Source of the DNA: a virus
Taxonomy: Duplodnaviria; Heunggongvirae; Uroviricota; Caudoviricetes
DNA length: 64,000 bases
Direction: 5' to 3' (one strand)
Virus record (IMG/VR): IMGVR_UViG_3300027963_000034
Location: 58,552-122,551 of that record
The translations under genes and the position numbers were made by a program. Under the pieces are notes generated by a model, which saw nothing but the letters and a program-made list of their open reading frames with translations, had not been told where the DNA came from and made no database searches. Shown piece by piece: positions 1 through 64,000 of the stretch; the first letter of the stretch is position 1; the number at the start of each line of letters is the position of its first letter.

Positions 1-503
1 ACATCCTTTTTAGTTGGAGGTGTGATTGCAAATGATTGGCACCTACTTTGTATCGGGTCAATAATCTTCTCAATGTAATTACAAGTCAAAATGAATCTAC
101 AATGTTTAGAGAATGTTTCCATTAAGTTACGAAGGATTGCCTGTGCGTTTGGGGTCATATAATCAAACTCATCTAAAATGATAATTTTGAAACCTGCAAA
201 ACCAACTGATGATGCGAAATTTTTAACTTTTGTTCTGACGGTATCCACATTATTTTCATCTGATGCATTGATAATCATACTATCACATTTAATTGTATTT
301 ACTATTAGTTTAGCAAGTGTGGTCTTACCAGTGCCTGCTTTACCATAAAACAACAAATGGGGAATATCATTTGTATCTAAATATTGTTGAATAGTTTCTT
401 TTACCACTTCATTTCCAACATAATCTGCTAAAGTTTGTGGGCGGTATTTTTCCACCCACAAGCTATGCTCTTTTTTATTATTTTCGTTTGCGAAAAAACT
501 CAT
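1..503 (-). CDS. Sliding-clamp loader ATPase subunit (T4 gp44/RFC small subunit-like), 3' end outside window
   Basis: Not in ORF track. Manual translation from ATG at 503 gives MSFFANENNKKEHSLWVEKYRPQTL, Walker A GKAGTGKTT, INASDE and Walker B ILDEFD. Confidence 0.93.
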   Translation of the reverse strand, partial: MSFFANENNKKEHSLWVEKYRPQTLADYVGNEVVKETIQQYLDTNDIPHLLFYGKAGTGKTTLAKLIVNTIKCDSMIINASDENNVDTVRTKVKNFASSVGFAGFKIIILDEFDYMTPNAQAILRNLMETFSKHCRFILTCNYIEKIIDPIQSRCQSFAITPPTKKD

Positions 504-504
504 A

Positions 505-927
505 TTATATATATTTTCCAGTTGAGCCGAATCCACCTTCGCCTCTTTCTGTATTAGATAATTCTTCTACCTCTTCAAAATCAATTTCAGGATAAGGTAT
601 AATCATAAGTTGTGCACCTCTTTCTCCGATATTGTATTTATTTAAACCAGATTTTTTAAATGTAGCTTGTAACTCACCTCTATATCCACTATCAATTACA
701 CCAACGGAATTACTAAGTGTTAAATCGGTTTTACGAATGGAAGATCGTGGAAATACTAATCCTACAAATCCTTTTGGAATTTCAATTGCAATACCAAATC
801 CATATGTAATATCATATGTATTTTCTAATTTGATATCCGTTATAACCAAATCCATACCCGCATCTCCATCTTTTGCATATGATGGAATTATTGCGTTTTT
901 ATTAAGCTTCTTTATTTTTACTTTCAT
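505..927 (-). CDS. dut: dUTPase (trimeric)
   Basis: Motifs AGMDL, PRSS, GVIDSGYRGE, AQL, RGEGGFGSTG. Likely start MKVKIKKL at 927 rather than 996. Confidence 0.95.
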   Translation of the reverse strand: MKVKIKKLNKNAIIPSYAKDGDAGMDLVITDIKLENTYDITYGFGIAIEIPKGFVGLVFPRSSIRKTDLTLSNSVGVIDSGYRGELQATFKKSGLNKYNIGERGAQLMIIPYPEIDFEEVEELSNTERGEGGFGSTGKYI

Positions 928-1207
928 TTTGTTCTGCTCTTTGTTTTTTTGTTTCTTCTGTAATTTGTCTTGGGAAGATTCTAAATACCATTTCATTTTG
1001 TTGGAAATTCAATCCTTCACCTTGATTTGGTTCTAATTGTAAAGTCAAAGGACTAGGTTCTTCACCTTCATTTGACCATGCAAATACAATTGGTTCGTTG
1101 TTAAAAAATTGGAAACACCATTCTGCATCTGCAATAGGTTGTGCTTCTGGAATATTTACCTCTTGTTGTAATTCCTCTTGTGGGAATAATTCTAATTGTT
1201 CACTCAT
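902..1207 (-). CDS. Hypothetical protein
   Basis: 101 aa ORF, ATG start, promoter-like motif directly upstream. Confidence 0.7.
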   Translation of the reverse strand: MSEQLELFPQEELQQEVNIPEAQPIADAEWCFQFFNNEPIVFAWSNEGEEPSPLTLQLEPNQGEGLNFQQNEMVFRIFPRQITEETKKQRAEQNESKNKEA

Positions 1208-1222
1208 TTTTATTTATTTTAT

Positions 1223-1254
1223 TTAATATACGATTATTTTTTTAAAATACCAAG
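1223..1254 (-). promoter_or_regulatory. Bacteroidota sigma70-type promoter (-33/-7)
   Basis: Minus strand CTTG-N20-TATATTAA upstream of ORF starting at 1207. Confidence 0.55.
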
Positions 1255-1986
1255 CTTTTCTATGTGATTATACAATCTTTGAGCATATTCTTTATTTTCT
1301 AAATATGTTGCGTGTTGGTGTGTATCTTTTAGGGGAGGATAATTTCCATCGAATCTATTTTCATCTTTATAATCAGTTCCCACAAATGTCCCATTCCATA
1401 AAAATGGTATACCCATATCTTTTAAATAATATGTAATTAATAAATGGTTTTTATACCAATTCATTAAATCATTTTGTTCGTTTGAAGAACTTACGATACC
1501 AGCCCATTCTAGTCTACCTTCTCTATCTTCATCAAAATATCCCCAAGGGTTTGGATGATATGGTTCTATTCCACCATTTTCAGTATAATATTCCTTTTTA
1601 TTTGGGTAAGTATACATAATTAAAATCAAATCTGGTTTAAATTCATTTGCGTATGTTAAAACACTTCTAGCTATATAATCATTACTCCTACCACTAATTC
1701 CTAAATTAATATCAACAGAATTGGATATTAATGATGATAATTGCGCCGGCCAGGTTTGGTGGTCATATACATCTATACCTTCGGTATGAGAACAGCCAAC
1801 ACTCATTATTTTAAATCCTTTCTTTTTTGGAGAAGCTCCCCTAAATCCTAATTCATTAAAATTATATGTAGCCTTTCCTTTATCGGAGCCATTTCCAATA
1901 AATTCTTTATTTCTTCTTTCATGTAACCTCCATTTGAATGTTGCAATATCAAATGTTAATGGTTTCCAAAACTTTAATCCTTTCAT
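1234..1986 (-). CDS. SGNH/GDSL-hydrolase-like protein
   Basis: GCSHTEG (block I-like), NLGISGRSN (block II-like), C-terminal DTHQH. Confidence 0.6.
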   Translation of the reverse strand: MKGLKFWKPLTFDIATFKWRLHERRNKEFIGNGSDKGKATYNFNELGFRGASPKKKGFKIMSVGCSHTEGIDVYDHQTWPAQLSSLISNSVDINLGISGRSNDYIARSVLTYANEFKPDLILIMYTYPNKKEYYTENGGIEPYHPNPWGYFDEDREGRLEWAGIVSSSNEQNDLMNWYKNHLLITYYLKDMGIPFLWNGTFVGTDYKDENRFDGNYPPLKDTHQHATYLENKEYAQRLYNHIEKLGILKK

Positions 1987-1988
1987 AA

Positions 1989-4544
1989 TTAAAAACTAAA
2001 AAACTTTTTTGCAGTTTGAGCTTCAGTTGATGCTTTTTCCCATTTTAATGCGGTATAAAAATCATCTAACTTATTTTCTAATTCTGCTTTAAATATCATA
2101 TCTCTATCAATATATTTTTCAATAAAATCCATAATCTCATTAGGGTCATTATAATCTTTAAAAGCCAACCCTTCTAATCCTAATGGGTTATTTCTTAAAT
2201 ATACCCACTTAACTTTATCACCATCTCTAATTGGTTCATTCTTAAATGGACAATTAAAGAATTTTAATAATCGGTTATATGCAATTCCGGCTTTAACATG
2301 GGCAGGTGTTCCTTTCTCAAATAACCCAACAGGCTTACCTCTTTCCCATTTACCATTATCATACTTACTTAATTCTTTGATTGCTCCACTCTTTGCTATT
2401 TTGTTTACAGGCAAAGTAATCATACTCTTTTTGAACTCTAATAATTTTGTATCAACATATTCATTATCTTTACCCATAAGAATATCTTTCAACATACCAC
2501 TCATATAATCTTGGAATGCTTTGGGAAATGATGAACGAACTACATCTAAACCTTTAACATCTAACTTATCACATTTGATGCCATTCTTTAATACCATCCA
2601 TTGTGCATATCTTTTCTTTGCTACCCAAAATCCCGCTTTACTGATATATTCCTTTTTGATTTCAAATCTATGTTTTTCTTTTGGTATAAAAAAGAATCTT
2701 TCAGCAAGTATATCATAAAATTTATTTAAAAAAGATTGAGTTTCTTCTGCTATTATATTAACTTCCTGTGCCATTCTTTCTTCATCAAATTCTTTATATT
2801 CTGGGTATCTATGCTTTACCAATGGTTCTGCCATCATATAAATTGAATCAGTGTCAATATACACATTGTAATCTTCTTTTGTATTTAATTCTTTCCAATA
2901 TTTTATATTAGCCATTTCAGCCGTTTTTTTAATAACCGTCTGACCGGTAATAGTAACTGCTTCGGCGTTATCTATATCATAAAAACGAAATGCCGGTAAA
3001 CCTAACACACCATACATTGAGTTCAATAGAATTTTTTGTACCAATTGTCTTTTTGCGTAAAAATCATATTTTTCAGTATCACCTGCTTCTCCGTATTTTT
3101 TTTCTAACTTACGGAATTCAACTCTTTGTTTAAACCATGTATCTAAAATATCTGCAATCAATCCGGGTTTGTCTTGTGTATAAAGAACTCCGTTTGCAGC
3201 TACACCCAAATTACTATCTTTAATAACTTCTTTTAGTTCCTGAGTCGTATATTCGTATTTATCACCATCCTTGCCAATTAACTTATAAGTTGTATCTAAT
3301 CCTTTGATGTTTGCCTCTGCGTCCCAATTTTCAATCTTACCAACCTTTGTTTCAGGTGAGATGTTTAGAGTCATAATAATTGATGGATATAGTGATGTTA
3401 AATCCAAATCATAAATCCAATCATACTTTCCAACAATCGGTTCTTTTACATATGCACCGATAAACTTCTCCTGGTCGTTATCTCTCAATGCTTGCATTCT
3501 TTCTTTTCTATCCTTTGGTTTATTTGGGGCTACTAATCCTTTTTTCTTGAGATATGCTAAACAAGCTCCTTCTAAATATTTTGAAGAGTATATATAATCC
3601 TCGTATGGTACAAATCCGGCGTGACAAATCGCTCTACACAAATCTACGAATTGAAGTTTTTCATCCATTGCTACAACTAAGTCTACATCGACAATATTAT
3701 ATTCAATAAACTTTTCTAAGTCATTTTCAAACAAATCATCCAAACTTCCTTCATACTCAATCTTACCTCTACCCAATTCTTTTGTTGCGATGTGGTTCAA
3801 TGTATATGAACTTTCTAAACCATAATTATAGTTTTTATATAAGTTGATATAATCTAAAATAGATACACCACCAAAACTCCATTTATTTCTATAAGGTGAA
3901 TAAAAGGTTTGACCTATTGGAGATAATCTTTTTGCATGACCTTCGCCACATACATTTTTGATACGATTGTAAAGATATGGGATATCAAAGAAATCTATAT
4001 TCCATCCTGTAAGAATAGACGGGTTAATTTCTTCGTAATAGTTAAGAAATGCAAGTAATAAATTTTTCTCGTTATCGTAAATGTGAACAGCAACTTCTCT
4101 CCCATCTTTACTAAATGTTTTTCCATTATTTTTAATTTTTTTAGTTTTATCTAAAACAAATACATCAAATAATTTTGTAGCCCCATCGTGAGATGCGATG
4201 GCTGTTATTTCATTTTCTGCTTTTTCGGTACTTGGTAGTCCTGATATCATTTCTACCTCAATATCAAAAGTCATTACTCTATGACCTGTTGATGGTAAAT
4301 CCGAATCATACATATCAACTAATACTCTCGTTGTTTCAGGAACATCAGATTCAAATAAATCTTCTGCGTCATCTTTTTCCCATTTACTAATTCTAGTTAA
4401 ACGGTCACCATTCATTGAAAGGTGTTGACCCGATTGGTCTTTCTTATACGCATACTTTCGGTATGGTAATGTAAAATATCCCTTCGTGTCGTCCCATAAA
4501 TGAATTAAATTCTTCTGCCTCTCGTAAAATATATTTTGATACAT
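1989..4544 (-). CDS. Family B DNA polymerase (T4 gp43-like)
   Basis: Exo motifs FDIE, GWNIDFFD, YNIVD; Pol motifs DLTSLYPS, KILLNSMYG, YIDTDS, KKRY. Confidence 0.97.
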   Translation of the reverse strand: MYQNIFYERQKNLIHLWDDTKGYFTLPYRKYAYKKDQSGQHLSMNGDRLTRISKWEKDDAEDLFESDVPETTRVLVDMYDSDLPSTGHRVMTFDIEVEMISGLPSTEKAENEITAIASHDGATKLFDVFVLDKTKKIKNNGKTFSKDGREVAVHIYDNEKNLLLAFLNYYEEINPSILTGWNIDFFDIPYLYNRIKNVCGEGHAKRLSPIGQTFYSPYRNKWSFGGVSILDYINLYKNYNYGLESSYTLNHIATKELGRGKIEYEGSLDDLFENDLEKFIEYNIVDVDLVVAMDEKLQFVDLCRAICHAGFVPYEDYIYSSKYLEGACLAYLKKKGLVAPNKPKDRKERMQALRDNDQEKFIGAYVKEPIVGKYDWIYDLDLTSLYPSIIMTLNISPETKVGKIENWDAEANIKGLDTTYKLIGKDGDKYEYTTQELKEVIKDSNLGVAANGVLYTQDKPGLIADILDTWFKQRVEFRKLEKKYGEAGDTEKYDFYAKRQLVQKILLNSMYGVLGLPAFRFYDIDNAEAVTITGQTVIKKTAEMANIKYWKELNTKEDYNVYIDTDSIYMMAEPLVKHRYPEYKEFDEERMAQEVNIIAEETQSFLNKFYDILAERFFFIPKEKHRFEIKKEYISKAGFWVAKKRYAQWMVLKNGIKCDKLDVKGLDVVRSSFPKAFQDYMSGMLKDILMGKDNEYVDTKLLEFKKSMITLPVNKIAKSGAIKELSKYDNGKWERGKPVGLFEKGTPAHVKAGIAYNRLLKFFNCPFKNEPIRDGDKVKWVYLRNNPLGLEGLAFKDYNDPNEIMDFIEKYIDRDMIFKAELENKLDDFYTALKWEKASTEAQTAKKFFSF

Positions 4545-4552
4545 ACATTGTT

Positions 4553-6124
4553 TTATGGTTTATAAAATATAAAGATTGGTTCGTATTTATACGATTGCCC
4601 TTCTATCTTCATACTATTCTTTGCTTTTGATAAATCCATCCCCGTCATTGGACTCATTGTCATTCTTAATTTTCCTTTATATTCACATCCTAATTCAGTT
4701 AGGATATCGATACTATCTTGCTCCAAAGTAAAAAATTTATCAGGTCCTACTTTTATATCAGCAATATTCCAGCAAATGTATCTATCATTTTTAAGATATT
4801 CAAATGCGGTTGTTAGAGTAGGTCTTAAAAAGCCATCTCTCCAACTTTCATATGAATTAAATTTCTTAAAAGATTGCGTTTCATCATCCGAATATCTTTC
4901 TCTATCAAAATATGGTGGTGAAGTAAATACAAAATCTAATTTACCTTTATACTTTTGGAATCTTTCATCTAAATGAATAATTTCCGAACCTGTTGTAAAA
5001 ATTTCATAACTATTTGCATGTCCCCAAAATGGGTTTGATGCTCCAGGTACTTTATTATTAAAAAATTCTGCAAGATATTCGTATCTAGTTTTACCAATTT
5101 CAGGTATTTGATTTTCTGTATTAGGGTCATTTCCTATGTAATGTATATTCCTATCATCGACACTTAATGCACCTAAAATTCTCCCACCCCATCCAGCCGA
5201 TGGGTCGTAAATATTAATCTGCTTTTGGTCTTTAATATGATTTGTAAATCTTTGATAAAGATATTTTGCAGTTAATGGTGGAAAATTTACTGCTGCTTGC
5301 GTTCCCATACCAATACGGAATGCCGCAGTAGCTTCAGGAAATATAGTTTGTCCTAATGGGTAGATTTTAATTTGAATTGGTTGTTTTGTAATCTCATATA
5401 AATTATCAATATTTTCACCCCAATCTGCGGTTTTAAGTGACGATATATTTTCATATTTTAATATTCCCGCTTTATAAAGGTCTTTAACTTCTTGCGCGGT
5501 TATTGGTGGTGAAGGAACTTTACTATCAGCCTGTGATAAACAAAATGAATGTCCTTCCAAATTATCACCTTCTACCCACTTTTCAATCCACTCTTTACCA
5601 CTTTGTATATGTGAATTATGAAATTCAGGATTACCCAAATGTAATGTTTTAGAAAAACGATACATACCATCTTGCCTAGTTAACCTATTCATTTGTTTGA
5701 TAAATTCGGGAAGATACGCATCATTCGAAAACACATCGTAAATAGATGGTTTTGGTTTATCGTAAGTAGAACCACCGATTCCTGTTTTATACATTGCAGG
5801 AAAGAATTGATTTACAGGAGTAGCAAATTTATTAAAGTTAAAGATGACTTCATTTCCTTCGTCATCTTTTTCTTCAAATTCATTTACCTTATAAGTTTGC
5901 AGTCTAGAAAATTGTTCAATCATTTCACTTTCATCAACCCCAATTCTTGGAGGTGCTCCGGTTTCATTCCATTTTCTAACTGCTAATTCACGAAAGAATG
6001 CCACCCACTCTCCAAACTTTGGAAATGGCATTTTAAGAACATCCTCGTATTTTAAGTTTACTTCTGGAGAGTAAATCCAATCGTTCTTTTCGTAAAAATA
6101 TTTTTTAGGATAATTAAAACTCAT
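4553..6124 (-). CDS. DNA amino-methyltransferase-like protein (N4-C/N6-A type), paralogue 3
   Basis: Motif I YDPSAGWGGR, motif IV FTSPPYF, NIAD, C-terminal YEPIFIF. Confidence 0.8.
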   Translation of the reverse strand: MSFNYPKKYFYEKNDWIYSPEVNLKYEDVLKMPFPKFGEWVAFFRELAVRKWNETGAPPRIGVDESEMIEQFSRLQTYKVNEFEEKDDEGNEVIFNFNKFATPVNQFFPAMYKTGIGGSTYDKPKPSIYDVFSNDAYLPEFIKQMNRLTRQDGMYRFSKTLHLGNPEFHNSHIQSGKEWIEKWVEGDNLEGHSFCLSQADSKVPSPPITAQEVKDLYKAGILKYENISSLKTADWGENIDNLYEITKQPIQIKIYPLGQTIFPEATAAFRIGMGTQAAVNFPPLTAKYLYQRFTNHIKDQKQINIYDPSAGWGGRILGALSVDDRNIHYIGNDPNTENQIPEIGKTRYEYLAEFFNNKVPGASNPFWGHANSYEIFTTGSEIIHLDERFQKYKGKLDFVFTSPPYFDRERYSDDETQSFKKFNSYESWRDGFLRPTLTTAFEYLKNDRYICWNIADIKVGPDKFFTLEQDSIDILTELGCEYKGKLRMTMSPMTGMDLSKAKNSMKIEGQSYKYEPIFIFYKP

Positions 6125-6843
6125 TATGCAGTTAATTGTACTTCAACTAAATAATATTTTGCAGTAAAGTCATCAATTTTAAATTCAACGTGGGCTAGGC
6201 CAGATGTTGAAACTTTCAATACAACCGATGTTGCTTCTTTATTTGCTGTTAAAATTTCTTTTAAGTATTTTGCTGAAAAAGAAATTGGTTTAATTTCGTT
6301 TGTAAAACTCTTATCAACTGAAAATACAATTCTATTTGAGTTTACATTTGAATAACCTAATACAATTTTTAATTCACCATTCTCGGTTAAGACAGTAAAT
6401 GTATCAACTTCGCTTAATGCGTTTTTAGCTTTGATGAACTTTTCAATAAACTTACCATCAAATCCAATGTTTACATCGAAATCAGGAAGTTTTTTCAAAT
6501 CCGGAACCGAAGGGATTACTGCTAAATCCGCTAATTGAAATTGTAATTTAGTGTCATCACTTTTAATTACTAAATTAACCGATTTGCCATCAATTTGTTG
6601 AGTTTCTAATTCAATATCATCACCGGCTACCGATAATAACTTTGATAACGCAGATGTGGTATACACACCCAATTCTGGAGATGTAAATGTGAAATTATCT
6701 AATTCAATTTCACCTAAAACTGTCTTATCATCAGAGATAAAACGAGTTATTAATTTGTTATCACCTGCTTTCCAAGCAACTGATTCTACTAATCCTGCCA
6801 AACTATACTTTTGGATGAATCGTGTAACTTTTGTTTTGTTCAT
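6124..6843 (-). CDS. Sliding clamp (gp45/PCNA-like)
   Basis: 239 aa, two-domain size, FSAKYL and C-terminal AKYYLV similar to PCNA/gp45; near PolB and the clamp loader. Confidence 0.75.
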   Translation of the reverse strand: MNKTKVTRFIQKYSLAGLVESVAWKAGDNKLITRFISDDKTVLGEIELDNFTFTSPELGVYTTSALSKLLSVAGDDIELETQQIDGKSVNLVIKSDDTKLQFQLADLAVIPSVPDLKKLPDFDVNIGFDGKFIEKFIKAKNALSEVDTFTVLTENGELKIVLGYSNVNSNRIVFSVDKSFTNEIKPISFSAKYLKEILTANKEATSVVLKVSTSGLAHVEFKIDDFTAKYYLVEVQLTA

Positions 6844-6871
6844 ATTTTTTTGTTTTAAATTTTATGTTTGT

Positions 6872-6903
6872 TAAATATACTACTTTTTTTTTATAATACC
6901 AAA
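6872..6903 (-). promoter_or_regulatory. Bacteroidota sigma70-type promoter
   Basis: Minus strand TTTG-N20-TATATTTA upstream of clamp gene. Confidence 0.65.
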
Positions 6904-8121
6904 TTATATTTTTTTCCAAATCCAAATGGGTTCACCAAATGCATTATTTTTATTGAGTTCTGTTTTTTCTTTAAGTTCTTCTGCAAAATATTCAGATTTA
7001 GCATTTCCTGCACCGCCGGAATTAAACCTTTTTGTCATTTCCATTCCAATACAACCCATATATTCTAATCCCTCTGATTTAATAAAGTCATTCATAGCAT
7101 TTACAATATCAACATACCCCTTATCTGGTGCTGAAAATACATCTGCAATATTAACGGCTAATAACCCACCCTTCTTTAAGGTAGGGATTATTTTTTTAAT
7201 TGTTTTATGTAGGAAATTAGTATTCCAGTCATCTATCTTTTTATAGCGTAAATAACTTTGAGTATCATGTGTGGAATACTTTTCAGTATTGAAGTATGGA
7301 GGTGAAGTGAAGATTGTATCAAAAAAGTTTTCATATTTGGAATAATCCACATCTTCTGCCGGTAACTTTATTAGTTCCACAGTTTTAGGATTTTCAAAAA
7401 ATGTTTTGTGTTTCTGATAAAATTCTATTTGGTTTTCATAATTTGGGTGATTATCTAAATTAGGGTCAATGCCCACATAATGTTTACCCGTTTCACTTGC
7501 AAAGAACCCACATAACCTATCACCCCAACCTGCGGAAAAATCTAATACATTCTCACTCTGAAATCTGTCATAAAATGCTTTAGCGATTACAGGTTTAAAT
7601 TGGGATGCTACATACTTTCTTAATGTAGTAGCCATCTTTAGTGTTTCCTTATTTACATCAGTTAGGACTTGTTCCAATGTGAAGAATGCCCGAACTATGG
7701 TTTTTATACCATTAACTGTCTGCCATGTCTTCCAACCTGATGGTGTTCTTGACCAATCTACCTTCCATCGATTTTCTATGTGGAATGGATTAGATGCGTT
7801 ATTACCAACATTCGTTCTTTTAAAATAGTAATTACTACTATCAAATGTAAGTGGATATGTAGATTCCCTTTCATTACGCGGAAACCATTCTCCTTCCACT
7901 AAAATATCCGGCCACCAAGTACCCTTTAACTTTTTATATGCATCAATAGTTTCTTGTTCTGTAATAATAGGAATAGGTGGTGGATAAGTATGTAATACTT
8001 CTGATAATGTTTCTACTATCTCTTCCTTTTCAAATGTATTTAGTATATGTTTCCACTCCTCCTTATCAATATTGATATAGGGGGTCATTCCATAAAACTT
8101 TTTGAAATATTCTTTTATCAT
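6904..8121 (-). CDS. DNA amino-methyltransferase-like protein, paralogue 2
   Basis: SQFKP, LDFSAGWGDR, GIDP, FTSPPYF, NIAD, EPIWIW. Likely start MIKEYF at 8121. Confidence 0.82.
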   Translation of the reverse strand: MIKEYFKKFYGMTPYINIDKEEWKHILNTFEKEEIVETLSEVLHTYPPPIPIITEQETIDAYKKLKGTWWPDILVEGEWFPRNERESTYPLTFDSSNYYFKRTNVGNNASNPFHIENRWKVDWSRTPSGWKTWQTVNGIKTIVRAFFTLEQVLTDVNKETLKMATTLRKYVASQFKPVIAKAFYDRFQSENVLDFSAGWGDRLCGFFASETGKHYVGIDPNLDNHPNYENQIEFYQKHKTFFENPKTVELIKLPAEDVDYSKYENFFDTIFTSPPYFNTEKYSTHDTQSYLRYKKIDDWNTNFLHKTIKKIIPTLKKGGLLAVNIADVFSAPDKGYVDIVNAMNDFIKSEGLEYMGCIGMEMTKRFNSGGAGNAKSEYFAEELKEKTELNKNNAFGEPIWIWKKI

Positions 8122-8125
8122 TAAA

Positions 8126-9355
8126 TTATATTTTTCTCCAAATCCAAACCGGTTCACAAAATGTTTTATCTGCAGCTTCTCTTGCTTTTTCTAAAGCCTC
8201 TTCGGTATATCTTCCTTCATCACCTTCTATTATTGAGGCAGCTCCTGCACTACCAGGTCTTTTGGCCATTTCCATACCCAAACATCCTTCATATTCAGCG
8301 CCTAATGTTGAAATAAAATCATTCATTGGGTTACATATTTCTTTATATCCCTTACCATCTCCTTGTGAACTAGCGTATACATCTGCTATATTAATGGCTA
8401 GATATCCTCCTTTCTTGATTGTTGGCCAAACATTTGAAATTGCTTTATGTAAAAATAATTTATTCCAATCATCTATATTTTTATATCTTACCCAACTTTG
8501 AGTATCATCATATGAGTATCGTTCTACATTAAAATATGGAGGTGAACTGAATACAATATCAAAATGCTCATTATACATTGATAAATCGGCATCTTCCGCC
8601 GGTGATTCTATAAAATCAGCTTTCTTTTCAGTTTCAAAAAATCCATTATGTTTTGTATAAAACTCAGCCTGTTGTTTATAAATTGGATGATTTTCTTTTC
8701 TAGGGTCTATCCCAACATAGTGTTTGCCCTTTTCACTGGCAAAAAACCCACACATCCTATCTCCCCAACCTGCCGATATGTCTAATACATTTTCACATTC
8801 TAAATAATCATATAAAGCTTTCGCAACATTAGGTTTAAATTGAGAACATATATACTTTCTCAAACTTAAACATACTCTCAAAGCTGCTTTATCTATTTTA
8901 TCAAATTTAAGAGTATATAATCCACCCATTAAAGTTGTCATGAATTCTTTACTTTCCCAAGTTCTTTTAGGACCTGGAGAAACTGTCCCATCAACACTCC
9001 AACGATTTGCTTGTTGAAAAAAATTAGATGCTTCATTTCCAGTATTTAATCTTCTAACATATTGTTGTTTACCTCTAAATGATAGAGGATAATTACTTTC
9101 TGATGCTTTTCTTGGAAACCATTCACCTTCGGTAAATAATTCATGCCATCTCGTTCCTTTTAATTTAAGATATTCTTTTCTGGCTTCATCCTCGGTTATT
9201 TCAGCATATGGTAAAGAATATTCCATACAAACATCAGATAGTGAATCTTTTACATCTTCCCTATTAAATGTTTCTTTTATATATGACCACTCACTCTCAT
9301 TTATATGAAGGTATGGTGTCATATTTTTAAATTTATCAAAATATTCTAAATACAT
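8126..9355 (-). CDS. DNA amino-methyltransferase-like protein, paralogue 1
   Basis: SQFKP, LDISAGWGDR, GIDP, FSSPPYF, NIAD, EPVWIW; colinear with the adjacent paralogue. Confidence 0.82.
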   Translation of the reverse strand: MYLEYFDKFKNMTPYLHINESEWSYIKETFNREDVKDSLSDVCMEYSLPYAEITEDEARKEYLKLKGTRWHELFTEGEWFPRKASESNYPLSFRGKQQYVRRLNTGNEASNFFQQANRWSVDGTVSPGPKRTWESKEFMTTLMGGLYTLKFDKIDKAALRVCLSLRKYICSQFKPNVAKALYDYLECENVLDISAGWGDRMCGFFASEKGKHYVGIDPRKENHPIYKQQAEFYTKHNGFFETEKKADFIESPAEDADLSMYNEHFDIVFSSPPYFNVERYSYDDTQSWVRYKNIDDWNKLFLHKAISNVWPTIKKGGYLAINIADVYASSQGDGKGYKEICNPMNDFISTLGAEYEGCLGMEMAKRPGSAGAASIIEGDEGRYTEEALEKAREAADKTFCEPVWIWRKI

Positions 9356-9873
9356 ACTGTCTCAATATTTTTATCAGCAACCAATCTTAATCTAAAAACT
9401 ATTCCAGGAATAACTCCATCTTTTTTACTTGTCCAAAATATATCAGAATCTTTTACAAATCCATTTCTATAATAGAAATTAACTGCTTTATCATTATACT
9501 TCCTAACCGTCAAAAACAAATTTTCTGCATGTTGTGATTTACAATATTGTATAAAATCATTTAAAACTATTTTAGCGTTTCCATTGTGTTGGTCTATATT
9601 CGCAATTTGATGCAATATATAATCTCCTTTCTTTTTATAAGTAGTAGCGTTTCTACTCATTTTACCATTACTACCATATCTACCAAAGGTAACCACAACA
9701 CCATCTTGTAGTATTAATCCACCTTTTTCAATATATTTTTCCAGCTTAAAACTTTGTTTATACAAGTGTGGAAATATTTCTGGATACAAATCAATAATTG
9801 TAGAGGCTTGATTTAATGCCTCTATCATTTCAGTTGTACCTTTTTCTGCTTTTATAAAATTAAGCATATTCAA
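9346..9873 (-). CDS. GNAT-family acetyltransferase
   Basis: LHQIA...QHNGNAK (motif A-like) and LTVRKYNDKAVNFYYRNGF (motif B). Confidence 0.8.
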   Translation of the reverse strand: MNMLNFIKAEKGTTEMIEALNQASTIIDLYPEIFPHLYKQSFKLEKYIEKGGLILQDGVVVTFGRYGSNGKMSRNATTYKKKGDYILHQIANIDQHNGNAKIVLNDFIQYCKSQHAENLFLTVRKYNDKAVNFYYRNGFVKDSDIFWTSKKDGVIPGIVFRLRLVADKNIETVCI

Positions 9874-11317
9874 AAAATTTATTTAAGTTTAATTTGTCTT
9901 TATACAAATATAAGGAATTTAATTGAGATTTCAAAATATCTTTTCTAGCTTCCATCATATCACCAGTTCTTGCACCTTTTGCAAAAAATACTTTTGGTCT
10001 ATATAATAATTCATCGGAAATCTCACCTTTGAATGCTGCTCTTAATAATGGTTTCATATGACCATTTTCTTTCTGATATAAAGGTGGAATGTTTAAAGTA
10101 TATTCTACAAATGGTCTCCAACTATATGGTGTACGAACCTCAACAGTCCCACCCCACATGATAGATTGATTTGTAGTTAAGAAATTTGTTTTATGAACAT
10201 CTTCTACTAATTTTCTTCTAGCTTTATCATAATCTTCCGGTCTCCAATGGAACGCTTGAATATGTCCGTAACTTCCCCAAATTTCATCGGATAAATCACC
10301 GCTAAATACAACTTTGAATCCTAATTCATTTATTTTTTTACCCAATGCAATTTGAGCTATAGCAGAACCTACATTTTGCCAACGAGATTGTTCAATAACA
10401 TAAAGAGTTTCATCAATCGAATCTAATACATCTTGTTCGGTTAGTATAATTTCATGCAATTTTACACCGAATTCTTTTGCAGCAATTCTGGCGTATTTAA
10501 TGTCGTCGTTCTTTGTATCACCATCTCCCATTGAAACCACAAATGCTTCAATATTAGGGTTTATTTTTGAAAGTATATAAGTTGTTATCACCGAATCAAT
10601 ACCCCCACTTAAAATGGTGCAAATTGGGACATCAGATATCATTTTAACTTTAACCGCTTCCTCTAATAATTTTCTTATATTCTTAACAATAGTGTCTCTA
10701 TCATCATTTATAATTTCATTTGGAAGTTTATAATAAGTTTTAATTGAATGTTCTAATGTTTTATAATTGTATTCTATATAAGTTCCAGGATAAACTGCTT
10801 TAACTTGTTTTTCATACAATTCCGATATTGGTAATCCTTTCTTTTCCGAACAAAACACCAATTTACCAGTATTATCAATTGCATACCATAATGGTAATTC
10901 TCCAACATAATCTCTAACAACAAATACTTTATTAATCTTACTATCAACTATACAAAATGAAAACATACCATCCAATAGTTCAAATGATTTAGTTCCCAAT
11001 TCACAATACGCATTTAATATAATTTCCGTATCTGATTTTGTTATAAATTTTGTTTTTAGTGATTTTTTTAATTCAGTTGTTTCGGTACTATCCCAAAGTT
11101 CACCATTATAAACAATACAAACGGTTTTATCTTCGTTCCACATTGGTTGATTTGCAGCCGAAGATAAGTCCTGTATTGATAATCTATTATGTCCAACAAA
11201 GACACTATCTATTTCATCTACAATAGAAGCATCTCTACCTCTATGAATTATTTTATTTAATTGGGTATGGGTTTGCTCAAAAGAAGTAAACCAATTACCA
11301 CCTATTATTCCACACAT
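9860..11317 (-). CDS. asnB: Asparagine-synthetase-B-like glutamine amidotransferase
   Basis: N-terminal MCGI (Ntn Cys), HRG, HNRLSI, NGEL, SDTE, PP-loop LSGGIDS, SGDLSDE, EVRTPY. Confidence 0.88.
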   Translation of the reverse strand: MCGIIGGNWFTSFEQTHTQLNKIIHRGRDASIVDEIDSVFVGHNRLSIQDLSSAANQPMWNEDKTVCIVYNGELWDSTETTELKKSLKTKFITKSDTEIILNAYCELGTKSFELLDGMFSFCIVDSKINKVFVVRDYVGELPLWYAIDNTGKLVFCSEKKGLPISELYEKQVKAVYPGTYIEYNYKTLEHSIKTYYKLPNEIINDDRDTIVKNIRKLLEEAVKVKMISDVPICTILSGGIDSVITTYILSKINPNIEAFVVSMGDGDTKNDDIKYARIAAKEFGVKLHEIILTEQDVLDSIDETLYVIEQSRWQNVGSAIAQIALGKKINELGFKVVFSGDLSDEIWGSYGHIQAFHWRPEDYDKARRKLVEDVHKTNFLTTNQSIMWGGTVEVRTPYSWRPFVEYTLNIPPLYQKENGHMKPLLRAAFKGEISDELLYRPKVFFAKGARTGDMMEARKDILKSQLNSLYLYKDKLNLNKFFEYA

Positions 11318-11321
11318 ATAA

Positions 11322-11353
11322 CTAATTTACGAAAAATAATTGGATTTACCAAC
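11322..11353 (-). promoter_or_regulatory. Bacteroidota sigma70-type promoter for the asnB-GNAT-MTase unit
   Basis: Minus strand GTTG-N20-TAAATTAG ending 4 nt before the ATG. Confidence 0.5.
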
Positions 11354-11616
11354 TATTTAATTGCTTCATTTATCGCATTTACATACGCTATTTTAGATGA
11401 AAGACCACTAAATCTTTGTAACTCAATTCCATTTTTTTCAATTATCACAGTCGGTACTGAACGAACTCCGTATTGTTCCGTTACTTCACTATACTCATCA
11501 ATATCGTATTCTTCAAATTTTACATTTGAAAAATTACCTTTAATTTCATTCATTACCGGTGCTAATGCTCTACAAGGACCACACCATACTGCGCTAAACT
11601 TTTTGACTGTTACCAT
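11353..11616 (-). CDS. trxA: Thioredoxin
   Basis: WCGPC active site, VRSVPT cis-Pro motif. Confidence 0.95.
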   Translation of the reverse strand: MVTVKKFSAVWCGPCRALAPVMNEIKGNFSNVKFEEYDIDEYSEVTEQYGVRSVPTVIIEKNGIELQRFSGLSSKIAYVNAINEAIK

Positions 11617-11800
11617 TTTCTTTTTGTTTTATATTTTTATTTTCTTTTATATGTTTTGGTTCATAAGGACAATGACGGCACTTATTACCACAACAATAAC
11701 CTCTTGCCATATGATACTCTGGTGTAAATACCACTTTACCATTTTCCAAATAGTATAATGTTTCATCTTTATTATTTAACTTCACACGCACCTCCAGCAC
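11594..11800 (-). CDS. Small Cys-rich protein (DUF5522-like)
   Basis: VFT..YH..RGYCCGNKCRHCPY; GTG start overlaps the nrdJ 3' end and its exact position is uncertain. Confidence 0.7.
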   Translation of the reverse strand: MLEVRVKLNNKDETLYYLENGKVVFTPEYHMARGYCCGNKCRHCPYEPKHIKENKNIKQKENGNSQKV

Positions 11801-13628
11801 AAGCTACTTCTCCTGATAAATCGGTGTTATCTTCAAGTTCAATAACTTTACTTAAGTCAACATCATTTAATGTTTTCATTAGTTCATCATACTTTTCTTT
11901 TGTACAATCTTCAAATGGTGCTTGAATGTAAGTTCCACCGTCGTAAGGTAATACCGAAAGTCCGTTGTAATATTCTTTATTTTCCCACATCCACGCGCCA
12001 ACTGCATCCCATTCATGTTCTCTAATAGAAATAGTTGCAGATACATTATGAGAGTTATTTCCAGTTCTATGACCTGGTTTAATCCATTCACCATGTACTC
12101 TTTTAACTCTTTCCAATAATTGGATAGGTGATTCGGTTCTAAAAATTGCGTTATCTGGTGCTTTTTGTGGAATACCAATTACTGCCGTATCATGTGGTCT
12201 AAAATATTCATCTTCTACTAATTCTGGATGATTTAATAATAAGTGAGAATATATTGATTCATTTTTACCAACTCTAACTCTTCTAATATAAAAATCATTA
12301 TGCCAAGCGTGAATACCACTACTAGTCCCCAATGTTAAAGATGTAGTTCCAGCTGGTTTAACTGTCGTAGTTCTTGCGGAATGGTTAATTCCCATTATAT
12401 CCGCTAATCTTTTATTTTCTTCTTTAACTACCTTTGCTGCATCTTTCATATTTAATTTCAATACTGCGCCGCTTCCGATGCCTGTCATAGATACACCAAT
12501 AAGTGCATCCTTTTCAGTTGTTCTTTGCCAGATTGGACGAAGGTAATGGAAATCGGTATAACCTGCTTGTAATGTTCCGATGAATGATGCTGCTTTAACT
12601 CTTGCATTCAAATCATCCTGGTCAACTACATCACTTACATTCACTTCACATAAGTTACAAAATTGGAAAGGTCTTAATGCAATCTCACAACAAGGATTAG
12701 TTCCCCAATCTTTATCATTTGATAAATAGATACCAGGTTCACCTGCACCACTTGCTTCAATTCGTTTCCAAAGGTCTAAAAAATATGTTTTTGTAATTTT
12801 ATGTCTCATCAAAACTGCTGAATTATTTGCTCTACCTCTTTGTGGATTTGTTTCCCACCATGCACCACTCTTACAACTAATCATTTGTTCGTCATTTGCA
12901 GAGAACAATGAAATTAATGCAGCTCTACGGATACCACCTGCTAATACTGCATCTGCAATATGACAAATGATATCATGCACTTCAATCGGTTTTAATTTAT
13001 CACCGTCTTTGTGTGAATCAAATATACCTTCAATCTTAATCAAGCATTCTTTTAATGGTTGAGGTCCTGGTGCTTTACCACCTGATGTAATCAATCTTGC
13101 ACCCTTTGCTCTAATATCTCTAAAATCAAATTGAGGTTTGCTCCCGCCAAAGAAATACGCTTTAATCAATACCGAAACTGCATCAGCCCATCCTTCGATA
13201 GAATCTCCAATAAGGAATCTTCTTGTTTTATCTGGATTTGGTTTTCTAATTTCAGGAAGTGCATCAACGTGATGTTTTTGTACTGAATAACCAACACCTG
13301 TTCCGCCTAAAAGTAAGAACATGATTTCAGAGAATACTCTCCAATCATCGGCAGGTGCAAATGCACAATTGTAAATTCTATTTGGACTAATTTCAATTGG
13401 TTTACCTGCAAACTGCATTGAACGCATTGATGGTAATACCTTTTTATCATATACAAATTTATAATTCTCTCTAATTTCTTCTTCTAATTGTGGGTACTTT
13501 TTAATATGCATATCCATATTACGGGTAACCAACTCTTCCCATGTTTCTCTTCTTTTTAATTCCGGCCTGAATTTCGCGTACTTCATATAGACCGTAATGT
13601 CAGATAAAATTCTTTGTGAAATGTCCAT
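11772..13628 (-). CDS. nrdJ: Class II (adenosylcobalamin-dependent) ribonucleotide reductase, monomeric type
   Basis: NCAF, GGTGVG, GGIRRAA, TNPCCEI, TTVKPAGT, C-terminal ACAGGACE; no NrdB partner. Confidence 0.9.
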   Translation of the reverse strand: MDISQRILSDITVYMKYAKFRPELKRRETWEELVTRNMDMHIKKYPQLEEEIRENYKFVYDKKVLPSMRSMQFAGKPIEISPNRIYNCAFAPADDWRVFSEIMFLLLGGTGVGYSVQKHHVDALPEIRKPNPDKTRRFLIGDSIEGWADAVSVLIKAYFFGGSKPQFDFRDIRAKGARLITSGGKAPGPQPLKECLIKIEGIFDSHKDGDKLKPIEVHDIICHIADAVLAGGIRRAALISLFSANDEQMISCKSGAWWETNPQRGRANNSAVLMRHKITKTYFLDLWKRIEASGAGEPGIYLSNDKDWGTNPCCEIALRPFQFCNLCEVNVSDVVDQDDLNARVKAASFIGTLQAGYTDFHYLRPIWQRTTEKDALIGVSMTGIGSGAVLKLNMKDAAKVVKEENKRLADIMGINHSARTTTVKPAGTTSLTLGTSSGIHAWHNDFYIRRVRVGKNESIYSHLLLNHPELVEDEYFRPHDTAVIGIPQKAPDNAIFRTESPIQLLERVKRVHGEWIKPGHRTGNNSHNVSATISIREHEWDAVGAWMWENKEYYNGLSVLPYDGGTYIQAPFEDCTKEKYDELMKTLNDVDLSKVIELEDNTDLSGEVACAGGACEVK

Positions 13629-13792
13629 TGTTTTGTGTAAATTTTTAATTTTTGTGAATAAATATTTTCCCTAAAAAAGTGGGAAATGTAAAGATATATA
13701 TGGAGTCTACCCCCATTATGCTTCAATTTCTTTAGTTAATTTTAGGTTTTTTTTAAAAATATTTATTAACACTTTTTTTATTTTTTTAATAC

Positions 13793-15151
13793 TTATCCCA
13801 TATTCTCTACATACTTCTTATGTAGTAATTTTTTCTCTAATCCTTCTCCATTTTTACTATCTCTAGTTGATGCCATACCATCTATTGATGTCGCTGCAAA
13901 CACATCCATTGTACCTGTAAATGTATCAATTTTTGCAGGGAATGTTAAACCATCAGGACCAAATCTATTTTTAACGATGTGAATACGGCCTGTGTTTGAT
14001 AATTTATCTTTAGTCTTTCTACTCACACTCATAATGAAATCTGCAGTTTGTACTTTCTTATATGAATCACCTACCGAATCCGCTCCAATAACTTCGTGGT
14101 CTATTGCTGCTCTATTCGTTTGTGTTGCTGTCCAAACCGGGATAAGTGTTTCACCACTCAAACCTCTTAACTCCTCATATATCCCACCTAATTCAGCATA
14201 AAGACCATCCCTGTTGCCATTTCCACTCTTTAATAAATCCGCGTAATCAATAATGATAAGTTTTGGTTTAAATCCGGTTTGTTTTATCTTTTCAATATGA
14301 GCTGCAATTGTTTTAGCAGATGCAAATTGTGGTGGATAATACTTAATACGAACTCTACCTGGAACTTGCTTTACCTTTCTGATAATCTCATCCTTTCTAT
14401 CTTTTTGGTCAGTTGTTGGGATACCTGTTAAGATTGTAATGTATCTTTGTCCTACATAACTTTCTGATAATTCCAATGTATAATGTAATACATCAATACC
14501 TCTTTCCAATGCAGAACAAGCTATTTTAGATAAGAACCAACTTTTACCGATACCCGATGGAGCCATTACTACTCCCAATTCACCGGGGCCTAAACCGCCA
14601 TCCATTAATTCATCAATTACTTTCCATCCAGTAGGACAAGAATCTCTTTTAACATTTTCTAATATAGTTTCAAAATTTTCAATAAAATCCAAACCTAAAT
14701 CAGATTCAACACCCACTTTGGATGCCTTCATCATTGTATCTATAATTTGTTCGTATTGTCCGTTTTTAAGTAAGTCTACCGATTTGAATAATGCTTCTTT
14801 AACCTTTTGGTTTTTACAAAATGTTAAATACTCCTTTTTTACATACGGCATATCTTCTGCACCAACCTGTAAATAAACATTCTTTAATTGTTCTACTACC
14901 GTCTGTTTTAATCCCTTATCCTCTATTCCCCCAACTTTAATTTTAAACACTTCCATTGTAGGAACTGCTCTATACTCATCAAAGTAATGTTGGACTTCAC
15001 CTATAATCCATTGGTTTGCTTGAGATTCAAAAAATGCAGGTTTTGTAATTTCACCGACTTGTTCTAAAAATTTAACATCCGTGATAAGTGCAGCTACAAC
15101 TTTAGATTGATAACTCTGGCCATATTTGACGAGTGTATCTACTTCTTGCAT
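13793..15151 (-). CDS. Replicative DnaB-like helicase (T4 gp41-like)
   Basis: APSGIGKS, LELSE, IIDYADLL, TATQTNR, KNRFG. Confidence 0.93.
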   Translation of the reverse strand: MQEVDTLVKYGQSYQSKVVAALITDVKFLEQVGEITKPAFFESQANQWIIGEVQHYFDEYRAVPTMEVFKIKVGGIEDKGLKQTVVEQLKNVYLQVGAEDMPYVKKEYLTFCKNQKVKEALFKSVDLLKNGQYEQIIDTMMKASKVGVESDLGLDFIENFETILENVKRDSCPTGWKVIDELMDGGLGPGELGVVMAPSGIGKSWFLSKIACSALERGIDVLHYTLELSESYVGQRYITILTGIPTTDQKDRKDEIIRKVKQVPGRVRIKYYPPQFASAKTIAAHIEKIKQTGFKPKLIIIDYADLLKSGNGNRDGLYAELGGIYEELRGLSGETLIPVWTATQTNRAAIDHEVIGADSVGDSYKKVQTADFIMSVSRKTKDKLSNTGRIHIVKNRFGPDGLTFPAKIDTFTGTMDVFAATSIDGMASTRDSKNGEGLEKKLLHKKYVENMG

Positions 15152-15360
15152 TACTTATCTTTTTTCTTTTTGCTTAATTGTTTTTCTGCGATTGTTTTTT
15201 CTTGTACTTCTACAACTATTTCTACTTCTTTTTTAGCAGGCCTTCTATCTGCTTTCCACTCACTTTTTGGAATAAACTTCCATTCACTTGTTGCGTTGTA
15301 AGCTTCTTTATCACTTACTCTAATAATGTTTCCTGTTTTTGTACTTTTAAGACACTTCAT
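15151..15360 (-). CDS. Small basic hypothetical protein
   Basis: 69 aa ORF translationally coupled to the helicase (TAATG). Confidence 0.65.
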   Translation of the reverse strand: MKCLKSTKTGNIIRVSDKEAYNATSEWKFIPKSEWKADRRPAKKEVEIVVEVQEKTIAEKQLSKKKKDK

Positions 15361-15382
15361 TGTTGACCTCCATGTTTTTATG

Positions 15383-15709
15383 TTATCTAATAACCATTAA
15401 TAATTCTGATTCTCTTAATAGAAGGTATTTATTACCACCTACTTTAATTTCTACTCCCTGATGATATGGTGGAAGAATTACCTCATCACCTACTTTTACA
15501 CTCATTGGAATTGCTACACCAGCTTGTGTGAATAATCCATCACCAACTGCTTCTACTTTTGCTCTTTTTACATCTTCTGATTTTGCACTATCCGGAATAA
15601 TAATTCCATATGCAGTTGTTGAAGCTTCTGCTTCGATTTCCGTTAGAAGAACTCTATCTCCTAGTGGTTTTGCTAACTTGTCTGCCACGCTTTCTGTTAC
15701 TTTTGCCAT
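15383..15709 (-). CDS. groES: Co-chaperonin GroES
   Basis: KPLGDRVL, GIIIPDSAK, VEAVGDG, VKVGD, LLRESELL. Confidence 0.95.
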   Translation of the reverse strand: MAKVTESVADKLAKPLGDRVLLTEIEAEASTTAYGIIIPDSAKSEDVKRAKVEAVGDGLFTQAGVAIPMSVKVGDEVILPPYHQGVEIKVGGNKYLLLRESELLMVIR

Positions 15710-15716
15710 AACTTTT

Positions 15717-16775
15717 TTAAAATTTATTTATATGTGAAAATGTTGATTGTAACCAATCATTTATATCTTTAAACCCATCTAAAACTCCATTTTTTAAACT
15801 CGTTTTTAAGAAACTTTGTTTATCAAACTTTGCAGTTGGTTCGTTATATCTATCCATAATTTTCATTCGAAGATTACCACTAAATGTTGGTTCTGCTAAC
15901 TGCATCAATTTACGATTTCTTTCGCAAATTTCCAAATTATTTAAGAATAATTCATGTGCTTTTGATTTTTTAGGTAATGTATTTACATAATTAACCATAT
16001 CGGTAGTATCAACTAATTGGTGTTCTACTAACATTGGAAATGCTTTTATAATTGATTTAATACCTAACCCGTTAATACCTGCAACATTGTCGGATTTATC
16101 TCCGTCAATCATTCTGAAATTTATAAAATTATGTGGATGAATACCAAATTCCTCAACTACTTCTGGAATATTATATATTTTCTTCTTTGATGGTGAATAT
16201 ACACTTACATCTTTATTTACTAATTGAAGAAAATCCTTATCAGAGCTCATTATTACAACCTTTTCGTTTTCTTGTCGTAGGGTTGTAGCAATATAAGCCA
16301 TAACATCGTCTGCTTCAATTCCATCATAAATCATAATGGAAACGGGTAATGATGAAAGTAGTTCACCCAATGCAGACATTTGTCTTTTCATTGAGGCACT
16401 CTCTTCTTCTGGATTCATTTCAATAGTTGCAGCTCGATTCAATCTCATTTTGATTTTGTTCTTACCTCTCTCCGATTTGTAACCAGAATATATGTCTTGT
16501 CTGCTTTTGTTTCCACCCTTACCATCGAATACTATTACAACTCGTGTTGGGTTAATTGTACGGATTGCAAAGCCGATACTTTTTAAAGTACCGACTATGC
16601 CTCCAATATGGTCACCATTATCGTTAAGATTTGGTGCTGTTGACCAAGAACGAATGAAGGTATTAAGACCATCAATAACTAAAGTTTTTGAATTTCTTTG
16701 CAAATCTCCAAATCCTTTATGTTCTTCATCTATTTGTTTTAGTATATCTAAATACTTCTTATTAATCTGACTCAT
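15717..16775 (-). CDS. 5'-3' exonuclease / flap endonuclease (T4 RNase H-like)
   Basis: IDGLN, VFDG, YKSER, EADD, SSDKDFLQ, GDKSDN, G.GIK H3TH. Confidence 0.93.
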   Translation of the reverse strand: MSQINKKYLDILKQIDEEHKGFGDLQRNSKTLVIDGLNTFIRSWSTAPNLNDNGDHIGGIVGTLKSIGFAIRTINPTRVVIVFDGKGGNKSRQDIYSGYKSERGKNKIKMRLNRAATIEMNPEEESASMKRQMSALGELLSSLPVSIMIYDGIEADDVMAYIATTLRQENEKVVIMSSDKDFLQLVNKDVSVYSPSKKKIYNIPEVVEEFGIHPHNFINFRMIDGDKSDNVAGINGLGIKSIIKAFPMLVEHQLVDTTDMVNYVNTLPKKSKAHELFLNNLEICERNRKLMQLAEPTFSGNLRMKIMDRYNEPTAKFDKQSFLKTSLKNGVLDGFKDINDWLQSTFSHINKF

Positions 16776-17868
16776 TTGCTTCGTCCGTTGTTACTTCAAC
16801 TTCATCCGAATTGGAATTGTTCTTGTATAATAATATTGTTGCCTCACAAATCCTTACATAGATTTGGTCTTTTAGTTCTTGATTTTCAAGCATCTTTGGA
16901 AAATCCTTTGATTGAAACTTCATAACTTCGCCACTATCAATGTCGATGTATTCATACCAAGCTCCTGCTTGCTTTACAATTTTGGCGTCTTTCATTACTG
17001 CTAACCATCCACCATAATTGTCAATACCTCTATCAAAGAAAATGTCAAAGTCTGCATGTCGTAATGGTGGGCCCATTCGGTTTTTAATAACCTGACAACG
17101 AACTTTGATACCTACGATTCTATCACCGGCTTTAAGTTGGCCCATATTCTTTAATCTCAATCTAACCGAAGCATGAAATGCAAGTGCTTTACCACCGGAT
17201 GTTGTCCAAGGGTCACCGAACATTGCGTTCATTTTCTGTCTTAATTGATTTGTGAATACTAATGCAATTGATTGACGACCAATCATATTGGTAATCTTTC
17301 TCATTGCTTTTGAAATGATAATTGCCTTATCAGTTGCGTAACCATCTTTATCGTAATCGGCTTCCATCTCTTTCTTTGAAGATGCTGCTGCTACTGAATC
17401 GACTACAATTGTAACTAATCTATCTTTGTCTCCTGTTCTAACCTTTTCAATAATTGTTTCACATGCTTCAAAAATACCTTCGACGGTGTCAACTGAAACA
17501 TATAATAGTTTTGAAATATCTACTCCGATTGCTTCTAAATATTCTCTACTTACCGCAGTTTCGGTATCAATCAATACGGCTACTCCACCTTTACGTTGTG
17601 TTTCCGCAAGAATATGAGCGGAGAGCAGAGATTTTCCACTCTGCTCTAAACCCGTAATCTCACATATACGTCCAACCGGGAAGCCACCATAAGGTCTATT
17701 AGAGATTGCAACATCCAACATAGCATTACCAGTTGAAATCCAATCTTTAACATTGGTAGGAGCATCACCACCTTCATCAGTTAGAAAGTAGGCAATCTTA
17801 CCATCCTTATTTTGTTTGTTTAATGAATCAGCAAGAATACTTGCTAAATCCTCTTCTCTTTTGGCCAT
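16762..17868 (-). CDS. recA: RecA/UvsX recombinase
   Basis: GLEQSGKS, IDTE, VVDSVAA, FTNQLR, SGGKAL.FHASVR, KNR, QAGAWY. Confidence 0.95.
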   Translation of the reverse strand: MAKREEDLASILADSLNKQNKDGKIAYFLTDEGGDAPTNVKDWISTGNAMLDVAISNRPYGGFPVGRICEITGLEQSGKSLLSAHILAETQRKGGVAVLIDTETAVSREYLEAIGVDISKLLYVSVDTVEGIFEACETIIEKVRTGDKDRLVTIVVDSVAAASSKKEMEADYDKDGYATDKAIIISKAMRKITNMIGRQSIALVFTNQLRQKMNAMFGDPWTTSGGKALAFHASVRLRLKNMGQLKAGDRIVGIKVRCQVIKNRMGPPLRHADFDIFFDRGIDNYGGWLAVMKDAKIVKQAGAWYEYIDIDSGEVMKFQSKDFPKMLENQELKDQIYVRICEATILLYKNNSNSDEVEVTTDEANESD

Positions 17869-17881
17869 TGTAACCTAATTA

Positions 17882-18730
17882 TTAATTGTTAAATAAATCA
17901 TCAAATGCTGATGCTACATCATCCTTTGCTTTTGGAGCTTCATCCTTTTCCCAAGGTAAGTCACCAATTTCCTGAGTACCACCTAAATCAGTTGATACCG
18001 ATGATTGCTTTTGTGCAACTGGTTGTGCTTTTGGTTTCGGTGCTTCTAATTCTTCAACAATATCATCGCTTCCAATTGCTGCTGATGGGTTTAACCAATT
18101 TTCTAAAACTGACTTTAATTCTGCGTAAGATAACTCCTGATATAATTCAGTAATTTCTTTTTGACCATCTAACAATTGTTGGATAGCTTCTGGAGAATCT
18201 GCTAATTTAGATGTTGCAGGTTTAACTCTGATTGTTGTTGTTGGATAAGATGCGTTAGACTCTTCTGCTGACATTACTTCCAATACGATATCTCTACCTG
18301 TGTTTGGGTCTGTAATATCTCCGTAATCAGGGTCTGCAATATATCCTAAAATATCTTGATAAACTGTCTTACCGAATCCCCAGAATTTTACTCCTTCCGA
18401 TTCTTTACCTCTTACTATAACTGGTACAAAAGTTCTTAACTTTGGTTCCATTTTCTTACCTGCTTTCCAATCATCGGTATCACCTGTTCTTTTAAGTTTT
18501 TCTGCAAACTCAACGATAGGGTCAGGTCTACCAAATGACATAGGACTCAAATAAGTTTTGTTGTTAATGTTGTAGTGAAAGTAAAGTTCAATGAAAGGAA
18601 TGTCTTTGTTGAACTTGTAAGGAACGATTCTCACTTGAGATTTTCCGTTAGCCGGTTTGTAGATTGAATCCGACTTTTTAGTGTTGTTTTGTAAAGAGCT
18701 AAATCTCTTTAATGCCAATGAAATGTCCAT
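17882..18730 (-). CDS. Single-stranded DNA-binding protein (T4 gp32-like)
   Basis: VRIVP, FHY, VKFWGFG, DITDP..GRD, acidic tail ending FDDLFNN; adjacent to recA. Confidence 0.85.
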   Translation of the reverse strand: MDISLALKRFSSLQNNTKKSDSIYKPANGKSQVRIVPYKFNKDIPFIELYFHYNINNKTYLSPMSFGRPDPIVEFAEKLKRTGDTDDWKAGKKMEPKLRTFVPVIVRGKESEGVKFWGFGKTVYQDILGYIADPDYGDITDPNTGRDIVLEVMSAEESNASYPTTTIRVKPATSKLADSPEAIQQLLDGQKEITELYQELSYAELKSVLENWLNPSAAIGSDDIVEELEAPKPKAQPVAQKQSSVSTDLGGTQEIGDLPWEKDEAPKAKDDVASAFDDLFNN

Positions 18731-18827
18731 TGTTTTTTTGTTTTTAAGGTTTAAAATTTGTTTTTAAAGTTGAGGTTTATATCGCGATATTCCTATATCT
18801 AAATATAACTTTTTCATCTTTTATTAC

Positions 18828-18861
18828 TATAAATATACAACTATTTTTCCACTTTTCCAAA
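18828..18861 (-). promoter_or_regulatory. Composite promoter (sigma70-type overlapping late motif)
   Basis: Minus strand TTTG-N20-TATATTTATA upstream of the SSB gene. Confidence 0.6.
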
Positions 18862-18862
18862 T

Positions 18863-19087
18863 TTATTTTTGGAGGTTTTCTACCTTGCGATTTAGATAAA
18901 ATATAGCTTTTTTTAAGTCTTCCAGTTCTTTTTTGGGGTCTTTTTTACCTGCTCTTGCCACATATTTAACGACATTGAACAAATATGCATCTTTATCCAA
19001 TCCCCATGCTTCGCATACTTTAATTACTTCGTATGGATTGTCTACTCCCCCATAATGTTGAGGGCCGTTAACCATTTCTGCTGCCAT
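18863..19087 (-). CDS. DUF3310 / T7 gp1.7-like protein
   Basis: VN.P.HY, E.I, NVVKYV.RAGKK, EDLKKA..YL. Confidence 0.85.
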   Translation of the reverse strand: MAAEMVNGPQHYGGVDNPYEVIKVCEAWGLDKDAYLFNVVKYVARAGKKDPKKELEDLKKAIFYLNRKVENLQK

Positions 19088-19752
19088 TATATTAAATCTT
19101 TTATACTACTATTTAAATTTGAAGGTCCTTCAATTCTTTGTAAAATTACAATTGAGCCAACATTTCCTCTAATATTACTATATGAATAAAATCTATATTC
19201 ATCATGATTTTTTAAAAATTCAAAAACTGCTAATTGCATATCTTTTAACATATAAAAATCATCAACCATTATAAATTTTGGTTTCATTTGAGCGGTGATT
19301 TTCATTTCATTATAAAGGTACTCAAATGTATGTGTACTATCTAGCCAAATTAAATCCCATTCAATATTAGCCTGTTTACATTCGTTCAAATGTTCTAAAC
19401 TATGTATATTTCTATAAATAACTTTATTATCATCATAATAATCATTTATAAATCCAACACATCTTGCAGAGTGGTTATCTTGATGGTTATCACAAGTGTA
19501 TAATCTAAAATCATCTAAACTTTCATAACAAGTATAACTAAATGAACCATAGTTTGTTCCTGTTTCTAAAATGTTATATGGTTTAACTTCCATCAAAAAT
19601 TCTCTAATAAAAACATTACCTCTTTTTGAATTTTCTAAATCACCTTCGGTATATCCATCTATACTACCAGCGTTACCACCCCATCCCATCCTATTATTAA
19701 GTGATTCGTTTATTAAAAAATCATAAACAGGTCCTTGAAATATATTTTTCAT
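19087..19752 (-). CDS. Class I SAM-dependent methyltransferase (Methyltransf_24-like)
   Basis: ILETGT..G.S, DLIWLDSTH, VDD; likely start MKNIF at 19752. Confidence 0.72.
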   Translation of the reverse strand: MKNIFQGPVYDFLINESLNNRMGWGGNAGSIDGYTEGDLENSKRGNVFIREFLMEVKPYNILETGTNYGSFSYTCYESLDDFRLYTCDNHQDNHSARCVGFINDYYDDNKVIYRNIHSLEHLNECKQANIEWDLIWLDSTHTFEYLYNEMKITAQMKPKFIMVDDFYMLKDMQLAVFEFLKNHDEYRFYSYSNIRGNVGSIVILQRIEGPSNLNSSIKDLI

Positions 19753-19757
19753 ATTAT

Positions 19758-20060
19758 TTATTTTTTCCATATTTGATACCATTTTTTCTTTTTAACATCT
19801 GGTTTAGCAAATGGTTGGGTATTATCCCATACATTCACTATGCCACCATATCTAACCATCATCATTTGACAAAATAGCTGATGATATTCGGGTGGTATTT
19901 TATCAAAGTCAGCTTTAATTGATATATCCAAATTTACACTTTTGCCATCTTCAACCAATAATTTTAGTTGGTCTCTCATTTCAATAATCGTACTAGATTT
20001 CATTGTTAGATAACTTGTATCCCCAATGTAATATTCTCCTTCTTTTTGTTTTGGTGCCAT
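19758..20060 (-). CDS. Hypothetical protein
   Basis: 100 aa ORF with operon spacing; ends KKWYQIWKK. Confidence 0.7.
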   Translation of the reverse strand: MAPKQKEGEYYIGDTSYLTMKSSTIIEMRDQLKLLVEDGKSVNLDISIKADFDKIPPEYHQLFCQMMMVRYGGIVNVWDNTQPFAKPDVKKKKWYQIWKK

Positions 20061-20063
20061 AAC

Positions 20064-20369
20064 TTATTTTTTATTATTCCAATACATTTCTCTAACTTTT
20101 GCTCCTAATTCGGAATCATTAGGTGTATCTAATATTGTTCTACCTTCTATTGTTATTAAATTTCTATTTTCTCCTATATAACATTCTCTACATAATTGAC
20201 CAGCTCCCTCTACATACCCATATCTAAAATCAATATGAGTAGTTTTTAATGTAGTAGTTTCTCCACCACACATAACACAGGTTTCATAAAGGTTATTTGT
20301 TTTTTCTTTTCCTACTGATGTAACTAATCCATTTTCATCAATTGTAAGTGGTACATGGTGCTCTCCCAT
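20064..20369 (-). CDS. Hypothetical zinc-ribbon protein
   Basis: CVMC...YVEGAGQLCREC. Confidence 0.7.
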   Translation of the reverse strand: MGEHHVPLTIDENGLVTSVGKEKTNNLYETCVMCGGETTTLKTTHIDFRYGYVEGAGQLCRECYIGENRNLITIEGRTILDTPNDSELGAKVREMYWNNKK

Positions 20370-20372
20370 AAT

Positions 20373-20687
20373 TTATTCTTTTATTGTTTCTAATTTATTT
20401 TTTAATTTTAAGACTAATGCGCAAGTTTCATACTCTTCAAAATCAATTAGTGTTTGTAGATTTTCGTCTAATAAATCGGTAAATTCTCTACTATCAATAG
20501 ATAATGTAATAACAAGTATCTCTTTAATTATTACTTGTGCAAAATCAACTCTTTTCTTTTTGTATTTAATACCATAATCAATACCTTGAATTATAGCTTT
20601 AGATATTTGCATCCTATGTGATTGGAATACATCATTCGGTTCTTCCGCAAATATTTGTATTGGTTCAAATTTTCTTTTTCTTCCCAT
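20373..20687 (-). CDS. Hypothetical protein with UVR-like C-terminal motif
   Basis: EEYETCA..LK motif; strong promoter upstream. Confidence 0.7.
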   Translation of the reverse strand: MGRKRKFEPIQIFAEEPNDVFQSHRMQISKAIIQGIDYGIKYKKKRVDFAQVIIKEILVITLSIDSREFTDLLDENLQTLIDFEEYETCALVLKLKNKLETIKE

Positions 20688-20691
20688 AAAT

Positions 20692-20723
20692 CAAATATAG
20701 GAAAAATAATTTAATTCTCCAAA
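20692..20723 (-). promoter_or_regulatory. Bacteroidota sigma70 promoter, full consensus
   Basis: Minus strand TTTG-N20-TATATTTG, matching TTTG / TAnnTTTG exactly. Confidence 0.8.
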
Positions 20724-21118
20724 TTTTGAGTATTAAAAGATTTTAATACTTTTGTTGGAATTTTTTTGTAGCCGGTATTGGATGTAGTTAGAATACAATT
20801 TCTAAATTCTTCCCAATCAATCATATAAGAATTATCCAACATACCACCTGTTTTTGACTTAACTACTTCATTTAAAGCGTTAATAGTGTATATTGAATTA
20901 GATTGTTTCTTTCTATGTACTAAAATAGTTTTCCATTCGGAAGGGATTGCATTAGAACCCTTTTCAACATTAAAAGTAATAAATGCTTCTTCAGGTCTTA
21001 TTTTACTTTCTAAAATAAAAACATTTGGATTGGTCAGAGTATAGTTTGTTAATATAAAATTAACTGATTTATCTAACTCATCCTTTGTCGTAAATAGGCA
21101 AAGTAGTTGTGTGTTCAT
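20711..21118 (-). CDS. Hypothetical protein
   Basis: 135 aa; HRKKQSNSIYTINALN core; coupled to the upstream ORF. Confidence 0.75.
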   Translation of the reverse strand: MNTQLLCLFTTKDELDKSVNFILTNYTLTNPNVFILESKIRPEEAFITFNVEKGSNAIPSEWKTILVHRKKQSNSIYTINALNEVVKSKTGGMLDNSYMIDWEEFRNCILTTSNTGYKKIPTKVLKSFNTQNLEN

Positions 21119-23559
21119 TATGCTTCATCATCGTTTGTATCATCGCTAGATGATTGTTTTCTTTTTTCTCCTGCAGCTTTTCTTTGTGCTAATTGGTCCG
21201 CCTTTCTAGAGTTTGCTCCGGATGTATCACCATTCTTTTTATTAGCTTCTGCACATTGTCTTACAAATTCATCATTACATAAAATTTCAAACCCAACAGT
21301 CCCTTCAAATCCTTTACCTTTTTGTCTAGCATCAACATATCCAACGGGGATTTGTTTTTTACCACCCGCACTAAATACTAATAATGCATCTCCATTTGAA
21401 TCTTCAACAACTGTCAAACCTTTATTCAATTCATCATAACTATTAACACCAAATACGGTCTGTAATGTTTTTGTAGTAACATGTACACCATCTATTAACA
21501 TAAATTCCGTTCCATCCATACAAACTTTTAATGGAAATGCTTCTGCTAATTTTTGCATTACACCTCCTAATAATTCTGGACTATTTGGAATTGCTTTAAT
21601 TAAAGCATTTCCGGCTTCTTTTGCTATACTATAATGTTGTTCTAATTGTTTATCAACATCATATCCAGCAGCCTTTGCAACTTCTGCAGCTGCAACACAT
21701 GCCTTACTTACATATTTAGTTCCTGCTTTTTTAGGATTTAATTTTGTTAACCCAGCTGCTACACATTCTTGTGTAACTTCACCATTTGCTTTACCACATT
21801 GTTTTACAATTTGATGAGCAGCGGTTGCGAATTTTCTATCAGCTGATGTTTTATACAAACTATTAACTGCGTTTTCTAATTCTTTTGGTTTTAAATCTAC
21901 CGATGCATAATATCCTAATTTAAGTGCGGATTTAGTTTGTTTATCGTTAAACTCTCTAATAGCAGTTACGGCTCGTTTAACATCATCTGGTGCTTTATTA
22001 AATGCTTTATCTCTAATAGCTTTAGATTCTTCCGAAACCATTTGAGCACCTTGCTGCCAGGTTTTAGCTCCAGTTAATTTTAATATAGTATCTCTAGCCG
22101 CTAATCTTTCTTCTTTATTTTTATTACCATCCTGTGCTTTACTCCATAATGATTCCAATGCTCTTGTTCTACCTCTCTCACTATCAGTTACATAGTTTAA
22201 TATAAAATTTTCAACTTCATTTACAGAACCATTAAAGAACATAATATTTTCATCTTTCTTCAATGAACATCTTTGAGCTTGGGCAGGACCGGCAGGTTTA
22301 CCATTTTTCAAAGGTTGTACTCTTAAAAGAACATCCGTTGAAAATCCTTTTTGTGCATATGGTAATCCCAATGCTTCAATATCTTCTCTCTTATCCCAAG
22401 CAGCTCCCTGAAATTGCCATCCACCTTTACCATATTTTTCATCCATAGCCGCATCAAACGATTCACCATGTGATAGGGATGCATCCACCCAACTATCAGT
22501 TGCAATTGCAGTATCGGCTGCCAATGCTTTTTTCAAAGCTTTAGGGTCTTTTGATAATTTATTAAATGCCGCGGCACCCATACTTTGTTTTAACAAATCT
22601 AATTTAGTTTCTTGAATTTGTTGTTTTATTACATTTGCTAACGCGAATCTTTGACGAGGGTCTCTTAATGACATGAAAGCCATTGCCATAACTTCACCAA
22701 ATTGTGATTGAATTTGTCCTGCACCACCTTGTTTAATTAACTCTGTTACAGGTGGTTGTTTACCATCTACTTCGGTATTGATACATCTTTCCAAAAACTT
22801 AATGTATTCTTCTGGAAAACCCGCATTTGTTAAATCGTTATGTAATGATTTATCAAATATAAATGGCTCGGTTCTTACTCTGGTAGAATGCCCCTCCCCA
22901 TTTGAACCTCTTTTTGAATAATATTCTTTATCGGAATAACCTTCGGCCATATCTTTTTTAGGATATTTTGGATTAGGATTTCCCATATCTGCACTATCAC
23001 CACTATTTTGTTTTACATATTCTTGCTCAACTTGTCTTAATACTTTATCATCTAATTTTCCCAAAACTTGAGGAGCTCTTTTTTCAGGCTGTGTAGGTTC
23101 TCCACTTCTTTTTTGTGCTCTGCCATCATCTTTTGGTTGATTGTCGTTTCCTGGGAATACTTTAGCTCCACCACCGGTTACACCAAATGCGTTTGGTCCT
23201 TGTTGTTTAGGTTTATCTGCTGGTTCTTCTGACGAAAGAGTACCACTAGCTTTTGCAGCCGATAGTTCTTTATCCGTTGGAATATCATGAACTGCAGTAT
23301 CTACTTTACCAACCGCATATATTGCTCCACTTTGTTTATTTTTTACCCAAGTTTTACCAGTTGGTGGTGCAACTCTTTCTTCTTTTAAGAATGAATAATA
23401 TACTCTTGCTTTCTGTGCTATTTCATTTGCATCGGAAATACCATTTTCTCTTAAAATTTGTTTTAATGTTGTAACTTGTTCCTCATTTGTTAAATCAATA
23501 ATACCAGTTTTAACTCGGTATTCTAATTCTTTTAGGATTTCTTGAAAATTTATTGACAT
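21118..23559 (-). CDS. Large putative head-packaged protein with PD-(D/E)xK-like nuclease motif
   Basis: N-terminal helical segment with LxE sites, low-complexity linker, then GEVM...STDV...CSLKK. ORF is certain; function is inferred. Confidence 0.5.
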   Translation of the reverse strand: MSINFQEILKELEYRVKTGIIDLTNEEQVTTLKQILRENGISDANEIAQKARVYYSFLKEERVAPPTGKTWVKNKQSGAIYAVGKVDTAVHDIPTDKELSAAKASGTLSSEEPADKPKQQGPNAFGVTGGGAKVFPGNDNQPKDDGRAQKRSGEPTQPEKRAPQVLGKLDDKVLRQVEQEYVKQNSGDSADMGNPNPKYPKKDMAEGYSDKEYYSKRGSNGEGHSTRVRTEPFIFDKSLHNDLTNAGFPEEYIKFLERCINTEVDGKQPPVTELIKQGGAGQIQSQFGEVMAMAFMSLRDPRQRFALANVIKQQIQETKLDLLKQSMGAAAFNKLSKDPKALKKALAADTAIATDSWVDASLSHGESFDAAMDEKYGKGGWQFQGAAWDKREDIEALGLPYAQKGFSTDVLLRVQPLKNGKPAGPAQAQRCSLKKDENIMFFNGSVNEVENFILNYVTDSERGRTRALESLWSKAQDGNKNKEERLAARDTILKLTGAKTWQQGAQMVSEESKAIRDKAFNKAPDDVKRAVTAIREFNDKQTKSALKLGYYASVDLKPKELENAVNSLYKTSADRKFATAAHQIVKQCGKANGEVTQECVAAGLTKLNPKKAGTKYVSKACVAAAEVAKAAGYDVDKQLEQHYSIAKEAGNALIKAIPNSPELLGGVMQKLAEAFPLKVCMDGTEFMLIDGVHVTTKTLQTVFGVNSYDELNKGLTVVEDSNGDALLVFSAGGKKQIPVGYVDARQKGKGFEGTVGFEILCNDEFVRQCAEANKKNGDTSGANSRKADQLAQRKAAGEKRKQSSSDDTNDDEA

Positions 23560-23572
23560 CTTTTATCTTTTA

Positions 23573-23875
23573 TTAAAATGAATCACTTACTAATGTATAA
23601 TCTTTATTTGTTAGAGATTTTTTTGCTTGCTTTAACAAATCATCAACCATCTTATCTCTCTTCTTTGCATCTTCTGGAGAAATACTACCATCCTTATCGT
23701 GCTGTTTTTTAATTTGTTGTAACTTACGAACGGCATCTTTGTCATCCATATAGATTGCCAATTCAACTGCCGCAGAAGAATGGTCATTATTATCGGTCAT
23801 TCTACTTACTTTTTTATTAAAAGCTTCGGCTGGGTTATAATATTCTTTTAAAGGAATAAGGTCTACTAATCTCAT
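23573..23875 (-). CDS. Small late protein, possible internal head protein
   Basis: N-terminal MRLVDLIPLKE resembles a T4-type LxE-cleaved propeptide; late motif upstream. Confidence 0.55.
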   Translation of the reverse strand: MRLVDLIPLKEYYNPAEAFNKKVSRMTDNNDHSSAAVELAIYMDDKDAVRKLQQIKKQHDKDGSISPEDAKKRDKMVDDLLKQAKKSLTNKDYTLVSDSF

Positions 23876-23893
23876 ACTAACATAATTATATGA

Positions 23894-23903
23894 TATAAAT
23901 ATA
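23894..23903 (-). promoter_or_regulatory. Late-promoter-like motif ATATTTATA
   Basis: Recurrent motif, here 18 nt upstream of the ATG at 23875. Confidence 0.6.
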
Positions 23904-23908
23904 AATTT

Positions 23909-25180
23909 TTAACTTATAACCTTTAAATTGTTATAATTCTCTCCTTCTTCTATTCGTACCGGAAATCCACCCAACTCCATAATGTCGTTTACGGATTTTA
24001 AAATCTCATCTCTTTCAATTGGGTGTGTATCAATAAGAAACGCATCATAGGTATACAAAATCATTTTACTCATCTTACTACTCAATACTTCCAATACCTC
24101 TCTAATTTTGATGTAATTCACTTCAGTCTCTATTGCTTGTAATAAGTAAGAGAATACTTTTTGTTCGGTTGGAGATTCAATTCTATCAAAGTTAATTTTT
24201 CGTTTGTATAAGGGAGTTTCCAAATACCCATTTATAACGAATCTATTATATTGAGATGTTATATATTCCTCAACCTTTTTAAAAAATGGAATCTCTCTCG
24301 CCATTTCATCCAAACCACCATATAGATAACGGAATGTCAATAGTTTCGCTTCTTCCGTTGGTAATCCATAATATTGAGCAAGGTGTTGGTGTGCCGAAAT
24401 ATCCGTTGGAAATTTATAGCCAACTAATCCTCCAATTAAACGAACGTGGTATGACTCAAAATCAAATTGTAATAAAGTACCATTTGGATGTCTACTAACA
24501 AAACATTCTCTACTACCATCCGATTTGTTAAGAGCAGAGTAGTTCACATTAAGATGTCTGTTAGATGGTCTACCTGTTATTGTATATGGGTTGTATTGTG
24601 TGTAAACAATATCATTTTTTTTGATGTATTTCTCGTCAAAGCTAAAACTATCAATAAATTTTTCTCTATCGACTTTTACCCCAGCCCCTTCTAGTTTTCC
24701 CAAAGTATTGATTGCGTTTGTATATTTACGATACGATTCATCCGTATTACTGATGTTTGGGATTGTCTTTAAGATTTCATACCACTTCATTAAAGGTACA
24801 CAATCATTCAACTCTTTAAAGTCGTTTCTATACCCTCTATAAACCCCAGCAACGAACTCATTAAAGATAAATGGTTTACCATACTCTTCAAAATGTGCCC
24901 ACTCATAATCCAATCCTATTGTGTTTAAATACCTATTACCTAAAACTAATGTATTTGAATGAATTATTTTCGATATATCAAATTCATTTAATTTTTTAGC
25001 ATCTATATGATTTAAATTTATTATACCATCATCACCATTTACATGCCTAAAATATATAAAGGACAAACGAGTACCAAACGGATGTGCTCTATGTGAGCTC
25101 CATACTGGAATAATAAGGTCAATATTTACATTACCCCCTAAAAAAGAAAATAGGGTATGTTTATCTTCTATTAGATTCAT
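23909..25180 (-). CDS. Short family A DNA polymerase-like protein
   Basis: TITGRPS, motif A FDFESYHVR, motif B AK..TF..LYG, LLQA, motif C YTYDAF; only 423 aa. Confidence 0.8.
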   Translation of the reverse strand: MNLIEDKHTLFSFLGGNVNIDLIIPVWSSHRAHPFGTRLSFIYFRHVNGDDGIINLNHIDAKKLNEFDISKIIHSNTLVLGNRYLNTIGLDYEWAHFEEYGKPFIFNEFVAGVYRGYRNDFKELNDCVPLMKWYEILKTIPNISNTDESYRKYTNAINTLGKLEGAGVKVDREKFIDSFSFDEKYIKKNDIVYTQYNPYTITGRPSNRHLNVNYSALNKSDGSRECFVSRHPNGTLLQFDFESYHVRLIGGLVGYKFPTDISAHQHLAQYYGLPTEEAKLLTFRYLYGGLDEMAREIPFFKKVEEYITSQYNRFVINGYLETPLYKRKINFDRIESPTEQKVFSYLLQAIETEVNYIKIREVLEVLSSKMSKMILYTYDAFLIDTHPIERDEILKSVNDIMELGGFPVRIEEGENYNNLKVIS

Positions 25181-25185
25181 ACCCT

Positions 25186-25216
25186 ACAATATACTAAAAA
25201 TATCTGAATTTACAAA
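25186..25216 (-). promoter_or_regulatory. Bacteroidota sigma70-type promoter
   Basis: Minus strand TTTG-N19-TATATTGT ending 5 nt before the ATG at 25180. Confidence 0.6.
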
Positions 25217-25217
25217 A

Positions 25218-25979
25218 TTATTCTTTCCAATGTTTGTCTCTAATTTCATATACATCTATTGGTTGTCTTTTCATATGTTCTCCTTGTCGAAGATATCCAC
25301 CCTTTAACATATACCCACTTAATATAGAACGTCTAAATGCGTTTCCATTATTTGTATCCGAACCATGTACTAAATGTGAATGTATTAAAAATGCTTGGCC
25401 CTTTTTAAGTGTTGCATAAATTTTTGGAAAATTATGCCCTTCTGGCATTTTACTAGCTTTGCCTCTTTCATTTTTCCAATGACCAGGATTTGAATTAACT
25501 CTATTTTCATCAACTTCAATATCTAACAAAGGTAAATAATGAGAACCCTCAAACGCCCATAGGCCTCCATTACTTTCATCCGATTCGTCTAACGATATAG
25601 AAATATTTGCTATCTTATTCCAACCCGCCTGCGAATAAAATCCATCTTGGTGAGCATCTCTACCTAATTCTCCAGGTGGTTTGAAATATGCCCAAGTTTG
25701 TACCCCTTGTATTTCGGAATCCAAAAGTAATTCCATACATTCAATTGCTTTTGGATGTGCCAATATTTTTTCTACTAATTCCGATTCTTTATGAGGATGC
25801 ATGTAAGGTTCATACTCTCCCCAAGTTTCTTCCGATTGGTTTCTATTAATTCTTAATTTATCCAATTCAGCAATAACATTATCCACTTCAGATTCGGTTA
25901 AAATATCAACAATCACGTAACCTTTGTATTTCCAGTCATGCAGCAGTTGTTCTTTTTCTATTTGTGTAAGATGTTTCAT
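25218..25979 (-). CDS. PhyH-family Fe(II)/2-oxoglutarate dioxygenase
   Basis: KPPG, HQD, NGGL...GSH, HGS..N...RR; likely start MKHLTQ at 25979. Confidence 0.88.
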   Translation of the reverse strand: MKHLTQIEKEQLLHDWKYKGYVIVDILTESEVDNVIAELDKLRINRNQSEETWGEYEPYMHPHKESELVEKILAHPKAIECMELLLDSEIQGVQTWAYFKPPGELGRDAHQDGFYSQAGWNKIANISISLDESDESNGGLWAFEGSHYLPLLDIEVDENRVNSNPGHWKNERGKASKMPEGHNFPKIYATLKKGQAFLIHSHLVHGSDTNNGNAFRRSILSGYMLKGGYLRQGEHMKRQPIDVYEIRDKHWKE

Positions 25980-25984
25980 ATAAT

Positions 25985-26015
25985 TAAATATACAACTTAT
26001 TTTCAAATTTACAAA
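25985..26015 (-). promoter_or_regulatory. Bacteroidota sigma70-type promoter
   Basis: Minus strand TTTG-N19-TATATTTA ending 5 nt before the ATG at 25979. Confidence 0.65.
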
Positions 26016-26033
26016 AATAAAATATGATTTTTA

Positions 26034-26414
26034 TCAACCTTTATGAAATTGTAAAATGTTTGGTAAATAAAGTCCTATGTTTTTTAATTTAGCAGATGCT
26101 ATGTTTATGGAAGCCGTGTTTGAATTATATACTCCTATATCTTCTATACTTCCATCATTCTTGTAAACAACTTCTTTTGGTCCTTCAATTCTCCAAAATA
26201 ATTCAACACCTTTCCAATAAGGATTATGTAAATATGTTTCGTATGTATCTTTTTTTACTTCAAATATATGACCATGATCGTCATTTGATTTTTGAACAAA
26301 ATATCTTTTGATAATACCATTAGTATAATCAATTTCATTTGGAGTTGGTACAATTGTTTCGGGTATTACAATTGTATGTATTATTTTTTCTTTTATTAAA
26401 TCATTATATGCCAT
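26034..26414 (-). CDS. Hypothetical protein (baseplate region)
   Basis: P.P...DY..G.I.RYF, W.I.G pattern; likely start MAYNDL. Confidence 0.65.
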   Translation of the reverse strand: MAYNDLIKEKIIHTIVIPETIVPTPNEIDYTNGIIKRYFVQKSNDDHGHIFEVKKDTYETYLHNPYWKGVELFWRIEGPKEVVYKNDGSIEDIGVYNSNTASINIASAKLKNIGLYLPNILQFHKG

Positions 26415-26419
26415 AAAAA

Positions 26420-28804
26420 TTATTTTATATCCAATACTCTCCATCTAGCATCTAGAGTAGTATACCAACCATCTGGATTAATTGCATGTTTCACATTTTC
26501 AATTTGAAATGCACCAATTATATTATGTATTTCAGGAACACCATCACATAAAAAAAACTCACCACAACTTATACCACTTATACCATCTATAACTAAACTA
26601 ATTTCTATTGGAGTTAATAAACTTTTATTTTTTTCATAAAAGGCTTTACTAACAATATTACCTATAAATTTTTCATCAGTAAAAATTAAAACTTTTTCAG
26701 TTCCACCAAGCTTAAATTTTTTAGAGTTGGCATTTATAGTTAATGAAACATCCTGTGGAGCTTGGCTGTTTGTCCCTTTTTGTAATCCTTTTGCAGCATC
26801 TTGTGCCGCTTTTTTCATAGTTTTTTCAACCGCTTTTACATCAACATAATTTAAACTATAAAATCCGTCTGCATTTTGAGTTGTATAAAAATCAACACTC
26901 TCATATGCATTTTTTGGAATACCTAATAAAGAATCGTCTACCGAGCCTGATTGTGCGCTTTTAACTTGTGCTATATGTGCATATGCATTAAATAATGTTC
27001 TACCTGCAATTGCATCACTCATATTAAATTCATATGTAAATTCCTTAACAATTGATTGGACAGTTGTAGGTTTAAATCTATATGGGCCGTCTTTATCAGT
27101 TTTTATAGCCTGTGATAGTATATTTGTTCCTTGTTTTAATTTACCATCTACAATAAATGATTCCGATTTTCCACCTTCTAATGAACCTATGATAAGCTTC
27201 ATCATACCAAATGAATTATCGTTTACCATAGCCAATATTGATTCTAAAAAATCTATATTTGTATATGCTCTTTGCCAAATTTCTTTTACTTTTTCATATG
27301 ATAAAAATACATTTAATGCGTTTCCTAAAATAACATTATCATTTTTTTCATATACTTTTATAAATTTTTCACCAGGGTTTTTTTTATTTGAATCATTATA
27401 TTTTTCATTTTCAATATATAATTCATCGACTTTTAAATTAAATTGTAATCCATTAATAGTACAATCCGTCTTTTCAATATTACCTTTACTATCTGTTGAT
27501 AATACAATTGTATTATTTTTTACATTTTTTATAATTTTAGGTAATTGTCCAGGAAATATAATATTTTCATTTGCAGATATCAAATTATTAGAAGAATTTG
27601 CCAATATTATTGAACTTTTACCACCACCTTTATTATCGGTATAAAATTGTTGTTTACCTATATCTAAAAATTTGCTATCAACTATTGAAGGTTTTGTTTT
27701 AGATATATAGTTTAAAATCTTATCAATTACAAATCCTAATGTAATATATGGTTTTTTTGATAAAGATTCATATGCTTTATTATCGTTTGTAATACCCCAA
27801 TTAAAAAAATGCTTTTCATCATCTTTTTTTGTAACAATTGTAGATAAATCTGGTAAATTAAAATCAGATTCTATTTGATTTATCCAGGTATCAAACATCA
27901 TAGGATTAATTGTCGGTCCTTTTGTTTTACTATTAGTTGAAGTTGTAGATTTTGGAATGGCTCTTGAAACCTCATTACCTGCAGTTATTTTAAAACTAAC
28001 AACATACGTTCCATTATCTTGAATAGAATATGTATAATCTAAAACTTTTCCTGCAATTTGTTCATATGTTCCTCTAGATTCTTCAACTCTTTTGTAATAT
28101 TTTCTAAGTGATTCAATATCACCAACAGACAAATCTGCAAAATTTGTACAAAATGTATCATATTTTGATTTATCTATAATTACATTTGCTAATGATATAT
28201 CAGTTTGCGCTCCTATACTTTGCTGATATGTTGAATTGTTACCATATCTTAAATCTACATATTCTTTTCTTATATTTGCGTATAAAGATTGATTATTTCC
28301 AAATTCTAATAAAATATTCATTCCAGGTTTCAAATAAAACAATTCAAACATTTCTAGTTGTTTTAATGAAAATAATCTAACATTAATAGTTGCAATTTTT
28401 AATGCGTTTCCAACACCATCGGTATCAATTTCTATATTTTCGATTATTGGATTTGGTATTCCTCTATTACTCTCACCACTAACTAATATTTTTTTACCAG
28501 TAAAGTCTGTACCAATGTAAGATGGGCCAGTTGTTGCGTATGCATTTTCAGGTGTTTGTACTTCGTTTGTAATTATACACCCCTGATATCCTTTTGATGC
28601 ATCTGGATTTTTTATAATATCATCAAAAATATCAGCTCTTTCTTTTAGGCTTAATTTTTTATTATCAGTTTGCTGTACTACAAGAGCCGGAGAGGTTAGT
28701 ATAACCCATGGAGTTTTAAACATAGCACTTTCTACTAGTTTTTCTCTATTTAAAAATATTTCTTTAACCCAACTTTTTAAATCAGATATAAATAATCCCG
28801 CCAT
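26420..28804 (-). CDS. Putative baseplate hub-like protein
   Basis: 794 aa; YLKPGMNILLEFG and a C-terminal IDGISG..GEFF...P...F.I..VKH.I...W.T.L typical of hub (gp27/gpD-like) ends; follows the LysM-like gene. Confidence 0.55.
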   Translation of the reverse strand: MAGLFISDLKSWVKEIFLNREKLVESAMFKTPWVILTSPALVVQQTDNKKLSLKERADIFDDIIKNPDASKGYQGCIITNEVQTPENAYATTGPSYIGTDFTGKKILVSGESNRGIPNPIIENIEIDTDGVGNALKIATINVRLFSLKQLEMFELFYLKPGMNILLEFGNNQSLYANIRKEYVDLRYGNNSTYQQSIGAQTDISLANVIIDKSKYDTFCTNFADLSVGDIESLRKYYKRVEESRGTYEQIAGKVLDYTYSIQDNGTYVVSFKITAGNEVSRAIPKSTTSTNSKTKGPTINPMMFDTWINQIESDFNLPDLSTIVTKKDDEKHFFNWGITNDNKAYESLSKKPYITLGFVIDKILNYISKTKPSIVDSKFLDIGKQQFYTDNKGGGKSSIILANSSNNLISANENIIFPGQLPKIIKNVKNNTIVLSTDSKGNIEKTDCTINGLQFNLKVDELYIENEKYNDSNKKNPGEKFIKVYEKNDNVILGNALNVFLSYEKVKEIWQRAYTNIDFLESILAMVNDNSFGMMKLIIGSLEGGKSESFIVDGKLKQGTNILSQAIKTDKDGPYRFKPTTVQSIVKEFTYEFNMSDAIAGRTLFNAYAHIAQVKSAQSGSVDDSLLGIPKNAYESVDFYTTQNADGFYSLNYVDVKAVEKTMKKAAQDAAKGLQKGTNSQAPQDVSLTINANSKKFKLGGTEKVLIFTDEKFIGNIVSKAFYEKNKSLLTPIEISLVIDGISGISCGEFFLCDGVPEIHNIIGAFQIENVKHAINPDGWYTTLDARWRVLDIK

Positions 28805-28807
28805 AAC

Positions 28808-29110
28808 CTATGAATTTATTTTGTCAAAATCACTTAAAATTTTAGATAAGTCTCCAGGTATTCTAATTTGAATTCCAGGAGTCATATTTAAAGATGCTTC
28901 ATTTAAATTATTAGCAACTGCTATTACCCACCAATACGAAATATCACCATAATATGTTTGAGATAATAAATCTAATCTATCCGATGATTCTGTTATTAAA
29001 TAAGTGTCAGCATCGGACGGTTTTATTTTTGGGTATATAGTAGATTCCATATACTTTTTTTTAGTATCTTTTTTTTCTAAAACTTTTCTATTTTGATATC
29101 TACTTGTCAT
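28808..29110 (-). CDS. LysM-like baseplate wedge protein (T4 gp53/P2 gpX-like)
   Basis: DRLDLLS..YYGD..YWWVIA.AN...PG.QIRIP. Confidence 0.85.
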   Translation of the reverse strand: MTSRYQNRKVLEKKDTKKKYMESTIYPKIKPSDADTYLITESSDRLDLLSQTYYGDISYWWVIAVANNLNEASLNMTPGIQIRIPGDLSKILSDFDKINS

Positions 29111-29126
29111 TTATAAAATATTGATA

Positions 29127-31115
29127 TTAGTTGCCAGTTGCACCATCATTTAATTTCTTTTTTGCTATTGCAGCATCTTCTTCTGCTTTAGCTTTTGCCA
29201 GGTTTGCTTTAAAGTCTTGCCAAGTTCTTCCATTAACAAGATTATTTATAAATAATGGATTCTTATTATACGCATCCTTTCCTAACGTATATAAAGTTGT
29301 TATAGGAAATACCGCGTTTGTTAATGGATTAGTAGCAACTTTATCTAATGTTGTTAAAGTTGCACTTACTAATTTTCCTAATGATTTTGGATTTTTATTA
29401 GATTTTTTACCTGTTGGGGCTTTTGTTACTTTATTGGTGTCAGTAGATGTTTGAGTAGCTACTACCGGTGTTTCTTCTCTTTTGGTTGGTTCTTCTGGAA
29501 CAAATGTAACAGATGGTCTAGATGGATACTTGTTTTGCATTATAGTACTGGATAGTCCAAAACCCATACCATCTAAATTATAATTATATTTAACTTTACT
29601 ACCATTTTGTTGTAATTCCGCATGTGGATTTTCTATAACTTTAAAAGTTACCGAAATATCAACATTTGATGGAAATATAGTATTAACTAAAAAATTTCCC
29701 CAAAATTTTTTATCCATTCCCTTTGGTGGGGTTGATGAATCTGAAAACTCCATATTAGAATTTGTTGATGGCCAAGTTGCATCATCTGGAATATTTACAC
29801 TTAAATTTTCTACAAATCCAAATAATTTTTTAGAATAACCATGTATTGTTAATTCTAAAAATTGAGGTCTATAAAATAATTGGTCAGAAGAACCTAAACT
29901 GCCAGTTGGTGAGTTTTTATATTTTGCAATTGATATATCTGAAGAAGGGAAACATAATTGTTTTAAATATTCAATTTGTTGTTTTATTCTCCATATTTGA
30001 CCTTGGTCATGCCAATATAATTTTATATTAAATTGCAAAGTTCTTTCTACTCCATTGTATTTATATGAATTAAATGGTGAACCAATATATTTGTATGTTT
30101 CCCAATTGGGTTGAACATCTTCATTTAATCCTGATATTGTACCAGGTACAAACATTGGTTCAAATCCTAATGGATGAAATTTAACCCAAGGAATCAATGA
30201 TTCTTCTGGAACTATACCTTTTGGAAATACTCCCGCGATTAAATAATCTATCATTCTATCACTATGATGCTTATATTCTTCCGGGTCTCTTTCTTTTAAA
30301 GTTTTAATTGCACCATTTGAAGCACGAACACCATTAAACGCCATTGCATCCGCTTTCTTTAAATAATATTCTTTAAATTTAAAAAATGTTTTTGGGCCTT
30401 CTTCTCCATTATTCGTTCCCTTTTTACCACCGATTCTTCCATCCAAATTTAAATCAAACGATGCTGGGTGATACGAGGATTCAATGTATGTATCATCAAG
30501 TGTTATTTTACTTTTTCTACCCATTGACCTCCCTAGATTTAATCCTGCTTGCAATGCTTCTTGTTTTGCACTTCGTAAATCTCCTTGTATTGCAGACCTT
30601 GCAGCTCCTCCTAATATTTCAGCTCCAGGTTTAAAGACCGTTTTAACAAAATATGGTTTATTTTTTTCAATATCTTTTTCGCCTCTGGCCGCATTTTGAG
30701 GTTGTAATAGTATATTACTTATTGGTCCAGGTTTATTTTTTTCTGGAAATATAGTATCTGCTATTCTAATTCTTTGTTTTAATATCGAACCAGCTAATGC
30801 TAAAGTTTGTTTTAATACTTCGCCACCTATTGTATCTGCTTGAAATTTTTCAGTTAATATTGTTGTTCTATACGGATTTATGATGCCTCTAGTATCCATC
30901 ATCAGCCTATCCGCCTTATCAAACATATTTTGTATATCTAATGGATTTTTTAATGATTTTTTTAAAACTTTTTCTAAAGATGTATCTTTTGATTCGTATT
31001 TACCAACATCTGAATTTAAAGAATCTGTATCCGTAATAGGCAAATAAGTAGTATCGCCGTAGGCTACTACTTTATCTTTTTTTGCTCTATCTAATAATTC
31101 TAATAATGATGGCAT
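29127..31115 (-). CDS. Baseplate/tail-tube initiator-like protein
   Basis: ISGLNE...PNW....IG.....Y.Y.G.ER...F tube-like domain; lies between the tape measure and gp53-like genes. Confidence 0.6.
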   Translation of the reverse strand: MPSLLELLDRAKKDKVVAYGDTTYLPITDTDSLNSDVGKYESKDTSLEKVLKKSLKNPLDIQNMFDKADRLMMDTRGIINPYRTTILTEKFQADTIGGEVLKQTLALAGSILKQRIRIADTIFPEKNKPGPISNILLQPQNAARGEKDIEKNKPYFVKTVFKPGAEILGGAARSAIQGDLRSAKQEALQAGLNLGRSMGRKSKITLDDTYIESSYHPASFDLNLDGRIGGKKGTNNGEEGPKTFFKFKEYYLKKADAMAFNGVRASNGAIKTLKERDPEEYKHHSDRMIDYLIAGVFPKGIVPEESLIPWVKFHPLGFEPMFVPGTISGLNEDVQPNWETYKYIGSPFNSYKYNGVERTLQFNIKLYWHDQGQIWRIKQQIEYLKQLCFPSSDISIAKYKNSPTGSLGSSDQLFYRPQFLELTIHGYSKKLFGFVENLSVNIPDDATWPSTNSNMEFSDSSTPPKGMDKKFWGNFLVNTIFPSNVDISVTFKVIENPHAELQQNGSKVKYNYNLDGMGFGLSSTIMQNKYPSRPSVTFVPEEPTKREETPVVATQTSTDTNKVTKAPTGKKSNKNPKSLGKLVSATLTTLDKVATNPLTNAVFPITTLYTLGKDAYNKNPLFINNLVNGRTWQDFKANLAKAKAEEDAAIAKKKLNDGATGN

Positions 31116-31163
31116 TTAATTCTTTTGATTTTTATAATAAATATCTCTTTATAGTATTTAAAT

Positions 31164-34106
31164 CTATTTTACAACATACATAGCTCTAGTAGCCCTTACG
31201 GAATCTCTAAGTCCATCATTTATAAGTTTAGAATCTAAATAAACCTTATCACCACCACTTGCTTGTTTTGACCATGCTTCTAATAGTGAATATATTTTAA
31301 TACTCATATTTGAAGTTATTTCCGAATTCACATCCCACACCGCAGTAGCTTTAATAGAACCCGCTACCGGGCCCGTATTTACTGGTGCCGCACCAGTAGA
31401 TGCACCCGTACTAGTTGCTGCAGTTGTAACACTTGTTAATGCAGTTTTTGTCATATCGGTTATAGATTTACTAGTATCACCAATTATTTTACTATTTGTC
31501 GATTTTGACTTATTCATTGCTTCTGTTGCCTGTCTTTCAATGTCATCAATTGAAGAAATTGCTGTTTGTTTAATTTCTTGTTGTACACCAGTTGCAGTAG
31601 TTGTTACTGCGGTTTGGAATGGAGTATTAATACTATATAATCCATCTTGTACTGCTTTTTGTAAATCCGCAACATCTGAACCCAATCCACCTTCTATCAA
31701 TTTTTGAGCATTTGCAGCTGTCCATTCTGCTAATTTTTGATTTGACTCACTTCCTACTCCAATTTGGCCAACATCTTGACGATATGCACCTCTAAGATGT
31801 TCAAGTTGTCTAATACTAATTCCAGGTATAGTAGTTCCCGTTGCGTTTGAAAGTGCTTTAATTCCACCGAATGTTGCCAAATTCGCAACATTCATAAAAT
31901 CCGCACCTACACCGGCTACATAGTTACCAGTAGTTTGATAACCATTACCTCTTAATGCTTTTTTATCATATATGTCATAAGCCGCTTGGCCTAATGAAAA
32001 TATACCCGCGGCACCGGCCGCATATGCACCGGCTGTTGCTGCGCTCATTCCACCTGCTCCACCGGCTACGGAACTTACTCCTCCTCCTGAAATCATTTTC
32101 CAAGCTCCACTTAAAATTTGTGGTAAAAATGATGTTAAACCACCAATTATACCACTTAATAACATTCCAGGAAGTTCCGTTCCCAATGTTCTTAAAAACG
32201 CTAAATTAGCTTTAAGTTGTAAATAATCGTTATCAATCATTACATCATTTAATGACTTTTGATTTTGTATTTGTTGTTGTGCTATTTGAGCCTGCGCTTG
32301 TATTGATGCCGCATTCATTGCTTTTGTTTCAGCAATGTTATATTCTAAATTTAATTTTTGATTATTTGTTTGTTGAATACTCGCTTTAATGACTGCCTTT
32401 GAAGATTTATCTATTCCAGCATCTAAATCTTTTGTATTTTTAGCTATTTCTCCATATTGACTTTTTCCAACTCTTGCAATTTCTTCAAAATCCATTCCAC
32501 CCAATGCTTGTGATATTGCATCTTTACTAAAAAAATCCAATGAAGATAAATCAACGCCTCCCAATTCATCTTGTAAAGCTTTAACTGCTTCTGGTATTTG
32601 ACCGGATGCAAATTTAGCTCTTACTTCTGAAAGATTTATAGATTTTCCAAGCATTGCAGATAATTCCATTTCGGCTTTGATACTATCTTTATAGTTCAAT
32701 ACCATATTTCTACCAGCCGCTGCTATTTTATTAAAATTACCACCCATTGCTTTTACAGCAATCACTTGTTTTTGTAATTCTTTGCCAGACCTAAAATTAT
32801 ATTGTGCAATTTCTTTTGTAGAATCCGCCATATCTTTCATCACATCACCAGGATTCAATCCCATCATAATAGCCATTTGACGAGTTCCTTCCAACATATT
32901 TAATGCAGATTCAGCGTTTGAATTATCAATTATACGAAAATTAGCCGCTAAATCAGTTGCCTGGTCTGCACCTATTCCCATATATTTCGAGAATACTGCA
33001 ACTTCTTTACCTAATATTTGTGAATTAGCCGCACCTGCACCTAAATTTCCTGCAACACTTAAACTTGCCTCAGCTATATCTTTTGCACTAAAACCTGCTT
33101 TAGCTAACATATTAGCCGCTTTTGAACCCAATTGAGTTAATGCTTCACCAAAAAATGCATTTCTCATTTCTTGTTTAAAATCAGAAGCTGCGGTTTCCAT
33201 TTGTGCACTAAATTGAATACCTGCTTCTTGTATTGCAAAACTTGCAGAATTTTGTGCTTTTTTAAGTGCTATTTCATTTTCAACAATTTGGTCTTTCATA
33301 TTGAAAGATGCAACCTTACCAAAATAATCACCCAACATACCTTGTTTATATGCAAGATATGTAGCTGCACCTGCTAATGCACCAATTGCAGCTTTTATAC
33401 CGGCTCCACCATTACCCAACGATTTAAACACATTACCAATCTCACTTGCCAATGGGACAGAACCTTCCATATTACTTAGGAATGATTCCATAAATCCATC
33501 TGCTTTTTGCATATTTTTGGTAAAATCCATAGCACCATCGGAGGTAGCTTCTAATGATTTTTGTATTTGTTTTCCGGATTCAGAAGTTGCTTCAAACCCA
33601 TCAACTACTTTTGAATAATTTTTAGCAGCCGCTTCGGTATATTTATTAAATTGTTGTTCAGTAATTGCTTTATTTTTAAGCAATTTTCCTAATCTTTTTT
33701 CCTCTGAAAAGAATTTATTTTTAGCAGAATCTACTTTTTTAAGGTATTTTACTTCATTTATTGTTAAATCATTTTGCTTACCAAGTGCAGTACCTATACT
33801 TTTACTACTCGCTTTAATGGTTTCTGCAAATTTTGCAAATGTTTTAAATCCTTTATTATTTTTATCAATTCCCTGTCCAATACTTTTAACCGAATCATCA
33901 ATATTTGATACATCCTCAAACATATCTTTGGCTTCTTTTCTTGCCTCTAAAAGAGACTTAGCCATTTTTTCGGAATTTTTTGCCGCTTTATCATCAACAA
34001 TTGGTGGAGGAGCATTAGTAGGTTGTGCAGCTGGTTTAGGCGCGGCGTTTTTTAATCTATTTTTTAGATTATTATTTTTATTAGTAGGTTTTTTGCCTTT
34101 TGCCAT
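31164..34106 (-). CDS. Tail tape measure protein
   Basis: 980 aa, Ala/Gly-rich and helical with hydrophobic stretches; downstream of tube and chaperones. Confidence 0.82.
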   Translation of the reverse strand: MAKGKKPTNKNNNLKNRLKNAAPKPAAQPTNAPPPIVDDKAAKNSEKMAKSLLEARKEAKDMFEDVSNIDDSVKSIGQGIDKNNKGFKTFAKFAETIKASSKSIGTALGKQNDLTINEVKYLKKVDSAKNKFFSEEKRLGKLLKNKAITEQQFNKYTEAAAKNYSKVVDGFEATSESGKQIQKSLEATSDGAMDFTKNMQKADGFMESFLSNMEGSVPLASEIGNVFKSLGNGGAGIKAAIGALAGAATYLAYKQGMLGDYFGKVASFNMKDQIVENEIALKKAQNSASFAIQEAGIQFSAQMETAASDFKQEMRNAFFGEALTQLGSKAANMLAKAGFSAKDIAEASLSVAGNLGAGAANSQILGKEVAVFSKYMGIGADQATDLAANFRIIDNSNAESALNMLEGTRQMAIMMGLNPGDVMKDMADSTKEIAQYNFRSGKELQKQVIAVKAMGGNFNKIAAAGRNMVLNYKDSIKAEMELSAMLGKSINLSEVRAKFASGQIPEAVKALQDELGGVDLSSLDFFSKDAISQALGGMDFEEIARVGKSQYGEIAKNTKDLDAGIDKSSKAVIKASIQQTNNQKLNLEYNIAETKAMNAASIQAQAQIAQQQIQNQKSLNDVMIDNDYLQLKANLAFLRTLGTELPGMLLSGIIGGLTSFLPQILSGAWKMISGGGVSSVAGGAGGMSAATAGAYAAGAAGIFSLGQAAYDIYDKKALRGNGYQTTGNYVAGVGADFMNVANLATFGGIKALSNATGTTIPGISIRQLEHLRGAYRQDVGQIGVGSESNQKLAEWTAANAQKLIEGGLGSDVADLQKAVQDGLYSINTPFQTAVTTTATGVQQEIKQTAISSIDDIERQATEAMNKSKSTNSKIIGDTSKSITDMTKTALTSVTTAATSTGASTGAAPVNTGPVAGSIKATAVWDVNSEITSNMSIKIYSLLEAWSKQASGGDKVYLDSKLINDGLRDSVRATRAMYVVK

Positions 34107-34114
34107 TGATTAAA

Positions 34115-34345
34115 TTAGTTTAAATCGGAAAAGTCAATATCTTTGAACTTGGAATTATATTTGTTCAATTTATCAGTAGAAGCATTTATTCTAGAATTTA
34201 TATCATCAAATGCTTTCCATACATCTTCATCTGAATTTTTAATTTTATTCAAAAATGCACCTTCTTTATTTTTAGATTTTGCTGTAAAAAATAAATTAAG
34301 TAATTTAGAAAATACATTTATTTCAACTAATTTTTGCTTCGCCAT
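34115..34345 (-). CDS. Small late hypothetical protein
   Basis: 76 aa; late motif at 34359-34368. Confidence 0.6.
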   Translation of the reverse strand: MAKQKLVEINVFSKLLNLFFTAKSKNKEGAFLNKIKNSDEDVWKAFDDINSRINASTDKLNKYNSKFKDIDFSDLN

Positions 34346-34376
34346 ATTCGTGTTTGTATATAAATATAAATCAATA

Positions 34377-34602
34377 CTATTTTCGTCTAACTTTAGAACT
34401 TGCTCCTTTTGATTTATTTACTTGCTCTATTTGTTCTGATTCGGATTTTTTAACTCTAACCAATTCGTTCCAATAAAATTCTCTTAATTTAATTGACATA
34501 TAATATACGTCATTCCATGTGAAACCACCATTGGAATTATATATTAATTGAAAAATCTTTTGATGTAAAGCTATGCTATAATCAGTCGATAGGATAAAAA
34601 AA
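34377..34602 (-). CDS. Tail assembly chaperone, C-terminal (frameshift) ORF
   Basis: LH..IF.L....GGF....VY.M.I.LR.FY pattern; no good ATG; overlaps the upstream gene at a T7 run. Confidence 0.6.
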
Positions 34603-35403
34603 GTCAACCCCGAATGGGATTCTGAGAGCCTCCTCCTCACCACTAGCAGTTGTATATTTGAATGTTAGGTTCAAATCAGGAGTTATTGAATTTGCATATT
34701 TTCGAAGTGCTTTAGAATCACCTGCCAATAAACCATTTGTAACAAAATTGCTTATATGGCCGTAATCTCTAATACCATTTACTTCAACAATCTGTCTCCT
34801 ATATCTTGCAGTAATTTCACCGGATGTTTTTGTTATTTTTTCAATAGCCTCAACATCCTTACTGATTGCAATTTCATCACCATGTGATAAGAATTTAAAT
34901 TTAATAGGAGTTTTTGAAATAGGTAAAACAAATTCATATTCATTTTTTCTATTTAAAATTTCCTTATTTAATTCTTTTGTTTGTATTTGTGAAAGGTCAA
35001 TTTTAACATGAGTTGGTTCGCCTGTTTCTGGGTCATCAATCGTTACATCATATTCTGCACCAAAAGCCAACATACGAGATGCTACTAATATTGCATTCTT
35101 ATCACCTACTAAAATATCATTTATATTAACTCCAGGCTCTACTACGATAGATTCCAACATTTTATTTATATGTTCGTTTCTTCTTATTAGATTTATAGAA
35201 GTTAAAATATCTTCTTCTTTTGCAGTTAATAACTTTATTTCAATACTACCTTTTGATAAAGGATGATTTTCTGGATAACATAATCCTTCCGATGGAAGTG
35301 AAATTATCTCTGTTGCAAATGGGAATGTTTTTGGTAATGCAGTTGGATATGCAGTTGGTGTGATACCACCTCTTGTAACTTGTTGTTCAATGTTTTGTTC
35401 CAT
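34582..35403 (-). CDS. Tail/baseplate assembly chaperone (T4 gp26-like)
   Basis: LPS.G..Y, T.KEEDIL, L..GD...IL...R, terminal IPFGVDFFYP; lies between tube and tape measure. Confidence 0.75.
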   Translation of the reverse strand: MEQNIEQQVTRGGITPTAYPTALPKTFPFATEIISLPSEGLCYPENHPLSKGSIEIKLLTAKEEDILTSINLIRRNEHINKMLESIVVEPGVNINDILVGDKNAILVASRMLAFGAEYDVTIDDPETGEPTHVKIDLSQIQTKELNKEILNRKNEYEFVLPISKTPIKFKFLSHGDEIAISKDVEAIEKITKTSGEITARYRRQIVEVNGIRDYGHISNFVTNGLLAGDSKALRKYANSITPDLNLTFKYTTASGEEEALRIPFGVDFFYPID

Positions 35404-35451
35404 AATATATAACTATTGTGTTTATTATATATATTATGTTTTTAAAAAAAT

Positions 35452-35481
35452 AAAAAGGGGATAACATTTCTGCATCCCCTT
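35452..35481 (-). terminator. Intrinsic terminator after tail tube gene
   Basis: Stem AAGGGGAT/ATCCCCTT followed by a U tract on the minus strand. Confidence 0.8.
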
Positions 35482-35503
35482 CTTTTTTATAATTTGAATA
35501 TTA

Positions 35504-35995
35504 TTAGTATTCTAATATTGCGTAATCGTAAGAAATTGTTAATTCGATAGATACAGGGTCAGTTGTGTTTGACCAATCTAATTCACCGAAATTAGCTTGA
35601 GAAATAAATGCTCCAACTAATGACCATTCTTCTACAACATCACCTACTGGTCCTAATAATTGGAATGTAAGTTGTTTTTTGTAGAAAGCAGAATAACCAT
35701 CTCTACCTGTCAATGATTCGTGTGATTGTCTAATCCACTCCATTACTTGTTGTGCTCCAGATGGAACAATTGGGTCATAAAGTGTAATTGTTATATCATC
35801 CCAAGTTGATTTACCTTTAATCTTTCTCTTTACGTTTATATGGTCTAATTCAACTACTTCCGATGTGAAAGTTGGTCTACTTGCTGTTTTGATGATGTAA
35901 GATTCGATACCATCAACTGTCATAATAAATCTATTCTGAAGTTTTGGTTCAAACTCTTTGTAAAACATCTTGTCAAATCCTAATATTGTTGGCAT
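35504..35995 (-). CDS. Tail tube protein (T4 gp19-like)
   Basis: EPK..NRF, RP, GK..W..I.ITLYDP, V.EW, VEEW.L.GAF, L.I.YDYA. Confidence 0.92.
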   Translation of the reverse strand: MPTILGFDKMFYKEFEPKLQNRFIMTVDGIESYIIKTASRPTFTSEVVELDHINVKRKIKGKSTWDDITITLYDPIVPSGAQQVMEWIRQSHESLTGRDGYSAFYKKQLTFQLLGPVGDVVEEWSLVGAFISQANFGELDWSNTTDPVSIELTISYDYAILEY

Positions 35996-36020
35996 CTTTG
36001 TTTATATTTTATTGTTCTTT

Positions 36021-36030
36021 TATAAATATC
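36021..36030 (-). promoter_or_regulatory. Late-promoter-like motif GATATTTATA
   Basis: Upstream of the tube gene. Confidence 0.65.
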
Positions 36031-36041
36031 TATTTTTTAAA

Positions 36042-38348
36042 TTATCCGTTAAAACTTGCGCCAGTTGGTAAGATGTTGAAATCAATTTGAATAAATTCCG
36101 CTGTCTTTGTTGGTTGTAAGTAGATAGCTCCTTTTAAAATGTTTCTATCAATTACATCTGGTGTGTTGTTTGAATCGTCCATAATTACTTTGAAAGCGTA
36201 TAAACCTTGTCTACTTTGTATTCCACTTAAATAAGGGTTTACAATGTTTAAGAATTTAGTTCTAGTTTCTGCTGAATTTTGTTCGAATACTAAATATCTT
36301 GATGTAGATGCGATGTACTTTCTAACAGTCAATAATAATCTTCTTACGTTGATTCTATCTAATGCAGATGGTTTATCTTGTAATGTTTTTTGTCCAAATA
36401 CCACAATACCTTGTCCTGGGAATTGTACAATTGGATTTACTTTACCTTCATATAAATCATCTTTTTCAGATTGAGATAATCTATCTAATACACTAACTGC
36501 TCCTACTAATCCACCTCTATTCAAACCTGCTGGTGCGAACCATTCTCCTGCAACATTGTCGTTTGCCGCAAATACTCCAGGTAATAATACTGATGGTGGG
36601 ACTGTTATTAATTTGTTTGTGTTTAAATCAATTGTTTTAATCCAAGGATAGTAAACTGCTGCGTAGTTTGAATCAACTCCTTGTGCTTGTGTAATAGTTG
36701 CTGATAATGATGTTGTTGAGTTACCTGCATCTCCAATGAAGAATGCATCTGCTCTTTGTTCAACCATATCTAATATTGAAGTCCAAACTGAACTATGGTC
36801 AGCTCTATTAACATGCGGTGCAATTACCATATTGATATCATATTCATCAGCGTTTGATAATGCTGCAATATGTTTTTGATATGCCGCCTTACCTGCTGTT
36901 GTAGCTGGGTCTAAATCCGCTGCATTATTGTTTGGTGCAAACCCGTCAAATCCTTCTTGGAATGCTACAACAAATTGTCTTTTTGAAACATCAGTTGATA
37001 CATTTGAAGTTAAACTTAATCCGCAAATAGTATCTAATGAGAATACTGCATTTGAACCATTACCTGCAGATGCTGGAATTGGTTTCATATAGATTTTGTT
37101 ATCTTCATTGTTGTCTAAATCAATACCACTATATTTTGTAGAATCCGTTACTGAACCCGTTGAGAATGTTACTCTTGGAACCAAATTTGCGTAAGTTGTT
37201 GCAGTTACTGCTTCCGATTGTCCTGCTGCTCTTATTGGTAATTTGTATGCTGCGTGTGCAAATGGTACTGCTTGAACTGGTGCTTGTTCGTTTAAGTTTG
37301 TAATTCTAATATATTTTGAATTATTAACCCAATCTCCAATTTCTGTAATTTTACCAGTTGTTGCGTTGATTGTTCTTTTTCTATCACCAATTACTCTACT
37401 AATATAGTTTGGAGAATTAGGGTCTAAATTTACGTTTGCAAATGTTTCAATTATAGTTTTTTTCTTATCAGTATCAGAGAAACTTCTTACTACGACTGTA
37501 AATGCACCGAAATCTGTTCCGTTAATTGAACCCGCTGCTTTAACATTTGAAATACCAACTTTAATTTTTGTATTTGCTACATTTCCTGCAGTAATTGTTT
37601 CAAATTGGAAAAGGTTATATCTTTGTCCACTAATTAATTGAGATTGAATATATGGAGTCAATGCTTCACATGCTTCACTATTAAATCTTTGTTCTCCTAA
37701 AACAATTGCACTTGCACTCACATTTGCATTAAATGATGCTGTAAATGAGCCCGTTCCTAATCCATCTGCTCCCGATAATGAATATGTACTTGTATTAGCT
37801 ACAAATGCATTATTTTTAAAATACATATATGCGTACCCTTTTTTAGTACCATATGCAGATGCACCAAATGTAGCTTCTATATCATTTGAATCACTTAAAT
37901 CCAATGATGTAGTGTATACTCCAAATAAACTTCCAGATAATCCAATATCTCCACTTCCTAATGCACTTGCAGTAACATCAGAAAATCCTACTTGTACACT
38001 TGAGGTTGTATTAAATAAAACACCCAAAGATGCCGATAATGAACCACTAGATGCGATTAACATTATAGAGCCGGTTTCTATATATCCCAATTTACCAGCT
38101 ACTCTACAAATTGTTGCAGTTCCTGCTTCTCTTAAATATGATTGCACTGCTAAAGGTGTGTAATACGTGTCATCTACTGAACCAAACAATGTTTCAAATT
38201 CTGCTTGTGAATTTACGATTGTTGGGGTTAAAGGACCTTCTTTAAAAGGACCAATGAATGCTGCACCTATTTCACCTACACCTTGTTGTAAAAATGAAAG
38301 GTCGTTTTCTCTTGTGAATACGCCCGGTGATACTAATTTCTCTGCCAT
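36042..38348 (-). CDS. Contractile tail sheath protein (T4 gp18-like)
   Basis: SPGVFTRE, YYPW, WFAPAG..RG, VNPI, GQKT, RINVRRL, FEQN, NTPDVID, PTKTAEFI. Confidence 0.96.
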   Translation of the reverse strand: MAEKLVSPGVFTRENDLSFLQQGVGEIGAAFIGPFKEGPLTPTIVNSQAEFETLFGSVDDTYYTPLAVQSYLREAGTATICRVAGKLGYIETGSIMLIASSGSLSASLGVLFNTTSSVQVGFSDVTASALGSGDIGLSGSLFGVYTTSLDLSDSNDIEATFGASAYGTKKGYAYMYFKNNAFVANTSTYSLSGADGLGTGSFTASFNANVSASAIVLGEQRFNSEACEALTPYIQSQLISGQRYNLFQFETITAGNVANTKIKVGISNVKAAGSINGTDFGAFTVVVRSFSDTDKKKTIIETFANVNLDPNSPNYISRVIGDRKRTINATTGKITEIGDWVNNSKYIRITNLNEQAPVQAVPFAHAAYKLPIRAAGQSEAVTATTYANLVPRVTFSTGSVTDSTKYSGIDLDNNEDNKIYMKPIPASAGNGSNAVFSLDTICGLSLTSNVSTDVSKRQFVVAFQEGFDGFAPNNNAADLDPATTAGKAAYQKHIAALSNADEYDINMVIAPHVNRADHSSVWTSILDMVEQRADAFFIGDAGNSTTSLSATITQAQGVDSNYAAVYYPWIKTIDLNTNKLITVPPSVLLPGVFAANDNVAGEWFAPAGLNRGGLVGAVSVLDRLSQSEKDDLYEGKVNPIVQFPGQGIVVFGQKTLQDKPSALDRINVRRLLLTVRKYIASTSRYLVFEQNSAETRTKFLNIVNPYLSGIQSRQGLYAFKVIMDDSNNTPDVIDRNILKGAIYLQPTKTAEFIQIDFNILPTGASFNG

Positions 38349-38384
38349 TGTATATGCTTAATTTTAAAAATTTATAATTCTCAA

Positions 38385-38394
38385 TATAAATATA
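38385..38394 (-). promoter_or_regulatory. Late-promoter-like motif TATATTTATA
   Basis: Upstream of the sheath gene. Confidence 0.6.
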
Positions 38395-38419
38395 AAAATT
38401 TCAACCAAAACAATAAATC

Positions 38420-40147
38420 TTACTTATATGTTGGAGAGAAATAATTATATACTTGTGTTACTGCTGTCGAATTTTGTAATGTATTATAAAACAACACTGG
38501 TCCTATTTGTCCATTCCAAAATGTTGTTCTTGCACTATTACTTCCTATTGTTAAATAGTTAGTAGATGATGGTGCCGTAAATGCTGCTGCTGTAAATGTT
38601 CCTACCGATGTTCCGTCTACATAAACTGTTACAGTTCCTGATGGTTGGAATGTTGCTGAAATCATATACCAAACGTTTGCTGATAATGATGTTGTCAATT
38701 GTGCACTATTACCCAATGTACTACCATAGAATTTTACTCTATTTAAAGTAGAACTATCAGATGATTCAATTGCTAAACCATAAAACCCTGCATAGTCAAA
38801 AATATGTCTTGTAGTTGTACCTAATGTTGTAGTAGGTCTAACCCACATATGAATCGTACCGGTATTAGTATTGAATTGAGAAATTCCACCATTGATATTT
38901 GTAGTAGTATCTTTATACCAGAATTGGTTTGTACCATTTGCTGCAAAGTATTTATCCTTTTTAGTTGCCCCTGCATTATATACCGGATTACCACCTGTGA
39001 TACTTGCTGCGTTTGCAACACCTGCAGGTCTTATACCTGTATTATATCCTGAAAGGTCTAACAAATCTGCCGTATCTGCTGATTGGTATGATGATGCTTT
39101 ACCTGGGTCTACATACATTCTTAATCCAGACGATGGGATATAAGGTTGAGTTGTTGTACCTTTATTATGTGATATAGTGCCATTTGCTAAATAAACGTCA
39201 AAATTTTCAACATTTAGAGTTGCAATTTCAACATCTTCATTTACTATTTCTATATTATAAACTTCAATTTCTTGAACACCATCAAAATCATCATATTTAA
39301 CAATTTTATCAGCAGGTAATATATCTTCTGCTAATTTAAATCTATATTTTTCAATTTCAGCATCCCATACCCAAATAGGATGTGTTCCTGTTGCTTTTAT
39401 TAAACCATCATTAATTGAAAAATATCCACTTGCAAAGTTAAATACTATATCAGAAACCACCACTTCTTGATAAGAACCCGCATTAGTATCTAACATATGA
39501 AATCTCCACTCTACATTTTCACTATCAATTGATTGTGATTCGTCTGGTAAATTATCAGGAACCCATGCTTTAATAGTATCTCCAACATTTAAATCTTCAA
39601 CATTTACTTCCGTATCATTTGTTAATTGTATTTTTGTACCAAATAATAAACAGAAATCAGGTTGGTTGATTGTATTATAAACATCTACTGCATATAATAC
39701 TTTTGTACTTACACTACCATAGTTTGTTGCATTAATATTAAATCCATCTTCATATTTCATTGTCAATGTAGATTGAGCTTCTGAATATGTAGTTGTACCA
39801 ACAGCTGCCGGTGTTATAGGAAATAATGTAGGACCAGTTGCTACCGATTTACTACCTGTTGAAAAGTTTGCATTATCAAATGAGCAAGTATAGTTATTAT
39901 ATTGTTGTTGTACTTTAGAATAAAATAAAGAACCGGTTGAACTAAACAAAAATTGTCCGTTTTCAGTTGTACTCTCCACTATATATGTGTATGTCGGTGG
40001 TGAGACAGTGATAGTGTCAGTTGCAAAAGATAATAGTGAACCATTTGTAGTTTGTCCACCTAATCCACCAATTGAAACTGCTCCTGCTCTCGCAGAACCA
40101 CTTACTGCTCTATATAAGTTACCTAAAGATAAATTTGTTCTTGCCAT
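38420..40147 (-). CDS. Virion-associated protein: N-domain + Hint domain + LamG/ConA-like domain
   Basis: Hint from CLLFGTKI (C166), T.THP, to YLANG.ISHN (N328); C-terminal WYMISATF..VYVDG..IG..WNGQIG..FYN LamG pattern. Confidence 0.85.
   Translation of the reverse strand: MARTNLSLGNLYRAVSGSARAGAVSIGGLGGQTTNGSLLSFATDTITVSPPTYTYIVESTTENGQFLFSSTGSLFYSKVQQQYNNYTCSFDNANFSTGSKSVATGPTLFPITPAAVGTTTYSEAQSTLTMKYEDGFNINATNYGSVSTKVLYAVDVYNTINQPDFCLLFGTKIQLTNDTEVNVEDLNVGDTIKAWVPDNLPDESQSIDSENVEWRFHMLDTNAGSYQEVVVSDIVFNFASGYFSINDGLIKATGTHPIWVWDAEIEKYRFKLAEDILPADKIVKYDDFDGVQEIEVYNIEIVNEDVEIATLNVENFDVYLANGTISHNKGTTTQPYIPSSGLRMYVDPGKASSYQSADTADLLDLSGYNTGIRPAGVANAASITGGNPVYNAGATKKDKYFAANGTNQFWYKDTTTNINGGISQFNTNTGTIHMWVRPTTTLGTTTRHIFDYAGFYGLAIESSDSSTLNRVKFYGSTLGNSAQLTTSLSANVWYMISATFQPSGTVTVYVDGTSVGTFTAAAFTAPSSTNYLTIGSNSARTTFWNGQIGPVLFYNTLQNSTAVTQVYNYFSPTYK
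39164..39652 (-). other. Hint (intein-like) autoprocessing domain, no homing endonuclease
   Basis: 163 aa; Cys1, TxxH block B, terminal His-Asn followed by Lys. Confidence 0.85.
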
Positions 40148-40158
40148 TGTATAAAGTG

Positions 40159-41157
40159 TTATTCTCCGTTATAAATATCTAAAAGTTTGTCTTTCCACAC
40201 TTCTTTATTAGAAAAGTGTCCAATCATCCATTTTTTTAATTTTTTAAACTCCTGATTACGGGTTTTGTAATCATCTTTACAAATCGTTTCGTAGGTCTTT
40301 TTAAATGTTTCCTTGTCAATCGCTTTGTATTTATAATCAAGTGGGTCGTGCCACTTTTCATGTAATATCGGTAGTTTACCCCAATCAACTGCTTCAAATA
40401 TTCCATATCCGAAGGGCTCATATTCAAAGCAAGAGTGAGATATTCCCCAATCAAGTCCATAGAACCTTTCTTTATATTTATAATCAAATTTGTAAACTTT
40501 CCCTTTTTCGAATGTGTATCCATATTTTTTTTTATAATATTTGTTAAAAGTATCCGAATTGGTAAATATATAACTTTCCAATTCATTTATATATTCTACA
40601 TTTTTTCTTCCTTCTGCTCTTGCAGCAAATCCAACTTTTGTAGAATCAATTAACTCTTTATTATTTTTAAATTCGTAAGTATTTGGTATGTGATGCAAAT
40701 TTTCCGTTTGATATGGAAAATGATACAATCCAACCCAAATTTTATTTTTAATTTTATTTATTAATTCCGTTTCCCATTCCCAATTTCCATACCAATGTAA
40801 ATATTCATCTTTTTCCATTTGGGATAACATAGATACTTTTGTCAAATTGTGAAATACAATTGAATCAATTTTATCTAAATTATTATGAATAGCGGTAGTT
40901 GGGGTATAATGACCGTGCAATATATGAATTTTTCTTGCACCTTTTAAAATTTCATCAATTTTTAATTCGTTGGTTTCCCAAATATTTTCAATATTAATTG
41001 GAAATTCTTCATAATTATCTGGTTTCTTTCTATGGAAAAGTAGAAGTGGCTTGACTTTTAAATCAGGTGCCACTTCTTTTATCCAATTAGTTACCCATAT
41101 ATCAGCTCCGCTATTGAACCAGGGTCCTCCTGCGGTAGTGTAGTATACATCGTACAT
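40159..41157 (-). CDS. GT-B (GT4-like) glycosyltransferase
   Basis: N-terminal SGAD.W, R...RK, and EPFGYGIFEA (EX7E) nucleotide-sugar motif. Confidence 0.8.
   Translation of the reverse strand: MYDVYYTTAGGPWFNSGADIWVTNWIKEVAPDLKVKPLLLFHRKKPDNYEEFPINIENIWETNELKIDEILKGARKIHILHGHYTPTTAIHNNLDKIDSIVFHNLTKVSMLSQMEKDEYLHWYGNWEWETELINKIKNKIWVGLYHFPYQTENLHHIPNTYEFKNNKELIDSTKVGFAARAEGRKNVEYINELESYIFTNSDTFNKYYKKKYGYTFEKGKVYKFDYKYKERFYGLDWGISHSCFEYEPFGYGIFEAVDWGKLPILHEKWHDPLDYKYKAIDKETFKKTYETICKDDYKTRNQEFKKLKKWMIGHFSNKEVWKDKLLDIYNGE
40170..40179 (-). promoter_or_regulatory. Late-promoter-like motif GATATTTATA
   Basis: Inside the GT 3' end, 22 nt upstream of the ATG at 40147. Confidence 0.55.
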
Positions 41158-41178
41158 TTATTATAAACCTTTTGAATA

Positions 41179-44025
41179 TTATTTAGATTTGCAATTATCA
41201 CATTTACATTCGTAATTATCTAAATCCATTCTTAATTTTTCAATTTGTGTTTGTTGTTCTTTAATACCTTCAATTAATAATGCTACCAATTTGTCGTATT
41301 TAACTGCTTTATATCCTGTTTCTCTTGTTGTTACCAATTGTGGTAATATTGCTTCAATTTCTTGTGCAATAACACCGACATCGTTTCCTTCAAAACCATG
41401 GAACTCTTTCATATCTGTTTTCCAATCATAAGTGTTACCACTAATCATTTTGATTTTTTCAATTGGATTTTCGATTGGAGTAATATTCTCTTTAAAGTTT
41501 ATATCCGATGTAGAGTATGCTACAACATCACCACTTGCGTCAATTCTACCTGCAGTTGCCGATGCTGCCATACCAATACCCAATGAGTTATGTCTAACAT
41601 CCGATGTAGTTAATAAGTTTTGGTTAATAACTGTACCATATCCAGTTGTTGAACTCAATGTTACTTGAGATGAACCAGATACTAAGTTTGCAATTGTAAT
41701 ATCAGCTGAGCCATTGAATGATGTTCCGTTGATTGTTCTTGCAGTTGCTAATGTAGTTGCGGTTGATGCGTTACCGGTTAATGCTCCTGTGAATCCAGTT
41801 GAACTTACTGACGTTAATCCTGCTATTGTTGTTGCAGTTCCACCCAATGCAATTGCAGTTGAACCAACTGTCACTGTATTAGTAGTGATTGCGGAACCAA
41901 CTACTTGAGATGAACCTGAGAATATTGTTTTAGCTGCCGTTGCTCTACCTTCGTATGTTGTTGCTAAAGATGCAGTTGTTAAGTTAATACTTGCAGTACT
42001 TTCTTCAATTCTTGTTAATCTCGTATTTTGAGTTGTGTTAGTAGTATCATTTGAACCTGTGTAAGTTGCTAATGTACTCCATTTAGTATCAATCGATGCA
42101 GTATAAGCTGCTAAAGTTGAAAACTTAGTTTCAAATGAACCAGTTTTAGTATTGATATCTGCAACATGTCCGTTAAATGAAGCCGTAGTTAAATTAATAC
42201 TTGCAGTTGATTCTTCAACTCTATTTAATCTTGTATTTTGTGTAGTATTGGTGGTATCGTTTGAACCTGTATAAGTTGCCAATGTACTCCATTTAGTATC
42301 AACCGATGCAGTATACGTTCCTAATGTACTAAATTTGGTATCAATACTTGCAGTATAAGTTGCTAAAGTTGAAAATTTAGTTTCAAATGAACCAGTCTTA
42401 GTATTGATGTCTGCAATATGTCCGTTGAATGAAGCCGTAGTTAAATTTAAACTTGCAGTTGACTCCTGTATTCTACTAATTTGAGTTGTAGTAGAAGCAG
42501 TTAGAGTTTGAAGAGTAGAGAATTTAGTATCAATACTTGCAGTATATGTTTGTAAAGTACTAAACTTTGTATCGACACTTGCAGTATATGTTTGTAATGT
42601 ACTATCTTTAACCAATTGAGATGAACTGAATGTATTTAAACTTGCAGTACTTTCTTCAATTCTTGTTAATCTTGTATTTTGAGTTGTGTTTGTTGTATCA
42701 TTTGAACCTGTATAGGTATTTAATGAACTTAATATTCCAACTACTTGTGATGAACCTGATACAACACCATTAGTTGCGTTTATTGTACCATTATATGATG
42801 TTGCAGTTGATGAACCTATTAAAGTAAATGAGCCACTTATTTGTACCGAACCTGTAAATGAATGTGTATCATTACCAAAGTCACCAAATGTATTTGAACC
42901 ACTACTAAATAAAACACTTGCAGTTTCGTTAACAGTTGTTAAATTTGTTACTGTTAAGTTTGTAATTGTTGTATTATTTAATTGTGCAGAAGAACTTATA
43001 ATTCCTCTACCTTGTGTCTCAAAAGAACCTGTTAAATTTTGTAAAGTTGAAAATTTAGTTTCAAATGAACCTGTTTTAGTATTGATATCTACAATGTGTC
43101 CTGAAACTGATGCAGTGTAAGTTGCTAAAGTTGTATTCTTAGTTTCTAATGAACCTGTTTTAGTATTGATATCTACAATGTGTCCTGAAACTGATGCGGT
43201 ATAAGTTGCTAAAGTTGTATTCTTAGTATCTTGAGATGCTGTGTATAAATTTAAACTTGCAGTTGATTCTTGTAATCTACTAACTTGTGCCGTCATTGAA
43301 GCGGTTAAAGTTTGAAGAGTTGAAAATTTAGTATCAATCGATGCAGTATATAATCCTAATGTACTATTTTTAGTATTTTCCGATGCACTAAATGCGTTTA
43401 AACTTGCAGTGCTTTCTTCTAATCTACTCAATCTTGTATTTTGAGTTGTATTAGTAGTATCATTTGAACCAGTATAAGTATTTAGAGAACTCAATATACT
43501 AACTACTTGTGCAGAACCCGAAACTGTACCCGTTGGTAAATTTGCAATAGTTTGAGTTGAACCCGATACAACACCAGGTGCTGCTGAGTTCAAATAATTT
43601 ATAGTTTGAGATGAACCACTTACTACTCCGTTAGTTGCATTTATAGTACCATATATATTTGTACCATGAATTGCTCTATATCTAAATGATGTACTACCTA
43701 AATCAAATGAGTTATCGTTATTTGGAATTATAGATGAACTTAAATCAGCATTTACAACTACATTATCCGAAGAATTATCACCGATTGTGATTGTACCACC
43801 CAATGTTAAATTACCATCAATTTTTGCATTTCCGGTAATGTCTATTGAAGAACCCGATATACCAGAGAACGAACCCGCACTTCCTGTTCCTGATGCTCCC
43901 AATGTAATATCTCCTGTTAATCCACCGATTTGTAATGTCCCTAAGTCTGTATTTACATACGGTTCTCCAAATGCTAACGAACCAGATTTTTGTGCGTTCG
44001 TACCACGTCTAAATTTAAGTCCCAT
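41179..44025 (-). CDS. Tail fibre-like protein with C-terminal peptidase S74 intramolecular chaperone
   Basis: N-terminal KFRRG..L..GE domain, 7/14-aa coiled-coil modules, SD..FKENI..YDW..GVIAQE..V.Y.KL..LLIE.IKE. Confidence 0.88.
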   Translation of the reverse strand: MGLKFRRGTNAQKSGSLAFGEPYVNTDLGTLQIGGLTGDITLGASGTGSAGSFSGISGSSIDITGNAKIDGNLTLGGTITIGDNSSDNVVVNADLSSSIIPNNDNSFDLGSTSFRYRAIHGTNIYGTINATNGVVSGSSQTINYLNSAAPGVVSGSTQTIANLPTGTVSGSAQVVSILSSLNTYTGSNDTTNTTQNTRLSRLEESTASLNAFSASENTKNSTLGLYTASIDTKFSTLQTLTASMTAQVSRLQESTASLNLYTASQDTKNTTLATYTASVSGHIVDINTKTGSLETKNTTLATYTASVSGHIVDINTKTGSFETKFSTLQNLTGSFETQGRGIISSSAQLNNTTITNLTVTNLTTVNETASVLFSSGSNTFGDFGNDTHSFTGSVQISGSFTLIGSSTATSYNGTINATNGVVSGSSQVVGILSSLNTYTGSNDTTNTTQNTRLTRIEESTASLNTFSSSQLVKDSTLQTYTASVDTKFSTLQTYTASIDTKFSTLQTLTASTTTQISRIQESTASLNLTTASFNGHIADINTKTGSFETKFSTLATYTASIDTKFSTLGTYTASVDTKWSTLATYTGSNDTTNTTQNTRLNRVEESTASINLTTASFNGHVADINTKTGSFETKFSTLAAYTASIDTKWSTLATYTGSNDTTNTTQNTRLTRIEESTASINLTTASLATTYEGRATAAKTIFSGSSQVVGSAITTNTVTVGSTAIALGGTATTIAGLTSVSSTGFTGALTGNASTATTLATARTINGTSFNGSADITIANLVSGSSQVTLSSTTGYGTVINQNLLTTSDVRHNSLGIGMAASATAGRIDASGDVVAYSTSDINFKENITPIENPIEKIKMISGNTYDWKTDMKEFHGFEGNDVGVIAQEIEAILPQLVTTRETGYKAVKYDKLVALLIEGIKEQQTQIEKLRMDLDNYECKCDNCKSK
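43064..43227. repeat. Near-perfect 84-bp tandem duplication in fibre gene
   Basis: Encodes TKNTTLATYTASVSGHIVDINTKTGS twice. Confidence 0.8.
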
Positions 44026-44076
44026 TTTAGTTTACTCTTTTTTTTAGTTTAAAGTATAAGAAATTACTTATACCCC

Positions 44077-44086
44077 TATAAATATC
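44077..44086 (-). promoter_or_regulatory. Late-promoter-like motif GATATTTATA followed by hairpin (44054-44073)
   Basis: Motif plus GTATAAG/CTTATAC inverted repeat. Confidence 0.6.
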
Positions 44087-46899
44087 TATTTGTTTTCTAA
44101 ATCCTTTACTTTTGCTGATAATTCTTTTATTGCTTCTATTAATACTGGTACTAATTTAATATAATCGACTGCCAAATATCCATTATCTCTTTCAGTTACA
44201 ACTTCAGGTAATACCGATTGAACTTCTTGTGCAATTATACCTAAATCGCTTCCTTTATGAGAATGTATTTCTTCAAATCCTTCTTTCCAATCATAAGTGT
44301 TACCGGTAATTAATTCAATTTTGGATAAAGCATTAACTATTGGTTGAATATTTTCTTTCAATCTTTCGTCAGAAGAATAATATGCAGTAATATCACCCCA
44401 TGCTCTAATTTCTCCACTTGCTCCACTTGCTGCCCCTCCAACTCCAATTGAACCAAATTGTACATTTGATGTTGTTGCTACTGCTTGTGCAATTGAAATC
44501 GTTGCATTTGAACCTTCTCCAGGAGTATGTGAAATCGTAACACCAGTACCTTGAGTCAAATCACTCATATAGTTACCAGTTGTATCGACTCCCAATGCTA
44601 CTGAATTTGCTTGAATCGTTGCAACACCATTTGTTGTAATTGCTATATCACCACTAATTGTAGTAAATATTGAACCAGAAACTTGTGAAGAACCGGAAAC
44701 TACTCCTACTGGCATTTGAGCTGAGCCGCTCCAAACTCCACTTCCACCTAATATTTGAGAACTACCACTAACTATTCCTCTACCTTTTGTTTCATAGGAT
44801 GAACTAGCTGCATTTAGGTTAGAAACTGAAATATTTAAACTTGCAGTTGTTGATTCTAAATTAGTTAATCTAATTGCATTTGAACCTGTAAGAGTTGATA
44901 ATGTGGTAAATTTAGTTTCAAATGAACCTGTTTTAATATTGATATCCGCAATATGCCCGTTTATACTCGCAGTATACAAATGTATTGAAGAAGTCCAAGC
45001 ATTTATATTAGTTAAGTGGCCACTTATTGAGTTAGGGTCAACCGATGTTTGTAATGTTAGAAAATCACTTCTTAATTGGGTAAATGATGCAGTAAGTTGT
45101 GATGATGAAATAAATAAACTTGCCGTTGCATTATTTAATGATGCGGTTACACTTTGTAATGTTGTAAATTTAGTATTTACCGATGATGTCCAAATGTTGA
45201 TATCAGCAACATGTCCGTTTATACTTGCAGAAAATGTATTCAATGAAGCAGTTGCGGTGTTAAATGATGCCGTTACACTTTGAATAAGTGTAAATTTATT
45301 TTCAAAAGAACCGGTCTTGGTATTGATATCTACAATGTGTCCTGAAACTGATGCCGTATATGATGCAATTGTTGAATTCTTTGTTTCTTGTGATGCGGTA
45401 AATAAATTTAAACTTGCAGTCGATTCTTGTAATCTACTAACTTGTGCTGCCATTGAAGCAGTTAAAGTTTGAAGAGTTGAATTTTTTGTCTCTTGTGATG
45501 CGGTAAATAAATTTAAACTCGCAGTACTTTCTTGTAATCTACTAATTTGAGATTGAACCGATGCAGTTAAAGTTTGAAGAGTTGAATTTTTAACATCTAA
45601 ACTTGCTGTATATAATCCTAATGTACTAAATTTAGTTTCAAAAGAACCAGTTTTAGTATTGATATCAGAAATGTGTCCTAATGTACTTGCACTAAATGTA
45701 TTTAAAGAAAGTAAAGAACCACTCATTACATCCATACCACCAGCAGTCAATATTTGAGATTCGGAATTTAATTTTCCTACTTTCCAATAATCGGTAGTTA
45801 CATCCCAAAGTAAAGAACCAGAAGTAGTTGATGCACCGGTTGAATCTCTTACTACCAAACCACCATCATTAGTTCCTGCAGCACTCAATGCTATAACATT
45901 ATCTGCAATATTTAGTGTTGTCGAATCAACAACAGTTTGAGTACCTTGTACATATAAATTACCCTTAATTGTAGTAGTTGATGCTGCACCCACACCTGCA
46001 ACTGTTATTGCATCTTTTAAAGATTGTGTATATGATAAAATTGACGAAGTTACATTTTGTAAAGTCAACCATTTAGTTTCAAAAGAACCAGTTTTTGTAT
46101 TGATGTCAGAAATGTGTTCATTAACACTTGCACTAAATATATTTAAACTTGCCGTACTTTCTTCTAATCTACTTAATCTATTTGATGTAGAAGATGTATA
46201 TGAATTTAAACTTGCAGTTGATTCTTCAATTCTTGTAAATCTATTTGAATTAGATGCAGTTAATGATTGTAAAGTTGTAAATTTAGCATCAATACTTGCA
46301 GTATATGTTTGTAATGTACTATCTTTTGTATTTTGAGATGCACTAAACGCGTTTAAAGATGATGTACTTTCTTCTAATCTATTTAATCTATTTGAGTTGG
46401 ATGCAGTTAATGATTGTAAAGTTGTAAATTTACTATCAATACTTGCAGTGTATACCGCTAATGTACTATTTTTTGTATTTTGAGAAGATGTAAAATCGTT
46501 CAATGAACTTAATACACTAATAAATTGTGCAGAGCCTGATATAACTCCGTTTGATGCTGATATTGCTCCCCAAACTGCATTACCATAAATGTTTCTATAT
46601 GTTCTATTGCTTGCACCTAAGTCATATGTACTACCACTATCTGGAATAATTGATGAACTCAAATCTGCATTAAAAACAACACTATCCGAAGTAGTATCAC
46701 CAATTGTAATAGTTCCACCAATTGTTATATCACCTGTTACATTAAAATTACCAACATTTGGCTCATTTAATTTTGCCATTGTAACTACGGATGAACCACT
46801 ACCAATTTGTAACGAACCAGATGTTTGATGTAAATATAATTCACCATCAGTTAGTGAAACATTGGATGTACCTCTCCTTATTTGAAATATAGCTGCCAT
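44086..46899 (-). CDS. Tail fibre-like protein with C-terminal peptidase S74 chaperone
   Basis: QIRRG..L..GE N-domain, coiled-coil modules, SDERLKENI, GIIAQE, VDY.KL. Confidence 0.88.
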   Translation of the reverse strand: MAAIFQIRRGTSNVSLTDGELYLHQTSGSLQIGSGSSVVTMAKLNEPNVGNFNVTGDITIGGTITIGDTTSDSVVFNADLSSSIIPDSGSTYDLGASNRTYRNIYGNAVWGAISASNGVISGSAQFISVLSSLNDFTSSQNTKNSTLAVYTASIDSKFTTLQSLTASNSNRLNRLEESTSSLNAFSASQNTKDSTLQTYTASIDAKFTTLQSLTASNSNRFTRIEESTASLNSYTSSTSNRLSRLEESTASLNIFSASVNEHISDINTKTGSFETKWLTLQNVTSSILSYTQSLKDAITVAGVGAASTTTIKGNLYVQGTQTVVDSTTLNIADNVIALSAAGTNDGGLVVRDSTGASTTSGSLLWDVTTDYWKVGKLNSESQILTAGGMDVMSGSLLSLNTFSASTLGHISDINTKTGSFETKFSTLGLYTASLDVKNSTLQTLTASVQSQISRLQESTASLNLFTASQETKNSTLQTLTASMAAQVSRLQESTASLNLFTASQETKNSTIASYTASVSGHIVDINTKTGSFENKFTLIQSVTASFNTATASLNTFSASINGHVADINIWTSSVNTKFTTLQSVTASLNNATASLFISSSQLTASFTQLRSDFLTLQTSVDPNSISGHLTNINAWTSSIHLYTASINGHIADINIKTGSFETKFTTLSTLTGSNAIRLTNLESTTASLNISVSNLNAASSSYETKGRGIVSGSSQILGGSGVWSGSAQMPVGVVSGSSQVSGSIFTTISGDIAITTNGVATIQANSVALGVDTTGNYMSDLTQGTGVTISHTPGEGSNATISIAQAVATTSNVQFGSIGVGGAASGASGEIRAWGDITAYYSSDERLKENIQPIVNALSKIELITGNTYDWKEGFEEIHSHKGSDLGIIAQEVQSVLPEVVTERDNGYLAVDYIKLVPVLIEAIKELSAKVKDLENK

Positions 46900-46919
46900 T
46901 TATTATCTTTTCTGTTTGT

Positions 46920-46929
46920 TATAAATATC
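46920..46929 (-). promoter_or_regulatory. Late-promoter-like motif GATATTTATA
   Basis: 20 nt upstream of the ATG at 46899. Confidence 0.65.
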
Positions 46930-47763
46930 TTAAATATTAAAATCTAAATCACCTGCGGTGTTTATGTATTTTGCTAAGTGCATATAGTTGGATGTTATAC
47001 TACCGGTTGTTACCCACATTGCCGATGAACTTACCGATAATCGTGTTATATTTGATATTTTTACATCAAAAGAACCAGTTTGTGCTAATCCATATGTATT
47101 TGAGGTACTATCCGTTATATAGTTTACAGTCCCTGCTGCATTTGGGTCTAAGTTAAAATCGTAAGTGTTTGGTCCAGGTGCTATTCCGACTTGAGAACCA
47201 TTTACATAAAAAGACCCCGTTACTTGTACTGACCCTGTAAATTGGTGCGTATCATCTCCGGTATCTCCAAATTTATTAGAACCCGAAGTATACATAACAG
47301 ATGATGAAATTATACCAATATTAAATTGTCTTGCATTAATTGAACCCAATACGGTTACATCACCACTTACTCCTAATGAGCCAGTTATTTGTTGATTATT
47401 TTTAAATGAATTTGAACCTGTTGTTGCGTATGAACCAGTTAAATTACCTAATATGGTAGATTTATTATCTTCGGATGCACTGAATGCGTTTAATGAACTT
47501 AATATTCCAATGATTTGAGATGAACCCGAAACTACACCATTGGTTGCTGCGATGGATGCTGTAATTGCACCCGTTAAGAATATGGAACCCGTATTAACTA
47601 CGTTTGTTGTTATTACTTCTTGGACTGTATCTGTCGAACCTGAACGTCTAAGATATATCTTACCATCGTAAGTATTTATTGCTAATTCTCCTAAATTAAG
47701 AGAACCCGTACCAGGTACCTTACCCGATAACGAAGAACGTTTGAGTTGAACAATTTGTGCCAT
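46930..47763 (-). CDS. Short fibre/appendage protein (Mtd-N/hyaluronidase-N-like N-terminus)
   Basis: QLKRS....VP...L.LGELAINTYDGK; SGSNKFGD..DD.H.FTGS segment shared with 41179..44025. Confidence 0.7.
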   Translation of the reverse strand: MAQIVQLKRSSLSGKVPGTGSLNLGELAINTYDGKIYLRRSGSTDTVQEVITTNVVNTGSIFLTGAITASIAATNGVVSGSSQIIGILSSLNAFSASEDNKSTILGNLTGSYATTGSNSFKNNQQITGSLGVSGDVTVLGSINARQFNIGIISSSVMYTSGSNKFGDTGDDTHQFTGSVQVTGSFYVNGSQVGIAPGPNTYDFNLDPNAAGTVNYITDSTSNTYGLAQTGSFDVKISNITRLSVSSSAMWVTTGSITSNYMHLAKYINTAGDLDFNI

Positions 47764-47825
47764 TTGGCTAAGTCTTTAAAGTTATCTAACAAAAATGTAG
47801 TATATACTACAAACATAAATATACT

Positions 47826-47857
47826 ATAAAAAGAAAAACCCCTACTATGAGGGGTTT
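47826..47857 (-). terminator. Intrinsic terminator
   Basis: AAACCCCT/AGGGGTTT stem with a U-rich tail on the minus strand. Confidence 0.8.
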
Positions 47858-47878
47858 AACTATAATTATTTTAAAATA

Positions 47879-48388
47879 TTAAAATTCTGTACCTTCTAAT
47901 GCTGATTCTATATCTGTCAATCTTGTTGCTACCGAACCACTAAATGCTAAAACATCACCAATTCCGTATAAAGTTGTACTACTTGTTGTAAATGTTCCAA
48001 ATGGTACATCATTATATCTTAATTCAATCGAACCGGTAGTAGATGCAACTTTATAAAGAGAACCACTAGCTTGTATATATCCAATTGTTCCTGCGAATGG
48101 TTCAGAGTTGAAATCAAAGTCATCAGGTCTCATCGATGCGGTAACACCTGTTAATCCCTGGCCACTACCAACAAAATTTGCCGCAGTTACATTTCCGGTT
48201 ACTCTAATTGAACCCGATGTTGTTGAACCCGCAACTACAAATTCTACAACTTCATCCGTAGAACCCGATTTGTGCATAAAGGCTTTACCATCATAGGTAT
48301 TCAGTGCCAATTCACCTAAGTCAATCGATGCAGTTGTTGGTATTGAACCCGATACTCCGGAGCGTTTTAAAAGTATTTTTTGTGCCAT
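47879..48388 (-). CDS. Short fibre/appendage protein, paralogue of 46930..47763
   Basis: LLKRS...IP....LGELALNTYDGK; shared DFN..P.AGT. Confidence 0.7.
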   Translation of the reverse strand: MAQKILLKRSGVSGSIPTTASIDLGELALNTYDGKAFMHKSGSTDEVVEFVVAGSTTSGSIRVTGNVTAANFVGSGQGLTGVTASMRPDDFDFNSEPFAGTIGYIQASGSLYKVASTTGSIELRYNDVPFGTFTTSSTTLYGIGDVLAFSGSVATRLTDIESALEGTEF

Positions 48389-48415
48389 TATTTATTTTTC
48401 TTTATATATTTTTTA

Positions 48416-51400
48416 TTAATATGTTCCTCCGTCTATTAATGTTAGTGTAGTTTGGATATAGTTATCCGTTACCACCGCTTGTACTCTTGCAGTAGTATGA
48501 TATAGATTTGTTCCTTCTGCTACATCCGTAGTATCAAATCCTGTTTTATTAGCGTCGTTTAATACAATTTGTGATGAACCACTTACCAATCCTGCAGGCT
48601 TACCACTTATGTTTGTCCAAGTTGCTCCTGCTACTGATGCACTTATTGATGTTGCAATTGAACCACTAAATGAAGTGTATCCAGTTGTTGCAGTTATGTC
48701 CACTTGTGATGAACCACTTATTACACCATTAGTTGCGTTGATTAAACCATTGATTGAACCCGTTACAATTAAATCTCCTGATACATATGTAGAACCCGAT
48801 ACGATTACTCTATCATGTCTTAATTGTAAAGGTGTTTTTGTTGTATTTGAACTATTTGCAATAAGGAAATCCATTCTATTCAATCCCGCTTGTGCGTCAT
48901 GTCCAGTTTGGATTTTATGAACATATTGAGTAAGTCCACTTCCATTATATCCAAATACTAATTGGTCTGCAGTTGCTCCTCCCGTTGTTCCGTTTTCAAT
49001 ACCAACTGCACCCTTCAAATGTATTTTTTGTGAAGGAGTTGATGTGTTAACTGCTAACGATGCAAATGATGCTGATGCAGAACCGGTAATATTTTGTGAT
49101 ACCGATAATGAACCTGTTATTAATTGACTTCCGTTAAATGAGTTTCCGTTTATCGTTGCGTATGAACCAGTCTTACTATTAATATCAGCGATATGACCAT
49201 TAACACTTGCACTAAATATGTTTAAACTTGCAGTTGATTCTTCAATTCTACTTAATCTAGTTAATGTACTTGCAGAGAATGTATTCAATGAAGCAGTTGC
49301 CGTATTGAATGATGCAGTTACACCTGCTAATGTAGTATTTTTAGTATCTAAACTTGCAGTATATAAACTTAATGTACTATTTTTAGTTTCTAAACTTGCA
49401 GTATATAATCCCAATGTACTATTCTTAGTATCTTGAGATGAAGTGTATAAGTTTAAAGATGCGGTACTTTCTTCAATTCTTGTAAATCTAGTTAAAGCAG
49501 ATGCACTAAATGTATTTAAACTTGCAGTTGCAGTATTGAATGATGCGGTTACACCGGCTAATGTGGTATTCTTGCTATCAATACTTGCAGTGTATAAACT
49601 TAATGTACTATTTTTAGTATCTTGTGAAGAAGTATATAAATTTAATGAAGCAGTTGATTCTTCAATTCTACTTAATCTAGTTAATGCTGATGAAGTTACT
49701 GATGCTAATGTTGTAAACTTAGCTTCAAATGAACCTGTCTTAGTATTAATATCCGCAATATGTCCATTAACTGATGCTGAGAATGTATTTAATGATGCAG
49801 TACTTTCTTCAATTCTACTTAATCTATTACCAGTTGTACCACCACCCAATGATTGAGATACTAATGTAATCGTTGCGTTACTTGCACTTATAGAAGTTGC
49901 AAGTGAACTACTAAATGTTGAATATCCGTTTGTTGAATCAATAAATATTTGTGATGAACCACTTACTACACCCATACCACCTGCTACCAATATTTGTGAT
50001 TCCGTTCCTAATTTTCCTGCTTTCCAGTAATCATTAGTTACATCCCAAAGTAAAGAACCTGAAGTAGTTGAACCACCACTTGCATCTCTTACTTGTATAC
50101 CACCATCAGATGTTCCTGCTGCATTTAATACTAATATATTATCTGCAATGTTTACAGTTGTAGAGTCAACAACTGTTTGAGTACCTTGTACAAACAAATT
50201 ACCTTTAATAGTTGTATCACCATTTACTGTTATATTAACTCCACTTGCAGTTATTGCCGCTCTTAATGATGATGTATATGTATTTAAATCTGATATATGC
50301 CCTTTAACCGATGCTGACCAAGTATTTACATCCGCAACATGTCCATTTATAGATGCTGAGAAAATATTTAAACTTGCAGTTGACTCTTGTAATCTACTAA
50401 CCTGAGCTGCCATTGAAGCAGTTAAAGTTTGAAGAGTTAAATTCTTAGCATCTTGTGAAGAAGTATATGCATTTAAACTTGCAGTTGATGCTTGGATATT
50501 ACCAAATTTAGTATCAACTGATGCAGTGTATAATCTTAAAGTTTCTGATTTAGTATTTTCTGATGAACTAAATGCGTTTAAACTCGCAGTTGATTCTTCT
50601 AATCTACTCAATCTTGTATTTTGTCCAGTATTAGTAGTATCGTTTGAAGAAGTATATGCGTTTAAACTTGCAGTTGATTCTTGTATTCTTAAAATCTTAG
50701 CGTCAATACTTGCAGTATAAGTTCCTAATGTACTAAATTTAGTATCAACACTTGCAGTATATAATCTTAAAGTTTCAGATTTAGTATTTTCAGATGCAGA
50801 GAATGCATTTAAACTTGAAGTACTTTCTTCAATTCTACTTAATCTTGTATTTTGTCCAGTATTAGTAGTATCGTTGGAAGAAGTATATAAGTTTAAACTT
50901 GCAGTTGACTCTTGTAATCTACTAACCTGAGCTGCCATTGAAGCAGTTAAAGTTTGTAAAGTAGAGAACTTAGTTTCAAATGAACCAGTCTTTGTATTGA
51001 TATCACTAATATGTCCTAATGTACTTGCAGAGAATGTATTTAAACTTGCAGTAGCAGTATTAAATGATGCAGTTACACTTTGTATTGTCGTAAATTTAGA
51101 ATCTACTGATGCAGTGTATAATCCCAATGTACTATTCTTAGTATCTTGTGATGCCGTATATAAATTTAAACTTGCAGTCGATTCTTGTAATCTTAAATCT
51201 ATAGCTGCCATTGAAGCAGTTAAAGTTTGAAGAGTTGTGAATTTAGCATCAACACTTGCAGTATATAATCCTAATGTGCCATCTTTAGTTAATTGAGATG
51301 CTGTAAATGCGTTCATTGAAGATGTGTAATTTCCAATGATTACATCCTTAGCTTCTTGTGATGCGGTGAATGAATTTACCGATGCAGTTGCTGCACTTAA

Positions 51401-53767
51401 ATGTGCAACCGAACTACCTATCGTTCCACTACCAATAGATGAACTTAATGCGGTAATTGAACCCGAAACCGAACTACTAAATGTTACAAAAGTAGAACCT
51501 GTAAAGTTATTTAAAGATGATGTACTTTCTTCTAATCTACTTAATCTTGCATTTTGTGCAGTTTTAGCAGTTTCGTTTGAAGAAGTATAACTATTTAAAG
51601 AAGTATTTGCGTTACTTGCAGTAAATAAGTTTAAAGATGCCGTACTTTCTTCAATTCTTGTGAAACGATTTGTAAATGTTGTATTTGTTGTCTCTTGTGA
51701 AGATGTGAATGCATTTAATGAAGATGTACTTTCTTGTATTCTAGCTAATCTCGTTTCAAAAGAACCAGTTTTAACATTTATGTCAGAAATATGTCCTAGT
51801 GTACTTGCAGAGAAAGCGTTTAATGATGATGTACTTTCTTCTAATCTACTTAATCTTGCATTTTGTGCAGATTGTGCAGCGTCGTTAGATTGAGTATATG
51901 CATTTATATTATCAATAGAACCACTAATAGAACGAGAGTATGCGTTTAATGATGCAGTAGATTCTTGTAATCTATCCAATCTTAAACCATATGCAGTTAC
52001 AGTTGTTGTATTACTTTGTGTATATGAGTTTAACGAAGTAATTCCGTTACTTGCAGTAAATGAGTTTAATGATGCAGTGCTTTCTTCAATTCTTGTAAAT
52101 CTAACATTTGCAGATGAAGTGTAAGTTTGTAAGTTGTCATTTTTAACATTAAGACTTGCACTTGTAGTTTCTAAATTAGTTAATCTAAGTCCTGCTGATG
52201 CTGTAAATAAATTTAAAGATGATGTACTTTCTTCAATTCTACTTAATCTATTTAATGCCGATGAAGTTACTGATGCTAATGTTGTAAATTTAGCTTCAAA
52301 AGAACCGGTCTTTGTATTAATGTCAGAAATATGTCCGTCAATTGAACCTGTATAAGATGCTAATGTTGTAAATTTAGCGTCAATTGATGAAGTATATGAT
52401 TGTAACGTACTATCTTTAACTAATTGAGATGCACTAAATGTGTTTAATTGAGTTACAGAACTTCCAAGATTACCGCTACCTACCGATGCAGATAATGCGT
52501 ATATTGAAGCAGATACTGAACTACTTAAAGTTGTTAATGATGCTGCTGATGCAGAGTCCGTTGTTGCTACCGAACTACTAAATGTTGTAAATCCAGTTGT
52601 TGATGTAATGGTAATTTGTGAAGAACCACTTACTACATCATCACCACCTACTCTTAATATTTTTAATTCACTACCTAATGCTCCCGCTTTCCAATAATCA
52701 TTTGTAGAGTCCCAAAGTAAAGAACCCGAAACAGTTGCTCCACCGGTTGGGTCTTTAACTAATAAACCACCATTTGCTACCGATGAACCATTTAATTCTA
52801 TAATATTATCACCAATACTTACTGTCGTAGATTGGATTGATGTTGTTGTACCTTTTACAGTTAAGTCACCATTGATTGTTATATTCGTACCACTTGCAGT
52901 AATTGCTGCTAATAAAGATGATGTAAATAAATTTAACGATGATGTACTTTCTTCAATTCTAGTTAATCTTGTTGATGTAGATGCAGTAAATGTATTTAAT
53001 GATGTAATACCATTTGATGCAGTAAAACTATTAACTGATGCAGTTCCTGCTGATAATTGGTCTACTCTACTTGATAATGAACCACCACCTGCTCCACCTA
53101 CCGATGCAGATAAAGCTGATATAGATGCAGATACATTTGATATGTTATCTGTTAATACTCTACCTTTATATTGGTATCCAGAAACATAAACATATTGTGA
53201 TGTAGTCGGTGCTAATGCGGTTGTTGTAAATTGTAAAACACCAGTCTTATAGTCAAATGTATAGTTGTTAGTTGAAACTTGGTCACCTGCTACTACACCC
53301 GCCGAAGTCGATGCACTTGATACAAATACTTTTACACCATAACCTGGAGTTGCATCTTCAGCGTTTGCGTTTGCTAATGATACTGCACCATATTTTGGAG
53401 ATATAAAATTTATTTGTTGGTTACCATCAATTAGCTGACCACCAACACCTGCTAAAGATGCGGATGAATTAGATAATAAAAACCAAACCTCACTTTTAGA
53501 ACCAGTTGCTAAATCCGAACGAGTTAATCCAGCTCTGTAATAATATTGCATTACAGATTGGCCATTCACCGAATATATAGACCCGCTTTGTGCACTACCA
53601 CTAAAAGGTAATCCAGTAGAAGGTATTAAATTTTGGTCAACATATACCTCATTGGCATTTATGTCCAAAGTAGATGTAAATGCTTCCTGAGAGTCAGTAA
53701 AACTATCATGTGTGTATCGTCTACTTTGTAGGAGCCTATTGGATTTGGATAATTTATCTATTGCCAT
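48416..53767 (-). CDS. Very long Ser/Thr-rich coiled-coil fibre protein
   Basis: 1783 aa; globular N-domain (FDYKTGVLQF), ~1100 aa of 7/14-aa modules, two GSLLWD...DYWKAG knuckles, ends IDGGTY. Confidence 0.8.
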   Translation of the reverse strand: MAIDKLSKSNRLLQSRRYTHDSFTDSQEAFTSTLDINANEVYVDQNLIPSTGLPFSGSAQSGSIYSVNGQSVMQYYYRAGLTRSDLATGSKSEVWFLLSNSSASLAGVGGQLIDGNQQINFISPKYGAVSLANANAEDATPGYGVKVFVSSASTSAGVVAGDQVSTNNYTFDYKTGVLQFTTTALAPTTSQYVYVSGYQYKGRVLTDNISNVSASISALSASVGGAGGGSLSSRVDQLSAGTASVNSFTASNGITSLNTFTASTSTRLTRIEESTSSLNLFTSSLLAAITASGTNITINGDLTVKGTTTSIQSTTVSIGDNIIELNGSSVANGGLLVKDPTGGATVSGSLLWDSTNDYWKAGALGSELKILRVGGDDVVSGSSQITITSTTGFTTFSSSVATTDSASAASLTTLSSSVSASIYALSASVGSGNLGSSVTQLNTFSASQLVKDSTLQSYTSSIDAKFTTLASYTGSIDGHISDINTKTGSFEAKFTTLASVTSSALNRLSRIEESTSSLNLFTASAGLRLTNLETTSASLNVKNDNLQTYTSSANVRFTRIEESTASLNSFTASNGITSLNSYTQSNTTTVTAYGLRLDRLQESTASLNAYSRSISGSIDNINAYTQSNDAAQSAQNARLSRLEESTSSLNAFSASTLGHISDINVKTGSFETRLARIQESTSSLNAFTSSQETTNTTFTNRFTRIEESTASLNLFTASNANTSLNSYTSSNETAKTAQNARLSRLEESTSSLNNFTGSTFVTFSSSVSGSITALSSSIGSGTIGSSVAHLSAATASVNSFTASQEAKDVIIGNYTSSMNAFTASQLTKDGTLGLYTASVDAKFTTLQTLTASMAAIDLRLQESTASLNLYTASQDTKNSTLGLYTASVDSKFTTIQSVTASFNTATASLNTFSASTLGHISDINTKTGSFETKFSTLQTLTASMAAQVSRLQESTASLNLYTSSNDTTNTGQNTRLSRIEESTSSLNAFSASENTKSETLRLYTASVDTKFSTLGTYTASIDAKILRIQESTASLNAYTSSNDTTNTGQNTRLSRLEESTASLNAFSSSENTKSETLRLYTASVDTKFGNIQASTASLNAYTSSQDAKNLTLQTLTASMAAQVSRLQESTASLNIFSASINGHVADVNTWSASVKGHISDLNTYTSSLRAAITASGVNITVNGDTTIKGNLFVQGTQTVVDSTTVNIADNILVLNAAGTSDGGIQVRDASGGSTTSGSLLWDVTNDYWKAGKLGTESQILVAGGMGVVSGSSQIFIDSTNGYSTFSSSLATSISASNATITLVSQSLGGGTTGNRLSRIEESTASLNTFSASVNGHIADINTKTGSFEAKFTTLASVTSSALTRLSRIEESTASLNLYTSSQDTKNSTLSLYTASIDSKNTTLAGVTASFNTATASLNTFSASALTRFTRIEESTASLNLYTSSQDTKNSTLGLYTASLETKNSTLSLYTASLDTKNTTLAGVTASFNTATASLNTFSASTLTRLSRIEESTASLNIFSASVNGHIADINSKTGSYATINGNSFNGSQLITGSLSVSQNITGSASASFASLAVNTSTPSQKIHLKGAVGIENGTTGGATADQLVFGYNGSGLTQYVHKIQTGHDAQAGLNRMDFLIANSSNTTKTPLQLRHDRVIVSGSTYVSGDLIVTGSINGLINATNGVISGSSQVDITATTGYTSFSGSIATSISASVAGATWTNISGKPAGLVSGSSQIVLNDANKTGFDTTDVAEGTNLYHTTARVQAVVTDNYIQTTLTLIDGGTY

Positions 53768-53793
53768 TTTATATCTTTGTTATTCTTTAATTA

Positions 53794-56286
53794 TTAACTA
53801 AATGTTGTTGTAATTGATGTAACCGGTGTAGGGTCTCCTTTATATCTTACTATTACATATATCTCATCATATGTTGCGTTTAATGCCATACCATCACCAT
53901 TTCTTAAAGGAATAGTATAAGTTGTACTTGCTAATGAACCACCCGTATTACCATACAATTGGAAGTTAGAACCAAATGGATTTTGTCCGTCTGTGTTTGC
54001 CGTTTTACTTGCAACAAAGTTGGTCAATAAATCCGATGGGTCATATAATCTTGCATTACCTGCTCCGTATACGTTTGTACCAGATGATTCAAATAATATC
54101 AATGCTCCTACTTGGTCATTTGTTGTTGTACCCCAATTCACCAATGTTTTACCCATATTAAGTGTCATTGATGTTTTAGTTCCTGAAGTTGTGAATTTTC
54201 TGATATAATATTTGTAAGTTTTAGAGGTATCAGGGTCACCTAACCAATATCCGTAAGTACCACCCGGTTTTACTAAATATCCTGGCTTAACTTGTAAATC
54301 ATTTCCACTTGTATATGTGTATAATCCAAATACAGTTGATGCTGCAGTACCATTAAATGCTAATACGTTATCTCCTAATTGTATTCTATAACTTTCACCT
54401 AAGAATGATTCAACTAATGCAGTCGAAGCATCTGCTCCTTGTGTTCTTGTAAAGTATGCTAATGAACCACTACTTACAGGTTGTCCAAACTCTCCTGCCG
54501 TATGATAATTAAATGTATTTACTTTTGAAACAGATGAACCATTATTATAGTTTACACCATTCATTGTTGCCGTCCAAGTTGTTGGAGTAAACGATGTTTG
54601 TCCTATGTTTGTAATATTTGAACTACCAAATGTATATAATCCGTTTAATCTAACTACATCTGTTTCAAATGGAATTGTAGAAGTAGTTCTAACTGTTGTA
54701 TTTGTAGTATCAAAAACACCATTTGCAGTTGATATTGTTCCTCCTGAAGTTGCAACTGAGTTTACACCCGATGTTGCAGTTATACCTGTACCACTTAATG
54801 CAATTGAACCAACTGTTCCGTTATAGAACAATGGGTTGAATAAGTTTGTTATTGAAGATGATATTGTATATGTTGAACCACTTAAATAAGGTGCTCCTGA
54901 TAAAGAACGAGAAACTGCCGATACATATGTTAATGTCGTACTACCCGTTGCTGATGTTTGAACAGGAACGTTTGTTGCTATTTGAGTTAATGGTGCGTAA
55001 AATATACCTTCCGTAACTACTATTGGTGTTGTGTATCCAGATGAACCACTTGCAATTGCAATTGATGCGGTTACATCATAGTATCCAGATATATTAATAG
55101 TCGATGTTGAACCTGTTACATATATTTTTTGAGGTAACACCGATGCAAATTTACCATCTTGATATGCTGCGGGAATAACTGCTGAGTTAGCCGTATTTAT
55201 TTTTGCTAAAGTCACACCATTTGTAGTACCTGCTCCTGTTTGAGTTATTAAATTTTGAGATGATGATATTAAAGTATCAGTTTTTGTACTATTATCTTTA
55301 AATCTATGTGTAACAGACCCACTAACTTTAAAATTCGTAGGTGTACCATTACTCAATAAACCCAATCCAAATAATTGTGCATCTGCGGATGAACTTACTA
55401 TTGTACTACCACCTGCAGTTGATGTATAACTAACTTGATAAGTATCTTGTGTATAAATTGGAGTAATTCCAGTAAATATTGTAGAACCTGCAGTTGCAAA
55501 TCCTTTACTATTTAAATAAGTAATTGTTGTATTTGTAGAACTTTGAGGAATATATCCTGTTAATGCGGTTCCAGTTGTTGTATTTGTTGCTGCATCTGTT
55601 ACCGTACTATATGTTTTAGTATTTGGTGATGCATCCGGTGCTGACGATGATAATAAACCTGCTACAAATCTTAAAATTTCAGATACATTTGTTTCTGAAG
55701 TAAAATTATTAAAATAAGAGCCACTCAATCCACTTTGCCATGCATTTGAAGATGGAATACCAACTGTCACATTATCTGGGTCAATTGTACCACTCACTCT
55801 AACACTACCTGTAATTTCTAAAGTATTTTGAGTTCTATATACTGAACCAGTTACTGTTGCTGCAGAACTAGTTGGAGTAAATATACCCGTATTAGCTGCT
55901 ATACTTGCACTTAAACTTGTAACCGATGCTGCTACTGAGCCTGAAAAAGTTCCAATGTTACCTGTTAGGTCGATTGCACTATTTGTATCACTACCTAATA
56001 GGAATAAAGTTTGGCTTCCACTTGCGTAATAAGGAACACCATCTACCATTCCGTTGTATATAGATGCTGAGAATATAGGAGCAACTGAACCAGTTCCTCT
56101 CATAATTCTATTTACTGCTTGTACAGAACCACTCTCTACAACCGCAAAAATAATTGATGAACCATTTTGTGATGATGATAAGAGAGATGAACCTGATGCT
56201 ATAATCAATTCACCTTTTTGAAGAGATGATGTTACTGCTGCTAGGGATTGTAAACTACCCCTTTTGTGTTTAATGATTTGTGCCAT
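53794..56286 (-). CDS. Ser/Thr-rich virion structural protein
   Basis: MAQIIKHKRG..L..GE N-terminus, beta-rich body; lies in the fibre cluster. Confidence 0.65.
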   Translation of the reverse strand: MAQIIKHKRGSLQSLAAVTSSLQKGELIIASGSSLLSSSQNGSSIIFAVVESGSVQAVNRIMRGTGSVAPIFSASIYNGMVDGVPYYASGSQTLFLLGSDTNSAIDLTGNIGTFSGSVAASVTSLSASIAANTGIFTPTSSAATVTGSVYRTQNTLEITGSVRVSGTIDPDNVTVGIPSSNAWQSGLSGSYFNNFTSETNVSEILRFVAGLLSSSAPDASPNTKTYSTVTDAATNTTTGTALTGYIPQSSTNTTITYLNSKGFATAGSTIFTGITPIYTQDTYQVSYTSTAGGSTIVSSSADAQLFGLGLLSNGTPTNFKVSGSVTHRFKDNSTKTDTLISSSQNLITQTGAGTTNGVTLAKINTANSAVIPAAYQDGKFASVLPQKIYVTGSTSTINISGYYDVTASIAIASGSSGYTTPIVVTEGIFYAPLTQIATNVPVQTSATGSTTLTYVSAVSRSLSGAPYLSGSTYTISSSITNLFNPLFYNGTVGSIALSGTGITATSGVNSVATSGGTISTANGVFDTTNTTVRTTSTIPFETDVVRLNGLYTFGSSNITNIGQTSFTPTTWTATMNGVNYNNGSSVSKVNTFNYHTAGEFGQPVSSGSLAYFTRTQGADASTALVESFLGESYRIQLGDNVLAFNGTAASTVFGLYTYTSGNDLQVKPGYLVKPGGTYGYWLGDPDTSKTYKYYIRKFTTSGTKTSMTLNMGKTLVNWGTTTNDQVGALILFESSGTNVYGAGNARLYDPSDLLTNFVASKTANTDGQNPFGSNFQLYGNTGGSLASTTYTIPLRNGDGMALNATYDEIYVIVRYKGDPTPVTSITTTFS

Positions 56287-56329
56287 GTATATTTTTGGTT
56301 ATTCTACTTAAATTTGTGGTTATTTCCCA

Positions 56330-56339
56330 TATAAATATA
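56330..56339 (-). promoter_or_regulatory. Late-promoter-like motif TATATTTATA
   Basis: Upstream of the ATG at 56286. Confidence 0.55.
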
Positions 56340-56389
56340 TAATTTAGGATAAATAAATTCTATATTTTAATATATTTTATTATATCATA

Positions 56390-57232
56390 TTACCATTCAC
56401 CCTGGTCAATAATTTGTGATGATGTTTGTTGTAATTCTACATCTGTTGCAAATCCATTATCCAACGATGATGTGAACGTTTGTAGTGTACTAAATTTCTC
56501 ATTTACACTCGCCGATGTTATTTCTAAGTTATTTAATCTACCAGTTGTTGTAGAACTAATTAAAGTTAAACTTGCACTAACTGATGCACTTAAATTATTA
56601 ATAGATGCAACACTACCACTTAATGTTGTTGCAATTGAAGAACTTATTGAAGATGATATCAATGTTTGTGATGCCGACAACGAAGAACTTATAACTGAAA
56701 CTTCTATATCCGTTGCTATTACCGATAAAGAACTACTTAATGATGAACTTACAGTATTGATAATGGATTGAGAAATTGATGAACTTAATGATGTCAAATT
56801 TAAACTTTGAGTTGCAAATGTATTTGAAACTGATGCACTAAAATCTCCAGTCACATTTGCAATTGAAGAACTTATCAAACTTAAACTTGTACTAACGGAA
56901 CTACTTAAACTATAATTTGAAGAACTTATCGAAGAACTTATTGTTAAGTTAGTAGTTGCAATCGATGCACTTACTGCCGAAACTTCTACATCCGTTGCAA
57001 TTAGTGATAAAGCACCACTTAAAGATGCACTTACGATATCAGTTATAGATGATGATAACGATGTATTTATAGATTGTGATACTGCTATATTAATAGATGC
57101 GGTTAATACTGACCCAGTTAATGCTGCTGCGACAATACTATTTATAGATGCAGTTAACGATGAACCTACTTCTGCCGATGCTTGTAGTGCAGAACCACTC
57201 TCTATTTGTTTTAATCTTATTAAATTTGCCAT
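56390..57232 (-). CDS. Ser-rich coiled-coil virion protein
   Basis: 280 aa; repeated ATDxE; ends IIDQGEW. Confidence 0.65.
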   Translation of the reverse strand: MANLIRLKQIESGSALQASAEVGSSLTASINSIVAAALTGSVLTASINIAVSQSINTSLSSSITDIVSASLSGALSLIATDVEVSAVSASIATTNLTISSSISSSNYSLSSSVSTSLSLISSSIANVTGDFSASVSNTFATQSLNLTSLSSSISQSIINTVSSSLSSSLSVIATDIEVSVISSSLSASQTLISSSISSSIATTLSGSVASINNLSASVSASLTLISSTTTGRLNNLEITSASVNEKFSTLQTFTSSLDNGFATDVELQQTSSQIIDQGEW

Positions 57233-57236
57233 ATCC

Positions 57237-57246
57237 TATAAATATC
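57237..57246 (-). promoter_or_regulatory. Late-promoter-like motif GATATTTATA
   Basis: Only 4 nt separate it from the ATG at 57232. Confidence 0.55.
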
Positions 57247-57247
57247 G

Positions 57248-59155
57248 TTAAGATAGTTTTATATATCCGTAATTAATTGTTTGTGTTGTCCCACTATTAT
57301 TTGTTATACCAAACTTAAATACATTTGAAGTATTTGGTGCGTATGATGCTGGAGAGGATATGAGAGTATTAGTTGTACCTATAATTTGGTCAGGCATTGC
57401 AGTTAAAACTAATGCATTACCCGGTGTGTAATACCAACCATATTGAGAACCAACTACCGGAACATTTGAATTTGATGTTGTTATAGTTGCGTTCCAAGTT
57501 ATAATACCATTTGGAATATTACCATTTACCCACATTGTATAACTATGTCCTTGTTCTACTGTAAAACTTTGTGTAGATGCTCCTGCTGGTACCGACCAAG
57601 CTCCCGTTGTTTTTGATGGGAATGTAGTTGTCAATTGAGATGAACCACTTATTACACCATTGGTTGCTGCTATTGAACCCGTTATACCACCCAATGAAGT
57701 TATTGAACCGGTTGTAATCAAACTACCACTAACTTGTAATGTTGAGAATTGATTTAGTGCTACCGATGGATTAATTTGTTCAATCGTTGCTTTTGTTCCA
57801 ATACCGGCTCTAACCGTTACTGTTCCTACCGCCTCTACAATACGAACTTTTATTGTTTGATTTGTAGTTGGTGTATAAATTAAAGTAGTAGATGTTGCAT
57901 TAAATTCATTTGTATTTCTATTGATATTCTCACCTACACCCGCACCTATACCAGTTGTGGCTAATCTAGTATTTGTTGTTGCATCTACCCAATCATATAT
58001 TATATAACCATTTGCCGTATCACTAAAATTTGAAAAACTTAATTCTGCAAATAATTTATATGTTTTATTTGCAGTTAATGTGAATACACCGGTTGATGTA
58101 TTTAATGATATACCACTACTTACATTTGCGTAGTTAAATATAATATCATTACCACTTCCTGCACCCGTTTGGTCGGATGTTATTCTACCTGCGTTAATAT
58201 AATCTACATTTAATGTTCCAATTGCCGATAAAGAACTTGTCCAAGTATTATAAGATGAAGTAAATGTGTTTAAATTTGTTATTGAGGTAACTAAACTTGC
58301 AGTTGAAACCGAAGCAGTAAAAGTATTCAAATTTGAAATAGATGTTACTAAACTTGCAGTGGAAATACTTGCAGTATAACTATTAAATGATGATGTAGTT
58401 ACTAAATTTGCAGATGAAGATATAATTCCTCTACCTGTTGTTTCATAACTTCCACTAACAAATCCAAAAGATGTAATTTGAGCCGAACCACTAATAGTTC
58501 CGGCCGGTATTGCTGCTGACGAACTTATAAATCCAAATGCAGTTATTTGTGCAGATGAACTCAATAAATTTGAAGGTAATGGTTGAACACTACCACTCAA
58601 TGTATATCTTGTATCGTATGATGATGTTAATTGAGATGAAGAACTTATTGCTCCACTTAATGATGTCAAAAACGAACCCGTTTCACTTTCAGTAATCCAA
58701 CTACCACTTACATTTTCAATTGCGTTTAATCTACTCACCAATGATGATGTAGATTGTGATGCGGTGAATGTATTTAAATTTGAAATAGATGTTACCAAAC
58801 TTGCAGTTGAAATACTTGCAGTAAATGTATTCAAATTACTAATAGAAGTTACAATTGATGCCGTAGTTACACTTGCAGTAAAAGTATTTAAATTTGAAAT
58901 AGATGTTACTAAACTTCCAGTTGAAATACTTGCAGTATAAGAATTGAAAGACGATGTAGATAGTTTTGTATTTAATGAACTACTTAATGTATTAGTCACT
59001 AAATCCGTTGCAAATGTAGTATCTAATGAAGATGTTAATTGGTTTACTGAAATTTTATATGTTGTACTACCCGATATACCAACTACAAAAGTCGTATCTA
59101 ATGATGCCGGACTTAGTGAAGGTAATTCTGATATTCTTTTACTTTGGTTTGCCAT
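57248..59155 (-). CDS. Fibre-like virion protein with possible C1q/BclA-like domain
   Basis: KRISELP N-terminus, TASLVTSISNLNTF repeats, IIFN......I.LN..TGVFTL....Y. Confidence 0.65.
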   Translation of the reverse strand: MANQSKRISELPSLSPASLDTTFVVGISGSTTYKISVNQLTSSLDTTFATDLVTNTLSSSLNTKLSTSSFNSYTASISTGSLVTSISNLNTFTASVTTASIVTSISNLNTFTASISTASLVTSISNLNTFTASQSTSSLVSRLNAIENVSGSWITESETGSFLTSLSGAISSSSQLTSSYDTRYTLSGSVQPLPSNLLSSSAQITAFGFISSSAAIPAGTISGSAQITSFGFVSGSYETTGRGIISSSANLVTTSSFNSYTASISTASLVTSISNLNTFTASVSTASLVTSITNLNTFTSSYNTWTSSLSAIGTLNVDYINAGRITSDQTGAGSGNDIIFNYANVSSGISLNTSTGVFTLTANKTYKLFAELSFSNFSDTANGYIIYDWVDATTNTRLATTGIGAGVGENINRNTNEFNATSTTLIYTPTTNQTIKVRIVEAVGTVTVRAGIGTKATIEQINPSVALNQFSTLQVSGSLITTGSITSLGGITGSIAATNGVISGSSQLTTTFPSKTTGAWSVPAGASTQSFTVEQGHSYTMWVNGNIPNGIITWNATITTSNSNVPVVGSQYGWYYTPGNALVLTAMPDQIIGTTNTLISSPASYAPNTSNVFKFGITNNSGTTQTINYGYIKLS

Positions 59156-59156
59156 T

Positions 59157-59732
59157 TTATAATATTATATTTTCGTCATTTTCAGTTCTTAAATCAAAAT
59201 AATCTTCGGTATCCAAATTTAACTCTATTATTTTACCTATAACATAAATATCATCTATTGTAGTAGAATCAAAATCTATGTATGTATCATTTAATTCTAT
59301 AACTACATCATTTCCCAATTGTTCTATGTGAAAATCTCCAGGAATATGTAAACCATATACTAACACTTCAAAATTATCAGGAGTTGCTCCTTCAATTCCA
59401 TAATCTAAAAATACATTGTTTATTCTTAATGAACCAAATCCGGTATTATCAAAACTATCAATTTTTCTTTTAATATATCTTGCACCAAATTGTAATATTT
59501 CTTCGTGAAAATTTCGTATTTTACTGGAATTGTTTGTTACCTGTTTTTGATTTGGATTTTTACGAGATTTTGAAGATATTTTTTGTATGCCGGTATTATG
59601 TTCTGCATATTCTGCTTCTGCAATACTTTCCAAATATGCAATATAAGCATCGTTATCCAAAGTATTTCCTTTTATATTTTTAGGAACTGCTCTAGTTACT
59701 TTTCTATTATTTGATGAAAATTGTTTAAGCAT
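59157..59732 (-). CDS. Hypothetical protein (neck/fibre region)
   Basis: 191 aa; overlaps its neighbour in the operon. Confidence 0.7.
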   Translation of the reverse strand: MLKQFSSNNRKVTRAVPKNIKGNTLDNDAYIAYLESIAEAEYAEHNTGIQKISSKSRKNPNQKQVTNNSSKIRNFHEEILQFGARYIKRKIDSFDNTGFGSLRINNVFLDYGIEGATPDNFEVLVYGLHIPGDFHIEQLGNDVVIELNDTYIDFDSTTIDDIYVIGKIIELNLDTEDYFDLRTENDENIIL

Positions 59733-60054
59733 ATTGTTCTATATCTCCTTTTATTTCTATATAATCATCATCGTCTAAATCAAATTCAAAATTTGACTTT
59801 TTAAATTTAACTAATATTCCACTCACACCTTGTTCATATACATAATCTCTAGGTTCTATTGATTGACTATTTGCTTTTATATCCAATCTATCCTGATTTA
59901 CTCTGTATTCAACTTCTCTTAGTATTTCTACAAATCTCCATCCAATTGCTTCATAAATAAAATATTCTGGATGTATTAAATCTTTTGGTGTCAATTTAAC
60001 TCTTTTTGTATCTATACTAATTTTTTTAACTATATCTAAAAATGTTCGTTTCAT
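59725..60054 (-). CDS. Hypothetical protein (neck/fibre region)
   Basis: 109 aa; C-terminal D.I.I.G shared with both neighbours. Confidence 0.7.
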   Translation of the reverse strand: MKRTFLDIVKKISIDTKRVKLTPKDLIHPEYFIYEAIGWRFVEILREVEYRVNQDRLDIKANSQSIEPRDYVYEQGVSGILVKFKKSNFEFDLDDDDYIEIKGDIEQYA

Positions 60055-61172
60055 TACAAATCTATAAATTTACCAGTTATTGCAATCTCATCGGTTTGTG
60101 TAATATTGAATCCTAAAGTACCTGATAAAAATGTTATGATTAATGAATCATTTGAAACTATTGCGGTAAAATGTGTTGTTTGATAATACCTAACACCATT
60201 TATATAAAGTTTTACATCATATGTATTTCCATCGTGAATTAATCCATTTGATATCACCGATGCTAATTGTGCAGGAGCTTTTATTAATTTTATTCCAGTA
60301 AATGTAATTGTATTATTTGTAATAGGATTTTCTATTCTACTATTATTTAAAGATAAAAAGTCAATCAAATCTTTATTATCATAATACGGAGATGGTGTTG
60401 TTAACATTCCTTCTAGTCTACCATTACCTGTTATATCAGTTTCAGTAGATACAATAACTCTTTTTGTAGAAAAACTTCTTTTTGTAGTATCTTCTCCATC
60501 AAATTTTTCTGGAAGTAAATATGCTTTTACGGTCAGATTAAATTCAACTCTATTAATTCTTTCAGTTCCCTCACCCACTTCGTTTACAACATTATAATCC
60601 GAAATTGTAGTTAAAAATTTAAACTTAGCTTTATCTCCCCAATATTCATCTGCTGCAAAAGTAACAGATTCTATGACAGTATTTAATTGTTCAATAAAAT
60701 TGGTCCAAGCCATACATTCGTAAGTTATTTCAACATAATCTGGCATTGTTATTTTATATACCTGATATGATGGTTTTTGATTTCCTAAAATAGAAAATTT
60801 ATCATAACGATTATTCTTATTATATTTTGAATATGCCGAATATGATACGTGTCTATTAAAAACTGGAATAGAATCATTTTTTGCAATGGATGTTCTTCTA
60901 ATCATCATTATAGGTAATTGTATTCTACCTTTTGAATCTCTATATATTCCTTGTCTACGAGCTCCTATCCATCTTTCCGAATTACCATATACAACCGGAA
61001 TTTTTATAGAATTACCATCTCCATCTTCTAATTTAGGTAATGCTACATCTTCTAAATAAGACATCATAGCATAATCAATATCAAAAAGTGTAACACTTTT
61101 TTTGATATCGCCCTTTTCAGATTTTAATTGAGAGGCTCTATTTATTTCTTTTTTTAATGGGTCTTTTGCCAT
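60054..61172 (-). CDS. Tail terminator / sheath stabiliser (T4 gp15-like) with C-terminal extension
   Basis: IPVVYG..ERW, LP.....R.SI, P.YV.I.Y, F.L.V..YL; follows the neck genes. Confidence 0.7.
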   Translation of the reverse strand: MAKDPLKKEINRASQLKSEKGDIKKSVTLFDIDYAMMSYLEDVALPKLEDGDGNSIKIPVVYGNSERWIGARRQGIYRDSKGRIQLPIMMIRRTSIAKNDSIPVFNRHVSYSAYSKYNKNNRYDKFSILGNQKPSYQVYKITMPDYVEITYECMAWTNFIEQLNTVIESVTFAADEYWGDKAKFKFLTTISDYNVVNEVGEGTERINRVEFNLTVKAYLLPEKFDGEDTTKRSFSTKRVIVSTETDITGNGRLEGMLTTPSPYYDNKDLIDFLSLNNSRIENPITNNTITFTGIKLIKAPAQLASVISNGLIHDGNTYDVKLYINGVRYYQTTHFTAIVSNDSLIITFLSGTLGFNITQTDEIAITGKFIDL

Positions 61173-61176
61173 AATA

Positions 61177-61632
61177 TTACTTTACTCGTTCTTCTATGTT
61201 TAAAGATGATTTACTTATCATAAATGTAGTAGCAACTATACTAAAATTGTTACCCGGTTGTCCACCTATAAATTGAATTTCATTTGTATTATCAATTTCG
61301 TAATATGATGTATCAAAATAAATAACATCTCCAATCTCAGGATAAATTCCTTTTTCTTCGCAAGTATCTCTATCAAATTTGAAAGTTATATTTTGCGTAT
61401 TTTCAGGCCCAATCCCTTCATATTGAACATTTTCAGGTTCTTTGTCCGCTAATGCATATATTTGTACTCCTGGATACCAAGTTTTATTTACGGATTCTCC
61501 ATAAATATTTACTTTTGTTTCGTATTGGTTTATTTTATACAAAACAACTGCAACTTGTATCACATCATCCACTAGCTCTCTAGCTATGGATTTGAAAAAA
61601 GTTAAATCTCTACCTACTAAAAACTTTGGCAT
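61177..61632 (-). CDS. Neck/head-closure protein (T4 gp14-like)
   Basis: N.YGE...K, P..GD.I.F....YEI. Confidence 0.7.
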   Translation of the reverse strand: MPKFLVGRDLTFFKSIARELVDDVIQVAVVLYKINQYETKVNIYGESVNKTWYPGVQIYALADKEPENVQYEGIGPENTQNITFKFDRDTCEEKGIYPEIGDVIYFDTSYYEIDNTNEIQFIGGQPGNNFSIVATTFMISKSSLNIEERVK

Positions 61633-61633
61633 A

Positions 61634-62842
61634 TTATCCTACATATAATTTTAAAGGAACTTTTCTTAACATTTCTTGGTGGTGAGTTGATTCATGTGCT
61701 TTATTTTCCATCACATTTTTTCTACTCATCTCCTCTAAATTTTGTCTTAATTGTTCTACGAGAGCATCTTTTTCAACTTGTGCTTCCGCTCTTAATGCTG
61801 CACCATCCAAACTCACTTCACCATCCGGTATTGGGACAGTTGAATATTTTTCTCTGATTGCTCCCAATAATTCTTTTGCTAATGCAAGTGTATATTTTCT
61901 AATCCATTGTTTACCAACTTCATTTATATTTGAGTATTGGATAAAATCATATGGGATATCCGAATAATCAGAAAGTGATTCGGATTGAATAGTTTGAGAA
62001 TCATGTTCAAATTCATCTCTACTCATATATTCAAAATAAACTCTGGTCATTCCCATTCCAGATGGTACTGGGAATATTTCTAATTTATTATTTATAATAT
62101 TAAATGTGTGTGCCGATTTACGAATATGGTCATTAAATTCAATATGTTGCATTCTTAATACATCCTCATATAAAGGCATCATTAAGAATTGCGCAGAAGG
62201 TGAATAGTTTCCAAATCCCAATTCACTCATTAAATTTAAAGTACCTTGTGCACCTACTGAATAAGGGTCAAAAAATCTTGTGATTGCGGGTACTGCTTCA
62301 TAATAAACTTTAGTTACATCAATTGTAGATGAACCGCTAAATATTTGATTAAATTTTTTATTATCATTAACATTTACGGCTTGATTCATTAAATCATACA
62401 CTTGCACCGATGAAGTTAAATCTATATATGCTTTTTGTATAGCAGTAGAACCACCCACACCTGCTAATGCTCCATATTGTTGAGACATACGAATTGCAGT
62501 TGGTAAATATGAACCATCTACAAGAGTTTGAGAATAGTTATCAATTTTACCTTTGGGTTGACCTCTTAAAATATCAAGGTTATTACGAAGATTGAATTGA
62601 TTTACTTGTGCAGAATATTCGGAAGTTGACTCTTCAAAACATGCCCAAATTTGCTGGTTATCTAATTCAATATTAACAATTGGATATCCCAATCTTCTAG
62701 CTACCCAAGTTGCTGTTTTTGGTGCATCGATTTTAAATTCCAAATCATTATCATATATTCCAAATGGTGTTGCTTCCATTGATGCTGATGCTGATAAAAA
62801 TGCGTTATAATTTGAACCTGACCAATATGTGTTTGCAGACAT
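61634..62842 (-). CDS. Neck/adaptor protein (T4 gp13-like)
   Basis: RLGYP...IEL...Q, WIRKY.LA.AKE.LG..R.KY...P.....LDG..L. Confidence 0.85.
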   Translation of the reverse strand: MSANTYWSGSNYNAFLSASASMEATPFGIYDNDLEFKIDAPKTATWVARRLGYPIVNIELDNQQIWACFEESTSEYSAQVNQFNLRNNLDILRGQPKGKIDNYSQTLVDGSYLPTAIRMSQQYGALAGVGGSTAIQKAYIDLTSSVQVYDLMNQAVNVNDNKKFNQIFSGSSTIDVTKVYYEAVPAITRFFDPYSVGAQGTLNLMSELGFGNYSPSAQFLMMPLYEDVLRMQHIEFNDHIRKSAHTFNIINNKLEIFPVPSGMGMTRVYFEYMSRDEFEHDSQTIQSESLSDYSDIPYDFIQYSNINEVGKQWIRKYTLALAKELLGAIREKYSTVPIPDGEVSLDGAALRAEAQVEKDALVEQLRQNLEEMSRKNVMENKAHESTHHQEMLRKVPLKLYVG

Positions 62843-62867
62843 TTTTTAAAATTTATAGTTTTACTAC

Positions 62868-62877
62868 TATAAATATG
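62868..62877 (-). promoter_or_regulatory. Late-promoter-like motif CATATTTATA
   Basis: 25 nt upstream of the neck gene ATG. Confidence 0.6.
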
Positions 62878-62889
62878 AATTATATAAAT

Positions 62890-62923
62890 AAAAAAAGGGA
62901 AAGTATTACTACTCTCCCTTTTT
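62890..62923 (-). terminator. Intrinsic terminator after major capsid gene
   Basis: AAAAAGGGA/TCCCTTTTT stem with U tract. Confidence 0.78.
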
Positions 62924-62963
62924 CTTTATTGTAAGTTTATTACTTATCTAATCTACTCAAAGA

Positions 62964-64000
62964 TTATAAAGTGTTTAAACCATCAACGATAATCTTACCA
63001 TAAAACTCTGGTCTTACGATTTTCTTAGCGTATCTAGTCATAACACCTCTTCTTGGAGTGAAGTTAGTTGGGTCATAAACTAATGGAGTCATAATCAATG
63101 GTACATAAGGTGCGTAAACTGCTCCAGTTTCGAAGAAGTTAGAACCTTTGAAACCTAATAAAATTACGTTCTCAGTCATATAAGGGTTTTTGTAAACATC
63201 GTATCTGTTAGAGATAGAACCGATGTTAGTTACACCTGCAGAGAAAGTCAACGCGTCTTTTCCTGGGTTAGCAGAAAATCCGTTCATTGATTCTAAAATT
63301 GTAGCTACGTTTGGAGATACAACGATAAAGTTTGCACCACCTCTCATAGTTAATTGGTGAATCTTGTTAGAAACTTTTTGTAATTTAATACCTAAAGTTT
63401 GGTACCAAGTGCTCTTTGTGTAAGCAGAAGCTGCTGCTGCGTTAGAATCAACTGCGAATCTACCAGTAGCAGAATCATAATCGTATCCAACTCTAGCTGA
63501 CCAATAGTCAGTAGTGAAAGCGTTTTGTTGTAACATTTCTAAGATTTCTAAGTCGATTTCTAAAGAGATGTACTCACTTAACATTTGAGTTAACTCAGCT
63601 TCAGCGTCTACACTATGGTAAGCGTTTAAATCTTGAGCTAATTCCGGTGTCCAAATTGCTTTTAATTTTCTTGTCTTAGCAACAATTGGTTCAGATTTCA
63701 ATTCTAATTCGATTTCTGGGATTGCTAAGTCTGTTCCTCTATCTTCAAAGTCACCTCTAGAGATATCATCAGGTTGTTTAGAGTAAACTAAAGTTTGAGT
63801 TACAAAATCAGTTGCCACAATTGCTCTTGTATCGATTGAAGCTGATAAAAAGAAAGATGCAGAACCTAAAGTATTCAATGTAGTCAATTCAGGGAAATGA
63901 GTTATAGATGTAGAACCTGAAACTTTAAATGCTCTTACTGCATTATAATCAGCGTTAGAAGGTAAACCTACTGTCACTTTTCTCCAAGCTTGAGAACCAC
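62964..64000 (-). CDS. Major capsid protein (T4 gp23-like), 5' end outside window
   Basis: AKTRKLKA.WT.ELAQDL.A.H..DAEAEL, EID.EI, YAPYVPL, DP..F.P..G.MTRY; frame is open to the window edge. Confidence 0.96.
   Translation of the reverse strand, partial: GSQAWRKVTVGLPSNADYNAVRAFKVSGSTSITHFPELTTLNTLGSASFFLSASIDTRAIVATDFVTQTLVYSKQPDDISRGDFEDRGTDLAIPEIELELKSEPIVAKTRKLKAIWTPELAQDLNAYHSVDAEAELTQMLSEYISLEIDLEILEMLQQNAFTTDYWSARVGYDYDSATGRFAVDSNAAAASAYTKSTWYQTLGIKLQKVSNKIHQLTMRGGANFIVVSPNVATILESMNGFSANPGKDALTFSAGVTNIGSISNRYDVYKNPYMTENVILLGFKGSNFFETGAVYAPYVPLIMTPLVYDPTNFTPRRGVMTRYAKKIVRPEFYGKIIVDGLNTL

Follow-up and report, generated by a model that had tools for sequence, protein, structure and literature searches.

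Do the DNA-modifying enzymes encoded beside a phage replisome carry a peptide that could hold them at the sliding clamp? The question is raised by a 64,000-nucleotide stretch of viral DNA (here called the window), the replication module of an uncultured aquatic (marine) phage of the T4 superfamily with low GC content. The window encodes a polymerase similar to gp43, a clamp with the PCNA fold and an RFC-like clamp loader, near an AsnB-like gene (Table 1). The first-pass annotation had quoted short aromatic strings from PolB, AsnB, the methyltransferase-like proteins M1, M2 and M3, the FEN-like nuclease and the RFC-like subunit, all of which are present where it placed them, and had taken them for clamp-binding motifs. 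The comparison with relatives covers 1158 coding-strand ORFs across 80 loci, and two relatives rated complete by CheckV (224 and 352 genes) provide the whole-genome comparison in place of the window's own genome.

Table 1. Features of the window discussed in the text, with the basis of each assignment
Feature	Position (nt)	Strand	Basis
RFC-small/gp44-like subunit of the clamp loader, truncated at the window edge	3..503 (ORF 3-536)	(-)	phrog_168, E 5e-63
gp43-like family-B DNA polymerase (PolB)	1989..4544	(-)	Pfam DNA_pol_B and exo1; phrog_262, E 1e-180
M3, distant paralogue	4553..6124	(-)	Pfam N6_N4_Mtase; phrog_12517
PCNA-fold sliding clamp, 239 aa	6124..6843	(-)	AF2 and Foldseek; weak PCNA_C match
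M2, paralogue of M1	6904..8157	(-)	52% identity to M1
M1, SPPY methyltransferase-like protein	8126..9355	(-)	AF2 model, class I MTase fold
GNAT acetyltransferase	9346..9873	(-)	Pfam Acetyltransf_1
AsnB-like glutamine amidotransferase/synthetase, 485 residues	9860..11317	(-)	Pfam GATase_6/7 and Asn_synthase
FEN/RNase H-like 5' nuclease	15717..16775	(-)	phrog_107

The clamp and the C-terminal peptides of PolB and AsnB

Sequence searches gave little signal for the clamp: Pfam PCNA_C matched at E 3e-4, an hmmsearch of the PDB at E 2, and T4 gp45 in hhalign with 18% probability. Its identity was decided by structure. The best Foldseek matches of the AF2 model (pLDDT 79.9) are all PCNA, with E 2.6e-12 and TM 0.6-0.73 over the full length. 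The clamp gene also adjoins PolB in Microcystis phage Mel-JY01.

PolB shows ~30% identity to T4-like polymerases (tblastn) and 49% to the polymerase of Mel-JY01. It ends in AQTAKKFFSF, with KKFFSF encoded at nt 1992-2009. The K-F-F-x-F element does not vary among 31 distinct relatives and follows a variable linker, the ~10 columns before it having an entropy of 1.4-2.7 bits; the Mel-JY01 polymerase terminates in LSKFFNFK. This is a conserved aromatic peptide at the extreme C-terminus of a gp43 homologue, as in the gp43-type tail. The T4 gp43 peptide EKASLDFLFG binds gp45, and further partners of gp45 have the same LDFLF core (PMC6212786); read directly, the T4 tails are SLDFLFG$ for gp43 and SLDFLYEAND$ for gp55, where $ marks the C-terminus. 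Its location and the homology of PolB to T4/RB69 gp43 make the (A/S)-x-K-F-F-x-F tail the presumed clamp-binding peptide of the polymerase.

AsnB ends in LNLNKFFEYA, with NKFFEYA encoded at nt 9863-9883. The alignment of 52 distinct relatives (65-100% identity) shows an invariant K-F-[F/W], in which K and F are fixed and F or W follows, while the flanks are variable (entropy 1.2-2.5 bits) and one to four residues come after the motif. The core can thus be written as hydrophobic-x-K-F-F/W, located 1-4 residues from the C-terminus and downstream of a variable linker. The K-F-F codons change synonymously among relatives (AAA/AAG, TTT/TTC). A cause at the nucleotide level, such as an overlapping start or a slippery run, was ruled out, as the synonymous codons vary and the downstream contexts differ. 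The more distant AsnB of locus L080 (42% identity) ends in KKFTNV with a single F.

The tail had been described as an extension not expected for a metabolic AsnB, and this description has to be corrected. Residues 20-466 of the 485 align to residues 23-472 of the 553 of E. coli AsnB, so that the phage protein is truncated at the C-terminus by ~80 residues relative to the E. coli enzyme and has its own lineage-specific tail of 19 residues. In the sequence alignment the motif forms an island of conservation within this terminal segment, beyond the catalytic-domain homology. The relatives' alignments do uphold one part of the earlier proposal: PolB and AsnB end in a shared, conserved peptide similar in kind to the one with which T4/RB69 gp43 binds its clamp.

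The PIP box of PCNA partners is Q-x-x-[LIM]-x-x-[FY]-[FY]. Set against the broader form Q-x-x-[LIM]-x-x-[FYW]-[FYW], the AsnB tail of the window, K-L-N-L-N-K-F-F, has the L-x-x-F-F half, while Q at -6 is absent and occurs only in some relatives (QINQNKFF); the tail is therefore PIP-like and not a canonical PIP box. The likeness lies in the terminal hydrophobic-x-x-F-F core and in the PCNA fold of the cognate clamp. The differences are that the glutamine is missing or shifted (at -5 in PolB, none in the window AsnB), that the setting is a bacteriophage, and that an amidotransferase and a GNAT are among the carriers. The T4/RB69 system is similar in that its family-B polymerase, a homologue of PolB, terminates in a conserved hydrophobic/aromatic peptide, and in T4 a near-identical peptide is likewise re-used on several clamp partners (gp43, gp55, gp33 and a loop of the ligase), not always equally far from the end. 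It differs in that the peptide here is K-F-F(-x-F) and not LDFLF or the RB69 form, in that the clamp is nearer to PCNA than to gp45 by fold search, and in that the additional carriers are DNA-modifying enzymes, whereas those in T4 are transcription factors and the ligase.

Other aromatic strings of the module

The strings HNGFFE (M1 residues 236-241, nt 8633-8650), HKTFFE (M2 residues 250-255, nt 7393-7410) and SNPFWG (M3 residues 363-368, nt 5021-5038) had also been proposed as clamp boxes, but they do not qualify as such. M1 (AF2 pLDDT 84.6), whose best structural matches are Trm11-like, has a core strand as its C-terminus. Its loop, judged by the secondary structure and pLDDT of the model, is a nine-residue segment (236-244) between helix 220-235 and strand 245-249, in a block with pLDDT 91-93. 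It is short and ordered, as opposed to the long disordered clamp-binding loop of the T4-ligase type, and HNGFFE is not set in a K-F-F context. Homologues have F, M, W, L or V at the position of the first aromatic. TFFE of M2 is kept in 13 close homologues, M2 itself is absent from many related loci, and the M3 loop is deleted in M3-like paralogues of 351 residues. The loop is common to the three proteins by paralogy, and since they align at that loop, the three occurrences count as one event.

The FEN-like nuclease ends in SHINKF, and the terminal NKF, likewise suggested as a motif, is not conserved: the relatives end in IAKF, ISKF, IIVK, LITD, LHK or NKLN, while an upstream segment W-L-x-S/T-T-F/Y is conserved. 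The probable start of the RFC-like subunit, MSFF (nt 492-503), lies at an ATG used as the start by relatives and is partly conserved, most loci having MSFF, MAFF, MFEF or MFEY and a few MNNSEH; the Mel-JY01 subunit begins with MKRKEN.

Distribution of the tail among DNA-acting enzymes

Across relatives the tail is restricted to the polymerase and DNA-modifying enzymes, and its presence there on GNAT and bona fide DNA methylases lends the earlier proposal support from beyond the window. Across the 80 loci, a tail of the looser form F[FWY] is found on 76/78 AsnB, 44/50 PolB and 25/72 GNAT proteins, and on none of the RNR, DnaB, dUTPase, RFC, clamp, FEN and M2 proteins among the 1158 ORFs. All other ORFs that end in a [KQN]FF tail encode either PF01555 DNA methylases (E 1e-19 to 1e-44) or GIY-YIG fusions, and the canonical PF01555 methylases of these loci have an FF pair at the C-terminus or within ~10 residues of it in 13/13 cases. 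GNAT orthologues of other lineages terminate in EKFFQF, EKFFTFN or KKFFTCS, and on one 31-kb contig four tagged genes lie side by side, coding for a methyltransferase (QNFFSF$), AsnB (KKFWDA$), GNAT (KKFFTCS$) and PolB (EKFFSF$). Among the 224 and 352 genes of the two complete relatives, the KFF tail is found on PolB and AsnB only; of the further clamp partners that might be expected, such as FEN, a late sigma factor or a ligase, none has the tail there.

The GNAT of the window has no such tail and ends in NIETVCI, overlapping the start of M1. Within the window the tail is present on just one non-polymerase protein, a point that counts against the clamp-docking explanation considered below. 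The COG0863 methylase of Mel-JY01 also has no tail, though the polymerase of that phage has one. In the distant lineage L082, AsnB and its GNAT end in a different common tail (NTLEDLFD$ and NTFDDLC$), which resembles the acidic end of the window's SSB, AFDDLFNN$. To see whether the two tails covary, a lineage with another motif was considered, but its AsnB, P0244 (TLEDLFD$), lies on a 6.7-kb contig without PolB; scans of IMG/VR and metagenome contigs found no longer relatives, and P0271 is on a 1.9-kb contig.

What the tail may bind

The best explanation, which is moderately probable, is that the tail is a portable PIP-like peptide that docks on the clamp and tethers AsnB, and in sister lineages GNAT and DNA methylases, to the clamp on new DNA. 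We infer that the clamp is the receptor and that DNA is the substrate of AsnB. AsnB would be held by its tail at the clamp that stays behind on freshly synthesised DNA, in sister lineages the GNAT and ordinary DNA methylases would be tethered likewise, and the modification pathway would act at the fork or just behind it. As only AsnB is tagged in the window, the GNAT, M1, M2 and M3 would act untethered or via AsnB. Against this explanation, besides the single tagged non-polymerase protein of the window and the number of tails expected by chance, stand the missing PIP glutamine of the window's AsnB, the lack of tails on other expected clamp partners, the single F of the L080 AsnB and the absence of a polymerase-like tail from CmoX and CmoY of cyanophage S-B43.

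It is very improbable that the terminal KFF strings are functionless products of an AT-rich, K/N/F-rich genome, picked after the fact. The composition of the window (F 4.4%, K ~7%) gives ~1 ORF of 51 expected to have an FF pair among its final 12 residues as against three seen, so that the count in the window taken by itself is not significant; from residue frequencies, ~0.5-0.8 [KQN]F[FW] tails per genome are estimated to arise by chance, and PolB and each of the methylase-like proteins hold 3-5 FF pairs anyway. After-the-fact picking does seem to explain the internal FF pairs, the end of FEN and the start of RFC. The tails of PolB and AsnB are above the chance level because they are conserved across relatives and confined to DNA-acting enzymes: K-F of AsnB is invariant in the 52 distinct sequences despite divergent flanks and synonymous codon changes, and the tail recurs independently on GNAT and at least three methylase types while being absent from ~595 unrelated neighbouring ORFs. 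A role as a degradation, localisation or packaging tag, through protease recognition or targeting to a replication compartment, is also improbable, if slightly less so. Short C-terminal hydrophobic tags have such roles elsewhere, but here an essential replicase has the tail in every lineage and the tagged set is exactly that of DNA-acting enzymes; the K-F-F form is found on no structural or internal virion protein, and the G-x-x-F-F-Y-P end of the baseplate hub is a different conserved motif.

A more serious alternative, though still unlikely, is that the tail docks on another hub, such as a gp32-like SSB, the helicase or a pathway scaffold, or that it serves self-association or active-site gating, the PolB peptide being merely similar. 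The L082 tails that resemble the SSB end favour it, as they show that these enzymes bear tails for recruitment and that the receptor need not be the clamp, and so does the position of C-terminal segments of the AsnB family near the synthetase site. Against it, the core is the same as that of the polymerase terminal peptide, whose counterpart position in T4/RB69 binds the clamp, and DNA methylases that stand alone, away from the AsnB cluster, have the tail too, which speaks against a scaffold within the pathway and against an intramolecular role specific to AsnB.

A close counterpart among known systems is that of CmoA/CmoX/CmoY, in which CmoY, an AsnB homologue and amide ligase, has been shown to act on 5-carboxymethylcytosine in cyanophage DNA (PMC12783734); that an AsnB homologue acts on DNA speaks for the clamp-docking explanation. 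The window likewise has an AsnB-family synthetase domain in a large aquatic phage, adjoining methyltransferase-like genes, and its AsnB shares the glutaminase domain with an uncharacterised AsnB-family subgroup remarked on in the same paper. It does not have the combination that defines the 5cxmC system, CmoA and an SPPC carboxymethyltransferase by the AsnB-like ligase: CmoA (TIGR00740) was not found in the two complete relatives, and there is no C5-cytosine methylase, the neighbours being of the SPPY (amino-methylase) type and not SPPC, together with GNAT. In the system of cyanophage S-B43, which has been studied by experiment, CmoX, CmoY and the annotated gp43 have no common tail, and neither CmoX nor CmoY has a polymerase-like one, hence the arrangement is not general. 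No paper was found in the literature on clamp-binding motifs of phage DNA methylases or amidotransferases.

In eukaryotes, the interaction of DNMT1 with PCNA couples methylation to replication. By analogy, the phage arrangement may follow the same logic of a DNA methylase tethered to the replication clamp, and would, if true, be its counterpart in a prokaryotic virus. In a wider reading, which we hold to be evenly balanced, the PCNA-like clamp of a group of large aquatic phages is a tool-belt for DNA modification, where a K-F-F tail copied from the polymerase recruits AsnB-type amidotransferases, GNAT proteins and methylases to nascent DNA, resulting in replication-coupled hypermodification. 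If the tail docks on the clamp, the modifying enzymes would travel with the replisome and the DNA would be modified fast enough to escape host nucleases. This would provide independent evidence, drawn from sequence only, for DNA and not metabolites as the target of the AsnB-like and GNAT enzymes in this widespread marine cluster, and would narrow the search for the base modification; the polymerase-like tail could also serve as an annotation marker for DNA-acting enzymes in these phages.

The replication module and its sliding clamp

Every large ORF of the window lies on the minus strand, the GC content is ~31%, and positions 1–19,000 hold a replication module of the T4 superfamily, the members of which are listed in the table. 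No cultured phage close to the window at the DNA level was found; the polymerase nearest to its PolB is that of the Microcystis phage Mel-JY01, with 49% identity. Aquatic metagenomes are rich in the AsnB family and in that of M1, one of the three methyltransferase-like paralogues (M1, M2, M3), the carrier contigs reaching ~297 kb.

The first-pass annotation had proposed that PolB, AsnB and the three methyltransferases share an aromatic-pair motif resembling a clamp-binding box, and had set beside it the end of the FEN-like nuclease and the start of the clamp loader, on the premise that the 239-residue protein encoded between M3 and M2 is the sliding clamp. Sequence methods gave weak hints of this identity. 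The AF2 model, for which 11 homologues were used as input (pLDDT 79.9), is aligned by Foldseek along its whole length with PCNA chains (E 2.6e-12, TM 0.6–0.73), and the premise therefore holds at the level of a structural model, in which the predicted clamp looks more like PCNA than gp45.

Features of the window, in window order
Feature	Position	Strand	Remark
RFC-small/gp44-like clamp-loader subunit	3–536	-	cut by window edge
dUTPase		-	after the clamp-loader subunit
SGNH-like protein		-	between dUTPase and PolB
gp43-like family-B polymerase (PolB)	1989–4544	-	
Methyltransferase-like M3	4553–6124	-	
239-aa protein (clamp)	6124–6843	-	PCNA fold by AF2 and Foldseek
M2	6904–8157	-	
M1	8126–9355	-	
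GNAT	9346–9873	-	
AsnB-like amidotransferase	9860–11317	-	
RNR, DnaB-like helicase, GroES		-	between AsnB and FEN
FEN/RNase H-like nuclease	15717–16775	-	
UvsX		-	between FEN and SSB
gp32-like SSB	17882–18730	-	
100-aa protein	19758–20060	-	conserved basic, Trp-rich end KKKKWYQ[IF]WKK$ ($, C-terminus)
Baseplate-hub protein	34582–35403	-	

The terminal peptides of PolB and AsnB

The strings quoted in support of the motif were all found where they had been placed, and counting within the window alone does not make them significant. With F at 4.4% of residues, about one of 51 ORFs should have an FF pair within its last 12 residues by chance, and three do, namely PolB, AsnB and the baseplate-hub protein. 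The terminal G-x-x-F-F-[YW]-P of the latter, kept in all relatives and in Mel-JY01, is unrelated to the K-F-F-type terminal peptide, or tail, of the other two.

The terminal K-F-F-x-F of PolB is invariant in 31 distinct relatives, the ten columns upstream having entropies of 1.4–2.7 bits, and the Mel-JY01 polymerase ends in LSKFFNFK. In T4 the C-terminal EKASLDFLFG of gp43 is the gp45-binding element, and its LDFLF core recurs in further partners of gp45, among them T4 ligase, which has it in a flexible internal loop (PMC6212786); read directly, the T4 tails are SLDFLFG$ in gp43 and SLDFLYEAND$ in gp55. By this analogy, it is ordinary and safe to regard the PolB tail as a predicted clamp-binding peptide. 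In some relatives (L070, L071, L072 and L076) PolB is broken up into two or three ORFs, and a 525-residue ORF with a GIY-YIG domain in this region ends in SEKFFRFN$, which suggests insertions of the homing-endonuclease or intein type in replication genes.

In the 120 nearest database proteins, as in the 80 related IMG/VR loci, AsnB always ends in [N/K/D/Q]-K-F-[F/W] followed by one to four variable residues. Across 52 distinct sequences of 65–100% identity, K and the F next to it never change; the following position is occupied by F in 73% of them and otherwise by W, and the flanks vary. The codons vary synonymously (AAA/AAG, TTT/TTC), and selection therefore acts at the protein level. The L-N-K-F-F core corresponds to one half of a PIP box, hydrophobic-x-x-F-F, the canonical Gln being absent. 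The tail had been described as an extension that a metabolic AsnB would not be expected to have; homology to the 553-residue E. coli enzyme covers its residues 23–472 and stops at residue 466 of 485 in the phage protein, which is therefore truncated and has its own 19-residue tail. One locus (L080:10001–11539) encodes a different AsnB of 516 residues, 42% identical to that of the window and ending in KKFTNV, in a phage that otherwise shares ~80–88% identity with the window in FEN, DnaB, clamp and M1; no GNAT was detected in this locus, and its AsnB appears to stem from a gene replacement inside the cluster.

Distribution of the tail and of the other aromatic pairs

AsnB, GNAT and M1 form a conserved core adjoining PolB, clamp and RFC across the 80 loci. 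A scan of all 1158 coding-strand ORFs of these loci for a terminal F[FWY] found it in 76 of 78 AsnB, 44 of 50 PolB and 25 of 72 GNAT proteins, and in none of the RNR, DnaB, dUTPase, RFC, clamp, FEN and M2 proteins. Matches in M3 were rejected as a terminal core strand, as were the methylase ends EP[IV]W[IV]WxK. The remaining [KQN]FF-tailed ORFs are all bona fide PF01555 DNA methylases (E 1e-19 to 1e-44) or a GIY-YIG fusion, and a phmmer sweep placed an FF pair at or within ~10 residues of the C-terminus in 13/13 canonical methylases of the loci. GNAT orthologues of other lineages end in LQLEKIKSEKFFQF, AEKFFTFN, EKFFSFD or KKFFTCS, nearly the PolB tail. One 31-kb contig carries four adjacent tagged genes: an M1-like methylase (QNFFSF$), AsnB (KKFWDA$), GNAT (KKFFTCS$) and PolB (EKFFSF$). 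In two CheckV-complete relatives (209 kb, 224 genes; 274 kb, 352 genes), KFF tails occur in PolB and AsnB only and are absent from other expected clamp partners. By this distribution, the tail behaves as a portable module, carried by the polymerase and DNA-modifying enzymes only.

Sister-lineage GNATs adjoining AsnB have near-PolB tails, EKFFQF$ and KKFFTCS$ (L122–L123, G005:C1, 20975–27382; L047–L067). The window GNAT has no tail; its gene runs into the start codon of M1 at the 3' end.

The internal loops of the methyltransferases (HNGFFE, HKTFFE and SNPFWG) fail as clamp boxes. In the AF2 model of M1 (pLDDT 84.6), HNGFFE lies in a nine-residue loop between helix 220–235 and strand 245–249, and its block pLDDT of 91–93 marks it as ordered and as belonging to the Rossmann fold, while the clamp loop of T4 ligase is long and disordered, so that there is no resemblance. 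The first aromatic position varies among F, M, W, L and V across 120 homologues, and short M3-like paralogues lack the loop. Since M1, M2 and M3 are paralogues, the common loop is one inherited feature and not three coincidences. The terminal NKF of FEN was not kept either, its relatives having IIVK, LITD or LHK. Just upstream of this variable end (15717–15760, minus strand) FEN has a conserved W-L-[QK]-[ST]-T-[FY]-x-x-[IL]-[IN], which, being spaced like a degenerate PIP box, is a better candidate clamp site. A clamp-loader start of MSFF, MAFF, MFEF or MFEY is common in relatives and absent in some and in Mel-JY01. The original interpretation has partial support; the firm core is the polymerase-like terminal peptide on AsnB, to which relatives add GNAT and methylases, and the internal-loop part should be dropped.

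A proposed docking peptide on DNA-modifying enzymes

The action of AsnB-family enzymes on DNA has a precedent, since CmoY amidates 5-carboxymethylcytosine in cyanophage S-B43; the glutaminase-bearing subgroup of the family is uncharacterised (PMC12783734). The window cluster was rejected as a CmoX/CmoY system of the S-B43 type. No CmoA was found in the two complete relatives; the neighbours of the window AsnB are SPPY-type methylase-like proteins and GNAT, and the S-B43 enzymes have no common tail. A literature search turned up no account of polymerase-like terminal peptides on AsnB, GNAT or methylases.

The window SSB ends in AFDDLFNN$ and its Mel-JY01 counterpart in EFDDLFNKD$, a conserved acidic-aromatic tail of the usual partner-binding kind. 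In a distant lineage of 50% AsnB identity (L082:401–2373, on a contig too short to reach the polymerase gene), AsnB ends in NTLEDLFD$, and the adjacent GNAT carries the related NTFDDLC$. This different common tail resembles the SSB end, so that another receptor than the clamp is a live rival. The reading with the best support makes K-F-F a predicted clamp-docking peptide of the polymerase and DNA-modifying enzymes. It would be used in this phage group by the polymerase and would have been copied from it onto enzymes that need access to newly made DNA. Within the window AsnB is, apart from PolB, the only one of these proteins that has the tail.

Follow-up and report, generated by a model that had tools for sequence, protein, structure and literature searches.

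Between the nucleotide-supply genes and the DNA polymerase gene of an uncultured freshwater phage lies a cassette that encodes an AsnB-like enzyme and a GNAT N-acetyltransferase alongside SAM-dependent transferases of the SPPY type. We tentatively favour the view that these two enzymes work at the replisome and carry out the tailoring steps of post-replicative DNA base hypermodification; the base decoration, if built, would be an undescribed one. The window analysed here is the whole 64,000-nucleotide stretch of phage DNA that contains the cassette.

Organization of the locus

The gene order on the minus strand is RNR, thioredoxin (Trx), AsnB-like, GNAT, MT1, MT2, sliding clamp, MT3 and family B DNA polymerase (PolB), mostly overlapping or abutting. 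The seven genes from AsnB-like to PolB that a first-pass annotation of the window had claimed are all present, at the coordinates given below. Trx (11353..11616, minus strand) forms the upstream boundary of the cassette. AsnB and GNAT overlap by 14 nt as called, or by 8 nt if GNAT begins at its first ATG (its homologues, of 173 aa, start at an ATG two codons inside the called start); the overlaps are 10 nt for GNAT/MT1, 32 nt for MT1/MT2 and 1 nt for clamp/MT3, and 8 nt separate MT3 from PolB. GNAT is translationally coupled to AsnB and MT1, and no terminator was found inside the cassette. The promoter of its own that had been attributed to the cassette did not hold up: the 35-nt Trx-AsnB spacer holds just a weak sigma-70-like match, and promoter-like sites in the region showed no enrichment (54 versus 64.7 ± 8.5 in shuffles).

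The PCNA/gp45-like clamp (6124..6843, minus strand, 239 aa) was recognized from weak matches to PCNA_C (E 3.4e-4) and to the NCBIfam sliding clamp model (E 8e-7). PolB (1989..4544, minus strand, 851 aa) matches phrog_262 (E 1e-180) and is 49% identical to the PolB of Mel-JY01, in which the gene lies almost directly after Trx. The synteny of clamp and PolB is kept in all relatives and in Mel-JY01.

The AsnB-like enzyme has an altered acceptor site

The AsnB-like protein (9860..11317, minus strand, 485 aa) matches GATase_6/7 and Asn_synthase (E 3.5e-47), and its motifs MCGI, SGGIDS and SGDLSDEIWGSY are present exactly as first quoted. Among solved structures it is closest to E. coli AsnB (PDB 1CT9, E 6e-48), with which it shares the two-domain architecture, the glutaminase residues including Cys1, the SGGxDS PP-loop and the Lys aligned with K449, so that the glutaminase and adenylation sites are intact. 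The acceptor site, however, is altered: Q/N/G replace T322/T323/R325, D-L replaces E348-G349, N replaces D384, and T and Q stand at R387 and K390. Because these positions aligned to the substrate site of E. coli AsnB are replaced, the alignment makes a plain asparagine synthetase very unlikely, and the earlier hint of a non-aspartate acceptor, as opposed to simple asparagine supply, is supported. Were this an auxiliary metabolic gene for a genuine asparagine synthetase, the score against the broad TIGR01536 model (284.6 bits, cut-off 267.1) would fit, but the protein fails the AsnB-specific model NF006949 (282.7 versus 499 bits), lacks about 70 residues relative to E. coli AsnB (554 aa), has a PolB-like tail and is invariably paired with GNAT.

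The tail ends in ..LNLNKFFEYA and resembles that of PolB in the window (..AQTAKKFFSF). Across the clade, PolB ends in ..KFFxF, and ..KF[FW] occurs within the last 6 residues of AsnB in 29/29 distinct tails. GNAT ends in ..EKFFQF or similar in sister lineages; the GNAT of the window has no KFF tail. Within the window, the KFF ending is limited to PolB and AsnB, as it is in a complete 209-kb relative when strict KFF is used. The PolB tail is presumably a clamp-binding tail. Because AsnB and the sister-lineage GNAT copy it, the shared ending suggests that these enzymes may be tethered to the clamp and act on DNA. This PolB-like KFF tail on AsnB and GNAT is a new observation.

AsnB and GNAT stay together next to a transferase gene

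Surveying gene neighbourhoods, as the first-pass annotation had proposed, we found the AsnB-GNAT pair strictly conserved, although synteny inside one phage lineage is partly inherited, not selected. GNAT directly follows AsnB in every related contig that extends past AsnB (65–96% identity). An MT1-type gene adjoins the pair or sits within about 4.5 kb of it, with canonical N6/N4 methylases in its place at one locus. PolB and the clamp have been relocated in relatives, and through these rearrangements AsnB-GNAT is still found beside an amino-methyltransferase gene of the SPPY type.

The other occupants of the locus are swappable. Sister phages have beside MT1 a different AsnB together with a PLP enzyme, or nothing; the exchangeable genes comprise this AsnB' and PLP enzyme, sometimes accompanied by a 2-hydroxyacid dehydrogenase, a TS-like protein or a P-loop-GNAT. 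Elsewhere, the MT family is fused to a PLP enzyme (P0225) or to GNAT and an ATP-grasp ligase (P0284, P0299 and others).

These patterns also bear on a competing explanation, which we consider possible but somewhat unlikely: MT1–MT3 would be ordinary N6-adenine/N4-cytosine methyltransferases protecting against restriction, and AsnB and GNAT, unrelated to them, would act on a metabolite, glycan or protein and occupy a variable position in the replication module. What lies between Trx and MT1/PolB does differ among relatives, homing-endonuclease-like genes included, some phages have AsnB-like genes in glycosyltransferase islands (S-SCSM1), and the GNAT+TTL+MT fusions, which are located in giant-virus-like contigs, could act on proteins. 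Against it, AsnB and GNAT are never apart, two diverged AsnB lineages both adjoin MT1, and a PolB-like tail on AsnB and on the sister-lineage GNAT is hard to square with a metabolic enzyme.

The transferase paralogues as candidate handle installers

MT1 (8126..9355, minus strand, 409 aa), MT2 (6904..8157, minus strand, 417 aa as called from GTG) and MT3 (4553..6124, minus strand, 523 aa) had been described as paralogues, and this is confirmed: MT2 and MT3 are 52% and 26% identical to MT1, and all three contain D-x-S-A-G-W-G-[DG]-R followed by [ST]SPPYF. PF01555 is matched by MT2 (27.0 bits, cut-off 26.7), which is found in some relatives only, and by MT3 (27.8 bits), which has a larger N-terminal region and adjoins the clamp in most relatives. 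In MT1, whose family comprises 6184 clusters, the motifs read D-I-S-A-G-W-G-D-R and S-S-P-P-Y-F and lie in a class I SAM-transferase domain, preceded by a conserved N-terminal domain (residues 1–170) that gave no fold match (best Z 4.0) and no hint of the substrate. The nearest folds to the AF2 model of MT1 (pLDDT 93.8) are Trm11, TrmN and METTL5 (Z 15–16); TYW2 is also a structural neighbour (Z 13.1), but not a distinctive one. Fold and motifs are of the amino-methyltransferase type, and an ordinary N-methyltransferase fits them equally well. MT1 is the conserved core gene of the locus and occurs without AsnB/GNAT in many relatives; it therefore has a function of its own, and its standing alone agrees with the restriction-protection explanation above.

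In complete relatives we looked for other enzymes known to install a chemical handle on DNA bases. No CmoA, C5-methylase or DpdA/TGT was found in five of them; of the three type-A relatives, G001 and G002 have no TS homologue and the third has an ordinary ThyA. The SPPY paralogues are therefore the only candidate handle installers left.

Under the hypermodification reading, an MT paralogue, most likely MT1, would place on the exocyclic amino group of a base a SAM-derived group bearing both a carboxylate and an amine, for which the most economical candidate is 3-amino-3-carboxypropyl. GNAT would then acetylate the amine of the attached group with acetyl-CoA, and the AsnB-like enzyme would adenylate the carboxylate and, using ammonia released from glutamine, turn it into an amide. 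The product would be a bulky, uncharged side chain, which should hinder host nucleases. This particular chemistry, an aminocarboxypropyl group that is acetylated and amidated, is a speculative proposal and, in its details, unlikely. We know of no precedent for the transfer of an aminocarboxypropyl group to DNA. In diphthamide and wybutosine synthesis (TYW2, Dph2, Dph6), a 3-amino-3-carboxypropyl group is transferred from SAM and its amine and carboxylate are then tailored, Dph6 being an amidating enzyme of the ATP-pyrophosphatase type. The proposed logic is alike in that one SAM-derived group supplies an amine and a carboxylate, each then capped, whereas the targets there are protein and tRNA and the amine is not acetylated. 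We found no homology to these enzymes beyond the general fold.

Comparison with known hypermodification systems

The closest published logic is that of Synechococcus phage S-B43, in which CmoA/CmoX/CmoY produce 5-carboxymethylcytosine and the corresponding glycine amide (Yang et al. 2025, PMC12783734). There, a carboxyl handle is added by an enzyme of methyltransferase fold and is then amidated by an ATP-dependent one. The same authors named a putative AsnB-type ligase cluster associated with CmoX. Here too a methyltransferase-fold enzyme adjoins an ATP-dependent, AMP-forming enzyme that putatively turns a base carboxylate into an amide, and the carboxyl-handle and amidation logic of the first-pass annotation thus has a published counterpart, but its fit to this phage is incomplete in that CmoA is absent and MT1 often lacks AsnB/GNAT. 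CmoX enzymes are C5-methylases with SPPC and R350, in contrast to the SPPY amino-methyltransferase-fold proteins of the window.

A carboxymethyl route, in which an SPPY paralogue would use host carboxy-SAM to carboxymethylate N6-adenine or N4-cytosine, AsnB would form the carbamoylmethyl base and GNAT would have a separate role, appears improbable. It draws on the CmoX/CmoY precedent and on Streptomyces phage TurkishDelight, whose gp123-125 are a C5-methylase, an AsnB-like gene and a CmoA-like gene. In its architecture, an Ntn-glutaminase plus a PP-loop domain, the TurkishDelight ligase matches the AsnB of the window, to which it is 30% identical. The latter groups loosely with the TurkishDelight-type clade and not with E. 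coli AsnB (weak support, 72/76). However, since no CmoA occurs in the five complete relatives, the route would need the host; Yang et al. did not find N6/N4 carboxymethyltransferases linked to CmoA (PMC12783734); and the strictly linked GNAT would be left without a substrate. The type-A acceptor site also differs from the TurkishDelight type (E348D, G349L, R387T), and the obligatorily linked GNAT and PolB-like tail set the window apart from both systems.

Thymidine hypermodification in phages M6, ViI and PaMx11 (Lee et al., PMC5889632, PMC8989533) resembles our favoured hypermodification reading in the post-replicative tailoring of an amino-acid-like base group by combinatorial, swappable cassettes, and amidotransferases are among the genes associated with it. 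It differs in relying on thymidylate-synthase homologues, absent from G001 and G002, and in placing the handle on the C5 methyl, whereas here it would sit on an exocyclic amine.

GNAT (9346..9873, minus strand, 175 aa as called) matches Acetyltransf_1 (25.9 bits, cut-off 20.7) and is RimI/NAT-like, with RimI and Ard1 as best solved relatives. The 24 homologues compared share motif B (R/K-x-x-N-x-x-A-x-x-F-Y-x-x-x-G-F), and homologues were found in this phage clade only. The suggested part for a GNAT in base modification is half sustained: PaMx11 gp48 was shown experimentally to acetylate a primary amine on a DNA base (PMC8989533), but the likening to Mu Mom found no detectable similarity. Mom is a GNAT-fold enzyme that, alone, transfers glycine from Gly-tRNA to N6-adenine and by on-base rearrangement yields N6-carbamoylmethyladenine (Silva et al. 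2026, PMC13219725), a logic other than the one assumed in the first-pass annotation. As would be the case here, a GNAT-fold enzyme takes part in forming an amide-containing adduct at an exocyclic amine of DNA. If the GNAT here were a Mom-like aminoacyl-tRNA-dependent transferase attaching an acidic amino acid to the base, AsnB could amidate the free carboxylate and the MTs would only methylate. Unusual SAM chemistry would then be unnecessary, and the PolB-like tail of the sister-lineage GNAT would fit. We nevertheless regard this as more improbable still, as the GNAT is closest to N-alpha and polyamine acetyltransferases that depend on acetyl-CoA. In our favoured reading, unlike in Mom, a separate enzyme of the AsnB type would supply the amide.

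Two further points concern related chemistry. In phage Motura, an AsnB-like gene is part of the 7-deazaguanine cluster, a further precedent for the hypermodification reading, and the carboxymethyl route, if it acted on adenine, would arrive at the product of Mu Mom by a different path.

Layout of the cassette and its place in the replication module

The window has a G+C content of 31%, and nearly all genes around the cassette are on the minus strand. In order of transcription, genes for a gp32-like SSB, RecA/UvsX, a 5'-3' exonuclease, Cpn10 and a DnaB-like helicase come first, followed by a class II RNR (11772-13628, minus strand) and thioredoxin (11353-11616, minus). The cassette then runs, all on the minus strand, from the AsnB-like gene (9860-11317) through GNAT (9346-9873) and the methyltransferase-like paralogues MT1 (8126-9355) and MT2 (6904-8157) to the sliding clamp (6124-6843), MT3 (4553-6124) and PolB (1989-4544); a 250-aa ORF and dUTPase come last. 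The first-pass annotation had described the AsnB-like gene, GNAT, MT1 and MT2 as overlapping or abutting behind a promoter of their own. Rechecked coordinates bear out the overlaps, whereas the separate promoter is not supported, promoter-like sites being no commoner than in shuffled sequence. No terminator was found inside the cassette.

Among isolates, Microcystis phage Mel-JY01 comes closest, with 49% identity in PolB. Its gene order is thioredoxin, two small ORFs, PolB and clamp, without any of the five cassette enzymes. We conclude that the cassette is an addition to a conserved replication module. Two further genes lie nearby. A DUF5522 ORF of 68 aa (11594-11800) sits between RNR and thioredoxin and is kept there in most relatives, and a CmcI/rhamnosyl O-methyltransferase-like protein of 231 aa, unrelated to the SPPY family of MT1-MT3, is encoded upstream of the replication genes (19087-19782).

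AsnB, GNAT and MT1 are linked across relatives

We surveyed 80 IMG/VR loci from freshwater and marine samples that encode this AsnB type at 65-96% identity. Wherever the sequence extends beyond AsnB, GNAT comes next at a distance of a few bases, and an MT1-type gene is directly next to the pair or within ~4.5 kb of it, with one exception. At this marine locus, L064, two canonical PF01555 DNA methylases (7480-8211 and 8211-9074, E ~1e-42) replace MT1 between the AsnB-GNAT pair and PolB. The linkage holds although the side on which PolB and clamp lie, upstream or downstream, differs between lineages.

HNH or GIY-YIG endonuclease-like genes lie in the gap that separates GNAT from MT1 in marine relatives. 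Three encode proteins of 500-530 aa with a C-terminal HNH or GIY-YIG domain (L051:12602-14140, L058:6365-7966 and L071:12014-13591), and one HNH protein of the gap also has a weak GmrSD_N/DUF262 match; they may act as homing endonucleases or as modification-dependent nucleases. PolB matches are split into two or three separated pieces at four marine loci (L071, L072, L073 and L077), which suggests that the polymerase gene is interrupted there by inteins, introns or endonuclease genes.

A second set of 80 loci, collected with MT1 (61-88% identity), revealed three neighbourhood states. AsnB and GNAT stand beside MT1 in 27 of the 80 (type A). At 17 of the 80 (type B), the neighbours are a diverged AsnB' and a fold-II PLP enzyme. 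This pair may stand alone, be accompanied by a 2-hydroxyacid dehydrogenase and a 756-aa protein, or be joined by a weak thymidylate-synthase-like and a P-loop-GNAT protein. The remaining loci (type C) have neither set within 10 kb and typically read PolB-clamp-MT1. Given these three states, MT1 is the conserved core of the locus, to which AsnB-containing sets are added interchangeably. Such an organisation fits a system in which one enzyme installs a handle and others tailor it; it also fits a plain methyltransferase beside a variable slot. That the MTs are ordinary methylases, with AsnB and GNAT acting elsewhere, is in our estimation somewhat unlikely.

Other genes also adjoin MT1. At two loci without AsnB, MT1 is directly followed by a 2OG-Fe(II) oxygenase of 186 aa (L146:11227-11787) or an Asp/Asn-hydroxylase-like cupin of 392 aa (L137:11222-12400), which may be another tailoring option at this locus. 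The P-loop-GNAT protein of one type-B cassette (L099:11238-12410, 390 aa) combines an N-terminal P-loop NTPase half with a C-terminal GNAT half and lies between MT1 and the weak thymidylate-synthase-like gene, a layout that recalls ATP-dependent nucleic-acid acetyltransferases.

The AsnB-like enzyme and its GNAT partner

The AsnB-like protein aligns with E. coli AsnB (1CT9) over 447 residues (E 6e-48) and is ~70 residues shorter (485 vs 554 aa). It scores over the cut-off of the broad model TIGR01536 (284.6 vs 267.1) but under that of the AsnB-specific NF006949, asparagine synthase B (282.7 vs 499). As marks of an N-terminal Ntn glutaminase we took Cys1 and the motifs R-x-G-x-D, L-S-I-x-D and N-G-E; in the alignment, Cys1 (MCGI), HRGRDA, LSIQD and YNGEL match E. 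coli AsnB. The PP-loop (ILSGGIDS) is kept, and the Lys of YRPKVFF is aligned to K449. T322, T323, R325, E348, D384 and R387 of E. coli AsnB serve in aspartyl-adenylate formation or aspartate binding. In the window protein, T322-T323-x-R325 reads Q-N-x-G, E348-G349 reads D-L, and D384, R387 and K390 are N, T and Q, respectively. Both AsnB' of the sister phages and the AsnB-like protein of Streptomyces phage TurkishDelight retain E348-G349 and R387 in the alignment, and the D-L and R387T changes are thus peculiar to the GNAT-linked type.

In a small maximum-likelihood tree, the window type is sister to one AsnB' lineage (support 100/99). These two, the other AsnB' lineage and the TurkishDelight clade form a group with unsettled branching, outside which E. 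coli AsnB falls with weak support (72/76). Direct amination of a base carbonyl by AsnB, as performed by other PP-loop enzymes, was also considered and rejected, as it would alter pairing on duplex DNA.

GNAT matches Pfam Acetyltransf_1 at 25.9 bits (cut-off 20.7). Across 24 homologues, the beta5-alpha4 motif with its usual Tyr is conserved (V-R-x-x-N-x-x-A-x-x-F-Y-x-x-x-G-F), and the Q-x-x-G-x-A loop is kept only loosely. We found 58 homologous proteins, all confined to this phage clade, and no full-length MT1 or GNAT in cultured phages. The closest characterised relatives are RimI, Ard1-type N-alpha-acetyltransferases and polyamine acetyltransferases. A Mom-like aminoacyl transfer is a possible activity of this protein, though not one favoured by these sequence relatives; at the sequence level, BLASTP gave no alignment with Mu Mom, including R111 and S124, better than E 5.

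The SPPY methyltransferase-like family

MT2 and MT3 are 52% and 26% identical to MT1. All three carry D-x-S-A-G-W-G-[DG]-R and, ~75 residues on, [ST]SPPYF, matching SAM-binding motif I and motif IV, (D/N/S)PP(Y/F), of DNA N6-adenine/N4-cytosine methyltransferases. A profile search retrieved 6184 clusters of relatives, 661 of them at E <= 1e-30; most share the two-domain length, and the two motifs are nearly invariant, with FTSPPYF in 122 of the 150 best matches. The family is almost wholly viral in the ESM Atlas. PF01555 matches only the motif-IV half of MT2 and MT3 (27.0 and 27.8 bits; cut-off 26.7) and does not match MT1, no MT matches an NCBIfam model, and searches of MT1 and MT3 against the sequences of solved structures returned nothing at E <= 1.

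An AF2 model of MT1 (pLDDT 93.8) has a class I SAM-dependent fold in its C-terminal domain. The closest solved folds (Foldseek, VIA-align) are Trm11, TrmN, Trm14 and METTL5, which are RNA guanine-N2 or adenine-N6 methyltransferases (Z 15-16); these top matches score little above many other methyltransferases, and CmoB and TYW2 are not distinctive. By motif and predicted fold, the MTs are best described as amino-group transferases whose transferred group and target cannot be read from sequence. The N-terminal domain of MT1 (residues 1-170; 8846-9355) is mostly helical, widely conserved and confidently predicted when folded alone (pLDDT 95.6). Its best structural match has a Z of 4.0, its 75 members include no Pfam family, and structure and Pfam searches gave no sign of DNA, RNA or protein binding; judging from the model, it may be a new substrate-recognition domain.

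Fusions connect the family to other activities. P0225 joins an MT domain to a fold-II PLP enzyme. Six proteins of ~1000-1180 aa (P0284, P0296-P0299 and P0307; loci L171, L172) combine a TTL-type ATP-grasp ligase, a GNAT and an SPPY MT; they come from giant-virus-like contigs, that of P0284 also encoding RNA polymerase Rpb2, kinase and ankyrin genes. The recurrence of a GNAT, an ATP-dependent ligase and an MT as one polypeptide argues for a functional triad, although the substrate in these fusions could be protein. In P0281-P0283 (~2000 aa), mRNA capping enzyme and cap methyltransferase domains accompany a relative of the MT1 catalytic domain, which hints that the wider family includes cap-modifying amino-methyltransferases. 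Three MT1-family members (P0132, P0136 and P0272) have an N-terminal LAGLIDADG endonuclease domain, as an intein or fused homing endonuclease. Around the distant homologues P0126 and P0225, on short contigs, AsnB and GNAT were not seen.

Polymerase-like C-terminal tails

PolB ends in AKKFFSF in the window and in [KE]KFFxF across the clade, Mel-JY01 included. The AsnB-like protein ends in LNLNKFFEYA. Among relatives, K-F-[FW] is placed 1-5 residues from the end in all 29 distinct AsnB tails, while the flanks vary. Of 26 distinct GNAT tails, 10 are of this kind (EKFFQF, EKFFNI and EQFFKY, for example) and come from marine and other sublineages, whereas GNAT of the window's own sublineage ends in ADKNIETVCI. 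The L099 P-loop-GNAT protein has the tail NKFFQF, and a 167-aa ORF between clamp and MT1 at a type-C locus has RKFFNFEKS. The MT proteins lack the motif, their last residues forming a strand of the fold.

The chance expectation for [KRQ]F[FW] in the last nine residues is ~0.004 per protein; among 52 likely genes of the window, only PolB and AsnB have it. Strict KFF endings are likewise restricted to PolB and AsnB among the 211 likely genes of a complete 209-kb relative. The family B polymerases of T4 and RB69 bind the sliding clamp through their extreme C-terminus. By analogy, AsnB and, in many lineages, GNAT may be brought by their PolB-like tails to the clamp and so to DNA, which would be a simple way to couple base-modifying enzymes to replication. 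Two proteins of the complete relative G001 have aromatic-pair endings (82661-82963, KKWYQFWKK; 95223-96059, GLDFFYPSI) and may, from these endings, be additional clamp partners.

Candidate enzymes and a proposed pathway

Since DNA itself offers no carboxylate and no aliphatic amine, AsnB and GNAT would need a prior adduct to act on it. We searched five relatives that CheckV rates as complete (three type A, two type B) for enzymes that could install one. CmoA (TIGR00740) gave nothing at E <= 0.01, and MetK, C5-methylase (PF00145) and DpdA/TGT (PF01702) were not found in any of the five. A thymidylate-synthase homologue (PF00303) was not found in the type-A relatives G001 and G002; the third, G003, has an ordinary ThyA far away, and among the complete relatives a weak TS-like gene occurs only in the type-B cassette of G005. 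PNP_UDP_1-like ORFs are present but do not discriminate, because they would handle both SAH and MTA. As the searched families known to install reactive groups were not found in the complete relatives, the SPPY paralogues are, from sequence, the only base-directed candidates.

That AsnB and GNAT tailor a DNA base adduct falls, in our judgement, a little short of an even chance. In the version that we favour, an SPPY methyltransferase-fold enzyme would place the 3-amino-3-carboxypropyl group of SAM on an exocyclic amine of a base. This single group would supply both a carboxylate and an amine and would explain why AsnB and GNAT always occur together; no extra cofactor enzyme would be needed. Tethered to the clamp at the replication fork, GNAT would acetylate the amine and the AsnB-type amidotransferase would amidate the carboxylate, capping both charges to leave a neutral, bulky side chain. 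In sister phages, the PLP enzyme and dehydrogenase would replace the capping enzymes and lead to different end products. We regard the aminocarboxypropyl version as unlikely rather than implausible, and much the same doubt attaches to the full combination of SPPY-installed group, clamp-tethered capping and swapped capping in sister phages.

Alternatively, the transferred group could be carboxymethyl from carboxy-SAM, amidated by AsnB to a carbamoylmethyl base. This would give AsnB its substrate at the price of requiring a host CmoA and leaving GNAT idle. Aminopropyl transfer from decarboxylated SAM was set aside, as it offers AsnB no carboxylate.

Comparison with known systems and significance

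The carboxymethylcytosine (CmoX/CmoY) system of phage S-B43 offers the nearest parallel: the window's AsnB-type PP-loop enzyme, two genes from MT1, reproduces its layout of an AMP-forming amide ligase beside a transferase. The transferases differ, CmoX being a C5-methylase with SPPC and R350, whereas those of the window are SPPY amino-methyltransferase-like. Yang et al. (PMC12783734) could not purify the AsnB-type ligases linked to CmoX, and state that their search for CmoA-linked carboxymethyltransferases of N6-adenine or N4-cytosine found none. Among isolates, the closest AsnB-like protein (30% identity) is that of TurkishDelight, flanked by a C5-cytosine methylase and a small CmoA-like methyltransferase, the arrangement that the same authors give for CmoX-associated AsnB-type ligases (PMC12783734); this locus adjoins ParB-like genes. 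Achromobacter phage Motura has an AsnB-like gene between QueC and a DpdA-type transglycosylase. That of Synechococcus phage S-SCSM1 lies in a glycosyltransferase island, and phage AsnB-like genes are thus not always DNA-directed.

A handle followed by amide formation (CmoX/CmoY) or by acetylation (thymidine hypermodification) is known already. No description was found in the literature searched of this combination of enzymes, of a partner with an amino-methyltransferase fold, of the altered AsnB site or of tails like that of the polymerase. If the proposed pathway is correct, it would be the first case of an aminocarboxypropylated base in DNA and of base-tailoring enzymes recruited via a polymerase-like clamp-binding tail. 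It would thereby define a new branch of phage DNA hypermodification, in which an amino-methyltransferase-fold enzyme sets a handle on an exocyclic amine for amidation and acetylation, with a bearing on restriction evasion, virome sequencing and basecalling, and the enzyme toolbox for DNA labelling. Carriers are abundant, with hundreds of protein clusters in lake and marine metagenomes, so that a large share of environmental phage DNA could then hold an unrecognised base. The phage group is common in lake metagenomes, and the 24 runs in which the window occurs are all from fresh water.
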